Assembly (NCBI RefSeq): GCF_963676685.1
Contig: NC_092354.1
Location: 67,456,001 to 67,520,000, forward strand
DNA: 64,000 nt
Source: Mytilus edulis
Taxonomy: Eukaryota
Direction: 5' to 3'
The first letter of the stretch is position 1, and every line of letters begins with the position of its first letter. Made by a program: the position numbers and the translations under genes. The notes under the pieces are model-generated. The model worked only from the letters and a program-made list of their open reading frames with translations. It did no database searches and was not told where the DNA came from. Shown piece by piece: positions 1 to 64,000 of this stretch.

Positions 1-20
1 ACCCAGATAAACATTTTGTT

Positions 21-999
21 ATGTATCTTCTGAATGGTATACGTTTCGGTTTTGATACATTAGTATCTATGCTCGATTTACCTACGTTTGAATGTAGAAA
101 TTTACTTTCTACCATCAGAGACCCCGAAAGTGTTGATATGCTTTTAAAACAAGAAATAGATAAAGGATATGTTAAAGGCCCGTTTAGTAGTCCACCTTTC
201 GAAACTTACCGTGTTAGTCCAATTGGGATTGCAGAAGGCAAATATTCTGGCAAAAAAACGTCTTATCCTTGATCTATCTTTTCCACACGAACATGAAACA
301 CATGAAAGCATCAATAGTCTTATAGATAACGAGATATGTTCGCTATCTAATGTAAAAATAGATGACCCATCAAGCATTTCGGAAAGCAAACAATTTTAAA
401 CAAAACCGATATGACCGATGCATTCAAACAGCTAGGAATCCGTAGAGACCAGCATCACTTATAGTGCATGAAATGGAAAAACAATTATTATCATTATGTA
501 AGACTTTGTTTTGGTTCTCACAGCTCTCCTTGCATCTTTGACAATCTATCACGGGCTATTTGTTGGATAGCAAAGGAAAATAACGGCATACCAGTTATAC
601 TTCATCTCCTAGATGATTTTCTCCCTATTCAACCACACCGGATTTAGAACAATGGCGCTAATAACGCTTATATTCAATCGTCTAAATATTCCGATTCCTA
701 AGAAAAAGACTGTAGGTCCCACTTGTACTATCGAGTATCTAGGAATCATACTAGACACTGTAAGTTTTGAAGCAAGATAACCTAATGAAAAGGTAGAAAG
801 AATTTCAAATTTTATTGACAGTTTACTGCATAAAAAATCGGTAAGAGAATTATTTCAACTGTTAGGACATTTTAATTTTGCGGCGAGAATTATTCGTCCG
901 GGTAGATCGTTTGTCAGCTATCTCATTAAGTTATCTACAAAAGTTGATAAACTACATCACTATATATCATTATCAAAAGACTGTAGAACTGACTTAATC
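21..999 (+). pseudogene. DIRS/Ngaro reverse transcriptase remnant
   Basis: GPFSSPPF..YRVSPIG, KKRLILDLSFP, D..DAFKQL, LCFGSHSSPCIF and a catalytic-like HLLDDF at about 600-625; broken by frameshifts and stops. Confidence 0.85.
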
Positions 1000-1533
1000 A
1001 TGTGGCGAGATTTCCTAAAAGGCTGGAATAGAGTTACTTTCTTTTATGACGAACATATAACTTTAGCTAGTGACATTGAACTATACACAGATGCGGCTTC
1101 TAACTTTGGTTTCGGATGTTTTTTTCAAGGTAAATGGTTTAGTAGTACTTTGCCTTCTGAACTATCAACTTCACTCGATTCAGACATGTCCATGGCTTTT
1201 AGAGAACTGTACCTGATTGTTGTTGCATCTTTATTATGGGGGCACTTATGGAATAAGAAACGTATCATGTTCCATTGTGACAATGAAGCCGTCGTTAATA
1301 TAGTTAACAAAGGAAGATCTAAAGTGCTCGACATTATGAAGTTAATGAGAACACTAACATGGCTATCCGTTAAACAAAACTTTACTATTCAATGTCAACA
1401 TATTCCCGGAGTTAAAAATGTGATAGCTGACTCTTTATCTCGCTTTGATTTTCAGACCTTCCAAAAAGCAGCACCATCAGCAGAGACAGTACCCACTCCG
1501 TGTCCGAAATATTGGCAAGTAATGTGGAATTAA
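1000..1533 (+). pseudogene. DIRS/Ngaro RNase H domain
   Basis: LYTDAAS..GFG, AFRELYLIVVA..LWG, FHCDNEAVV..VNKGRS, HIPGVKNVIADSLSR. Confidence 0.9.
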
Positions 1534-2514
1534 ATGCAAAAGTTAAAAATTTATTTCACAACTCCATCGCAAGCAGTACGCGTTCGCAATACGAACATGG
1601 ATTTAAATCATACAAAAACTGTTTGCGTCTCTCCGGTTTTAAGTGGGATGATAAAACAGATTTGGCACCTCTAACGGAAGATATTTTAATGGAGTACGCT
1701 ACACGTTGTCACGAAATCTTAAGATAAAATGTTCTACAATAAAAATGTACATTTGCGGTTTAAAATACATATATCTTCAATCCGGAGTACAGTGTTTATT
1801 CAGAGACGGTTGCTCTTCAAAACTGCTTAGGTTAGAAACAATTTACAGGGGTATTAAAAAACAAGAAGTAAAGAGTTCCCATAAAAGATTACCGCTAACT
1901 TATGATTTAATTAAAAATATGATAATATTGCTTCATAAGGGAATATTTTCGCCATTTGTAACTGCACTTATTGAGGCAGCATGTGTCGTTGCTTACTTCG
2001 GATTTCTCCGCTGCGGTGAATTAACCGTCAACACGGACTTCGATGCATCTTGCAATCGATGTATAGAAGACATCACTTTCGAGGAGGGTTACGCAATCTT
2101 ACGTTTAAAGACGTCTAAAACAGACCCTTTCAGAAGTGGAGTAAATATTTATCTTCCAAAAACAATACGTCTGTGTGCCCGGTCAAATCGTTGATAAGAT
2201 ACCTCGATGTTAGAAGATCTAGATTCAGCATAGCTTGCAACTGTAGTCCGCTCTTTGTTATGGAAAATATAGAGGCTCTAACACGTACGTTTTTCATCAA
2301 TCATGTTCGATCCATCTTGGAAATTATCGGACTCAACCCATCTAATTACAACGGACACAGCTTCCGAATAGGAGGGGCAACATCAGTTGCATCAAAAATT
2401 GAAGATCACCTAATCAAGATTTTAGGTCGTTGGAGTTCCGAATGCTATACCAGATATATTCATACTCCAAAATCAACGATTAAGCAAGCCCAGCTAGCTT
2501 TGATATCCGATTAG
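1500..2514 (+). pseudogene. Tyrosine recombinase of the DIRS/Ngaro element, split across three ORF fragments
   Basis: YFGFLRCGE, SKTDPFRSG, HSFRIGGAT and LGRWSSECYTRY supply the R-K-H-R-W-Y catalytic set. Overlaps the end of the RNase H ORF. Confidence 0.9.
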
Positions 2515-4974
2515 TCTAGTTTTACTATTCAACTGTTTTCTTTGTAGAGTTCACGGAATATATGTGCGCGATTCTACAGTGGCATCATAATCCACTGTTT
2601 AGAATGAGTGTTTTCTTGTCAAATACATGTAGATTACAATTCTATTTAATGAAATTTCAATTTGATTAACAGGGGCATAATAATCCCCGTCGACTGCAGT
2701 ATGTTGCTTTATTATTGGAAATAACATTTTCATTGGAATATGTGGTTCATTAGTTTCACTTGTGCATTAGAAACATATCTGCATGCTACTTGTTATGACG
2801 GGACACAGTAATCCCCTTTCTATGAGCTTGAAGATACTCATCATTGGTGCTTAACAATCCATAGTTATATAATATGTTACTCAACTAAAAGTGGTGTACT
2901 TTTCCTGATATAATTTGAATATATTCTATTTTGTTCATCATGATAGCGTAGTATGATCGTGTATATACTTCAAATTGTCAAATTCATATGCTTTTTATTT
3001 TTAAACTATACTTCGTGTTTAGACTTGTTCTTACCCTTAATGAGTTATATTTCGAATGTGTTACATTTTCTTACTTGAAAACTGAATATTATGAATATGA
3101 AATTACTGACTACATCGAGAACACTTTCTTTAACAGTCAAAAAACTTCTTATATGCTATTCTTGCTGTTTTTGGTTCCAATCATTTCATAGTTACCATAA
3201 TCTTATTTTTCATACTCCCTTCAATTTGGGGTCCATCTGTCTTATCGGCCTAATCAAAATATTCAACATCTGTTTTTGGGGTCATTTCGAGTTTTCACTT
3301 CAAATCACAAATTTACGGGGTATTCAGTGGTCACTTACATCCTAACTCTAGCATAAGTGTTGCCAATATTTTCTGGCTAGAAAGCTCAGACAAAGGCGTA
3401 TGCTAATTGTTTCGCAGATCGGCTCTCTCTGGCTTTCTACTATATCTTTGGCTACTTATCTGAATCACAGTTCAGATGCTTATCAATCACATGCTTTGGA
3501 AACAGGAGAGCGGATAGTGCATAATATAGTGTTTCTGTAGTAGCTTTAAACTAGATAAGACACTATCTGACTACTTTAAAGTTATGTTTGCAAGCAAACC
3601 GCAGTTTGCCTACAACTACACTATTTCTATTTGTTTTTAAACAAATTCGGATAAAGTGACTATGCACGCTAAATTGCTGAGACAGCCGTACGCAAAACAT
3701 AGTATTGTATATAACTGTATAATTGTATCAGTTAATATGTTTTTGTAGTTTAGCAATAAAATTATATTCCTAGCTTGTCTTGTGTATAAATTATTTACAA
3801 AGAAAGAAATTTCAACACCAAACAAAATTAGAAAAATTAAAGAAAGTTCCAATGCTCCAAGTGCATGTGGGTTAAACAATTGACTTCTTTTTAACAGTTC
3901 ATTTAGTTAATACTAAGTTATTTTCCGAAGTAAACATGTTGTGTTTCGTAAAGAAACATCGAAAAAGAACATTTACAAAAGGTTGCTACAAAAATGTACA
4001 ATCATGCTTGCCATATAATTAAATAAGTTAACATTTCATGTTTAGAACTCTTTTAATTTATTATACTTGTGACGGGGCATCATACCATCTGCATTGACAG
4101 TAAATTTACATTATTCATTGTCTTAATTACCCGGACCATTCGCGTATGGTTTGACCATTTGAGTTTATATATAGTCCGAAACATATACTTAAAACTTAAA
4201 TGTTAGACGCCAATTGCCTTTGCAATGGTGATGAAAACATTTTTCAAATTAGATTATATCCTATTTATAATCATAAGTCTCACTTCAACATTATTCAACA
4301 TAAACTGTTCATTACATATTCGTTGTATGTAAACGAGATACCCCAAACAATTAAGTTAAGTTTAGATTGTGTGACTAATATGTTAGTCTCTAATATGAAA
4401 TTCATGCACATCCGAAATTTTATTGCTGAAGAAATAATTCATGGCAGCCGTTGATTTGTTTTCATATCACCCTTTGGTTGGGCGTTAATATTCAAGTATT
4501 TTATACCGAGCAAAATAATGAATAAAAACAAACTCAGTTTTTATGGAACTTTTGTACATCCTGAGACGTACAAGAAGACTGAAACGACTGGTGTTTATAT
4601 TTGACGCCGTTAGTATAATATGAAGTCATCTTGTTATGTTGCCAAAGACGATACATTCTGATTTCGCGGATTTTTCGTTTTATGAAATTTTACACCGAAA
4701 TAAAACTGAAATGACTGATTTAATTATTTGGATAAGAATAGAGATAACCGTATTGTATTTGAAGTTAAAAACGTGGATTATACTCTTCCAAATTGAGTTT
4801 ACCTAGTCGTATAAATAAGATTGGCGTTACTCAGAACAGACAATTTGTGTGTAAATGCTTTTTTCGATAAACGTAAATATATTGCGGTTGGACTGCAGGT
4901 TGACGATATATTGGTCGTTCAAACATAATTAAGTATGATTTATAAATAAGCTATGCTGTTTTTTAGAAGTCTCT

Positions 4975-5560
4975 AAAAAAGAGGCGAAAGATACCAAAGG
5001 AACATTCAAACTCATAAGTCGAAAAAAGCTGCCACTGCCATGGCTAAAAAAGAAAAGAAAGACAAACAAACAAACAACAGTACGTATAGCATGCACATCG
5101 TAGAAAACTAAAAACTCAGCCACACGTACCCCACCAAAAACTCGGTGTAATCTCATGTGTCCCGAAAGGTAAGCAAATCCTTCTCTACATGTGTTGCATA
5201 TGTAGCTGTGTATGTACATACCCAATGATAAGTCTAATTCGGTAGGTCACATTTTACGACATTTGAAACAAATCGTCATCTGTAAAACAGATATTCCAAC
5301 TTGTGATAGCGTCCAAAATTTTTTTAAATTGATGATTTCTACTCCACCACTTGGTACTCATGGTTCGATAGCTTGCATACACTCTGGAATATTGTAAAAA
5401 AAAAGAGATATATACTCCGTATGCAAGCGCTGCTGGAATGTTGCTACATAGAATGGAAAGTTTACAATTGGGAATCTGAAATCATTTTTTTTGTCGGAAA
5501 GTTATTTCACCCGAACCTCATTGTCTAATGTTAGTCAAGATATGAAGCAGACTTAACTGT
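4975..5560 (-). mobile_element. Non-autonomous repeat carrying a Penelope-like RT C-terminal remnant
   Basis: The minus strand at about 5400-5505 reads like (Y)DKxxDFxFPIVNFPF..SNIPAALAYGVYIS. Its left part recurs at 43222-43590, and more degenerately at about 32200-32660. Confidence 0.6.
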
Positions 5561-6599
5561 AAAATTTCGAAATTAGGTGAAACTATTTCAAAATGCGGGT
5601 TTTTGTTTACTCGAAACCTTTCATCACTCAATTTGAAATCTTTCGCACTAGATAAAACATCACAGCAGAGCATGAACTTACAACATCTACTTTACTGAAT
5701 GAAACTCAACAGAAACTACTTTTTTGCGACTGTCATACAAGTGAGAGGGTAAACTAGCTATTAAGCTATAATACCAGCTTTAATCCACTATTTGCTACAC
5801 AAGGAACTACCTGTAATTTTATGAACGTTTAGTTAAATAAATGTCAATTAACTATTTAAATAAATATAATGTATAATATAATAACCCATTTCTTAACTTT
5901 ACTAGGATCTGTAAACCTTATCATTCTTGTCATTACGGACACAGTGAAAATTAATGCACTGATATCGTTTTCCTGATGTATTATATTTTTTGCATTTTTG
6001 TTTTATATCTATCAATATTATCATGATTATAGCAAAAAGTATGACAAAAATACCGAAATAAAAAACAAATGAAAAGAAAATATCGTTGCAATAAGTTTAC
6101 TAATAGTGATTATTATTATAACACAATTGCGACTGGTGTACCCCTATTTTCGACATTTTTACCTTTTATATCTGCTCGTTCTTTTTTACACATTAGGAAA
6201 AGCCTGTACCAAGTCAAAAATAGGACAGTTGTTTTCCTTTTGTTTTAATGTGTTTGGACATTTGATTTTGCCATTTGTTAAGTCCCTTTTGAATTTCCTC
6301 AAGATCCGTTTTTTTTTTGTCATTTTACTTGTTGATGTGTACGAGCTTTTGATTGTGCATTGGATAGGGAACTTTACGTTCTGAATTTACATAGGAGATT
6401 GGTATTTTTATTACTTAATATCTTCAAGGAAGCATGTCGTCTAGAAAAATTAAACAATTTGAATGTGACCCTTCGACCTTTTCGTTATACTCAGTTAAAC
6501 AAAACAAAGCATTTTTTTGTTAAAACTGATATACAGACAAAATGAAAAATCGTTGTGGTAGTATAACGGAGATACGGGAAAACAATTTTTAACAGATTA

Positions 6600-7340
6600 T
6601 GTGAATGGCCAGATATGCGGAAATTAAAATTTAATGCTGCTAAATGTGAAGTATTGCATATTAATCCTGACAATGACCTGCAATATCGTTATACCATGTT
6701 GAATGAATCCGAAAAGTTTATTGCAGTATCTACAGTGAACGAAGAAAAGGATCTGGGAGTAACTTTCGAGTCTAATTTGAAAATTTGAAAAACATACAAG
6801 TGATATTTATAATAAAGCACAGAGAGTGTTGTCTCTTATTCATCATTCTTTTGGTTACATGGATCAAGATATGTTTCTTACTACTTATAAATCAATAGTG
6901 CGTCCACTGCTGGAATATGGGACATGTATCTGGTCACCGTATCTTAAAAAAGACATCCGCAAACTGGAATCTGTACAAAGAAGGGCCACAAAACTGGTAA
7001 AAAATATTTGTCATCTTAATTATGAAGACAGACTACGTTCATTGGGTTTGCCAACCTTGGAGTATCGTAGGGATAGGAATGATATGATACAAGTCTACAA
7101 AGCATTGCATGGTATAGATTACATCGACTGGATGAGCCTTTTTACTTTAGCACCATCTAATAATACTAGAGGTCACTCATTAAAACTTTAAAAAAAACAG
7201 TGTAAGACCACACACAGACTAAATACTTTTTCAATTAGAGTAGTGGATCAGTGGAATAACTTGTCAGATTTAACAGTGACGGCAAAGACTCTGAATAATT
7301 TTAAGTCTGCATTAAATGGCGAAAATTGGAACCTATATAC
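6600..7340 (+). mobile_element. 5'-truncated CR1-like LINE (ORF2 C-terminus)
   Basis: KFNAAKCEVLHI, EEKDLGVTF, YKSIVRPLLEYGTCIWSPYLKKDIRKLESVQRRATKL, LPTLEYRRDRNDMIQVYK, TRGHSLKL. Confidence 0.85.
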
Positions 7341-9869
7341 ATTCATATGTTCGTGTTAAGTGTTTCAGCTGCGCACACCTAAATAAGTATTTTTGATAAG
7401 TTTAATATATTTTATATATAAATATATTATTATGAGATGAGAAATCATATACGACAAACCAAGATGAGGTGTCAGTAGAAGCCTTTGGCTTATGTAACGA
7501 CCCGAAGATAAAGGTATAAAGGTATAAAGGTATAAACCGATATCCATACATGATAAATACTGTTTTTGTAATGACATCTTAAATGATCTTTTACATGTCG
7601 TTTTCAACTGTAAATGTTGTTGTGGACAGTTGTTAAAAAGGTATAATACAGACCATAAATACATATAACTTAAGACATAAATAAGCATCAGATCAGTAGT
7701 TTGATGAGTTATTTAAACAAGAATTTGAAAATAGGGACAAAATGCAAAATGCATTGATCCACATTTATCAAATGTCATCACGAATGTTTAGTTAAATTGA
7801 TTCTTAAACACAATAATTAAATGTGTTTTGTATGAAAACAATTTATAATATGTAATCAATGATAACTGCAGACAATTATTGAACTGATATGTAAACACAA
7901 AACAGGAAATGACTTTATCTGAACAGATATGATTTTGTAGTTCATATAAATGGAGGACAGCGAACTTGAGGTATTGTTAGTTTGTTTACTTAGTAAATTT
8001 ATTGTTATCCTCCAATAGGATATGAGATAAATTATATTAAACTCGCACATGTTTATGCATTCTAGATAAAAAAAAAAAAGAGATATATATTATTTTACGT
8101 AATACGTTCTTTTCGCAGGTACCACCTGTCGTATTTTAAATGTACATGCAACTGTAAAGAAGATCAACATGTTATCTTTAGATTTCGGATTGGACATAAA
8201 GTGCATAGATATTTTATGATTCGCACGTGAGACTCCCGAATCTCTTACAATGGCATATTCTCCGAACTCGTACACAAACATTTTAAATATTAAAAACAAT
8301 CGTCAAGCCGCGTGTTTTAAGTTGAAGAATTTAACTGTCTCGAGTAGTGACAAATCGAATAACATTCGATGTGATAGTTAATACGTTTTACCGCTCCAAG
8401 AAATCATTTTAGAAGTAATGTAATCTTGTTTGTATTAAAATTTTTGTGTTCTTTATTGTTTTTACTTTTTTTCTTAACAATCATACATACTGGAAAATAT
8501 TTGTGAATAGTAAGAGTTTGTCATCTGCCTAGTAGCCCAGTAGCCATTGCTTTGATACTGGCATGATTTAAATGTTGTATTTGACTATTTTTATTTGTTA
8601 ATTAACAGTAAATAATATCTGGAATATTCGACTAAAACTAATGCTATATCTATCTCTAGCAAGGTTGATATTAGATATGGCTTACATGAAATATTTCTTT
8701 GGTTCATGTCTTTCAATGTATCAGTAATGTTCCAAAATCTCATATCTTTTACACTCTTAACGTTTTTATACAAACATATGTTATTTTCGGTGGTAACAAA
8801 TGATTTTGTTTGAAACTATTCATTAAACCCTTGAACATTCTACATGCACTATCATTATATTGTAACTACTTGACTTAGTTACCTTCGCTATCACGTAGCT
8901 TGTATATTAATGATTACACCTTGTAGTGACAGATAAATACGGGTTGTTGATTTCTGTCTATAAATCATCTGATTGTTTTATAGTTAAATGACAACACGGT
9001 TTGGGTTATCATGATCCTTTGAGTGTTTTATTGTAAAATTACACGTATCAATTCTACGACTTACGGTAATAAAATTTTCGAGTTTCGAACTGAGTAATGG
9101 TTTAATCATCTAACACACTTCAGTCTTCAACTATAAAACGGTCATCGTGGAATTTTTTTTTTGATGACAATCTAAGAGTTTCAACCCTATGAGACTTATC
9201 GCAATGATTTAAATTTAACAATCCATGCAAGAACTGTAGCCCAATGTCATTTAAACGCATTTATGCATTTAAATTAAAAAAGAGAGAACAAAGGACCAGA
9301 GACTTGAACACGATATGATGCGTAACTATTGACATTAGTAACTATCACGTATAACCAGATCCTAAGTATTCTATAAATTTATCGGATGATATATTTTACA
9401 TTAGTTTTGGTAACTAAAAGAGGGACCGTTGACGTTTAGTTCTTAGATTTCTACAAACATGTAGGTTATATAGTTAGCATTCGCGTTTATCTTTGGCTAT
9501 ACATGATTTCAATTACCCAGAGCGCATTCTCCTTCATCACATTATACTTCAATTGTCTACGTTAAGTTTATTCATTTTCAAGATTTTAGGTTGACACCTT
9601 GTATAAAACGCTCGTATTTTGTTAAAGAACGTATGCTAAATATAGATGCGTTAAATTTCGTGCGTCGTTGGTTTATTTTTCCTTAATGTATACTTTTTGT
9701 TCATTTCTTTATTCTTTTTTTATAATTTTTATGATTTCACCAATTGTGTGACCTTTAAGCATATGCAAATTAACATTTCCGAGTAATCTTCTATACCGAA
9801 ACCTTAAGCATTGCACATGTTGCATATAATAATTCAGCGACATAAATGTCCATATTACAATCGTTATAG

Positions 9870-9981
9870 ATCAAAAGGCTGCAGGAGCTGTTCAGAGGAC
9901 GATTCACGTTTGAAGAAGCACAGTCACTAATCAATCATCACCATGGAGACTGTCAGGTTGCTGCTAATTTTGTTCTTGATG
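9870..9981 (+). CDS. SHFL: Shiftless (SHFL/RyDEN) homologue, first identified coding exon (true start exon not found)
   Basis: ttatag|ATC...GATG|gtaaac. Encodes IKRLQELFRGRFTFEEAQSLINHHHGDCQVAANFVLD, resembling the human SHFL N-terminus VRRLREKFHGK. Phases are compatible with the next exon. Confidence 0.8.
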
Positions 9982-10721
9982 GTAAACACTATTTGTTCTG
10001 CCTTTTCATATTACACTTAATTCCTAATAAATCTGTTTTATAATTTCGTTTGGTTGCTAAAGCGTTGAACGAAAAACAGGTTGTAAGGAGCGCTTGTATG
10101 TATAATTTGCACACGATCATTGATTTTACAACAATACAAGAAGCATTGAATTCAATTAACTCCTTGTGTCATAAATGTGAAATTATAATCTAAATAACGC
10201 TATCAACATCCTTTCCTATATACAAATAACAGACATACACCGACGAAAACAACTGACCCATAGACACCTGACTTTGGACAGGCACATACAAATTGTGGCT
10301 GTGTTTAATATGTTTGTTGATCACTTAACCTTCCTCTTACATGAGACAATCGTGTAACATCACAACAAAAGAACAAACTGTATCAAAATTATACGTTGTT
10401 GCATGTTAGGCAGGTGTTTCATGTTTATTCAGGTGAACATGTCGTGTTACAATAATCTAATGAGATAAAGCTCTACAAGTTGAAAGGACGGGGGTAATAG
10501 CCGATGGTAGCGTAATGAAAGCTTGTTACCTGATCAAAATGAGAAATCGGCTCTTGATAATCTGTATTTACAGCACGGTCGATTAGATAAAGAATTTTAA
10601 GAACAAAAAGTAAATTGGATTATTAAATTTATTATTCGTTTTGCTGCAGTATCGTTTTTCTGAGACGTCATGTTTCAAATATTTTCTTAAAACTGACCTT
10701 ATAATAAGACTTTTGTTTCAG

Positions 10722-10768
10722 AGGAGCCTGCGAGAGTCAGAGATGTCATTGGGACGGAAAATCAAACG
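10722..10768 (+). CDS. SHFL: SHFL homologue exon (47 bp)
   Basis: tttcag|AG...ACG|gtacgt. Encodes (E)EPARVRDVIGTENQT and converts phase 1 to phase 0 as required. Confidence 0.7.
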
Positions 10769-10928
10769 GTACGTTTAGCTGAATATTTTTTTTTGAAATT
10801 GTGAAGTTCAAATGTTCATCTGAAGTAATATAATTATTTTTTATGAATGAAACTAAAAGTTTTATTTTCGAAAGTTTTCTATATTATTATCATGATTATG
10901 TACGGTGACATATCAATATTAATTTACA

Positions 10929-11275
10929 ACCACTAGATCGATGCCACTACTGGTGGAGTTTGTATTCCCCGAGGGTATCACCAGCCCAGTAGTCAGCACT
11001 TATGTGTTGACATGAATTATCATTGATATTATCATAATTATAAATTAACTGTAAACAAAAACTTGATATTTTTGAATTACTAAGGCTTTTCTTAGGAATA
11101 GATTACCTTTAGGTTAGTTGTTTTTGTCAAAACTTTTAGGAATTTCGGGTCCTCAATGCTCTTCAAATTCGTACTTTAACCTTTTTTTTCGAGTGTCACT
11201 GATGAGTCTTTTGTAAACGACACGCGCGTCTGGCGCAAATACAAAATTTCAATCCTGGTATCTATGTTGAGTTTT
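10929..11275 (+). mobile_element. Retrozyme-like repeat monomer (about 350 bp) with a mutated type I hammerhead, inside an SHFL intron
   Basis: GTGTCA-CTGATGA-GTCT..AAAC-GACAC-GCGC-GTC-TGGCGC at 11193-11236. The upstream part is homologous to 34711-34878. Confidence 0.75.
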
Positions 11276-11583
11276 TTTAAAAGGAAAGAAAGACTATGGT
11301 GAATGATAAATAAACTTTAGCTATTTTGTCCCTTTTTAACAGAATCTTTCGGCTCATATCTGAAAGCTTGAAAATATATCATAAGAGGATTATTCTTGCA
11401 TTTTCTATTGAGATTTGAATAAATGCAAGAAGTTAAATATCCTACAATTAACACGTAGACAGATATTAAAATATATATTCTCATAAGTTTCAGACTAATA
11501 CCGAAAACTAAATTCTTGTAATATTTAAGCCTTCTCTTCACGAAATACCCCAGCTTTTGTAAATAGACGTTTTATTATTGTAG

Positions 11584-11715
11584 TGGCAAGTTATAGCAAA
11601 TCATCAAATTTGGAAAGACTTAATACGACAAGGAACTATTATAAAACAAGAGAGACAATTTGCATGCATCACGTGTGACAACGTTTGGTGGAGAAAAGTT
11701 CCTAACAGGAAGCTG
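11584..11715 (+). CDS. SHFL: SHFL homologue exon (first half of the zinc ribbon)
   Basis: ttgtag|TGG...CTG|gtaaaa. Encodes ...ERQFACITCDNVWWRKVPNRKL versus human [22 protein letters not shown]. Confidence 0.93.
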
Positions 11716-12059
11716 GTAAAATTTCCGTTCATTCAAGATTTGAAAAAAAATAGAAAATTTACTTAATAAGATCGGTGAATATTGTGTAGTATTTTATTGC
11801 CGAATTATGTTCGTGTTCAAGCCGTGACAACCATTGAACAATCTCGTTAGATGCTTGATAAAATTGAGTTCAGTACATGTTGGTGCGTTCGATCTAATAC
11901 CGTGAAAAAAGAAAAAGAAAAAGTAGATACTAAATTATTGAGGTAAAAACGGTGTGTATCTGTTTCTTCGTCCTCCTCAACTTTTGTTCAGTTATATCAC
12001 CTTTTTATTAGTTTTATCTTATATAAAACATAATAAAATCAAAACAGGAACGTATTTTT

Positions 12060-14640
12060 TATTGATCTTTTTGGAGTTTAAACAACATTGGATACATACA
12101 TTTACATTATAAAATCAAAACAGGAACGTATATAACAAATAACTATTTTTTTTTAATTGTTTTTGATTGATCTTTTTGGTATTTAAACAACATTGGATAC
12201 ATTTTTACAAGATATAAGTGAATGTCATGACATTATGGCATTGTTATACTATTGATATTATGTGAATAAGACATAGTAAAAATTTACAAGTTAAAGATGT
12301 GAATACTTAGTGATACATCTTAAGAATACTTTGCAATACATTAAATATATAATCATATTAAAAATAAATTTAATTAAATAACTTCCATACATCCCCCCAT
12401 CTGTCGACAAATGACTCGTGTTTGTCTTTAGAAAGATATGCATATTTTAATATCTCCAGACGTCTTTTAAAAAATTTAAGAAAAGCTTGCACAGATATTA
12501 ACAGTCTGCCTAATTGTGTGTTCTTTACATAATTAAGGTAGATGGGCTGTCTAAATTATAATCCATAGAATTTTTTAATAATTTGTCAACATGTAGTTTA
12601 TATTATGCCTTTTTAAAAAAATTATAAAAATAATGGGTCACTGGGATTATTTCGACGCTACAGGGTGTTCAAAATTGATAAATTTTGTATAGATTATGCA
12701 TGGAAAACCCAATTTTCTGCAATAAAGCGTAATCTACACCATAGAATTTTGAGATAACATTGGAGAAGATGGCTTTAATAGTATGCTATCAGTTAAGAAA
12801 ATGAAACAATGGGGTCACCGGACCCGTTTTCTTGCTTCATTATAAAATAGGTAAATTTCTAACACATTCTAGTGTAAAGTACCTTAATATGAATTATCTG
12901 CCATTGCATTTGAGTTGCCTCCCCTTATATGGCAAAGTTGGAAAAAAAATGATCAAACAAAAGTTTTCTGTTTTTTGTAAAATACAACCGTAAATATGAT
13001 AAAACATGTCATTTTCTACATCGAAGTGGAAGTTCTTACACATGAATTACCTACTACTCTAAAAATTTGCCCATTCTATTAAAGATCTAGACCTTGTTTT
13101 CTGGTATTTCCAAATCCAAGATAGAGGAAGACACCATATCTACCTTAATGTAATACTTTGCCTGTAGAGTACAGTAATTTATAACTAAGTTATCAGAATT
13201 CGATACACCAACAAAGACGCTGTTTTTATTCAAAAATATTTTAACTCCAAAAACTAAATACCACTAATTAAAAAATTCTTTCCAAAATTGTTTTATTTCT
13301 GTACAAAATGAATGCTCTATAGGTTCTATTACTTTACAACTGGCACATTCATTAGTTAAGGAAAGTTTATATTTTTCAAGAAGATAATTATGTGAGACTA
13401 TTCTGTATAAAAATGTATATATGGAAAGCTTGTAGTTTGCTTTCTATAGTACATTTAAAAGCTAGTGAATAAATATTTTTTCCATTTTTCGTCACTAATT
13501 TCTATATTAAAACTTTCTTCCCACCTTTGCCGTGAAAAAGAGCAAACACTTCCCCGATCGATAAAAAGAGAATATAAATCTTTCGCAAATAATTTACTAA
13601 TGGGCATCTTTTTATTCTCATGCTCAAAAATGAATCCAAATGAGTTGCTGTTACATTGTATGTGACATGTGTTGTTGTAATAACAAATATTTCCAGTCAC
13701 ATGGTATAACAAGTTAAATAGATAGAATGTCTACAAAAGTAACAAAAAATCGTCCTTTTCATCTACAATATCATTAATGAACCTTATGCCTTACATGTGC
13801 CAAGATCTGTAAGAAATACTCGTTCTGTCAACTTTGATAAACGGATTGAACCAAAAAAATTCTTTTCTAACATGAAATGCATTTAACGGGATATCAATAC
13901 CCTTGAAACGTTTCCATGCAGATAACACTTCTATATAAAAAAAGAGGTGCTTTTAAATTTAAAAACTCAAATTCACATCTGCTCATAAATAAATCTTCTA
14001 AATCAAAAAGGGAGAATAATGCTTTGGGAACATGTTTTCATTTGGAGTCATGTTCTGACAGAAATCTTTTTATCAACATAATACGAAAGGATAACAGCTG
14101 TACTTCAAAATTTGGGGCTTTCAGTCCCCCCTCGCTAGGAGACTTTTGAATAACTTTCGATTTAACTTTCGGAGTACTACTATTCCATAAAAAACTATTA
14201 ATATCACGTTGTATTTTAATTACATAAGATTTTGGTATATGTGTAAGTGAAATGACATAAATAAGCTTCGATATTGCAAGTGATTTAAGAATTACAATTT
14301 TACCGATCAAGGAAAGGTTTCTGATCCACCACAGTTTTATTATTGATTCCATTTTTTTTCTGCATGTATCTAAATTAGAACAAACCATTTCTTCAAAAGC
14401 ATTTAATTTTAATCTAAGGTTTTAAAAACCATCTGTCCATTTAATAGGAAGGGAACCTTCTTTGTTAAATTTATTTCTTCCAATCCATGTTGCTTCGGTT
14501 TTTTGAAAAAAATACTTTTAACCCTGAACACTTCTCAAAATCGTTAAAGGAATCTAATAAAATTTGCGCGGAAAATACATCTTTCAAAAAACAAGTGGTA
14601 TCATCAGCCAACTGTGAAATTTTCAGTATCCCCAATTTTT
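12060..14640 (-). mobile_element. 5'-truncated L1/Tx1-clade LINE, antisense in an SHFL intron
   Basis: KISQLADDTTCFL RT motif (about 14585-14625); WWIRNLSLIGKIVILKSLAISKLIY; GGLKAPNF; C-terminus AKYYINY..RRLE..RWGDVWKLFN*; A-rich tail at about 12055-12160. Confidence 0.85.
12537..13144. mobile_element. Non-autonomous DNA transposon with TTAA target duplication (Kolobok-like), nested in the L1
   Basis: TTAA|GGTAGATgggcTGTCT ... AGACAccatATCTACC|TTAA. Excising it with one TTAA restores the L1 reading frame (AKYY-INYVKN). Confidence 0.8.
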
Positions 14641-14704
14641 ATGCCAGATATATGATTGTTTTTACGAATACTTATTGCCAACAAATAACAATTGAATAAT
14701 GTTA

Positions 14705-15190
14705 GATAAATGCAACAGTCGTATACGACTGTTCAACAGTCATACATCGATTGAGAGAAAACAAATCCGGGCTACATACTAAATCCGTGATAAACACATC
14801 AATTATAAGAGGAAAACAACGAAACAACAGAAACACTGAAGTGCAACAACATACAAACGACAATGCAACATACATAGAAACGAACTATTAGATAACAACT
14901 GCCATATTCCTGACTTGGTACATGACATTTTAAGAAAAAATGGTGGGTTGAACCTGGTTTTGTGGCTAGCCAACCTTGAGCTTTATGGCAATGTTAAATA
15001 TACCGCTAAAATGACATCATTACATGACAGGAATACAGTACAAATAAATGCAAGAATACTCAGGACAGAGAAATCCATAAATAAATAATATAATAGTACA
15101 TTTCGATATGTTAACCACAGAATAACAACAAATACCTAAAGCAATGAAGGACAGTACACAAAACCAGTATAATAGAATTACGAATAGAAT
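14705..15190. repeat. Interspersed non-coding repeat; related copy at about 27190-27325
   Basis: Shares gcaacagt.gtatac..ctgttcaa..tcata.atc..t.ga.a.aaaacaaa..cggg with 27195-27260. Confidence 0.55.
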
Positions 15191-15225
15191 AGACAAATAA
15201 TTCAGGTTTTAATACCAATAAACAG

Positions 15226-15329
15226 GTCTCGAAGTGTGTGCGATGTAACATACGATATGAAGCTGTACCGACCGACTACGAATGGGGAAGAGCGGAATTT
15301 CATTGCCAGTTTTGCGGAAATGTCTTCAG
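15226..15329 (+). CDS. SHFL: SHFL homologue exon
   Basis: aaacag|GTC...TTCAG|gtatgt. Encodes VSKCVRCNIRYEAVPTDYEWGRAEFHCQFCGNVF(R) versus human [35 protein letters not shown]. Confidence 0.93.
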
Positions 15330-16606
15330 GTATGTATAGTATTAAACAACTCGAATAACAAATGGTTAATAAGCTTTAGATATATTGAATGTCAACTAAA
15401 TATACTACAAAAGCAAGGTAAATCGATTTCAAAACCACATTTAACAGCCTATTAACATATCCTACGTCTCCTATAGAGCTGCTGTTCTTATTTTATGAAA
15501 ATGAAACGGTTTACTCACAAACAGAAATTGTAAAACGAGCTGCACATATTTATTTTTTTCTAGTTCGTTATATTTGATCTTAATTATGCTAAACTATTGT
15601 AACAGAGAGGTTGTTGTCGCTGATCGATTCTGTTATTAGACGATGGTGATGGTGACATTGCCGATACTCGAGCATACGTTTGTTAATGTTTGGTCATGTA
15701 CAGCAGTTTAGATATATAGATGAATGTATAACTCAGATAAATACTATTTTGTAAAAATGGAATACTTAAATGGATTAATGATGAATGTTTTCTTTTGATA
15801 GAAAATATTTACTAAAATAAAATTTCGGATTTCAATATAATTTTTTCTAGAACCAATCCATCAATGTTGTATATGTCTCGGGGTTTGAAAGAACTTAACT
15901 TTCAAACCACGCATTAAGATATTCACACATTACATAAAAGTAGGCTAATTTACGGACGGAACATCTTACATTTTTAAGATTGAAATATTCAGATACTTAT
16001 AACGAAATGTATATCATGACCATTTAAAAATTATTTCGTAACTTGCAAATCTGCAGTTCATTGTCATCGCGATATTCAATGATGTATGCATATTAATCAT
16101 ATTAATACATGTACAGGTTATTCATAGTACCCTGGAAAGTAAATCTACAATTAAAGCTGTATACGTCAATAATACGTTTTCTATTTAAAATCACGTGATT
16201 AACACATCGAATATTTAACATCTTACAGTGTAAATACAATATATTGCACACACGATTTGATTATTTTCACAGCTAATGACAAAATCCCTCACGTATGCGA
16301 AAAATATATTCACTGCATAGTGAATGTTTAACAAACATCCGGTACTCGAAAAAAAACATTAAGCTAGGGTTAATCCGTAATATATGTGTAATTCAGTTTT
16401 CAGAATGTGACATTCCCGGCTTAGCGTTTATATCCCCTTGGCCTTCGGCTCAGGGAATTTAAACCGGGAACGTCACATTGTATACCCTGTATGAGACCTG
16501 AATAACATATCATATTCTTTTTTCCAAAAACAATACAGTTTATGGGTATTTTAAAGTACACTAAATATTATATTAAAGATAGTAAGCAATGTATCAATTA
16601 TTACAG

Positions 16607-16758
16607 AGGGTTTGGACAAATGGGAGTCGCTTCCAGTCCTTGTTACAGATGTAGCACGGCATGTTCGCCGAATGCAATTCTGCCAAGACGAAGGTTAGAA
16701 GGAAGAAGATCCAGAAATGTTCATGCATGTTTCTGCCGGAACTGCTTCAATCGGGCAG
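16607..16758 (+). CDS. SHFL: SHFL homologue exon
   Basis: ttacag|A...GCAG|gtttgt. Encodes GFGQMGVASSPCYRC...ILPRRR...RRSRNVHACFCRNCFNR versus human GWAQMGSPSPCYGC...ILPPR...RRSTHTHSCSAADCYNR. Lies inside track ORF 16542..16898. Confidence 0.93.
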
Positions 16759-17544
16759 GTTTGTTAATTGCCAAAACTATCATAAAAATGGCCAACAAGT
16801 TTGAATGTCCCTCTTTCGCCTCTCTTATAGACAGACATTATGAAAATTCTGATACGTTAATTAAAATGAAATGTTCTGAAAGAAGTATCACGTATTAATT
16901 GTGTGGTATGTGTTCCTACAGTCTTCAAAGGCATGATTAAAAATGTGTGTGACAAAACATTCTGTCAATAGTAGTGTCAACATTTTCGCCGACGCATTCT
17001 ATAGTTAATTAACTATTGTTCTTTAACAAACCTTTGTTTACATTACTCTTTTAAAACAAAATGTAGATTGGTTAATAATGAAAAAAAATTTGTATCCCAG
17101 TCAATCCGATTATTACTTAAAAATGTTATTCGATCACACAAATTAGAACTATAGTCGTTATCTGTTTGCTTAATGATACTTATGTTTGATACGAGAAAGA
17201 TTGAACTGTCAGTTAAATTGTATTCCGAATGGAACTAGCTCCACCAGTCATACGTACATTTATCTGAAGTCATACATTTATCTCAAGTCATATATTTTTC
17301 TCAAGTCATTTGTTTACGACCAGAAACTAAGCAATAATCAAACTATACTCTTCTTTATACACATTTTAACAACGTAAGAGGGTATTTATACGCCTCCGTA
17401 GAAGACAACGATTCTATAAGTAGACATTTTGCTCATGGGCACCCATACCACATCTTCCTTTATCTATTTGATGGTGGTACTTTTTTTTTATGTATTTCAC
17501 TCGGAGCATTTTAAGATATCAATATCAAAGAGAGAAATTGGTTG

Positions 17545-18760
17545 ATTGTATCTCTTTGAACCAAGTGACGCAGTGTGTTTTATCAAGCACTAGACTAATA
17601 AAATAGAGAATGGAAATTGAGAATGTGTCAAAGAGACAACAACCCGACCAAAAAGTAAAAACACAACCGATGGCCACCAATGGATCTTCAATACAGCCAG
17701 TAAATCCCACAACCGGAGGCGGACTTTGGCCCCTCAACAAAAATGTGTATTAGCTAGTGAAAAATGGACGCCATACTAAACTCCTAAGCATACAAAGGAA
17801 CTTTAATTATAAAAAACAAAAAAAACAAGACTAACAAAGGCAAGAGGCTTCTGACTTGGGACAGGCGCAATTTGGCGGGGTTATACATGTTTAGTGAAAC
17901 CCTCCCACTATACCTCTACCCAATGTAGAATAAACATACACACGGCAATACGCACAGTAAATATCAGTTTAAATGAAGTCCGAGTCCGATGTCAGAATAG
18001 GTAACAAAAGAAACTAAGCAAAATGTCAATGATACATAAATAAACAAAGGACTACTAGTAGTTACAGACATGTCAGCTCCAGACCTCAATTAAACTGATC
18101 GATATATATTGTCTTCATCATATAAAATTCAAGCTCAATCCCTCCCCTAAGGTGATAAGTATCATACCATCATAAGATATATGAGAAGAACATAATCTGT
18201 ATCATGCCAACAACTGGTTTTAGAATAAATGTGTTGATTTCCGATGCAAAGACCCTATGAGTGAATCAATATTAATACCAAAATATGCCATATTTCATGA
18301 CCTGATAACAGTATCGTAACTATATCCCTTCTTAGTAAGTCTGTTTGAAGATTTTGTTAGCTTTTGAGGTTAGTGCCGACATTTCTGTGCTTTGTATTTA
18401 TAGAATATTTTGCCAAAAGATTGGATGTGAAATATCTGAACGTATAAGATGTCTGCGTGTTGATTTCTATTTACGAATGACGTCCTTCTGCCGATAATAA
18501 AATTTAGTAAATGTTTTGATTAGTCTGTGATATCGAAAACCCTGGTGTGATAATTTTGCAGCAATACAGAGATTTCTTTCGTTAAAATCAAATACATTGT
18601 TACATACACGAGCGAATCGAAAAAGTTGAGATATAAAACGCATAAGATGATGACAAGGGAACATCACCATCTAAAATGGATAATTAACAATAGGACATGA
18701 AAAATCATCTCTTTTATCATACATTGTGGTATTAAATTTCTCATTAAAGACATAGATATG
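17545..18760 (-). mobile_element. Penelope-like element 3' fragment plus associated non-coding repeat, in the last SHFL intron
   Basis: YDKRDDFSCPIVNYPF.DGDVP and ISQLFRFARVCNNVFDFNERNLCIAAKLSHQGFRY (ORF 18467..18670). Confidence 0.65.
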
Positions 18761-19489
18761 TGTAAATTCCTCGTTGATCTTATATCATAAAATTTATTAG
18801 TTGGTTTGGGTTCAATCATTTTAAGGTTAAGGTTTTACTAGTATAGTGAAAGCTATTCTCCCGCATGTTAAATCATAGTTATGATAGTAGACGGATGTAT
18901 TCATTAACATATTCATGTTATTATAAATACAATTATGTAAATACAAACTGACAAACAGAAAGCATTTACACAGGTTTTTAATAAAACTAGTAACATTCAA
19001 TAATATTTTATGAGTACAAGATCATTGTATACATGTAGACGAAGTGTATACTTATATCCCGCTTTCATGAATATGAATTAAAAATTTCCCAATGGCAATT
19101 AAGAAAGTAACGATCAAATAGCACATGTTCCTACACTTACATAATTACTATAGAAGGATCTGAATAGTGAGTTGTAAGTTTAATAAATTTGGAGCATCTT
19201 GGAATTAAAAAAAAACATTATCAGCTTCCAATACAAATTTCTCAAGTGCCAACAGGATCCAAACTGTTATAAATTATGTCTATTTTATTAAACTAATCTA
19301 ATCCACAACCATATGCGCCACTGCATTACACGTCCTGCTTAACAAATTGTTAATATTCTTTAATGCCCTTTTAGGTTTTTCCAGTTTGTTTTATGTTATT
19401 ATAAAAGTTTTAAAGTCATAGCTGTTTAGTCTCATTCTGCTTCTTTACTTCATTTTCAATTGATGCGTATCTCATTTCATAATTTTTAG

Positions 19490-19665
19490 ATGGACCTATT
19501 GTTGAAGAAACCTGCGTCCATCCACGTTCATTGCACCGGCGTGTAGTGTATGCTAGCGAACAACACCTCAGCACCGGTTCTACAGTAGATACCTTCTTGA
19601 CACAAGATGACTTAGCTTCTCAAGTATCTGATTTCGAACCAATGTTATCAGATATTGATGAATAA
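19490..19665 (+). CDS. SHFL: SHFL homologue terminal exon
   Basis: ttttag|AT...TAA. Encodes (D)GPIVEETCVHPRSLHRRVVYASEQHLSTGSTVDTFLTQDDL...DIDE* versus human TSCAHPKS...[21 protein letters not shown]. Confidence 0.92.
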
Positions 19666-19698
19666 TGCCAAAAGGGAGAATGATATCCACTCATAGCT

Positions 19699-19704
19699 AA
19701 TAAA
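19699..19704 (+). terminator. Candidate polyadenylation signal for SHFL
   Basis: AATAAA 33 bp after the stop codon, followed by a GT/T-rich tract. Confidence 0.4.
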
Positions 19705-20332
19705 TTTACATCGCTTTCTTTTGTTGTTGTCAATTTTTAATACATGAAAACAGAAAACAATTATTTCTAAAGCATCACATAACTTTAATACCATTTAGCA
19801 TGTGTCGGTAATGACATACTCTGAATAGGAACTGAAGTTTCACCGCCTCAAATTATGATGCCCCCCCCCCCCCAAAAAAAAAGAAAAAAACTCAGAAAAA
19901 AAAATTAAAAAAACTTTTGGTCCTACAACCTGTCGATACAATTTTTGGCATTGCACAAGGTCATGATTTTGTGCTCACAAACATGGTTTTACCCGCCTTT
20001 TTCAATTGTGCCTGTTCGTATCAATGGCTGAGTGTCGTTCGATGCTGTCCGTCATACATGTTTTTTTCTTTATAGTTATATCATAAATCAGGTTGTTTGT
20101 TTTTAATGTTAAAATTCCAAAAGAACCAAATACAACAAATGTTCCAAGAACTTTCTACGTTTTATAATGTTAAGGATGAACTAACTTAAATAGTTGGCAA
20201 TTTTAATCTTGTTAAATATTAAGTGATAATTATACAACTTCAAAATCAAAGCTATAGACCCCACTTGGTGAAGTTACCAAAGTTGTTGATCAGTTGAGGG
20301 ATATTCTGAGCAAAATCAGAACTACAAAACAG

Positions 20333-22745
20333 ACGAGAATGTTCAGAGCCGGTCTGACGTTATAGCCATTATCCTGCCCGGTCCAAAACATACGAGAATG
20401 TTCAGAGCCAGTCTGACATTATAACCATTATCCTGCCCGGTCCAAAACATACGAGAATGTTCAGAGCAAGTCTGACGTTACAGCCATTATCCTGCCCGGT
20501 CCAAAACATACGAAATGTTCAGAGCCAGTCTGATGTTATAGCCATTATTCTGCCCGATCTAAAACATAAGAAAATATTCAGAGCCAGTCTGACGTTAAAG
20601 CCATTACCCTGCCCGGTCTAAAACATACGAGAATGTTCAGAGCCAGTCTGACGTCATAGCCATTATCCTGCCCGGTCCAAAACATAAGAGAATGTTCAGA
20701 GCCAGTCTGAGGTTATAGCCATTATCCTGCCCGGTCCAAAACATACGAGAATGTTCAGAGCCAGTCTGACGTTACAGCCATTATCCTGCAAGGTCCAAAA
20801 CATAGGAAATGTTCAGAGCCAGTCTGACGTCATAGCCATTATCCTGCCCGGTCCAAAACATAAGAGAATGTTCAGAGCCAGTCTGAGGTTATAGCCATTA
20901 TCCTGCCCGGTCCAAAACATACGAGAATGTTCAGAGCAAGTCTGACGTTACAGCCATTATCCTGCAAGGTCCAAAACATAGGAAATGTTCAGAGCCAGTC
21001 TGATGCTATAGCCATTATTCTGCCCGGTCTAAAACATACAAAAATATTCAGAGCCAGTCTGACGTTAAAGCCATTACCCCGCCCGGTCTAAAACATACGA
21101 GAATGTTCAGAGCCAGTCTGACGTCATAGCCATTATCCTGCCCGGTCCAAAACATAAGAGAATGTTCAGAGCCAGTCTGAGGTTATAGCCATTATCCTGC
21201 CCGGTCCAAAACATACAATAATGTTCAGAGCCAGTCTGACGTTATAGCCATTATCCTGTCCGGTTCAAAACATACGAGAATGTTCAGAGCAAGTCTGACG
21301 TTACAGCCATTATCCTGCCAGGTCCAAAACATAGGAAATGTTCAGAGCCAGTCTGATGTTATAGCCATTATTCTGCCCGGTCTAAAACATACAAAAATAT
21401 TCAGAGCCAGTCTGACGTTAAAGCCATTACCCTGCCCGGTCTAAAACATACGAGAATGTTCAGAGCCAGTCTGACGTCATAGCCATTATCCTGCCCGGTC
21501 CAAAACATAAGAGAATGTTCAGAGCCAGTCTGAGGTTATAGCCATTTTCCTGCCCGGTCCAAAACATACGATAATGTTCAGAGCCAGTCTGACGTTATAG
21601 CCATTATCCTGTCCGGTCCAAAACATACGAGAATGTTCAGAGCCAGTCTGACGTTATAGCCATTATCCTGTCCGGTCCAAAACATACGAGAATGTTCAGA
21701 GCAAGTCTTACGTTACAGCCATTATCCTGCCAGGTCCAAAACATAGGAAATGTTTAGAGCCAGTCTGATGTTATAGCCATTATTCTGCCCGGTCTAAAAC
21801 ATACAAAAATATTCAGAGCCAGTCTGACGTTAAAGCCATTACCCTGCCCGGTCTAAAACATACGAGAATGTTCAGAGCCAGTCTGACGTCATAGCCATTA
21901 TCCTGCCCGGTCCAAAACATAAGAGAATGTTCAGAGCCAGTCTGAGGTTATAGCCATTTTCCTGCCCGGTCCAAAACATACGATAATGATCAGAGCCAGT
22001 CTGACGTTATAGCCATTATCCTGTCCGGTCCAAAACATACGAGAATGTTCAGAGCCAGTCTGACGTCATAGCCGATATCCTGCCCGGTCTAAAACATACG
22101 AGAATGTTCAGAGCCAGTTTGACGTCATAGCCATTATCCTGCCCGGTCCAAAACATAAGAGAATGTTCAGAGCCAGTCTGAGGTTATAGCCATTTTCCTG
22201 CCCGGTCCAAAACATACGATAATGTTCAGAGCCAGTCTGACGTTATAGCCATTATCCTGTCCGGTCCAAAACATACGAGAATGTTCAGAGCCAGTCTGAC
22301 GTCATAGCCGATATCCTGCCCGGTCCAAAACATACGAGAATGTTCAGAGCCAGTCTGACGTTAAAGTCATTATCCTGCCCGGTCCAAAACATACGAGAAT
22401 GTTCAGAGCAAGTCTGACGTTAAAGTCATTATCCTGCCCGTTCCAAAACATACCAAAAATTTTCAGAGCCAGTCTGACGTTATAGCCATTATACTGCCCG
22501 GTCGAAAACATACGACAGTGTTCAGAGCCATTCTGACGTTATAGCCATTATCCTGCCCGATCCAAAACATACTAGAATGTGTAGAGCCAGTCTGACGCTA
22601 TAGCCATTATCCTGCCCGATTCAAAACATACTAGAATGTTCAGAGCCAGTCTGACGTTATAACCATTATCCTGCCCGGTCCAAAACATTCGAGAATGTTC
22701 AGAGCCAGTCTGACGTTATAGCCATTATCCTACCTGTTCCAAAAT
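20333..22745. repeat. 59-bp tandem satellite, about 41 copies, with higher-order structure
   Basis: Consensus ACGAGAATGTTCAGAGCCAGTCTGACGTTATAGCCATTATCCTGCCCGGTCCAAAACAT; copies are contiguous with no spacers. Confidence 0.97.
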
Positions 22746-25316
22746 TATCTGGAGACAAAGAGGCATTCATTTTAAGATTTAAGACACTGCATATGAGATG
22801 TACCCCTACCAGTAGAGCGCAAATAGCTTTAAATAAGATTCAGTTGTAGAAAACTTAGATAGCATTACCCATATCAAATCAGGGACAGTTCTTCGTATTG
22901 CGAGGAATGGAAACTATTCTTTCTGGTTTTGTGTCAACTCACAAGAGTTTTAAAAACATCACTCTGCCCATGGAAGTATTGTTTTGACTCCAACGAAAAA
23001 TTAGCACATTCCCATCCCACTTATTTCTTTAAGAAAATAAAAGGTTCCGACTCAGTTTGCCAAGTACGTGATAACTCCTTTGTGGGGTATCTGTGATGCC
23101 GCCTACGCCTGTTCTTTTAACTGAAGCTGGTCTTATCACGTGATTTGATATCGATTGTCTTATCTACCTACCAATGTAAATAAACACGGAAACTCCCGTG
23201 GTTATTTGTGAATCGCCACATGAATAACAACACCTGTGTCCGTTCAATAAAAAAATAACAAAGCTGAAAGAACGAAAATCGGTCCATATTTAACAGAATG
23301 ACATAAGAAAATGAACTGCATTCGGAAAGAGGGCAAACTTATTTTTAGTTTTTTTGAGTATGTTTTAATCATTGGAACTTAGAAATCGGGAAATATCCTA
23401 TTATGAAAATTACATGATTCTGAAGAAGAGTGATTGCAGAAAATAATGTGATGTGCGTGTAGTGTGCCAGATGGTGCCAGATAACTCAAATTTTAAGTTA
23501 AAGATTGTCAACTTTTATCGAGTAAAAACCAAATATTTATGGTTTTCTCTATCGTAAAATATCGTAAAATGTTATTAACTTATTTATCAAATATGTTTTA
23601 AAGACTAAAAGAGGTTAATAATTACACGTATGTGATGACCTCTATACATAGCAATATCAGGTTACGAGACATGCAGATGAATTGTTACACCTTTACAAGC
23701 GATAGCCTTTCAAAAAGCGCTAAATTCGACTCTTAGCTGATGAAAATGGAAAGAGCTTTCGCTTTGTAGATTAATTTATTTACTAGAATAGCCACGTGCA
23801 TCAATCAACAAATTTTACCACACACGTGAGGTCACACGTTATGAACTTGTAGTATCGTTTAACGTTGTTGTTTACTCCAGAAGATTCGTCTATTTATAGA
23901 TAAAAGTTACCTTTGTAAAATCTAATGGCTAAAATAGAAACGACAAATCCGATACTCTACGGGATTGAAGGACATTTACTTGGTTTGGATTGTCCTAACC
24001 AATTAATCAATTTTAATTATTCACTTCTCGTGATATCTTCCAATCAGGTAGCAAGAAAAATTCACGCCCTTAGTGTCCATCGTTCAATTCTTAATCTCGA
24101 CTCCTAGGAGTCGAGAATGATAATTCCAAAGTTGTGAACAACCTTAAATATTCAACCTAGTCGGAGATTACTCTGACGTCTGACAGATTTATGTTTACGG
24201 ATGGCTTTAAATATTTCTGGATGCATTTAAAGAACGATCACTATGATGGGCCCTAAGCAGTTTAATTTTTTTTTATCATGGAAGCCAAATTAGAATTTAT
24301 TTATGTGTTAAAAAGCCTAACAGTTCGGAAACATTTTACACCGTTTGCTAAACAATTTATGTTTTTGTTTCTGTTTCTTGTTTAATTGTATGAAATATTT
24401 GCCATTGGACTTTCAGTAAACAATAAATCAAAATATTTGATATTTTTTCGGATCAAAGCTCTTTAACCCCGTACCCCCGGCCAACTTTTGGATTAAATTT
24501 TTGTTGGAAATTCTTTCATTAAACACTTCATTAAAATATTTGTCAAAGTTATCAGTAAAACGCGATAATAATTATTCATAAAAACTTTCCGTTTACTTTG
24601 TAAACATGAGAATTTAAGATTTTTAAGCCTAACATGTAACAGTTACGCGTGTTTAACTCGCCCTGTCATGAATACTAATCTTACTATTTTAAAATTGGAT
24701 TGCAACTTAAACTGAAATGTTTATGGCTTGTGAGTATTTTTACTCTTCAGTGTCATTTCCTTGACAATTAAGTACACATCCGGTTATTTCGGTATGTTCC
24801 GTAATTACGATCATTCACGAGGTTCCAAAAATTTGATCGGAACCCATGCATCCACAAGACATGTCGAGTTAATTAACAGATACTTAACGATTTTGCGGCA
24901 CCGCACTATAAACGTTTGAAGTCTGCTTGTTGGAGTTCCTGTCAATATAATACTTCCATGCTCTGCCTAAATAGACTTTAATTATTCAAATGGTTAATTA
25001 AAAAAATTATTTCGAAACCAGGATAAACTTTAAGTTTAAAAGGCCAAATAAAGTATGAAGTCAAAGAGAATTGTTGACCAAATAATTCAAACGAATTTTC
25101 CAAATACATCTAAGTAAATCATAGTTTATTGTAAACAATAAGTTGCAGATTTTTTGTTGAATTTATGTGTACCGAAGACTTTAATAAGTTTTCCCGAGTT
25201 TACTTGCTGCACTGAACAAAATTAGACATTCTAGATTTCGTTACTTTTGAATTTAATCATTTATTTTTGACTGAAACAAATAGTTTAAAAAAATGCTGCA
25301 ACCATTAAATACCAAA

Positions 25317-25320
<4 letters not shown>

Positions 25321-25374
<54 letters not shown>
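25321..25374. repeat. (TA)n microsatellite, probably the tail of the adjacent SINE
   Basis: Perfect TA run of 54 bp. Confidence 0.97.
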
Positions 25375-25376
<2 letters not shown>

Positions 25377-25533
25377 TACGTCTGAGTCAGTGACAACCCT
25401 ACAACAGATGTATCCATACATGGCTGTGTACATAATGTATATACAACTCGTCTAAACATCAACCCAACAATGTTAGATCTGTAAATTTGCTTTCGCAAAT
25501 TTTTGGTTCTTCCCTCGCCGGGATTCGAACCCA
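25375..25533 (-). mobile_element. tRNA-derived SINE fragment, 5'-truncated
   Basis: Pol III B-box GGTTCGAATCCC on the minus strand (about 25520-25531); body ends in (TA)n; no cloverleaf. Confidence 0.6.
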
Positions 25534-25540
25534 TATACAC

Positions 25541-26326
25541 TAAAGTGCGATGGTCTGCGAAAGTAAAGACGTAACAAACGTGCTATGGACTATGACGTCA
25601 ACAGTCGTTTATACAAAAAAAAAATACATGGAGAAAAACAAATGTACAATATTTGATAAACACCTTTAAACCAAATGACGATGACTTACTTAATTCAAAC
25701 CTAACCGTGCTTTGTCGGCTAAAGCAAATGTGTGTTTTTTTCCCGGGGCTGAAGGAAGTACTTGTGTCCTACAGTCGACCATCGTACTATACAGATACAA
25801 AAGTATATGCTTTAGTTTCTTTTATCTTGTTTTTATTACAAGCTAACGGAATTTATTGAAAATTAAAGTCGGTAAAAACAAAGGTACATGTTTTCATGCG
25901 TAAATCATAAATAAGGGCAGATCTTTACATAAGGGATATACTACATGTGCAAGCTACGCTAGTTATCAAAATATTTGATACGGCCGAATTTAGAAAAAAT
26001 CACACACAGGATATATAGATTTTTGTCACATCTAAATAACCATTTTAACAATTATCACGGAGCCAGTCTTTTACATTCAGAAGCATTCACTTAAGCGTAC
26101 CGGTACATTATAAAGCCTATCACATATGTTATAAAACCTTAGAAACTAGCTTTTGCAAAAAGACTATTTATTAACATCCGTGTTCGTTAAAGTTTTAAGC
26201 CCTTTAACATTACCCTTTTTGTCCATCGCAATTTAGCGTGATATTCCATCGTACTTTTGCAAGCAAACAATTATCGCACTTAAGCGTGATACACCATCGT
26301 ACTTTAGCGTAGACCATCGCACTTTA
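25541..26326. mobile_element. MITE-like element with 19-bp inverted termini
   Basis: TAAAGTGCGATGGTCTGCG ... CGTAGACCATCGCACTTTA (1 mismatch), with subterminal ccatcg(c/t)acttt repeats. Confidence 0.55.
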
Positions 26327-27445
26327 TAGTCCGCCATATATATATACATGTAGTAATGTATTTTTGAAAAAAAAGTACCACAAAAGCTTTAATTTAACCT
26401 ATTTGAATATCAACAGATAGTAATGCTAATATTGATGCTAAATCAAACTAAAAGACCTGCTATTAACGATACTTATCTTATTTGATGATTTTTATAGTCG
26501 CATTTGGAATCGTACAGATCATTATGACGTAAATGATTTTTAACAATTTGTATAATCATAATGATGACTTTAATCAATTGTTACTTTAGGTAATGATCAT
26601 GGTTCTAGATAGCGCACTTCTCCTAATAATTATGTAAAATTATTTGGTAAGTAAAACGTAGTGTTTTAGTTGTTGTAAAATTAACAAATCGGAAGAATAA
26701 TTTCTGATGGAGAAGATACGTTTTGATTATTGTTGATATTGCGACAAGTTCAATAAACATGATGTTTGAAATTAAAGATGTCGAAGTGTTATGATTATTT
26801 AGATATTTACGTTCATTATTTCTTGAGTTCAATAGTTATATACTAAATACACAAGTACAGGTAAATGGGAACATGGACAATTTTTAAGTGTTTGAAAGTG
26901 ATTAGTGTACACATATTTTATTCATTAAATTCGGGTAAAGTAATGTACACAAATAGGCATTTACATAATAATACGAGTGAAATAATTAATAGGATCTAGG
27001 AACAAGCTGTTAGCTTATATTTCTCCGTTTCCTTGAAAGTGTTTGAACTATTTGGGGAGTATATGCTTATGTTTACGTTTATTACGAAAAGAATATATGC
27101 AAATTGTGTAGATCAAAACAATGTGGTTGTTATAGTAGATAATATAAAATATAAAATAACAAAAAAAACAAACCACGAGGAAAATGTAAATAAAGGCAAC
27201 AGTAGTATACCGCTGTTCAAAACTCATAAATCCATGGACAAAAAACAAAATCGGGATAACAAACTAAAACTGAGGGAAACGCATTAAATATAAGAGGAGA
27301 ACAACGACACAACATTAAAATGTAAATTGTACAGTAAAACGGAAATGCCGTTATCGAATGGCTAAATTAAATAAACGAATTGATAATAACAGTAATATAA
27401 TATGTAACAAATATTTTTGTAAAACCTTGTATGATCATAAAACAT

Positions 27446-27641
27446 NNNNNNNNNNNNNNNNNNNNNNNNNNNNNNNNNNNNNNNNNNNNNNNNNNNNNNN
27501 NNNNNNNNNNNNNNNNNNNNNNNNNNNNNNNNNNNNNNNNNNNNNNNNNNNNNNNNNNNNNNNNNNNNNNNNNNNNNNNNNNNNNNNNNNNNNNNNNNNN
27601 NNNNNNNNNNNNNNNNNNNNNNNNNNNNNNNNNNNNNNNNN
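27446..27641. other. Assembly gap (196 N)
   Basis: Run of N. Confidence 1.
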
Positions 27642-28471
27642 ATTGGGGAATATTGTCCAGAGTAGAATTTTATATTGCACGAGCTTGCGAGTTCAATATA
27701 TGTTCTGCAAGGGACAATATTCCACAATATGTGTACAAGTGCCCTATATTAATATCATTATAATTATTATTATTATTTTTATTATTTTTATAATTTTATT
27801 ATCATTATACATTGCAATTTTTGTGCAATAACCCTTTTATTGTATAGCAATATAATATTTGAAAGTAATTTTTTCGGACTGTGGAATAAAACAATTACTG
27901 TCTTTTGTTTTGGTAAATATGGGGTTTTATTGACTTTTGAAAAACTGATATTCACTTCGGCCGTCGGCTTCAGTGAATATCATTTTTTCAAAAGTCAATA
28001 AATATCAAGTGTTAATAATTCATAAAACAAAAATAAAGTGTTTAGAGTTCTAAACGAACATGACTATTTCAGATTTATCAATATTTCTGATCATATTTAG
28101 CATTGTTCTCAGTCGGAACATCCGGTTAGATTATCAACTATTCAAACTCATAAACTGACGATTTTTACTGCAAGTACATTGTTAATTGTACATGTGATAA
28201 TATTAGTATACTTATGTTTGCTTCGTGGAGATGGGAGTTATAATAGTCTTATTACTTGCTAACTGATGACTATTAATATTGTAATGACAGTAATTGATGA
28301 ACATTATTGTATATTAATTATAGGATTATTTCATAATACACTATATATATCTCAGTACAGTGTGAAATCATAACTACAAGTAACTAGATAAAGTGATACA
28401 CTTTTTGCTGGATAATTTACTGTTTCAATATGTATGCGTGATATCGTTACATAGGCAGTTGTAGTAACAAA

Positions 28472-28948
28472 ATGGAGAAAATACGCTACATTTCAAATAG
28501 AGGTGTAAGACACGAATTGTCAGATCAACTTTTAGGAAGAATTCGTGAAAGTAACTCTGATGCTGCTGACCATATCAGTTCCACAATTAAGGATGATTAT
28601 AATTGTATGGACTTTAAATTCAATAGACACACAACGTCTACCAACAACATATTTGATTATTTTAAAGGAGGAAAACTACATATGCCGACAGACATATGTC
28701 CGCAGAAATTCTCTGAAGAACTTGATTTTTGGGGTTTACCAGAAACTGCATTAGAAATGTGTTGTTTCACAAAATATGTTTCCTATTTTGATAACTTAAA
28801 CATTTTGAAAGTTTTAGAAGAAGGGGAATGTAAAAGAAATACTATGTTTGAGACAGTAGCGACGTTGACCAGAGGACACGGATGGAGGTCTATTCAAGCG
28901 AGAGTGTGGTCTGTAATGGAATATCCTACTTCATCTATTTCAGCCAAG
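28472..28948 (+). CDS. Divergent Shaw/Kv3-like voltage-gated K+ channel subunit A, exon 1 (T1 domain)
   Basis: GKLHMPTDICPQKFSEELDFWGL..ALEMCC matches HX5CX20CC; VWSVMEYPTSSISAK|gtaaaa is a phase-0 donor. Confidence 0.9.
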
Positions 28949-30512
28949 GTAAAATATGTTATGACAATTACTTTTAATTATTTTTTATAAAAATGTATAT
29001 TTGAGACAACAAGATGAAATTTCCAATTGATTCTTGATTACTGAACGTCCATTGCCGAGTATTTCATGAACATTCAGGATTAGACAGATGAAAAAAAAGG
29101 TTACAATATAGGCAGAACAGGATAAATGGTGGGCTTTTTTTTCTTACAATGTAAATTTACGGTATGTGGATATATTTGCCTTAGCTTGAGACGTGCCACC
29201 TGTGGACTCTTAGAAAGATGTTGTTTGTCTTCCTTTACATTTGCAGATCATGGCGATATATTTAAAGATGTAAGAAAACGAGGTAAAAGTGTCAATATGA
29301 CAACTATCTATCTAAGTCATAATTTGTAAAAGTAAACCATTATAGGTCAAAGTATATACTTCAACACGGAGCTTAGGCTCACGCTGAGCTGATCTACATA
29401 AATAATGCTTTGATGAGTGAAGCGTGTTTCTGATACACCCCTCTCCTATCCATTTTCCGGCAATTGAAATCGACAAACTATTGTTAAAAAAGGTAATCAA
29501 ATACAAATTCGTGGGCCACTCCGTGGTCAGCGATTACCTTATGTTAAAATTTAACCTTTAAGCTGCTACGAAAAATGTAACGATATGTAAACATCTTTTA
29601 CAAATTAAATTTCAGATGCATAGCATGCTTAATTTGTAACATATAATTACAAATGCATAATCACAAGGTATTCGATTATATAAATGTATATGTCTTAGTA
29701 AATACAAAGTTTATACATATCGACACCTACTATTGCAGGTTTTATTTTAATAGCTTTATATATGGTGTTTATACAACGTCTTCATTTTTTAATAATTTAT
29801 TGTTCAATAAGAAGTACAAAACTGGCAAATTTGAAAACGTAACCATTCAGACGCATGTTACCAAAATATCAATGAAAACTTATAGTGCTAACAAAAATGA
29901 CAAAAATAGTGACAAATTTCTGATGTTTAATGGCTGCGAAAATGCAAGAGATAAGTATCACTGACGGATAAACGAAGGCATGACATGAAAAAGTATTTCC
30001 AAGTTTTTACTATCACATTTCATTGGATATTGAAAAGCATTTTGATTTTGTTAGAGAGAAAGCTCATACTCTAGCTTTTAAATAAAATGGGTTATTCGGA
30101 AGTTGTTCGTATCAAATGGGTTATTCGGAAGTTTTTCGTATCAAATGAATTACATCGTATTAATTTGGATGCATTTATTTTCGTGGATATCAATTTTCAT
30201 GGATTGCTGAAAACATGCATATTCGTGGATATCTAATTTTGTGGTTTTGCAAATCTCTATATACAATGCCTTTTGCAAAAATCTTATTCGTTGAACATTT
30301 GAATTCGTGGTTTACCTGTACCCACGAAACGAACGAAAATTAGTATTCAACAAATAATAATGAATCCACAGTAATGTTAAAATATAGAACAAAACAATTA
30401 CCAATACTACATTGAGAGTAAATAACTACTCGTTAAACATTTACTAGTCTTTTATTGATTCACATCATTACAGAAACAAAATAGAATACATTGATTTGAT
30501 GAATCATTACAG

Positions 30513-31713
30513 CAGGGGTTAAGAAATTTTGTTAAAGCTCACTAGCCCAGGACTTATTGGTAGCAGGATTTTACTAGCCCTCTTGAAAGAATTAATAGCC
30601 CAACAAAACTGACCTACTAGCCCGAGTATGCCGTTTCCTGCAATAAAAAATGAACTCTATAAACTTCACAATTTTTATCCACTTGTACAGTGGATTGTTT
30701 TGCAAATTGGATACATAAAACTTACAGCAATAAATATCCCATTAGCAGATATTATATTCAATTCGCTAAATATACTGTAATAATGACTTGCTCAAATCTC
30801 GAGATGGTACAAGTCTTGACCACTTCTATACATGGTAAAAAGCATGCCTGGCATAAAAGGATTGGAGTAATTATTATCAGATATATCATCATTTTTGTGT
30901 AAAAGAAATATTAGCTGGTTACATATTATGATCATACTTGTTTTCAGTTTTAAAAATTCGATTTATTAAAATAAATCAAATGACCATAAATATATATGTG
31001 AATAAATATCACCATCCATACTTTGTGTCTCTTATTAATTTTATAAACGAAGTACAGTTATATCCATGGTAAGCTAATTGTGCGCTATTAATACTCCAAA
31101 CTAAGCACAGTCGCTAAACTGAAATTGTATTTGTTGTAAATTTTATTTCTTTAAAAATCAAATTCATTTGAATATCAATGAAGATAATCATAATAATAAT
31201 GATGAAATATTATTGCATCAAGTTTAAGTTTTCTGAAGACTGTCAATGTATAGGTCATGGTTCTAGAGGCTTCTTCACAGTATGTAAAAAGAACAAAATG
31301 GCTACCATAACATTTGCACATTTTACAAATTTATATCTGACAAAAGTCAGGTGTCTGCTGTTAAAAGCGGTTCACATTTATATTTCAATAAATTATTCAG
31401 AAGGAGGTACAATCTGCTTACATTATATTTCTCTGGTAGCATAAGCAATGTACAATACCCCTGTACTGAAAAATCGATATTGAAAGTACGGGATCCTACA
31501 AAATCAGTTCAAATTCTGGGATTCCCAGATGACGTAGTCGAATCTGATTGGCTAAGATATAATAGTGATAAGGGGATTTTCCACTTTATATTTCGGAAAT
31601 GCCAAGAATTTTTTGTTACTAGTCCGTCGGGCATATTGGGTTACAAGTTTTGGTTGCCCGTGGCCTCAATATTGTAGTCCCGGGTGTCGGGCTAGTGGAT
31701 TTTTTAACCCCTG
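30513..31713. mobile_element. Non-autonomous hAT-like element in the intron of Kv gene A
   Basis: TIR CAGGGGTTAAgAAAT...ATTTtTTAACCCCTG; subterminal ctagccc repeats; flanks attacag/attacaa (imperfect TSD). Confidence 0.7.
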
Positions 31714-33159
31714 ATTACAACAAAAGAATTGAGATAATTGTCAGTGTAAACTTTTCATCAAAACAAAATGACATGAATTGACATAAACAATGAGTTATTA
31801 TGAATATGATATATTGATTTCGGTCTTTTGATAATTGTATTTCAATGAATTATTTATTATATTTATATACTAGTGTAATCTGCCTGTTTAAAGAATAACT
31901 GTAACGATATTTTATTGTGTGTAATATAAAACAATTAATTGTATATCGATTCCCTATTGGGTATCTGAAATCAATATGATTGTCTTACTTGTTTGTGGCC
32001 AATCTTTGTCAACCAGCAACTAACGAAAGACCAATTTAGTATGAAGTAAACAACAAAACATACTTTATTTATTGATTGATTATAATTTGTTTCTATTTTT
32101 GAGTAAATTTGAGTAGAAGTTAGCTGTTTTTTTTCAAAGTATAGTTATATTATTACGTTTGGGTTTTTCTATAGAGCATATATTACAAGAGAGTTGAACA
32201 CTTTAAAGAAATAATTAAACTCATTTTTTCGAAAACGAATGGATAGTTGCTAAAAAACACAACACTCAACACAATATACAAAACTACAGACTATACAGAG
32301 CATACAGAGCTATACGAACTTCATTCAGGGTTAATAGCAGATGCATTGGAAGAATAAGCAAATCCTACTAAATATGAGGCACCTGTCGTGTTGGTTAGTT
32401 ACGTTAAAAAAGGCTGGATTTTGGTAACGAAATTCAGAATATATCAATCCTCATTTTTCGATCAGATATTGTATTAATGTCAACGAATTCCTTAAAAGTT
32501 TCAAAGCAACGACTTTAACTTAATCACTTGAAACTTTTACTTTTAACACCTGCTTGTAAACAAGAAAGCTGTATCAAGTACATTAAGATCAGAAATGCAA
32601 GCATTGCAATATCTTGAAAACATATTTTCCAAATGCAGCCGCTGCCTGATATGTTATATGTACAGATTTATTAAAATAAGGATGTGATCTAGAATATCTC
32701 ATTAATTCTGCTTCTGCCAGGTAATGGTCACAATCAACGGACTGATCATACTGCAATGCATTGACGGCATCGAGACCTTTGTATGCACAGAAGGGTTTAA
32801 GAAAGTTTGCATGTCCTCTTCATATTTTCCAATGCGAACAAGTATGTAGAAGAAGATTTCCATAATTCTATATGATAGCTGTAAATGTGTATTAATTTTT
32901 AAAAGTGATTTCCAAACGCAATTCTACAGTGATTGCAGAAAATCATAATCAATTTGTCTTTTCAATAAAATTGTTCAAGAATCTTACAAAGTCCTGTATG
33001 ATATTTCAAATATTATAGTCGTGCTTCTATGAATAATTATAAAAGTACATTGTAAATAAAGGAAAAATCAAAACGAAAAATAAATACTGTAAAAAAAGCT
33101 CAAAAGACATTCTGTGATTTAATGTTATAATTAACAGGTTTTCTATTTTCTACATTTAG

Positions 33160-34020
33160 GTATACCTATACTCCAGCAATGCCATTGTCCTGCTGTCTTT
33201 GTTTCTACTGGTCAGCAGTACACATCCGTTATTTAGAAGGAAATTAACAAAAGATGAATGGTATGATTACTTCACATCAGAGGAAGAGGAACTGTTTGAC
33301 GATTACTGGTTTAATGAAACACATTACGACACAGCAGTAATACTACCAAGACATGTTTACGTTGAAATCGATGCTTTTTGGTATCTCAAAATAATAGCAT
33401 TGGTGTACTTTACAACTGAACTTATCTGTAAACTTATAGTGTTTCCTTTGCCGTGGAGGGAGTTTATTACGATTTTAAACTTCAATGACGTTTTGGCCCT
33501 GGTTGTAATGTATACCACGCTCATTGTTAATCAAGTGAATCCTAAAGAACAATATAAAGATTCTGTACACGATGCCGTGCATTCACTGCAGATATTCCGA
33601 GTCTGTCGATTGTTCAGGTTGGTACGGCACATCACTGGATTTAGAATATTGATGTACGCGCTACGAGCTAGTATTGGAGATCTATTAGTCATGCTGCTAG
33701 GTTTGTGTACAGCTGTTTTATTGTTTTCGTCTCTCGCCTACCACTCGCAAGATTCTGCCTTTTCAACTATCCCTGACGCAGCGTGGTGGGCTATTATCAC
33801 TCTAACGACAGTTGGGTATGGAGATATCTACCCGACAACTATCCAAGGCAGGGTAATTGCTTCAATATGTGCAATCACTGGGGTGTGTCTTTTTGCTCTT
33901 CTGATACCAGTATTTGTTAATAATTTTCTCTTATTTTCCTCTCATTATGCTGGAATTGAAAGACGACAGACTTTAAAGGAACAACTGTTGACTAGACAAA
34001 CATCAGTGTCACCAAAATGA
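33160..34020 (+). CDS. Kv subunit A, exon 2 (S1-S6); total 445 aa
   Basis: tttag|GTA in frame. S4 LQIFRVCRLFRLVRH; pore WWAIITLTTVGYGDIYP; S6 GVCLFALLIPVFVNNF. Confidence 0.93.
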   Translation, partial: VYLYSSNAIVLLSLFLLVSSTHPLFRRKLTKDEWYDYFTSEEEELFDDYWFNETHYDTAVILPRHVYVEIDAFWYLKIIALVYFTTELICKLIVFPLPWREFITILNFNDVLALVVMYTTLIVNQVNPKEQYKDSVHDAVHSLQIFRVCRLFRLVRHITGFRILMYALRASIGDLLVMLLGLCTAVLLFSSLAYHSQDSAFSTIPDAAWWAIITLTTVGYGDIYPTTIQGRVIASICAITGVCLFALLIPVFVNNFLLFSSHYAGIERRQTLKEQLLTRQTSVSPK

Positions 34021-34135
34021 AGAAAAAAAAATAAAGAAAGTTGTGTGATTATTATATTGGGTGTATTTTATTTTCGTGGATTGAGGAACCCCTGCATTAT
34101 TGTGAATATTAGATGTCGTGGTTATGATCAAGTCT

Positions 34136-34212
34136 CAATCGTTACAACTCGGCCGATTCCGTACCTCATCAAACGAAGGAGAGTAGAGGAGTCACACGAG
34201 GATTGCCGATTG
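34136..34212. mobile_element. 77-bp miniature insertion with 10-bp TSD
   Basis: GATCAAGTCT on both sides (34126-34135 and 34213-34222); ends CAATCG...CGATTG. Confidence 0.65.
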
Positions 34213-34801
34213 GATCAAGTCTGCAAACAAACATTTAGTTCTTCTGTCCGTTATTGAATACTCAAATTGGAAGTTAGGTTTAATTCCTCAATCCATGAAA
34301 ACAGTTACAAATGAATAACAACGAAACCACAGTAGTTCGGAGTTAATATATATTGATTCGTGTTTTATTGAAAATTGTTTTATTCTTATACATTATATAT
34401 GGAATATATAATATGAAAATTATTGTCACATGTCATTTGAATCTATTACTGGTAATTTCAGACATTTTACCTGTATGTTGGTACTAAGCTATAAAAAGAT
34501 GGGGTAGAAGTGCCAATTAGACAACACTGCATCCGAGTCACAATTCATAAAAGTAAAGCAATATAGGTCGAAGCCAAACCAAATCAGACAATTTTCCATC
34601 AGAAACTAAAATACTAAGAAGTAAACAACTATAGGTCAGTGTACTACCTTCAACAATGAGCAAAGTCCATACTGCATAGTCAGCTATAAAAGGCCTCGAT
34701 ATGAAAAATGTTAGCTGTATTTGGCACAACTTTTTGGAATTTTGGATCCTCAATGCTCTTCAACTTTGTACTTGTTTGGCTTTATAAATATTTTGAGATG
34801 A

Positions 34802-34845
34802 GCGTCACTGATGAGTCTTAGGTAGACGAAACGCGCGTCTGGCGT
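34802..34845 (+). ncRNA. Minimal type I hammerhead ribozyme (intact core) within a retrozyme-like fragment (about 34711-34878)
   Basis: Stem I GCGTCA/TGGCGT; CTGATGA; stem II GTCT-taggt-AGAC; GAAA; stem III AC-gcgc-GT; cleavage triplet GTC ending at 34839. Confidence 0.85.
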
Positions 34846-35369
34846 ACTAAATTATAATCTTGGTACCTTTGATAACTAATTAAACATTTCGAACCAAACA
34901 ATAACGGTCAGGTCTATGTAGAAAAAACAACGCAGGAAGTACAAATGTGATACATAGCTACAGACCACACGTGGCAAGGTATATTTGCATCCCTACAACA
35001 CAAGAGACACATAATATATATTTAAGGTATCAAGGTACTGATAAGATCCACATGTACATGTATTTGCACCTACATTTATCTCCAGTTTTGTGAAAATGGT
35101 TTCTAATTTTAGTTTCAAAATATCATCATGTACATGCTAAAATTAAGTATAAACACTAATAAAGGATACCCCAAAAAAAAATCGAAATCGAGCTCCAACA
35201 TTGAACTCAAAAACCTATAGAAACACATGCAAGCAATTCATATATACCAACTTAATATATACTTCCCGTTAGTTTTAATTGATAAACATTTGTAATATGG
35301 GGTTCTTTTATAGCAGTCTTTGCGATATGGATTTTGATCATTGTTGAATGCCATACTTTGACCGATCCC

Positions 35370-36719
35370 TCCCCACCATGCCAGATATAACCATTAATAT
35401 CAATGGCATAATTTCACTTCTTAAAAAAATTAACTCCCATAAAGCTAGTGGGCCTTCCAATATCCCTGTTATTTTCCTAAATAAACTCTAGGAAGAAATA
35501 TCCCCCTTCCTTGAATTCATTTTTCAAAAATCTATAAATGATGGAAAAAGCCAAATGTTATCCCAATTTTAAAAAAGAGAGATAGGCATAAGGAAATTAA
35601 TTACAGGCCGGTTTCTTTAACGGCTACTTGCTGTAAGGTATTAGAACACGTAATAACAAGCAATATTAGAAAACATTTAGATTCAAATAATATTTTAAAT
35701 GATTGCCAACATGGATTTAGGAGTAAACGTTCCTGTGAAGCACAACTTATTATCATCATACAGGACAGAGCCAACTACAGTGTATTTGGCAGATTGTAAT
35801 CAGATCGATGTAATACTTTTATATTTTCGATAAGGTCTCATATCAAAGATTAATATCAAAACTAAATTACTATGGTATACGTAAAAATTATTTACTTTGG
35901 ATAAAAGATTTTATCAACAGAAACAGAAAGTCCTACTTAACTGTGTGTAATCTTTCAAATTGGCTGTTGACTCAGGGCACAGTATTATGCCCAACTTTAT
36001 TTTTGTTATTCATAAACGACTTATCTGAGCATGTCTCCTGTAAGGTTCGTCTTTTTGCTGACGACTGTTTACTTTATAAAACATCTTACAATACAAATGA
36101 GTCTTGCGCACACCAAAAAGATCTATCAAACCCTAAAAAATGGGAATTTGAATGGCAAATGAAATTTAATCCTGAAAAATGCTACGTCAAACATATTTGT
36201 AAAAAATCAAAACCTAATTTATTTCAATATACATTACATAATCATGTACTTTAATCTGTCAACGACAGCAAGTACAAATGTATCTAGGAGTTACAATAAG
36301 CAATGATATTGACTGGGAGCCCTATATTAATAATATAATTTCAAAGGCTAATAAAACACTAGGCTTTCTACGTAGAAACATGAACAACTGTACACGTAAG
36401 GTTAAAAACCATACGTACACATCACTTGTGCGTCCGACCGTCGAGTACTCCTCATCAGTTTGGGATCCATACAAACAAAACCAAATTAACCAAATTGAGC
36501 AGATACAACGAAAAGCAGCAAAATATGGTTTAATGACTATAATGATAGATCACCATGAGCTGTCACTGGTATGTCAAACTAACTTATATGGGAAAATTTG
36601 CAATCCCCCAGAATAAAAGCTAAACTTGTTCTTATTTATAAGATTAATGGGGGTTTTGTTGAAGTCACTAATGACGTCCTGACTCAGGCTGACCGGTGTA
36701 CTAAAGGACAACATAAATT
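35370..36719 (+). mobile_element. Decayed CR1/L2-group LINE ORF2, left part; continues at 40874-41030
   Basis: NYRPVSLT, QHGFRSKRSCEAQL, QGTVLCPTLFLLFINDL, RLFADDCLLY, YLGVTIS, LVRPTVEYSSSVWDP. Confidence 0.85.
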
Positions 36720-39700
36720 CAGGGCCGTAAATTGCCTCCCCTGGAAGGTGAGGCACCCTGCTGAGTGGAGCGAGGAAAAAAAAATTTGGACCCTTTTTAG
36801 ACAAAAAATGATTTTTTTTCGGGTTTTTTCCCTGTATGCAATATACCTCCCCAGAATCCACCACTTGTTAGAATTTTTAAGCGCCTAAAAATATTGAATA
36901 CAGTTGTCTGCTCTATGATCGGGTTGTTGTCTCTTTGACATTTTATTACTCATACTTTTGATCATCAAATTCAAATTAATATAAAGTAACACTGTTTGTT
37001 TATACTGAAAGTTTTATTTGGTTAAGCTTTATCAAATGCCAAGGCGATTTTTCTGTGACCGTATGAATCCCATCTCTTGAGCTCTTCTATACCTTCAATA
37101 TTGCCAAAATTGTCACTTCTATGAATGTGTAGCATAGCAAGACCATACAATCTGTTTTCCGTCATTGTTGACCTATTCCTTGTTTTGAGGCGCCGTAGCG
37201 CAGAAAACGATCTTTCACAACTGCAAGACCCAACTGGCAAGGCTAACAGAAGCAGTTGTATTTGTCTTATATTTGGGTAAAACTGCGTGTGTTTGATTGC
37301 TTGCTCTATTGTTCATTTTGACCCAATCTCCTTAATCGACGTAAAAGTTTTCCATCTGTGAACTCCTTGTGGCAAGTCATCAGGGTATGGAATATCATTT
37401 ATATACTCATTAGCAATAGAGCCTATAATGTCTTCCGTCAACTTACAAAAGTACCGTGGTAGCAAGTAAAATCCGTAAAGCATTGGCTTAATATCGTCCG
37501 GAAATCTGTCATTGAGATGTTTAATGATGTGATCAATCAATGGTATAAAAATGTTGATCCAATAATGCTGTTCTACAGTTTCAGCTGTTGCATTTGCCCT
37601 ATGGCGTAAGCGTCACAGATGTTTGCGGTTTGTTGATTGTAATGTCGTTCTTATTTGCGATTGTAGATGCTCTTTTAAAAAGCCCATCAAAAGCTTCTTC
37701 TGCGTGTTCCCGTATCTCGAGAAAAGATGCAGCTAGTGAACGAGCTTGAACGTGTGCTTTCACAAGATCACAGTTTTCAGATTGAAGTTCTATGGACAAG
37801 GGTCTTAGGTATCCTAGTAGGAACTGGGTTACGACCGCTACAACTAATATTTCAAAGTTAAGAAGAGTCATTTTGTAAGATGTAGCATCTGAGTTGCCGA
37901 CGGTTTGGTTTTGAATTTCATCAAGAATGTCAAGCACCTTGTCATAGTGTTTCAACAGCCAAGTTAATGTATCAGTTCGTGATGTCCATCGAGTTTCTGC
38001 TAGTGTTGGTAGTAGTCGTTTTTCCTGGCTGAATAAACCTTCAAATTAAATTGAATCGCGATTTGACCTTCATCTTTCATTACAGATTTCATAATATTTT
38101 TGCTTTACTGGACGCACTGATAAACCATGTGAATTTCTCTAAAATTGCCATAAAATGTCTTACAACTGCGACTGACTGACAACTGTTAACAACGACAAGA
38201 TTAAGACAGTGCGATCGACAGTGCACGAAATACTTCGCATTTGAAAGCTCTCGAGTAATTCTCGTCTTGACACCAGATACTTCTCCAGTCATCGTAGAAC
38301 ATCCGTCATAACCTTGTCCTCTTAAACGAGTCAGGTCAAATCCCAATTCACGAAGTTTATTTAGTATGCATGTTAATATAGTCTCTGCGTTCGTTTTAAC
38401 AAGCTCTACAAAACCACAGAAATCTTCCGTTACATACCAAGCATCGTTTTCTGTATAAAAATACCGGATACAGATAGAAAGCTGCGCTTGGTTCGAGCAG
38501 TCTGTGCATTCGTCTGCCATCACACTGAAGAAATTAGATTGATTACATCTCCTTACAATTTTGCTTCTAATTTCCAATTCGCAACAATGTATGAATTCAT
38601 TATGAGCCAATGGTGACAAGTAGAATGAAATTCAAAACAGTGTGGCTGTGGCCATTGATTGACACATTGAATTCATCCATTGACTGGGACAATTTAGGTG
38701 AACGTTTGTATGTAACGGACAACTGCTCACTATGGACCTTTTTAAGACATTTAAACTATGGGGTCACCAAAGGTTCTCTTCACATCAATAAAGTAATTCG
38801 AAAAAAATTAATCAGAAATAACACGATGTTTTGATTTATATCAATTATATAAATCAAAACATAAAGGTAATTTCTGATTAATTTTTCGAATTATTTTATA
38901 ATTAAAGGCGTTAAGAAACCTTGGTGACCCTACAGTTTAAATGTCTATCGTAGGTACGTCGTGAACAGTGGTCGTTACAGACTAACGTTCACGTAAATTG
39001 TCCCAGTCAATGGATGAATTTAATGTGTAAATCAATGGCCACAGCCACACTGTTTTGAATTTCATTCCATTTCCCATCAGAACATTTCTGTTCAATATGT
39101 TCCTTAAGGACCAAGTCAAAAGAAGATTTCCAATTCACAAAAAACATGAAATTTCCATCTTCCTCTGAAATTTCTTTTTTTCCAATTCCCCCGTAATGCT
39201 ATATTCCGTTTACCTAGGGTGATTATTACGTCTATCAGAGATAAAAGACTAGCTCTATTTTTTCAACCTTGTCACTGTATGCTTTGCTAATAGACTGGAC
39301 TATAGATGGCCTTCTCTGATCCGAAACCGATAGTAGGAGACCACTTTTTTCAAGAGCTTTCAGGTGACGCTCGCTATTAGAATGGAGCGCAAGACGACCT
39401 CTCTTCTCTCCTAATGCGTTTTTCCAGTCATTGTAAGGTATGGTAACACATTCATTGTATCGTGGATTTTCACTAGGGTGATCCTGAAAAGCAATACATA
39501 GAGAACAGTAAGCACAATCTTGTGAAGAAGAATATCGTAGCCAGGAATAGTCATTTTCCCATGATTTGTTGTAGCGACGATTTTGGTTATTTTTAGGATA
39601 TATATAAGAATTAGACGATGGTATCCATTTTGTCTTCAGTAGTTTCAGTCGATCTTCATCGGATAGAGAGCGCTTGTTGAATTTGACGGGATTACTGTAA

Positions 39701-40873
39701 TCGATTGGTGATAATAGTATTTCAGAAAATGTTGAAGGCGTGTTTTCACTGCATGCTAGCGCAGGTTCTGCCTCGATCACTGATTCATTTGGGGATGGAT
39801 TAATAGCTACTGAATTTTCATCGATGTCTCCCGTTTCTTCGTTTCCCGCTTTTCGAGCAACTTTAAAGTAAGAATCCAAACTTCTTTGCTTGTTACTTGT
39901 TTGGCGTTTTGACCTGCAATAAAATTTCCAATTGTTTAATTTCTAGTGTTTTATTATATGTCGGGCCTTCAATGATATGTAATAGGGATGGATCTATTTA
40001 AAAAAGGGGGAATTCCAACGCATGCAATTTCTACAAAGAAAAAGGGGGTCAACAAAATGTTGCCATACGAAATGAATACATCGGTTGTCAAAATAAAAAG
40101 TGGGTCTAACTTCCTGACCCAAACCTCGGATCAGCAACTGTGTTCACATAGCAATAAATTCATACAAGCGACAAACTCAGTTTGTTTTGGTGTTTTTTTT
40201 TTAAATATCGGTTTGCGGAAAAGGTGCAGGATGTTAAAAATATAATGACGGAATTAACGGGGGACTTCAAAAACAAGTGACAACGTACAGGCTGTCTTTT
40301 GGAAATGTCTAGAAAAAATCACCCGACACTGATCAGGACCGGTTATTATAAATTATATCAACTAAATTGTGGTGTCATGGAACCTCGGCTCTTGACATAA
40401 AATTCACAGTTATACTTACATTATTAACAAGTTGGTTAGTCTATGCACAAATTATGACGATTCATCTAGTTGTTAACCATTTAATGTGGCGCAACATCAG
40501 AACCAGTGGTCCAGTTTCAATCTGCTCCTCTGTCTGATATGGCGAGACAGCAGGATTTTTATTATGCCCGCGAATGAGACACAGGAAAATCCCGTGCTAC
40601 AAAATTGGCGGGAAATTTTTACGTGTGAAAAGGAGTTGGGTACCGTTCAGCGATATTCACCAGATTTAAATATCGAACACACCCTGTAATTATGATAAAT
40701 CACCTTGTTGGTCAAATTAATAACCGGTGCTATTAAAATAATGCATGATTTTAACCATTTTTTTTAATTTTCTGGGTTTTTTTTTTCGTATTTTTTTGGG
40801 GGTGAAGGGGGGGGGGGGTCAGCTCGCAATAGGAGGCAACTGCCTACATGCCTCCATGTAATTTACGGCCCTG
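36720..40873 (-). mobile_element. Full-length but inactivated hAT transposon (ZMYM1/P52rIPK-like transposase)
   Basis: Perfect 14-bp TIRs CAGGGCCGTAAATT. ORF pieces carry a TTF-type zinc finger (WLRYS..D.AYC..C..F), FSVMADECTD, RGQGYDG, FVHCRSHCLNL, ETRW and the dimerisation motif SCERSFSALRRLKTRNRSTM..RL.GLAMLHIH. Frameshifts present. Confidence 0.93.
38623..39067. mobile_element. About 445-bp fold-back (palindromic) MITE inserted in the hAT transposase
   Basis: GAATGAAATTCAAAACAGTGTGGCTGTGGCCATTGATT... is mirrored at 39030-39067, with arms pairing almost to the centre (about 38845). Flanks ta/ca. Removal restores DGK-Y-LSPLAHNE. Confidence 0.88.
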
Positions 40874-41030
40874 CATTTTAAACATATATATATACAAATA
40901 AAGACTTTTTATGTCATCTTTTTTCCAGAAGCACTATTGCTGTCTGGAACAATCCCCCAGAAGCAATATGCATGTCACCCTCCCTTGATTCCTTCAAAGG
41001 TGGTATCTCCGCCTTAACATTTGGAGGATC
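40874..41030 (+). mobile_element. 3' remainder of the LINE interrupted by the hAT
   Basis: Continues ..FKHIYTNKD, with SFF...TIAVWNNPP and SLDSFKG-like C-terminal LINE motifs. Confidence 0.7.
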
Positions 41031-41778
41031 CTGTCTGGTTAATTAGTAAATTTATTTAAGCCACTGTACATAATGTGAATTTGTTAAGAATTAAACTCCA
41101 ACTAATTTTAAATTGTAATTGAACTGTGGCAAATATTTTTTTTTTTTGATATAACACAATTTTCGACCTCCATTTGCATGTACATAGCGCCACAGTTCTG
41201 GGATATTCCACACTACGGCTCCGGAGTCTTTTCCGTATCAGGAAGAAGAAAGAAGATTTGTTAACATCTTTGTCATTTGGTTTAAGATGGGGAGTTGTCT
41301 CATTTTGTAATTCTTGTATTGAACACATCTTATACTATATGAATATGAATGCGTTTGGGCTTCGTGTGACCCAATAAGGCACTTTTGTTTTTCAAATAAT
41401 TAAGACAGGTTAATGTGTTTGCGTGTCATCACGGTGCGGAGCTATTAGTTTCAATAGACATACACGCCATCTTGAAATAAATACTGATCACTGATTGGCT
41501 ACTTTATGATGCGGCTGAGAATCAGCAACAGCCATTGGTTTAAATGAGATGAAGAATTACAGACTTTTTTCTCATTCAGGATATAAAGTCATTAAAAGCC
41601 GGAAAATTAACTATGTGCATATCAGTTCCGATCAACTGTCATTAATTCATGTTCGTTTTATTATGCATATATATTACACACTGAAATTCAATATTGAAAT
41701 ATCAATTATCAATACACGTTTATTTGCTTCGTCAACCTGCAATATGCACGATTTGTTCTGCGAAACAGTGTTCCTATA

Positions 41779-44700
41779 TACGGAGCGCCGATAGGGACAT
41801 ACAAAGAAAAAAAATATATATAGTGCGCACATAATAATATATTTTGCGCACAATTTAAATATATTGTGCGCACAATTTAAATATATTGTGCGCACAATTT
41901 AAATATATTGTGCGCATAATTTAAAGATATTGTGCGCACAACTTAAACATATTGTGCACACCAAAATAGTATACTGTGTGCCCAAAATAAGTCAAACAGT
42001 TTTCACTTGAACATGACCTCATTTCATGGATCATTGAACAAGGTTAAGTCGGAATCTCAGATACCATATGCAATAATTCTTCTATATTTGGTTGTATGGA
42101 ACGATTGTAATGTCTACTTGAACACTTGGCAGGTGTCATCTGACCTTTACCTCATTTTCAGGGTTGAGTGGACCGGCAAAGTAGAATTATGTTTCGGTCT
42201 ATTCCTCGGATACTATAACCATCCAGCTAGATATATTTGGAATATGGAATGTTTATTTGGTGTAATTGTCTTTCTTGCAGTAATAATCTGACCTTGATTT
42301 TATATTCATGGTTCATTGGTCCATGTTGTTTGATTCTTGTTTGGTCTGTTTTTCAAATACTATAAAGAATAAGTGAACTATATTTGTTTGGTGGAATGAT
42401 TGTAAGATATAAATATTTGTCTGGTCTGTATTATCTGACCTTGAACTTTTCATGTTTATTGGTTAATGATATATATCTCAGAATAGGTCTATTTTGTAGA
42501 TACGATAGTAAAGGTATAGTTTAACTATATATGTTATGTATACTACTATCAGATACTAACATGCCAGCACCAGACCTCAACTGATTGAAAATCTATAGCT
42601 ATGTCTAAATCATAATTATGAACATCAAACACAACCTTTCCCGTTAGGTGTTGAGTATCATACCATAAAATATATGAGAAGACTGAATATAACCCGTATT
42701 TGTATGAGCTATTGTGTATACTATGTAATTGTTTCATTGGCAATCGAACCAATCGCAATCATTCACCCCACAAGTTTTTAAATAAATGATGCACCAAAAC
42801 GGACCATATTTGGAAAACATGAATCATAATTGTTTTGTTTGTTTTCAAAATATTCCACTGAGGAGTACATTTTCATTTACTATTCCTAAATTGCTTTTTT
42901 TCATTTCTGTTTCATAATGTACGAACAACATTCTATAAATTGTATAATGAAATCGATTATCATCAAAAATAGAGCTAGTGACCTATTGTTCCCTCTTCTA
43001 TTAATCAGAATGAAACTAAAACTTGACCTTAAACATTTGTACATATATCTTAAAAAAATTAAATCATAATAAGCATACTGTGTTTGTCGTGTATTGGTTT
43101 GGTTAATATCTGTTTTTCGTTTTGTTATAGTAATTTGCGGCCTTTTATAGTTTGCAGTTTGGTGTGAGCCAACGCTCCGTGATGAAGACCTTACTATAAC
43201 CTATAATTATTAACTTTAAATAAAAGAGGGACGAAAGATACCAAAGGGACAGTCAAATTCATAAATCTAAAACAAACTGACAACGCCATGGCTAAAAATG
43301 AAAAAGACAAACAGAAAAACAATAGTACACATGACACAACATAGAAAACTAAAGAAATAAACAACACGAACCCCACCAAAAACTAGGGGTGATCTCAGGT
43401 GCTCCGTAAGGGTGAGCAGATCCTGCTCCACATGTGGCACCCATCGTGTTGCTTATGTGATAACAAATCCGGTAAATAATCTAATTCGGTAGGTCACATT
43501 CATGAAAGGGAAGGGGATTGTAGTTACGACCTAAGGAACATATCCGATATCATTTGTGAAACGGTTATTCCATAACGGTCAACCAACTTTTAATAAAAGA
43601 TGGGCGAAAGATACCAGAGGAACAGTAAAACTCATAAAATTATGACTTTGATAGAGGGCTGTCTCATTGGCACTCATATTGCCTCTCCTGATTTATATAT
43701 GTACTCAGTTTTATCTTTATTTGATCATGACTCATCACACCGTCACATTTCAATAACGAACAGTACATCTTGGGTCAAAACCGTACTTAATCATGATCCA
43801 ACATGGTCATCTTTTATAAAGATCTTGTAAGTGTACTCAGTTTTCAGTGGACTGGCTTAACTTACTCTTCACTTTCACAATGACATCTCAAAGTTTAGAT
43901 GACATTAAAACTTCATCATAATCTATAACCAACACATTTATCATCAATAGAGACGGACGGATGTCAGATCGTAAAATCATTTAAATATAATGACCATCTA
44001 TATCGTCGACGAGGCATTTTTTTTATTTGTCAAATTTAGACATGTTTCCAAGTTTTATCGTATTATTTCTTTTTTTTATCCATTAGAATCGAAATAAAGA
44101 AGCGTCGCCAGTACAACTGCATTTGCGACCGTCAAATTGACGGTGGCAACTCTTCAACTACAGTACTGTTATTCCTTAAATCTCAGTCGTCAATTGAGCA
44201 ACATATCAGTCTTGTACCAATCAACATAAACGCAATCTAGAGATTTGTAGACATGAAGTATAATGCATAAGTGCAAAAATTAAATGTATTTATCAAAGTT
44301 GTACAAAAGTCGAACATGAAGAATGTTGTTGTTGTTTATAATTAACACGTGTTGAGTTATTTATAGTAAGGTCGGTTTGAAAGGGGTTTAAAGTTTCATG
44401 CACGAGTTAATTCAGGTAGTTTAAAGCCATTGCAGTTAAAGTGACCAGTAGCACTTTTCTAAATAAATAATATAATAATTTTAAATTAATTATTTTCAGA
44501 TTTGTTCATCTTTAGTATGCGGTAACCAGTACCAGCTGAGAATGTTCGATGTAGTCACACAAAAACATTGATTTCATTATACATATACGAATAATAAAAT
44601 GCAAGTGACGTCTCCCATGTGAGAGTTTGTGGTTATTTGATTAATATTTTATATTCGTTTGAGTTTACGAATTAGAATTTAATAGTAGTTTTAAATTTGT

Positions 44701-45334
44701 TACAATAAAACACTTAACACCATATTATCAAAGTCTACATAAGTTCGATAGTGACCTCGCTCTATTGCGAAGTTTGTTTCAAACCGGTCAAATTAACACT
44801 GATATAATGTGGCAGCTTCCAACACATCGGTCAATAAACCAAGTTTCAGACGAAATACACATAACTTATTCAGTATTCCTGTCAGGTGACGATAAAAATG
44901 CAGGGATGATTTTTTGCCAAAAAATTGCGTATTTTCTTTTAATCTATCCCCATTTCAAAAGAAGATTTTAAATCTTATGCATTTCACCATTCTGTCACTT
45001 TAAAAAGGAGACATTAAAGCCCCATACCATGTGTAAGGTCATAGAATTTAACGAACAATGTTTTGTGTGCACAATATATTTAAGATGTGCGCACAATAAA
45101 GTTATTTAAGTTGTGAGCACAATATTTTTAAGTTGTGCGGACAATATATTTGAGTGGTGCGCACAATATATTATTTTGTGCGCACATTACATTATTTTGT
45201 GCGCACAATATATGTTTTTGTACGCACATTACATTATTTTGTGCGGACAATATATTATTTTGTACGCACAATATATTTAAGTTGTGCACACAATATATTT
45301 GTTTTGCTTTGCATGTCCCTATCGGGGCTCCGTG
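41779..45334. mobile_element. 3.5-kb composite element bounded by inverted arms with roughly 21-bp tgtgcgcaca tandem arrays
   Basis: ACGGAGCgCCGATAGGGACAT (41780-41800) and ATGTCCCTATCGGgGCTCCGT (45313-45333); flanks tcctata/ccctata. Confidence 0.6.
43222..43590. repeat. Copy of the abundant repeat also found at 4975-5300
   Basis: Shares gaaagataccaaagg.aca.tcaaa.tcataa...gccatggctaaaaa..aaaaga...ccccaccaaaaact...ctaattcggtaggtcacatt; AACTT.TAATAAAAGA-like duplication at both ends. Confidence 0.75.
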
Positions 45335-46204
45335 CCCTATACAACGTTTTCACAAAAGCATTAATTTATCTGTATTTTATAACTTCTCCTAATCAAGACA
45401 CACCTCCAGAGAGGCAGACCCGTAACGCACACTCTTAAAGTAAATCCATTTTATATCAATCAACTATCTAAGAATATCACATGCACACATATTACATTAA
45501 ATTAGGATAGAGCGAAGCAGTCCACAGCTTTAAGGAAATGTAAAACTTGTAATTGATTATTATCCCTCAATAAGTGCTGTTGATGTTTTTGATAAATTGT
45601 ACAACAATTCTACATGAAGTTAGAGGAATTCCATACAGAATTATAAAAGAACAAGAAAATAAATATACCACAACTCATGCACACACAGAGATACAGAACA
45701 CACGAACATTCAAAGTATCCTTGTAACACTTGTCAGTTTAATGCACATTTAACAGTATGACGTTGTGGATTATGTATTTTATGTGAATTTGTAATACGAA
45801 AGTTACTGTAAAGGCAATTAGTGACAATCATACTGATTAAAAATTTACATTTTAAAACAGCGGTTCATCGGTTCCATAATAATATATTTTAATACATCAC
45901 TTTCACATACTAAAATCAATTTTCTGATTGTTTTTTTGAGTCTTTTAAAGTATGTTTGCATGAAATGGAATGACATCTGAAACGTTGCTGTTGGAATAGA
46001 AATTCGTGATTATTAGACGATAACCATCACATTTGAAAATTCATTTATGAAAGCCTACTATAGGTCGTACATGCAAAAGAAATAGAATATCAATAAAAGC
46101 GAGTCGATTTGTACTTGGTGAAAATCTATTTTACATAATATTTATTGATTTCTGCACTTCGATTATAGCATTTGTGGTATTCAGACATCCTACAAATATA
46201 CACC

Positions 46205-46684
46205 ATGGAAAAGGTTATTTACACGATATATAACAAGGGTGACAAATCTGAAATTTCGAAAACAATTTTGGATAAAATTTCGTGTAATGGGTCAAGTGCT
46301 GGTAGACAGATAATATCTGCCTTCACTGAGGACAAAACTGTTGTTGATTTTCATTTCCAACGACATTCAACATGTACATCCAATATTTTGGACTTCATAA
46401 GAGGAGATTTATTACATATCCCAGCTGACGTCTGTCCAAAGAAATTTCGACAGGAAATGGAATTTTGGGGAATACCTGAAAATGAAATAGCAACTTGTTG
46501 TTTAACTAAATATCAAAGTTTTTTGGATGATGAAAAAACATTTAGAGTTTTACAACGAGATGAAAATGAGCGACATGCGCGAAAGGAAAGAATAAACGTT
46601 CTTAGCAAAGGCAAGGGATGGAAGGCAATACAGGCAAAAATGTGGCAAGTTATGGAATATCCGAGCACTTCAGTCATGGCAAAG
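46205..46684 (+). CDS. Divergent Shaw/Kv3-like K+ channel subunit B, exon 1 (T1 domain)
   Basis: accATGg start, homologous to gene A (MEK). LLHIPADVCPKKFRQEMEFWGIPENEIATCC; MWQVMEYPSTSVMAK|gtgagt. Confidence 0.9.
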
Positions 46685-47449
46685 GTGAGTAACAAATATA
46701 TATTATATATATTATATGTCGGGGCCATTTTATTCGACTTCACGGTAAGTTGTATTTACTGTTGTGGGGTGTATTATAGTTGCCTATAATTGCTTGTATA
46801 AACTTCATTAGAACTTTGGTGGACATTTGTCTCATTGGTTTTCCTACCACATATCTTTATCGTTATATAACATACAGATTTCAACTTTTATTTTTTACAT
46901 AATAAAGTTGTGTTAAAAATATTTGGTGACTTCTTAAATTTATGCTTGCCATTTAATTTGTTTTTAAATAATTTCTTTAAAAAATGATGAAATAATGTGA
47001 ACTGATATAGGCAAATTGATATTATGTAAAAAGTTTTTATAATATATACTGATGAATTCTACACTTGATATATACACTATATTTAAAGAATGTAGATTTT
47101 TATTACGTTAAATATTCGACTGAGGTTTTTCTCTAAATTCAGTAACTAATACCAGAGATTCTCCGACTAACGCTACTAAGACAACAGATATTCAATAAAA
47201 GTGATTTACATAAAAAAAAATTTAATTAAACGACAAGGAATTGACACATTTGCTGATGAATATAGACATGCATGTATAGATATAAATGCACCATTAACTG
47301 TCAGTCAGATTGCAATTCAACAAAACACATGTAGCAAACGCAGAGTCTGTTGAACATTGTTATAAGGTTTTGACAATAAACCAAAGGAAACATATATATA
47401 TATGTGTATAGTATAAATGTTAAATTCGCTTCTTTTCACTATTTTTCAG

Positions 47450-48316
47450 ATTTTCATGGTATTCAGCAATTTAATAGTACTGCTATCTTTATTCATTCTT
47501 GTGGCTAGCACGTCTCCGATGTTTTATGAATCATTAACCGAAGGTGAATGGGAAGAATATTTAAATGAAATAGAAAAAGAAAAATACGGATGGAAAGAAG
47601 CGGGCAGTTTTAATGAAACAATAATCGACCTTTTGCCAGACCTAACAAGTCGAGTGGAATGTTTGGACTATTTAGAATTGATAACTATTGTTTATTTTAC
47701 AATTGAGATCATTTGTAGGATTGTTTTCTTTCCCTTGACCTGGAAAGATTTCTTTAACTTTTTCATTGTTGTGGATGCCGTGTCCCTAATAGTGATGTAC
47801 GTTGACATGATAGCAAACGGGGTCGACGAACGAGAGAAATACGAGGACACGTTTGTTGAAGCGATAAAATCCCTGCAGATTATCCGAGTCATGAGACTTT
47901 TTCGGTTGTTGAAGCATGTGTCTAGTTTTCGCATTTTAGTCTTTACTATCCGTGCAAGTTTGAAAGATTTGCTTTTGATGTTACTTTGTCTTTTAACAGC
48001 AGTGCTAATATTTTCCTCCTTAGCCTTTTTCACACGTGATCCTGCTTTTACAAGCATCCCACAGGCATCATGGTGGGCAATTGTTACCTTGACAACTGTA
48101 GGGTACGGAGATATCGTTCCGAAAACATTGCCGGCAAGGTTAGTTGCCTCTGCATGCGCAGTAATTGGTGTATGTATGCTCGCTATACTGATTCCATCAC
48201 TTGTAAATAATTTCATGCTTTTTAACAGTCAACTTAATGTGATGCAACAAAAGAAGAAAACGAAAAACGAAGCATTTCTGGAAAACAGTGTTCTACCAGT
48301 CAATAAAAAAATTTGA
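47450..48316 (+). CDS. Kv subunit B, exon 2 (S1-S6); total 448 aa
   Basis: tttcag|ATT in frame. S4 KSLQIIRVMRLFRLLKH; pore WWAIVTLTTVGYGDIVP; S6 GVCMLAILIPSLVNNF. Confidence 0.93.
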   Translation: MFMVFSNLIVLLSLFILVASTSPMFYESLTEGEWEEYLNEIEKEKYGWKEAGSFNETIIDLLPDLTSRVECLDYLELITIVYFTIEIICRIVFFPLTWKDFFNFFIVVDAVSLIVMYVDMIANGVDEREKYEDTFVEAIKSLQIIRVMRLFRLLKHVSSFRILVFTIRASLKDLLLMLLCLLTAVLIFSSLAFFTRDPAFTSIPQASWWAIVTLTTVGYGDIVPKTLPARLVASACAVIGVCMLAILIPSLVNNFMLFNSQLNVMQQKKKTKNEAFLENSVLPVNKKI

Positions 48317-48934
48317 ATTGGACAGGCACTCCTCTCTTTGCAGAGGCAGAGGGAATATGCCAATTCTGAAACAATTTAATATATTTCCATTTATTTAATC
48401 TGCATGATTTATACATTTAAAAATTGAACCAGTGTAACTTGATATACGACTATTCTTAATTTTCAAAAAATTGTATGTATCTTGCATAGCTTTTCAGAAG
48501 AGTTTCGGCTGTTTTTATAGATAGGATTTTATGATGCCGCATTGCGGTCAAAATGTAAGTGTAGCAGTTACGAATATACTCCAATCTTTTGTTTTTAAAT
48601 GTAGGAACTTTGTCTAAGTTTCTAGAAGTAACTAATGTCTTATTTATAACCAACTGAATGGAGATAAGGCATACTTTAAATTCGTTAAAGATATTTTACG
48701 GAATTTGGAATTTCTTCATATTTTAAATGCTACAAACTCGAACGAGCAGGTCGAGGGAAATTTCGATAATTCAAATTTAGCACCTTCGTGAGTTATCATT
48801 TCAGTGTCACTCTTCAAATATTTATTCTTTTGAGTACAATGACTTTAGAGGAAATAAATCTAAAAATGCAAGAATACGCGTTCCCACTTGTTTTTCCAAC
48901 CTTTGTAGATAAAGTCTGAACCTAAATTGTTCTA

Positions 48935-50085
48935 GGTCAGAGAAGTACAAACATCAGATGTATGCCACGGATTTGTTTTATAGGAAAAGCAATTATCTTT
49001 TCATTCTTACAAATATAAAGATATATTTTTTTTTTAGAAATTTGTCTATAGTTGAATTCAGTATATTTGCCTCCGAGTGTCGTCTGTGTTTTATTGTGAT
49101 ATTGATTAACCTTTTATTCAACATTACTCCTGAGTCCTTTATCAATTGTTCCGCTACGGTTTCGGCTATACACGGGCTTTCATGGGAAAAAATGACCTAT
49201 CAGAATATTTTACTGCAAGGATTGTACCCATCAGAATTTTAAATACAATACCAGATAATGCATGATACGAAACTGTCTACATTCCAAAACACCCCTAAGA
49301 TCTGAAATAAGTATTTTTTTTTGTAACCCCTAAGATGTAATTATTTTTAATTATTTATTGCTGCAAGACCCTCAGAAATTTTTGCATATAAGATGAAAAA
49401 ACCCAAAATTTCACCCTAAGATGTATAAATTGTACACCCCTCAGAAAGGACCATCCATCCCCCTTCAGCAGATATTAACAGGAATGGCCCAATGAACGTA
49501 ACAAATGTTGTTGCATTAGAATTATCGTTTATTGGTGTGGTTCATATCTGTTTTTCGTTAGTTATAGTAATTTCGGGCCTTTTATAGTTTGCAGTTTGGT
49601 GTGAGCCAATGCTCCGTGATGAAGACCGTACTACAACCTATAATTATTAACTTTTAATAAAAGAGGAGCGAAAGATACCAGGTCAGAGAAGTACAAACAT
49701 CAGATGTATGCCACGGATTTGTTTTATAGGAAAAGCAATTATCTTTTCATTCTTACAAATATAAAGATATAATTTTTTTTTTAGAAATTTGTCTATAGTT
49801 GAATTCAGTATATTTGCCTCTGAGTGTCGTCTGTGTTTTATTGTGATATTGTATAACCTTTTATTTAACATTACTCCTGAGTCCTTTATTTTCGATCATT
49901 TTATAAAACTAATAAATAGTTTATGTTATGCATGTTTGGTTTACAAATTTCAAGTCTACTTCTAAACAAGTATATCCGTCAAGCAAAACATTGTAACTAT
50001 CAAATACTTTGGATACAATTCCCACAAGTAAATACGTAGTTTTTTTTATCAATTGTTCCGCTACGGTTTCGGCTATACACGGACT
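48935..50085. repeat. Local direct duplication (about 240 bp; copies 48935-49175 and 49681-50082)
   Basis: Near-identical ggtcagagaagtacaaacatcagatg...ctcctgagtccttt. The second copy has about 160 extra bp before atcaattgttccgctacgg. Confidence 0.9.
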
Positions 50086-50419
50086 TGAAATTGAAGATAG
50101 TTCTCTGAAATATTGATGGAAATATATATATATGGAAGATGTTCAATAACAGATGCACTTTTGGAGATCAATTAAAACTGTGGATTTAAATTTCCCAAAA
50201 GAGCAATTCAATTTTAAATAGAAGTTTAAAATTCACATGTATTTCTGAACAAAAGCAATTATTACTTCAGTTTGTATAGAACTTTAATTTGAGTTTTCCA
50301 TTTTGAAAGAATATGACATGATTATTTAATGTGAAACAAGAGACGTTTGTTCCCGCAGTTCAAATTTACATTTGCAATATGATTTGTATTCGTACAGTTA
50401 TCAATTGTTTAATTACATG

Positions 50420-50650
50420 ATATAAAAAAGAAGATGTGGTATGATTGCCAATGAGACAACTATCCACAAAAGACCAAAATGACACAGAAATTAACAACTA
50501 TAGGTCACCGTACGGCCTTCAACAATGAGCAAAGCCCATACCGCATAGTCAGCTATAATAGGCCCCGAAAAGACAATGTAAAAAAATTCAAACGAGAAAA
50601 CTAACGGCCTTATTTATGTAACAAAATGAACGAAAAACAAATATGTAACA
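50420..50650. repeat. Abundant SINE-like interspersed repeat; relatives near 34600, 51000, 52270 and 55810
   Basis: aagaagatgtggtatgattgccaatgagacaact...ggtcaccgtacggccttcaacaatgagcaaa recurs across the window. Confidence 0.75.
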
Positions 50651-52720
50651 TTTATCGGTATTCCATATTAAACAAAACTTTAAAAATGAATTATAGATAC
50701 ACAAAGAAGTATATGTAGTCAGTCACCATGGTAACTTTTATCGTACATTTTTTCATACAAATATATTTTTGAAAGTTCTGGACGTCTTTTATTCATTTTA
50801 CGATTTTATATTCTTATTTAAATAGCATATATGTTTAAGATTCAAGCGCATTGTTGAAAATTCAAATTTAATGTATATGCTCTTATAGAAGTCATTTGAA
50901 ATTGTTATGAAGACGTCGTGATTGCTCGGCTATGAGAGAAAAAAGCAATGAGCAGCGCCGAATTAATGGATAATCAGAATATGTTGAAATACAAAAAAAG
51001 AAGATGTGGTATGATTGTCAATGGGACAATTCTCCAGAAGTTTCCAACTGACAATTAAATTATCAGCAACTACATAGGTCACCGTTCGGTCTTCAACAAT
51101 GAGCAAATACTTTACCGCATAGCCATCTATAAAAGGCCCTACAATTACACATGTGAAACAATTCAAACGAGAAGAAAACTAATGGTCTTATTACAAACGA
51201 CATCCAATGAATTACAGGCTCCTGACTTGGGACAGGGACATACATGAAAGTATGTTTAGTACATAGAGATAAATACATGGCCTTGTCCATATCGACCCTG
51301 GTATCATCCCGAGACCCCTCATATCAGTCCGAGACGTAGTCGATGTGCTGATATGGGTCGAGGGATAATACCCGGGCCGATATGGAAAAGGCCGTGTATT
51401 AATCTCTTTATTATATACTTCCGAAAATGGTTTTATTTAAGGCAAATAAACAAATGAAATAACTAAAACAGTCAAAAACTTTTTAAAGAAGTTAATCATG
51501 AATCCAACAATACACTATAATTGTACAACAATAGCATTACTACCTCCGTATATGTTATGGTACCATTTCCTATAGTTGCATTTTGAAACATTGAAAATTT
51601 TGAAGCTGGAAGCATGGAGGAAGTATTTACAATTTTATGACCATTATTACTACATGTTGTACTATATGAGATGATTAATAATTGTCAATGGCATATGTTA
51701 GCAAGTACTACTTGTAAACTAGCATCATTTTGAAAATGGATTTAGCCATGTTAATGTATGTTTTTTTCAATAACAGCTGGTTCTGGACAAACAGATTTAT
51801 TACTGGATCCAATAAACCTTATCGCTATTTGTCCGCCATTACTGGACATCACAAAAGTTCCAGTAAATCTCTGACGTCAAAGATATAGATAATCATATTT
51901 TTCTACAAATTGATATAGTAAAATATCGACCGCTAGACACAGTGTGAACCTTTTTGGTGGGTGAGCGTAGCGAACGCGCAAAAAAGCTTTACATTGTGTC
52001 GAGTGGCTGATATATTTTACGATATCTATAAGAAGAAAATTCGATTATCTATTTATCGTTCTATTACTGGTCGTTTTCAACTCCCTAAGACAGTTTTACG
52101 CTTGATGAAAGACCGGGCTGAAGTACGTTCACTATTCACTATTCACTTTTCACTATTCAAAATTCATGAATAGTAAACTGTGTTTTTTTGCACTATTCAC
52201 TATTCAAGTTTATGAAATTGAATATATTTAGTATCAACTTGTATATGTAAAAATGAGGAAAAAAAAAAACCGATATGGTATGCTTGCCAATAAGACAACT
52301 CTCTACAAGGGACCAAATGACCGGCACAGACATTTAAAACAGCTACTCACCGTACGGCCTTCAACAAAGCACAAAGTCTCAATTACTGACAGCTAGTCCA
52401 AAAAAAAATAATAACTAATAAAAAATGTATCTCAGACTAAATTATCCATCATTGCATATCCAACATAGTTAAGAACAGAGAGGAAAAAAACATGACATTG
52501 TGCAATGCCAAGATACAGGAATCATCAGAGTGTAGATCAATGGAATTTTTTTTACTATTAAAAACAATATTGATCCCAATATAAACAATGTTCAAAGAAT
52601 AAATGACAGGGTTGAATTCGTAACCTTTTAGAATAAGTTATTTCAAAGATCGTTAAGTTGATTTGTTAAGTGTAATGTCTGTAATGAATTGCTATAGGGA
52701 TTCGATTAGAATGCGAGGTC

Positions 52721-52878
52721 CATAGGCGGATCCAGAAGGGGGGGGGGCTTTATCGGGAAAAAATTGGTTGATTATATAGGGAATCATTGAAGCTTGACTG
52801 GAGGGGCCCCTACCCACCCCCCCCCCCTTTAGGTCAGTCAGCGGGCCCCCCTTAGGAAAAGTTCTACATCCGCCACTG
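52721..52878. mobile_element. Small hAT-type MITE
   Basis: CAtaGGCGGATcc ... ATCCGCCacTG termini with G/C tracts inside. Confidence 0.55.
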
Positions 52879-53106
52879 AGTCTGGTCCTTGTAATATATA
52901 GTATTAAGGTATAAACAGATAGGATATTTTTTATGCCTATCCCTTTTATCTAGAATTTTTTATTTTTTACGTAAAATTGAACTTGATCATGCATCTCAAA
53001 TCCACTTATCTAGGAGCTATGGTACAATTGTCGCACATACTTAGGGGATTCAAGGGTTCAAAACTCGATCATAACGTGCTTGTGGAAGTCTTTTTTTATA
53101 AGGTTC

Positions 53107-54177
53107 CAGGGGCGTGTCCAGGATATTTGAAAGGGGGGCGTAGAATAAAATATTTCGCCAAGCGAAGCGAGGCGAAAATTTTTTTGGACCTTTTTTGGCT
53201 TAAAAACATAAAATAATAGAGAATTGCACTAATGTAACGGTTCCTGACTTGGAGCATGTATATTTTATAGTTAAAGTGTCAGGGTGTGACATTTTTTATG
53301 CCGAGTTTTCTCCATTAATTGTCTATGGTATATTAAAATGATTGGATGGATCTTAACAGCAGTAGACCAATAACGAGAAATTCCAAACTCAAGGGTATAA
53401 GGAGTAACTTAACATTTCAATACCTAGGCCAGGATTTTATGAACGAGAGGCGTGATTACGGTTGAGGGTCCATGGGGAAGCTCAGAAGCTCCTGAATTTC
53501 AACAATTTAGCATCAAATTATGAAGTAATCCCTCTATTTTTGATTAAGTTCGGGTTTCGTTGAACGACACACATGATACAAGACAAATAAACACTGAAGA
53601 ATAAAGTTCTTTCGTTCTGAGTATTGCTTTAATGTGGAAATATACATATTTCTAGTATACATGTACCTTGACGCAAAACCTAAAATGAACACAGAAAAAT
53701 ACTGACGGACTATCATTTTCAATTACTAGAGTGGATTCATAAGAACCATTTTACGTGGATTTCTCATGGCGTAATCGTCAATAATTTTATCAAAATCAAG
53801 TTTAATGTCTCTGTGAATATATAAAAGAAGCAGAGCATTTAGGCGATCCTCCTTCATGGTGCTTCTCAAATCATTCTTGATCAACTTAAGGGATGAGTTA
53901 GCTCTTTCGGTGGAGCTTGACGTGACGCTCGTCAAAGCAAGTAAGAAGAGAACTTTCATGATGTTTGGGAATAAAGTCGAGCATGCCCTTACATCAGTTA
54001 AGGTTGATGTTATTGACTCTGGTTTGTCCTATTGATTTTCCCAAAACGACTTCCAGAGTCTCATCTCTTGCCTTCTCAAATTGGGGAATCAGTATAAAAA
54101 GAAATCAGAGTATGTGTTTAATTAATGAATATGATAAATTGCCATCATTCAATACAATACTAGCAGATTATAACGAT

Positions 54178-54222
<45 letters not shown>

Positions 54223-54268
54223 GGGGGGGGGCGTACGCCCATTACGCCCTTACCTGGACCCGCCCCTG
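53107..54268 (-). mobile_element. Internally deleted hAT retaining only the C-terminal dimerisation domain
   Basis: TIR CAGGGGCGtGTCCAGG / CCTGGACcCGCCCCTG; ORF 53726..53959 TERANSSLKLIKNDLRSTMKEDRLNALLLLYIHRDI; GGTTC duplicated at both flanks. Confidence 0.85.
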
Positions 54269-54378
54269 GGTTCGGCCGTTTTTTGGTATTCGGGCGCTCT
54301 AATATCCCTTAAATCGTATCTGTGCACTATATTCACTATATAGGTTTGGTTCCCCCTTTTATTACCTTAAGGTTTTTT

Positions 54379-54720
54379 TTAACAACTTTGAGTATTTTTT
54401 CTTTTGTTTCCCTCAAGAATGGATACGTCCATGCTTACCTCTTTCAAAATATTTTTAACATATGTAAACCAGGTATAGCAACCTGAATTATCTAAACTTT
54501 TAGAAAGTAAAAAGGATTCGTATAATAATGGATTAATTTCAGAATTTAGTAATCTTGAAAGTAAGTATAGTATACTTTGAGTTTTTATATGCATCTCTAG
54601 TGGGTATCTCCCTAGCACTAATTTTACAGCTCTGTTTGATGAAGATTTTCTTGTTCCGAAGATATATTGACAGAAAGACAAATGTAATTTTTCTAAACTT
54701 GATTTATCAGTAAAATTAAG
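54379..54720 (-). mobile_element. LINE ORF2 C-terminal fragment (RTE-X-like)
   Basis: KLHLSFCQYIFGTRKSSSNRAVKLVLGRYPL motif. Confidence 0.6.
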
Positions 54721-57499
54721 GGGTCTATATTTGTTTTGGAGATATTTGCACGTTTTTCTGCTCTAAATTTTGAAACATAACATGCTTCGATTGTTATTAC
54801 ATGCCTTTCCGAAACGTTATCGCATGGCATCTTTTTTTTGATACCTGTTTGTTGACCTTATTAATCTATTTTTTGTGACGTTTTGATACCGGTTAGTTAT
54901 TTTGGATACTGGTTCAATGATGTATTGATATCGTTTTGTTGACGTTTTGAAATTGGTGTGTTGGTATTTTGACAAAGGGTAGATATAAATACAATTATGG
55001 TGCCACGAATTTATTTTACATTTTATTTATAAGCCAGTTACAGCCTGATTCCATTTCTGAGTCATTAACCTGTACATCTTTTGTGGTGTGGTTGTCTCGA
55101 AAACCTGCTGTAGTTACGGCATAACTACATTTCTACATACAAACATGACAAAGTTAACTGATTATATTCCGATTTTAATTTAACTATGCATCATGACCGT
55201 TTATTTATTTTTTAGCTATCTTTATAAACCTAAGGTCAGTAGTGCTTTTAGGTCTTTTATCATGTAGTGAATACAAAATAAAAAAAAATCATTTTCATAT
55301 GTATGCACAGTTATAACAATTTTTTCTACGCCTGAATCATCCCTTAGTTTGGAAAAAGTAGGTTCATTAGATACGGGTTTTGTTGTCCAATCACACTGCT
55401 CAGATACATTGACTAAAGTAGGGTACACAAAAGAAAGAATAAAATCCGGAATGCGAATACTACAGTGCCAACTGAATATGTCTGGATAAACATAAATGTG
55501 TGTACGAAGTGCGATCAAACTACTTCTGTGTCGTAAAACTTTTTGGAGGACATTTTGTTGGCAGGATTAACTTGATTGATTGCTAGAAATATATAGGAGC
55601 TTCCATTTGATTTATATGGGTCTATGATGAATTTTGTCTTGCATTTTTTTTATTAGTTTCTCTTGTCATCCGTCCTTTTTTTTTTTGCCAAGTTGCTCAT
55701 TCTGCTTTTATTTTTTTCCAAAAAGTTCTGTCCTTCCTATTTTCAAATTTGACCCAAGACCACCCCCACCCCCTAAAATCAAATGGTAGCTCCCTAAATA
55801 TATGTGTCGTAGTTGCGAATGAGACAACTAATCGCAGTAGTCCAAATAACGTTAATTTAAGCCACAAGATGTCACCGTACGGCCTTCAATAATGATCAAA
55901 ACCAATTAAATAATATGTGAAACATCTTTATAAAGCCTGTTATTTTCTTTGACTGATTAGTTTTGACTTTACACAGAAAAAAAAAAACAAAAAAAAAACT
56001 ATATCGTAGTGATACATATTTATCCTAACCTCGGTTAAAGATTAGATGTAGAATACATTCACCTTATTATTTGTTCACAGTTTATCTTTTAAATAACTGT
56101 GTCATGTCGCCTTAATAATTACATCTATATTTTTGTGTAAATAAGTCCGTAAATAACACGTATAATGTTGAGATATATTTATGTTTTTATGAGGTAAGTG
56201 TTTAAAATCGAATGAACAATTAGTTTCATAGATGAAGTCTCTGATAATATAAACGGTACCCTTTTTAATACACCAGATGCCCAGTTTCCCAATTCATATT
56301 GTAAGTCATTATATATCTACTAACCTATAGCTGTACAATGTAACCTATGAGAATGTAACAAGAGTATAAATATCAATAACCGAAAATTATACCATAGCTA
56401 TCTATGGTATAATTATCACAATTGTTGTGTATGCTTTTCGAAAAGAAAAACAAAGGTGGCAAGACCTGGACGAGGTCGCCTGAATTTTATAAGTGACATA
56501 GGAACAACATAGTCAGTGTGGGGCCACTAAGCTAAACTGCCCGCTTTGCACCAGCCGATATAAATGAATGTCTAGGGTGGGAATCGAACCGACGTACACC
56601 CCTCCGATGTCCTATAATTATAAATGAACAAAAAATTCGCTTTAAAAACAAATTCAAAAAATGTTTAAATGTGTTAAAATTATTAAATAATACATGAAAA
56701 TATAAGCTGATTTTAGGTGATTCATATGTCTACTTAGATTGTAGTCCCATAGGTTCCACTGTACAGCTACAGTGGAGATCAGTTCTAACCTCTCTTAAAT
56801 TCTGTCAGAATCTGTCAGGAGAACTGTTCTACAACAGTATGTAGAACTGTCAGCCTGACACCTTTTAGTCAGTTCTAGGTTATAACTGTTCTAGCTAGAA
56901 CTGATTTGGTCAGTTCTACCTAGAACTGATTTAGACAGTTCTAGCTAGAACTGATCCTGACAGTTCTACCCTAGAACAGTTTTAGACAGTTCCACCTAGA
57001 ACTGACCAAATCTTTGGTCAGTTCTACTCCTAGAACAGTTAGAATTGATTTCTAATTTTACGGCTAGAATTGATTTATAAATTCTACGGCCAGAATTGAT
57101 TTATAAATTCTACGGCTAAAATTGATTTATAAATTCTACGGCTAGAATTGATTTGTAAGTTTTAAGAAATCTGTGTCTAAATATAAAGGCTTCGGCAAAA
57201 AAGCGATTAATTAATATTATACAGAGGTTTGCTATTTTGCCGGTTTTATTTCAGATTTATAATCGGCAAGAGAACATGTTTAACCCCGCCATATTCTGCA
57301 TGGATGTGCCTGTTCCAAGTCAGGAGCCCGTAATTCAGTGATTTTCTTTTGTTGATGTGTTACATAAATTATTTGTTTTTCTTTAATTTTTTGTACATAA
57401 ATTAGGCCGTTAGTATTAGGGGGGGGGGTGCATTATTATTTGAATTGTTTTTCATTTGTTATTCCGGGAGTCAGGATGGCTCGTTTTCACATAACAAAA

Positions 57500-59330
57500 T
57501 TATCTGACCTCATTAACCAAATGTAATATCTGTTTACGAATAGTATTCATACCTGGGCGGACCTGTTTAACAAAAATCTTTTAACCGCACCAATCTAAAC
57601 TGACATTATTTGCTCTTTCTTTCTGCAAATCTATATACATGTAGCTGCACAGTACTTCAGTTTTAATTTTAGGTAAAGAGGGACTGTAATATACAAGTTA
57701 CAGCAATATAGGAAAACAATTGTGTTCGCATCAATTTATAGTGCCAGCATGCAGGGGCAGATCCAGTCATTTTAAAGGGGGGGGGGGTTTCCAACCATGA
57801 GTAAAGGGTGTTCCAACTATATCCTCCCATTCAAATGCATTGATCATAAAAAAAGGGAGGTTCCAACTCCTGGACCCCCTTGATACACCAATGAGCATGT
57901 CCTCTTTTTGTTCAAAATATTGAATCAAAAACAAATATCAGTAGTTTTCATACTTCAGACTGAGTCGTGTAATAAAATCTTTTGACCGCATCAACCAAAA
58001 CTTACCATATTTGATTTTTTTTTTATGTAAATCTAAAAGCTGCACAGTAATTCAGTTATAATTTTAGGTCAAGAGAGACTGTAGTATATAAATAACTACA
58101 ATATTGGAAATCAATGACCACATTTTTTTTCTCGCATCTATTGAGAGTGCCAGCATTTCCTATTTTTATTCAAAATATCGCATCTGAAAAAAATATCAGT
58201 AGTTTTCATACCTCAGACTGACTCATGTAACAAAATTATTTGTCTGCATCAATCAAAACTGACCATATTTGACAGCATCAAACGAAACTGACCATATTTG
58301 ACCTGACCATATTTGACCGCATCAACCAAAACTGACCATATTTGCTCTTTTTTAATGTAACTCTTATAGTCGCATAGTAAATCTGTAATATTTTTTATGT
58401 AAGGATTGATTGTAAAATCATGAGAATACAAATGATAGAAATATTGGAACACAATGCTACCTAATTTCATTTGTATCAATTTAGAGTGCCAGCATGTCCT
58501 CTTTTTATTCAAAATATTGCATCATAAACAAATATCAGTAGTTTTCATACCTCAGACTGACTGGTATAACAAATGTATTTGTCCGCATCAACCAAAACTG
58601 ACCATATTTGCACTTTATTATGTACATGATGTCAATCTTAATAGCCGCAAAGTAAATGACTTATATATTTATATCAGGATGGATTGTTTAATATAAAAGA
58701 AAGCAATATTGGAAAACAAAATTATGCTCACATCAGTTTAGAGTGCCAGCATGTCCTCTTTTTAATCAAAATTTTGAATCGTAAACTAATTTCAGTAGTT
58801 TTGATATCTCAGACTGACTCATGAATATAACAAAATTATTTGTCCGCATCAACCAAAACTGACCATATTTGACAGCATCAACCAAAACTGACCATATGTG
58901 ACAGCATCAACCAAAACTGACCATATTTACACTTTGTTATGTAAATCTTGATATATATATATATAGCCACATACTAAATCACTTATAGTAATACATATTG
59001 CGATGGATTGTATAATTCAAATGACAGCAATATCAATGAATATTGGAACACATTGACTACAAAAAAAATTCCACATCAATTTAGACAACGTTAGAGTATC
59101 AGCAAGTCCTCTTTTTATTCAAAATATTGAACTGTAAACAAATTTCAGTAGTTTCGATATATCGGACTGAGTCGTTTTAACAAAATTAGTTGACCGCATC
59201 AACCAAAACTGAACGTATTTACACTTTATCATGTAAACATGGTAAATATATATCGCCTCATTGTAAAGCAATAATATTTCTATGTGAGGACGGATTGTAT
59301 GATAAAAATGACACCAACTTTGGCACACAA
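57500..59330. repeat. Degenerate tandem repeat (unit about 260 bp, about 6 units) with variable 29-bp internal sub-repeats
   Basis: gtgccagcatgtcctctttt...cagtagttttcatacctcagactgac...gcatcaaccaaaactgaccatattt recurs at about 57741, 58148, 58486, 58743 and 59097. Confidence 0.85.
57752..57893. mobile_element. 142-bp hAT-type MITE with a 6-bp duplication
   Basis: AGCATG|CAGGGGCAGATCC...GATACACCAATG|AGCATG. Neighbouring tandem units show the empty site gtgccagcatgtcctc. Confidence 0.75.
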
Positions 59331-60125
59331 TACACCTTATTGCTAATCCCGGCTGACCCGGCCTCTTGTACTTTTGAAGCATACAACAATCACTTTTCCA
59401 TTGTGGCATCAGATATTTTGTTTTATGACGTTAAAATTTTACGGGAACCTGTGTGATATCCAGTAATGGCAGACAAATAGCGACAAGGTGTATTTATACC
59501 ATATCTAAATATTTAGCGCGCTGTTATTTTCTCTCTGTATCCGTAATAATGAACCGTCACTAAAGTCAGTAACTTTTTAAGTCAGTAGTTCATTGTAGTT
59601 TGTGATGTTTGTTTTTTTTAAATAAAACTATTTAACGAATAACGGCATCATCTAACACTCACAACTGATTCATATACTTTATCTTAAAATAAAAAGTACA
59701 TGTATGGGAAGTTCTCTTCTTGGAATAGTATTCTGTTAATATAATTTGAAGAAGGCAAAGAAAAATGCATGATTTTTTTTGTAGCCCAACTTCCAGGGGC
59801 AAATGTTTCATTCATGTTCAGATCGAGTATATTTTTCTGAGTTCCAGACTCCCAGATATCATTTATAATCGTTATGGATAAGTCTGGCTAAATTGAGGAA
59901 ATGGTGCAAATGTACAGTTTTTTTACGTTATACAACACTTTTTTCATGAATATCTAATAATTCATCCACTGTACAATTTTCGTTTGAACATTTGTCAAAA
60001 CAGAATCTTAAATGAATGTAAATCCAAGGCAAACAAGGTAAATTACGATTAAAATTCCATAAATTAAATACAGAGTTATATTTAGGAAGAGACCGTTAAA
60101 AACGGGGAACGAAGAAACGTAAACA

Positions 60126-63100
60126 ATGATGTTTCCGTATGCAATCTGTCAAAGTTCATCTAATCCATTTGAAAGTCTATATCATTATTCGAATGATGAC
60201 TGTGGCATGAAAACACCAACAAACTCATTTAAACCATCTCACCAGTCTACACCAATACGTACAAATAAAACAAAAACAAATTGTAAAAAACCTTTGCGAA
60301 TACTTAACATCAATTTTCAGTCTATCAAACGTAAACAACACCTTATTCAAAATATAATTGATAGCACTAAACCGGATATTGTAATCGGAACAGAAACTTG
60401 GCTCGACTCTACAATAAAAGACATTGAAATCTTTCCTGAAGAGTACACACTATACAGAAAAGACAGAAAAAACAAGCAGGGTGGCGGCGTACTTATTGCA
60501 ATAAAATCAGAATTTATAAGTGATGAAGTTGAAAACCTTACACCTGACGATAAATGTGAAATGGTATGGGCCAAAATTGAAATTAAGGGTAGCAGATCAC
60601 TTTATATATCATCCTTTTACAACCCAAAAACATATAATGATCAAAGCATGAAGTGGTTTGACACATCAGTTAGGAGAGCTACTCAAATAAAAAATGCAGC
60701 TATATTAAATGGAGGAGATTTTAATCTCCCAGGGTGGGATTGGAAAAACAAAATACTTAAACCAAAATCAACCCACCAAAGTATACATTATGATTTTGGA
60801 AATACTTTGGATGACACGGGCTTGGTACAATTAATTGAAAATCCAACAAGAAAGGACAATATACTAGATCTCATTATCACAAATTTACCAAACTAGGTCC
60901 CACGAATTGAAATCATGCCGGGAATCTCAGATCATGACATTGTCTTTATAGAATTCAATTTAACACCATCTAAGCTAAAACAAACACCAAGAAATGTGCA
61001 GATTTACAACAAGGCAAACTGGGAAACAATGAAAAAAGAAGTAATCAACTTACAACATACCATACAGGAAAAGGTTAATACACATACTGTTGATGAACTG
61101 TTCAAAACAAAACTCAATGAACTAGTCAGTGAGCATATTCCACACAAAAAGCTAACTACAAAAAATAAAACCCCATGGGTAACATTTGAACAAGAAAATT
61201 AATGAAAAAGAGAGACAGACTTTATAAAAAGATGAAAAAGTCTGGAAATGACAATATGAGAAAAAAGTATAAGCAAATTAAACATCAGGTACAAAAACAA
61301 CTCAGACAATCATACTGGCAATACATTGAAAATGTTGAAACACCAAAACCAGATGAAAACAAATTTTCCAACATGAGAAAATTTTGGTCTTATATTAAAA
61401 GCAAAAAAACTGACTACAGTGGAATAACATCACTTAAGCAGATTTGGAAACTTATACCTGACACCAAACAAAAATCTGATGCACTCAACAGGCAGTTTCA
61501 ATCAGTTTTCTCAGAACCAAACAAAATCACTGCTACTGAATTTGAAAGCAATCAATACATGCAACAGAAAACAGCTTACCCTACCATGCCCGATATAAAT
61601 ATCACCATCCAAGGTATCTCAAAACTTCTTCTAAATTTAAACCCATCCAAGGCAAGTGGACCAAACTTAAGCCACGTCTCCTTAGGGAGTTAGCACATGA
61701 AATTTCACCAATACTATGCCTTATATATCAAAAATCATTAGACACTGGCGAAGTCCCTACTGACTGGCGTACTGCACATGTTTCACCCATCTACAAGAAA
61801 GGTTCCAAATATAATCCAGAGAATTATAGACCTATTTCTTTGACATGTATATGTTGTAAACTTATGGAACATGTTGTAGTTAGCGCAATCATGACACACG
61901 CAGACAAACATAACATCCTGTATCCCCTACAACACGGTTTTCGAAAAAAACAGATCTTGTGAAACTCAACTTTTGGAATTTGTAGATGATGTCACTAAAA
62001 ATATGAAAAACTCAAAACAAACAGATGTACTTATAATGGATTTCTCCAAAGCTTTTGATAAAGTCAGTCATAACTTGTTAACACACAAATTAAATTACTA
62101 TGGGATACAGGGGAAAACAAATGCATGGATACAGGGCTTCTTATCATGTCGTACCCAAGCAGTTATCCTAGAGGGTGAGACTTCAGGTTATGTCCCTGTA
62201 AAGTCCGGAGTGCCTCAAGAATCTGTTCTGGGCCCAAGTCTGTTTTTATTTTACATAAACGACATACCAGTTGGGCAAAATTCCACCATACGCCTATTTG
62301 CAGACGACGCCATTGCATATCTGGTAATAAAATCAAACAGTGATTGCGAAACCCTTCAAAAAGACCTCAACACACTAGGCATTTGGGAAAATACATGGAA
62401 AATGGCTTTCCATCCTGACAAGTGTAATGTCATGTCCATCAGCCGAAATAAAAATCCATGTGTATATAATTACACTTTACATGGCCACATTCTTGAACAT
62501 GTCGATAAGGCAAACTACCTAGGTGTGACAATTCAATCAGACTTGAAATGGCACAGTCACATAAACAACATCTGTAATAAAGCCAACAGCACACTAGGTT
62601 TTCTTCGAAGGAATCTTAACATCAGTTCCACCTCAGTAAAGGAACAGGAATATAGATCTTTAGTCAGACCATCGCTAGAATACGCCTGTTCAGTTTGGGA
62701 CCCTTAGTTTACTGAGGATATTAACAAGATAGAAAAAGTACAAAGAAGGGCTGCTAGATATGTCACTAACCGACACAGAAACACCTCAAGCGTTAGTGAC
62801 ATGCTAGATCATTTAAAATGGAGAGACCTGACACACAGAAGAACCAATGCACGCCTGTTCATGTTCTATAAAATTTCATATCACCTAATTGCTATCACAA
62901 AAACAGACAGATTAATTCAAACGCTCAGACAGTCCAGGAACATGCACACACTCTCATACCAAATTCCCTCCTGCCGAACACAAATAAGACAACAATCATT
63001 TTTCCCACGCACAATTAAAATCTGGAACAGCCTTCCCCCGAGTTTTGTGATGAGCGACTCTATAGAGTCGTTCAAAGTAGCCGTCTCAAACTACACCTAC

Positions 63101-63332
63101 AGCCCGTAAATTCATCATGTGTAAATAGTTTTATCTTAATATTTGAAAATAATAAATTAAAAATATGCACTACCACTATGTAAAAAAAAATTTAGTTTTT
63201 TTGTTCACTATCAAAGATTTGTTATATTTCACTGTATATATATCTTCACAAAGCAATGCGCAGTACAAGTGACGTAATCTTCAACGTGTTGAAGGCGGTC
63301 ATTATATAGTAGAAGTAGAAGTAGAAGTAGAA
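60126..63332 (+). mobile_element. Near-complete ORF2 of a CR1/L2-group LINE (APE endonuclease + RT), inactivated
   Basis: NINFQS, GTETWL, RKDR..GGGV, GGDFN, ILDL, SDH; QHGFRK, DFSKAFDKV, GVPQESVLGP, LFADD, SFFPRTIKIWNSLP. 3' hairpin cttcaac-gt-gttgaag and a (TAGAAG)n tail at about 63307-63332. Confidence 0.93.
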
Positions 63333-64000
63333 ATCTTATAAAAATATTTCTCCGATGAGTAGGATAACCTTCTATTCACTTCGATATTTGTACATGTAAC
63401 GTATGATCATTAAAAAATATAGAACATCTGCTATTATATAGCAAAGTAATTGGAAGTGATTTATTTCTTCTAAATTCCAAAGTGACCTTACTGCAGTGAC
63501 GTCATTTAGAACTGTTCTACAGTCCTGTCTGATTTAGTCAGTTCTGCTGACAGTTCTACGGTTAGAAGTGATTTGGACAGTTCTACCTAGAACTGATTTA
63601 GACAGTTCTACCCTAGAACTGATCCTGACAGTTCTACCTAGAACTGATTTAGTCAGTTCTACCTAGAACTGATTCTGACAGTTCTACTTAGAACAGTTCT
63701 AGGGTAAAACTGTTCTAGGTAGAACTGTTCTAGGACAGGTTAGAACAGTTCTATGACAGAATATTCTGACAGTTCTATTGAGAGGTTAGAAGTGATCTCC
63801 ACTGTACATGAATATACTTGTATAGGGTAAAAGGGTTTTAAATTGCCGAGGCAGATTTCGTCTCGTGCGGTTAATGCCGGGAGTTTCAACAAAAGCTATC
63901 ATGGTATAATTTACGAAACACCACAAAACTATCTAAAAGATATGAAATATCTATAACTAAATGTGTGTAAATAAGTCCGTACATAACCCGTATAATGTCG

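What the first reader, a model, noticed from the sequence alone, without database searches (positions are those of the whole stretch)
28472..48316. Tandem pair of highly divergent Shaw-like Kv subunits lacking the PVP gate: candidate lineage-specific silent/regulatory subunits
Seen: two intact genes (445 and 448 aa) share the same phase-0 intron before S1, intact TTVGYGD filters and T1 HX5CX20CC zinc sites. However, S6 reads ALLIPVFVNNF and AILIPSLVNNF instead of A(L/M)PVPVIV.NF. The first half of T1 is eroded (no NVGG or YFFDR), and the N- and C-tails are very short. Established: S6 gate substitutions characterise regulatory subunits that work only as heteromers (vertebrate KvS, cnidarian Shaker-family regulatory subunits). 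Inference: an independently evolved family of modulatory Shaw-type subunits, possibly partnering each other or a canonical Shaw.
Basis: partly seen in the sequence, partly recalled or inferred. Interest (0 to 1): 0.7.

Follow-up and report, generated by a model that had tools for sequence, protein, structure and literature searches.

The report
Mussel pair of single-proline Shaw channels
Two intact neighbouring mussel potassium-channel genes belong to an old, mollusc-wide and apparently untested branch of Shaw channels with a rewritten gate and assembly domain, so they may need partner subunits, more likely their own relatives than ordinary Shaw.

Summary
There are two intact two-exon Kv genes (445 and 448 aa, 47% identical), identical to annotated Mytilus edulis 'Shaw-like' proteins; B's intron is seen spliced out.

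The gate change is not special to this pair. Trees place both in Kv3, inside the published lophotrochozoan Shaw expansion, where 49 of 56 sampled members lack the first gate proline. They sit in a bivalve-plus-gastropod subclade ('FVNNF', 100/99) that also shares the eroded first half of T1, S4 R2→Q and loss of the S3 proline. Grouping with Kv2/KvS or with one canonical Shaw group (ShawA) is rejected.

Silence is plausible but unshown. For: all 27 verified homomer-formers keep P1, Shaker P473A/W is non-conducting, and gene A has lysine at the Shaker E283 countercharge (new here). Against the classic 3:1 model with canonical Shaw: P3 and the V6 seal are kept, the reverse of most regulatory subunits, and Kv3 sequences I take to be silent keep the T1 half that these have lost.

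Best reading: weakly voltage-dependent K+ channels assembled within the clade, with A as a dependent modulator. A new variant of a known kind; moderate interest.

The parts
28472..28948 (+). Gene A exon 1 (aa 1-159): T1/BTB domain and T1-S1 linker
   Evidence: BTB_2 E 3e-10; best hit Aplysia Shaw T1 3kvt, E 3e-16
28679..28765 (+). Gene A T1 zinc motif H70-C76-C97-C98
28949..33159 (+). Gene A phase-0 intron, GT..AG, 4,211 b
   Evidence: matches RefSeq protein P0001; spliced form not seen among the pieces listed
33160..34020 (+). Gene A exon 2 (aa 160-445): S1-S6, short C-tail, stop
33388..33390 (+). Gene A K236, a charge reversal at the S2 position equal to Shaker E283 / Kv1.2 E226
   Evidence: aligned to E of the Kv1.2 chimera; K in 12 of 12 A-type rows; acidic in 16/16 canonical Shaw and 11/11 Kv2
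33805..33825 (+). Gene A selectivity filter TTVGYGD (followed by I-Y-P; Y at the external TEA site)
33901..33918 (+). Gene A S6 gate LIPVFV (aa 407-412; Shaker PVPVIV)
46205..46684 (+). Gene B exon 1 (aa 1-160): T1/BTB domain and linker; zinc motif H71-C77-C98-C99 at 46415-46501
46685..47449 (+). Gene B phase-0 intron, GT..AG, 765 b
   Evidence: skipped in contigs X1 record 6 and X6 record 22
47450..48316 (+). Gene B exon 2 (aa 161-448): S1-S6; E236 kept at 47675-47677; filter at 48092-48112 (V at the TEA site)
48188..48205 (+). Gene B S6 gate LIPSLV (aa 407-412)
34021..46204 (.). 12.2-kb spacer holding transposon remains (LINE RT fragment, DUF4371 transposase-like fragments, palindromic repeats); no further Kv gene
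   Evidence: tblastn; Pfam; repeats

Best explanation
A and B are tandem paralogues from a duplication in the mussel lineage, inside a mollusc-wide subclade ('FVNNF') of the lophotrochozoan Shaw expansion. SHOWN: intact genes; K+ filter; zinc-type T1; a one-proline S6 gate that keeps the pore-facing residues (I2, V6); S4 with R2 replaced by Q; a first half of T1 far from the canonical Shaw consensus; K instead of E at the outer S2 countercharge in A but not in B. INFERRED: the one-proline gate is a working, selected gate of this clade, not decay. The rewritten T1 surface makes the subunits assemble mainly with clade members (A with B, or with the conserved paralogue P0395) and not with canonical Shaw. 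The resulting channels are K+-selective, slowly gating, without N-type inactivation (no N-terminal ball) and only weakly voltage-dependent. A-type subunits, whose K236 would repel R3/R4 in the activated sensor, probably give little or no current alone and act as modulators that shift opening positive and add an external TEA site. B, which keeps E236, is the more likely conducting partner, alone or in a mutual 2:2 pair.
For: Placement: Kv3 100/98; P1-less expansion 100/99; FVNNF clade 100/99; A+B 100/100 (same main clades). A+B with canonical ShawA rejected p=0.001, with Kv2/KvS p=0.008. Gate: in 68 chosen P1-less sequences, P3 is kept in 68, a hydrophobic residue at position 2 in 68 and V6 in 63, whereas 43 verified regulatory subunits keep P1 88%, P3 40%, V6 12%. 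Shaker tolerates A and W at V476 and I477, so the changes at positions 4-5 are mild. T1 first half, of 20 positions: canonical Shaw 19.2, Kv3.5-like 18.6, ShawR-like 19.0, Kv2 16.8, other expansion members 15.0, FVNNF 7.8, A-like 5.4, B-like 6.0. Clade-wide S4 R2→Q (34 of 36) and S3 proline absent (36 of 36). E283R eliminates Shaker function, and E283R+R368E subunits shift heteromer opening about 38 mV positive (PMC2217201). Precedent for mutual obligate heteromers: choanoflagellate SheliKvT1.1/1.2. A and B contigs occur in the same runs X1, X3, X6; A and B have consecutive accessions in three M. edulis assemblies. A vs B dN 0.46 with saturated dS, so purifying selection.
Against: No functional data. 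P1 is present in 27 of 27 verified homomer-formers and P473A/W is non-conducting, so a tetramer made only of P1-less subunits is unproven. Verified regulatory clusters also carry fixed cluster-specific gate patterns, and NvShakR2/3 have L/I-L-P at positions 1-3. T1 conservation counts are not interface energies, and I could not map interface residues on a structure. Canonical ShawA sequences carry K at the S1 countercharge (6 of 16), so a basic residue near the sensor need not silence a Shaw-type channel. Co-occurrence in bulk runs is not co-expression in a cell, and those runs are only guessed to be RNA. The one raw RNA run laid (about 6% read) had near-zero depth on the exon bins.
Confidence: 0.45

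Rival explanations
1. Classic silent (regulatory) subunits: T1 self-incompatible subunits that enter 3:1 or 2:2 heteromers with a PVP-bearing Shaw alpha subunit. In this case most of the lophotrochozoan Shaw expansion descends from one ancient regulatory subunit that lost P1.
For: 42 of 43 regulatory subunits have gate changes and 27 of 27 homomer-formers keep P1, P3, I5, V6. Lara 2023 states gate degeneration is not seen in alpha subunits. P473A/W is non-conducting. NvShakR2/3 lost P1 and kept P3. Silent Shaw subunits evolved in cnidarians and as vertebrate Kv3.5, and one Kv3.5-like row (P0093) also lacks P1. K236 in A. Fast evolution: edulis-trossulus orthologues are 88% identical and M. edulis database copies 95-97%. 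The nearest language-model cluster is named Kv subfamily G, with a Kv subfamily V cluster also listed (a lead only).
Against: A 3:1 partner must fit alpha T1 on both faces, and the Kv3.5-like and ShawR-like rows keep 18.6-19 of 20 first-half T1 positions, while A and B keep 5-6, fewer than the incompatible Kv2 subfamily. P3 and V6 are nearly invariant across the P1-less set, which relaxed selection does not predict (vs 73). Recalled, not verified: Aplysia aKv5.1, a divergent Shaker-family channel, gave currents alone; I could not place it in the tree.
Confidence: 0.33
2. Both genes are ordinary homomer-forming alpha subunits with an atypical one-proline hinge, giving non-inactivating, leak-like K+ currents that set the resting potential; the tandem pair is simple subfunctionalisation.
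For: Intact filter, zinc site, R3-R6 and the V6 seal. [quoted passage not shown]
Against: K236 in A mimics a change that abolishes Shaker function. No verified homomer lacks P1. The T1 D of FFDR is N in A and Q in B.
Confidence: 0.15
3. Non-conducting or decaying duplicates: the proteins are kept for a non-conducting role, or drift under weak selection.
For: High divergence between database copies and species; near-zero depth in the one raw RNA run laid; charge reversal in A.
Against: Open frames of 444-445 aa (A type) in five Mytilus species and 448-450 aa (B type) in M. edulis and M. trossulus. S4-S5 to S6 is the most conserved region (62% A vs B). The filter is invariant, and B is spliced.
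Confidence: 0.07

Closest known systems
Lophotrochozoan Shaw (Kv3) expansion, clade M of Jegla et al. 2012 (PMC3519636; Lottia 13 Shaw genes, Capitella 9)
   Same: A and B nest in a clade with proteins matching L.gig_71678 and L.gig_172897 (matched by eye to Table S1). Most members lack P1. Two Lottia fragments in Table S1 (L.gig_119857, L.gig_57197) carry the same xxP.FVNNF gate and are not among the Fig. S2 labels.
   Different: That paper mapped the expansion; the passages I read give no gate or functional analysis of it. The FVNNF subclade adds T1 first-half erosion, R2→Q and S3 proline loss; A adds K236.
Vertebrate KvS subunits (Kv5.1, Kv6, Kv8, Kv9)
   Same: Altered S6 gate with an intact GYG filter; possible obligate heteromer.
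   Different: KvS belong to Kv2; grouping A+B with them is rejected. Kv6-9 keep P1 and lose P3 and V6, the reverse of A and B.
Silent Shaw subunits: Nematostella ShawR and vertebrate Kv3.5 (Jiang et al. 2025 bioRxiv)
   Same: Divergent Kv3 members with short tails (Kv3.5-like rows) and gate changes.
   Different: Separate branches. ShawR gate is P-V-S-x-x-G; Kv3.5-like rows read mostly PIPIL(M/I). Both keep NVGG/FFDR, which A and B lost.
Nematostella ShakR2/R3 regulatory subunits
   Same: P1 replaced by L or I with P3 kept.
   Different: Kv1 subfamily, and V6 is aromatic (F/W), whereas A and B keep V6.
Choanoflagellate SheliKvT1.1/1.2/1.3 (PMC11287247)
   Same: Model for mutual obligate heteromers with zinc-type T1.
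   Different: Only a functional analogy; unrelated lineage, with N-type inactivation that A and B lack the N-terminus for.
Aplysia aKv5.1 (Zhao et al. 1994; seen only as a citation in PMC2229393)
   Same: Divergent molluscan Shaker-family channel described as non-inactivating.

Membership tests
Shaker-family Kv channel | T1/BTB domain plus six-TM core with TTVGYGD filter | tested here: met
Shaw (Kv3) subfamily | Phylogenetic placement in Kv3 | tested here: met
   100/98; outgroups were 2 Kv1-like and 9 Kv2-group rows, no Kv4 row was available
Shaw (Kv3) subfamily | Zinc-binding HX5CX20CC in T1 (Kv2-4 type) | tested here: met
   best T1 hit Aplysia Shaw 3kvt
Shaw (Kv3) subfamily | Co-assembly with canonical Shaw through T1 | not testable with these tools
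   needs co-expression; T1 first-half conservation is low
Canonical Shaker-family alpha subunit | P-V/I-P-V/I-I-V gate (P1, P3, I5, V6 in 27 of 27) | tested here: not met
   LIPVFV and LIPSLV
Vertebrate KvS (Kv5/6/8/9) | Descent within Kv2 | tested here: not met
   AU p=0.008
Vertebrate KvS (Kv6/8/9) | P1 kept, P3 lost, V6 aromatic or N | tested here: not met
Regulatory (silent) subunit phenotype | Atypical S6 gate substitution (a marker, 42 of 43) | tested here: met
   P1→L, I5→F/L, V4→S in B
Regulatory (silent) subunit phenotype | No homomeric current, function only as a heteromer | not testable with these tools
   needs electrophysiology
Regulatory (silent) subunit phenotype | T1 self-incompatibility with retained fit to an alpha subunit | tested here: inconclusive
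   sequence proxy only: first half of T1 is much less canonical than in Kv3.5-like and ShawR-like rows
Lophotrochozoan Shaw expansion (clade M) | Groups with Lottia/Capitella M members apart from canonical Shaw | tested here: met
   100/99 for 48 rows; Lottia anchors matched by eye to Table S1; Capitella rows were read but not put in the tree

The most novel reading that the evidence does not exclude
The FVNNF clade is a fifth, mollusc-specific assembly group of the Shaker family. It no longer mixes with Shaw, gates through a single proline, and builds weakly voltage-dependent K+ channels from its own paralogues. The mussel pair would be a mutual obligate heteromer in which A contributes a charge-reversed voltage sensor. 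Jiang et al. [quoted passage not shown]
Probability: 0.25. Interest if true: 0.75.

Novelty: new variant of a known kind. Interest (0 to 1): 0.45.

Why it matters
Molluscs are classic neurophysiology models and carry ten or more divergent Shaw genes (Lottia 13 Shaw genes), most with a one-proline gate, for which my searches found no functional study. Either outcome is informative. If they are silent, this is a very old and large radiation of regulatory subunits in protostomes. If they conduct without P1, the PVP rule derived from Shaker, mouse and Nematostella is not general, and molluscs may have a separate Kv assembly group. The mussel pair is a convenient test: short two-exon genes that differ at the E283 countercharge and at the TEA site. 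The pair itself is not unique, which limits the score.

Tried and rejected
T1 homotetramer prediction for A (aa 1-112, four copies, with zinc): no verdict, score 0.05, alignment not used; not evidence either way.

Sequencing-run search: no RNA holder listed on record.

No whole genome is held, so the full Kv set and synteny could not be counted. No third Kv gene or fragment lies in the window (tblastn).

Placing aKv5.1: paper searches gave no sequence or placement; only a citation; no listed protein carried that name. Orvis 2022, Klassen 2008 and Dong 2021 had nothing relevant for the terms searched. The ctenophore JGP paper was not held.

A Kv2/KvS origin, suggested by best PDB sequence hits to Kv1.2-2.1 and Kv2.1 and by some database names, was rejected by trees and AU test.

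A single loss of P1 with no exception was rejected: 7 of 56 expansion rows form a nested group with P1; the minimum is 3 changes on the whole tree.

A frameshift, assembly artefact or missing 5' exon is unlikely: orthologues have the same length and start.

Rows dropped: P0541 from T1 counts (no T1 in that model); the Kv5.1-like P0258 T1 count (misaligned, not used); the P1-bearing subclade from the 68-sequence gate count; two long branches, P0147 (no gate in the model) and P0199. dS between A and B is saturated, so no reliable dN/dS ratio.

Earlier scan notes: nothing on this gene family; two arthropod Shaker notes do not bear on it.
Full report
OBSERVATION. The window holds two same-strand, two-exon Kv genes 12.2 kb apart. 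A spans 28472-28948 and 33160-34020 (445 aa); B spans 46205-46684 and 47450-48316 (448 aa). Both have a phase-0 GT..AG intron before S1. They are identical to M. edulis RefSeq proteins XP_071140690.1 and XP_071140691.1 and 47% identical to each other. Pfam finds BTB_2 and Ion_trans in each. The filter and zinc motifs occur intact only at these two genes in six frames of the window. Contigs of 2 of 4 runs laid skip B's intron exactly, one of them covering the whole coding region. A's exons are covered by exon-confined contigs in 3 of 4 runs, but no listed piece crosses its joint. The one raw RNA run (about 6% read) showed near-zero depth on the exon bins. A- and B-type accessions are consecutive in three M. 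edulis assemblies, and a third paralogue (A2, 80-83% to A) shares the contig length of A and B orthologues in M. trossulus; it is not in this window.

WHAT THE GATE REALLY IS. Against Shaker PVPVIV, A reads LIPVFV and B LIPSLV. P1 is lost; P3 and the pore-facing positions 2 (I) and 6 (V) are kept. In Shaker, P473A and P473W are non-conducting, while V476 and I477 tolerate A and W (PMC2233862, passages). So P1 is the one serious change. In Pisupati et al. 2018 (PMC6279357; sections 10, 14, part of 19, Table S2 read) all 27 homomer-formers keep P1, P3, I5 and V6. The 43 regulatory subunits keep P1 in 88%, P3 in 40% and V6 in 12%; only NvShakR2/3 share the P1-lost, P3-kept start, and they have an aromatic at position 6. 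A and B therefore fail the alpha consensus but do not resemble the usual regulatory pattern.

WHERE THEY BELONG. Three homology searches and one search of 50%-identity representatives gave relatives in many molluscs. A 73-row IQ-TREE tree (LG+C20+F+G4, 380 columns) gives Kv3 100/98, an expansion of 48 rows 100/99, a 29-row FVNNF clade 100/99 and A+B types 100/100, sister to a conserved bivalve gene that M. edulis also has (P0395). Searches agree on these main clades. No Kv4 row was available. AU tests reject A+B with Kv2/KvS (p=0.008) and with canonical ShawA (p=0.001) (quick LG+G4 trees). Named FVNNF members come from Mytilus, Saccostrea, Magallana, Pinctada, Ylistrum, Mya, Mercenaria, Ruditapes, Potamilus, Solemya, Haliotis, Physella, Elysia, Nucella and Aplysia. 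The wider expansion includes Octopus, Lineus and Lingula. It matches expansion M of Jegla et al. 2012 (PMC3519636; passages, Fig. S2 labels, Table S1 rows cut at 400 characters): two of my rows match Lottia M members by eye, a Capitella M member reads FTVPIVVNNF, and two Lottia fragments not among the tree labels carry the xxP.FVNNF gate. With partial sequences added, 49 of 56 expansion rows lack P1, and the 7 that have it form one nested group. P1 loss is thus ancient, not a feature of this pair. Jiang et al. 2025 (bioRxiv; abstract, introduction, Kv3 section, passages; Table 1 is an image and supplements are closed) note separate lophotrochozoan Kv3 duplications without function.

CLADE-LEVEL ANATOMY. 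In 68 hand-chosen P1-less sequences (the P1-bearing subclade left out), P3 is kept in 68, position 2 is hydrophobic in 68 and V6 is kept in 63. Of 20 first-half T1 positions conserved in canonical Shaw, the mean kept is 19.2 in canonical Shaw (n=16), 18.6 in Kv3.5-like rows (n=5), 19.0 in ShawR-like rows (n=3), 16.8 in Kv2 (n=11), 15.0 in other expansion members (n=32), 7.8 in other FVNNF members (n=28), 5.4 in A-like (n=5) and 6.0 in B-like (n=3) rows. The labels Kv3.5-like and ShawR-like are my inference from tree position, taxa and gate pattern. In the membrane core, A and B keep about as much as Kv3.5-like rows (0.66-0.71 vs 0.68, whose T1 columns were superseded), so the T1 loss is disproportionate. 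The T1 fold is still predicted (best structural matches Kv4.2 and Kv3.1). The clade also has Q at S4 R2 (34 of 36) and no S3 proline (36 of 36). That leaves R3 and R4 as the main gating charges, as in invertebrate Shaw with S at R2; weak voltage dependence is inferred.

A has K236 where Kv1.2 has E226 (Shaker E283) (alignment). It is K in 12 of 12 A-type rows, while B keeps E. The position is acidic in all 16 canonical Shaw and 11 Kv2 rows and in 23 of 28 other FVNNF rows, two of which have R. In Shaker, E283R eliminates functional expression unless R368 or R371 is reversed, and E283R+R368E subunits shift heteromer opening by about +38 mV (PMC2217201, passages). A keeps R at both. This favours A as a dependent, right-shifting subunit. 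The caution is that 6 of 16 canonical Shaw rows have K at the S1 countercharge, so Shaw-type sensors may tolerate such changes.

MECHANISM. Best reading (0.45): clade-internal assembly with a working one-proline gate, A modulatory, and B or P0395 conducting, possibly as a mutual pair like the choanoflagellate SheliKvT1 channels (PMC11287247, passages). Classic silent subunits with canonical Shaw (0.33) remain strong, because no verified homomer lacks P1, regulatory clusters also fix their own gate patterns, and Lara et al. 2023 treat gate change as a marker of regulatory subunits, though not a cause (PMC9989356, passages). The language-model neighbour named Kv subfamily G is only a lead. Both being plain homomers (0.15) rests partly on Aplysia aKv5.1, which I saw only as a citation (PMC2229393, passages); that it works alone is recalled, and its clade is untested. 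Decay (0.07) is disfavoured by conserved frames, dN 0.46 with saturated dS, and 62% identity in S4-S5 to S6, although database copies and orthologues diverge fast (88-97%).

NOVELTY. The genes are annotated and the parent expansion is published. Ten paper searches found no description of the one-proline gate, of the FVNNF subclade or of function for these channels. The library lacks most subscription journals, and the Kv3 alignment files of Jiang et al. 2025 could already include them. Verdict: a new variant of a known kind, interest 0.45. The value lies in the clade and in a clean oocyte test, not in the tandem pair.

Noticed in passing
P0002, P0003, P0498, P0499 (Mytilus proteins): A third paralogue (A2), 80-83% identical to A, also with K at the E283 position, exists in four Mytilus species; in M. 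trossulus it shares the contig length of the A and B orthologues, so the cluster probably has three or more genes. It is not in this window.
   Followed up: partly
window 33913-33915: F at gate position 5 of A is L in the 11 other A-type rows; M. edulis database copies of A and B differ from the window by 3-5% of residues, high for Kv channels.
   Followed up: partly
P0246, P0255, P0256, P0033, P0035, P0040, P0043: A nested group inside the expansion carries P1: three rows read PIA (P3 lost) and four have an intact PxP, suggesting a regain or shift of the hinge proline.
   Followed up: partly
P0038: An unnamed Kv1-like protein has the gate VVPVFV, convergent on the FVNNF pattern.
   Followed up: no
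P0125, P0020: The Solemya member has R, and a 62% identical relative G, at the E283 position with D one residue later; possibly an independent countercharge change.
   Followed up: no
window 781-2514 (+): Three ORFs that look by eye like RNase H and tyrosine-recombinase parts of a DIRS-type retroelement; no Pfam hit at E 0.001.
   Followed up: partly
window 20325-22744: Tandem array of a 59-bp unit, 41 copies, 89% matches.
   Followed up: no
window 27446-27641: 196-base assembly gap 830 b upstream of gene A; any 5' non-coding exon or promoter could be affected.
   Followed up: no
window 35814-36888 (+) and 37599-39942 (-): Between the genes: a broken LINE reverse-transcriptase fragment, and DUF4371 transposase-like fragments interrupted by a self-inverted element at 38623-39067.
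   Followed up: partly
window 41780-41990 and 45055-45333: Two arrays of a 21-22-bp unit in inverted orientation about 3.2 kb apart, like the ends of a non-autonomous element.
   Followed up: no
window 60123-63109 (+): LINE with endonuclease and reverse-transcriptase domains in several broken frames; a hAT dimerisation fragment lies at 53726-54028 (-).
   Followed up: partly
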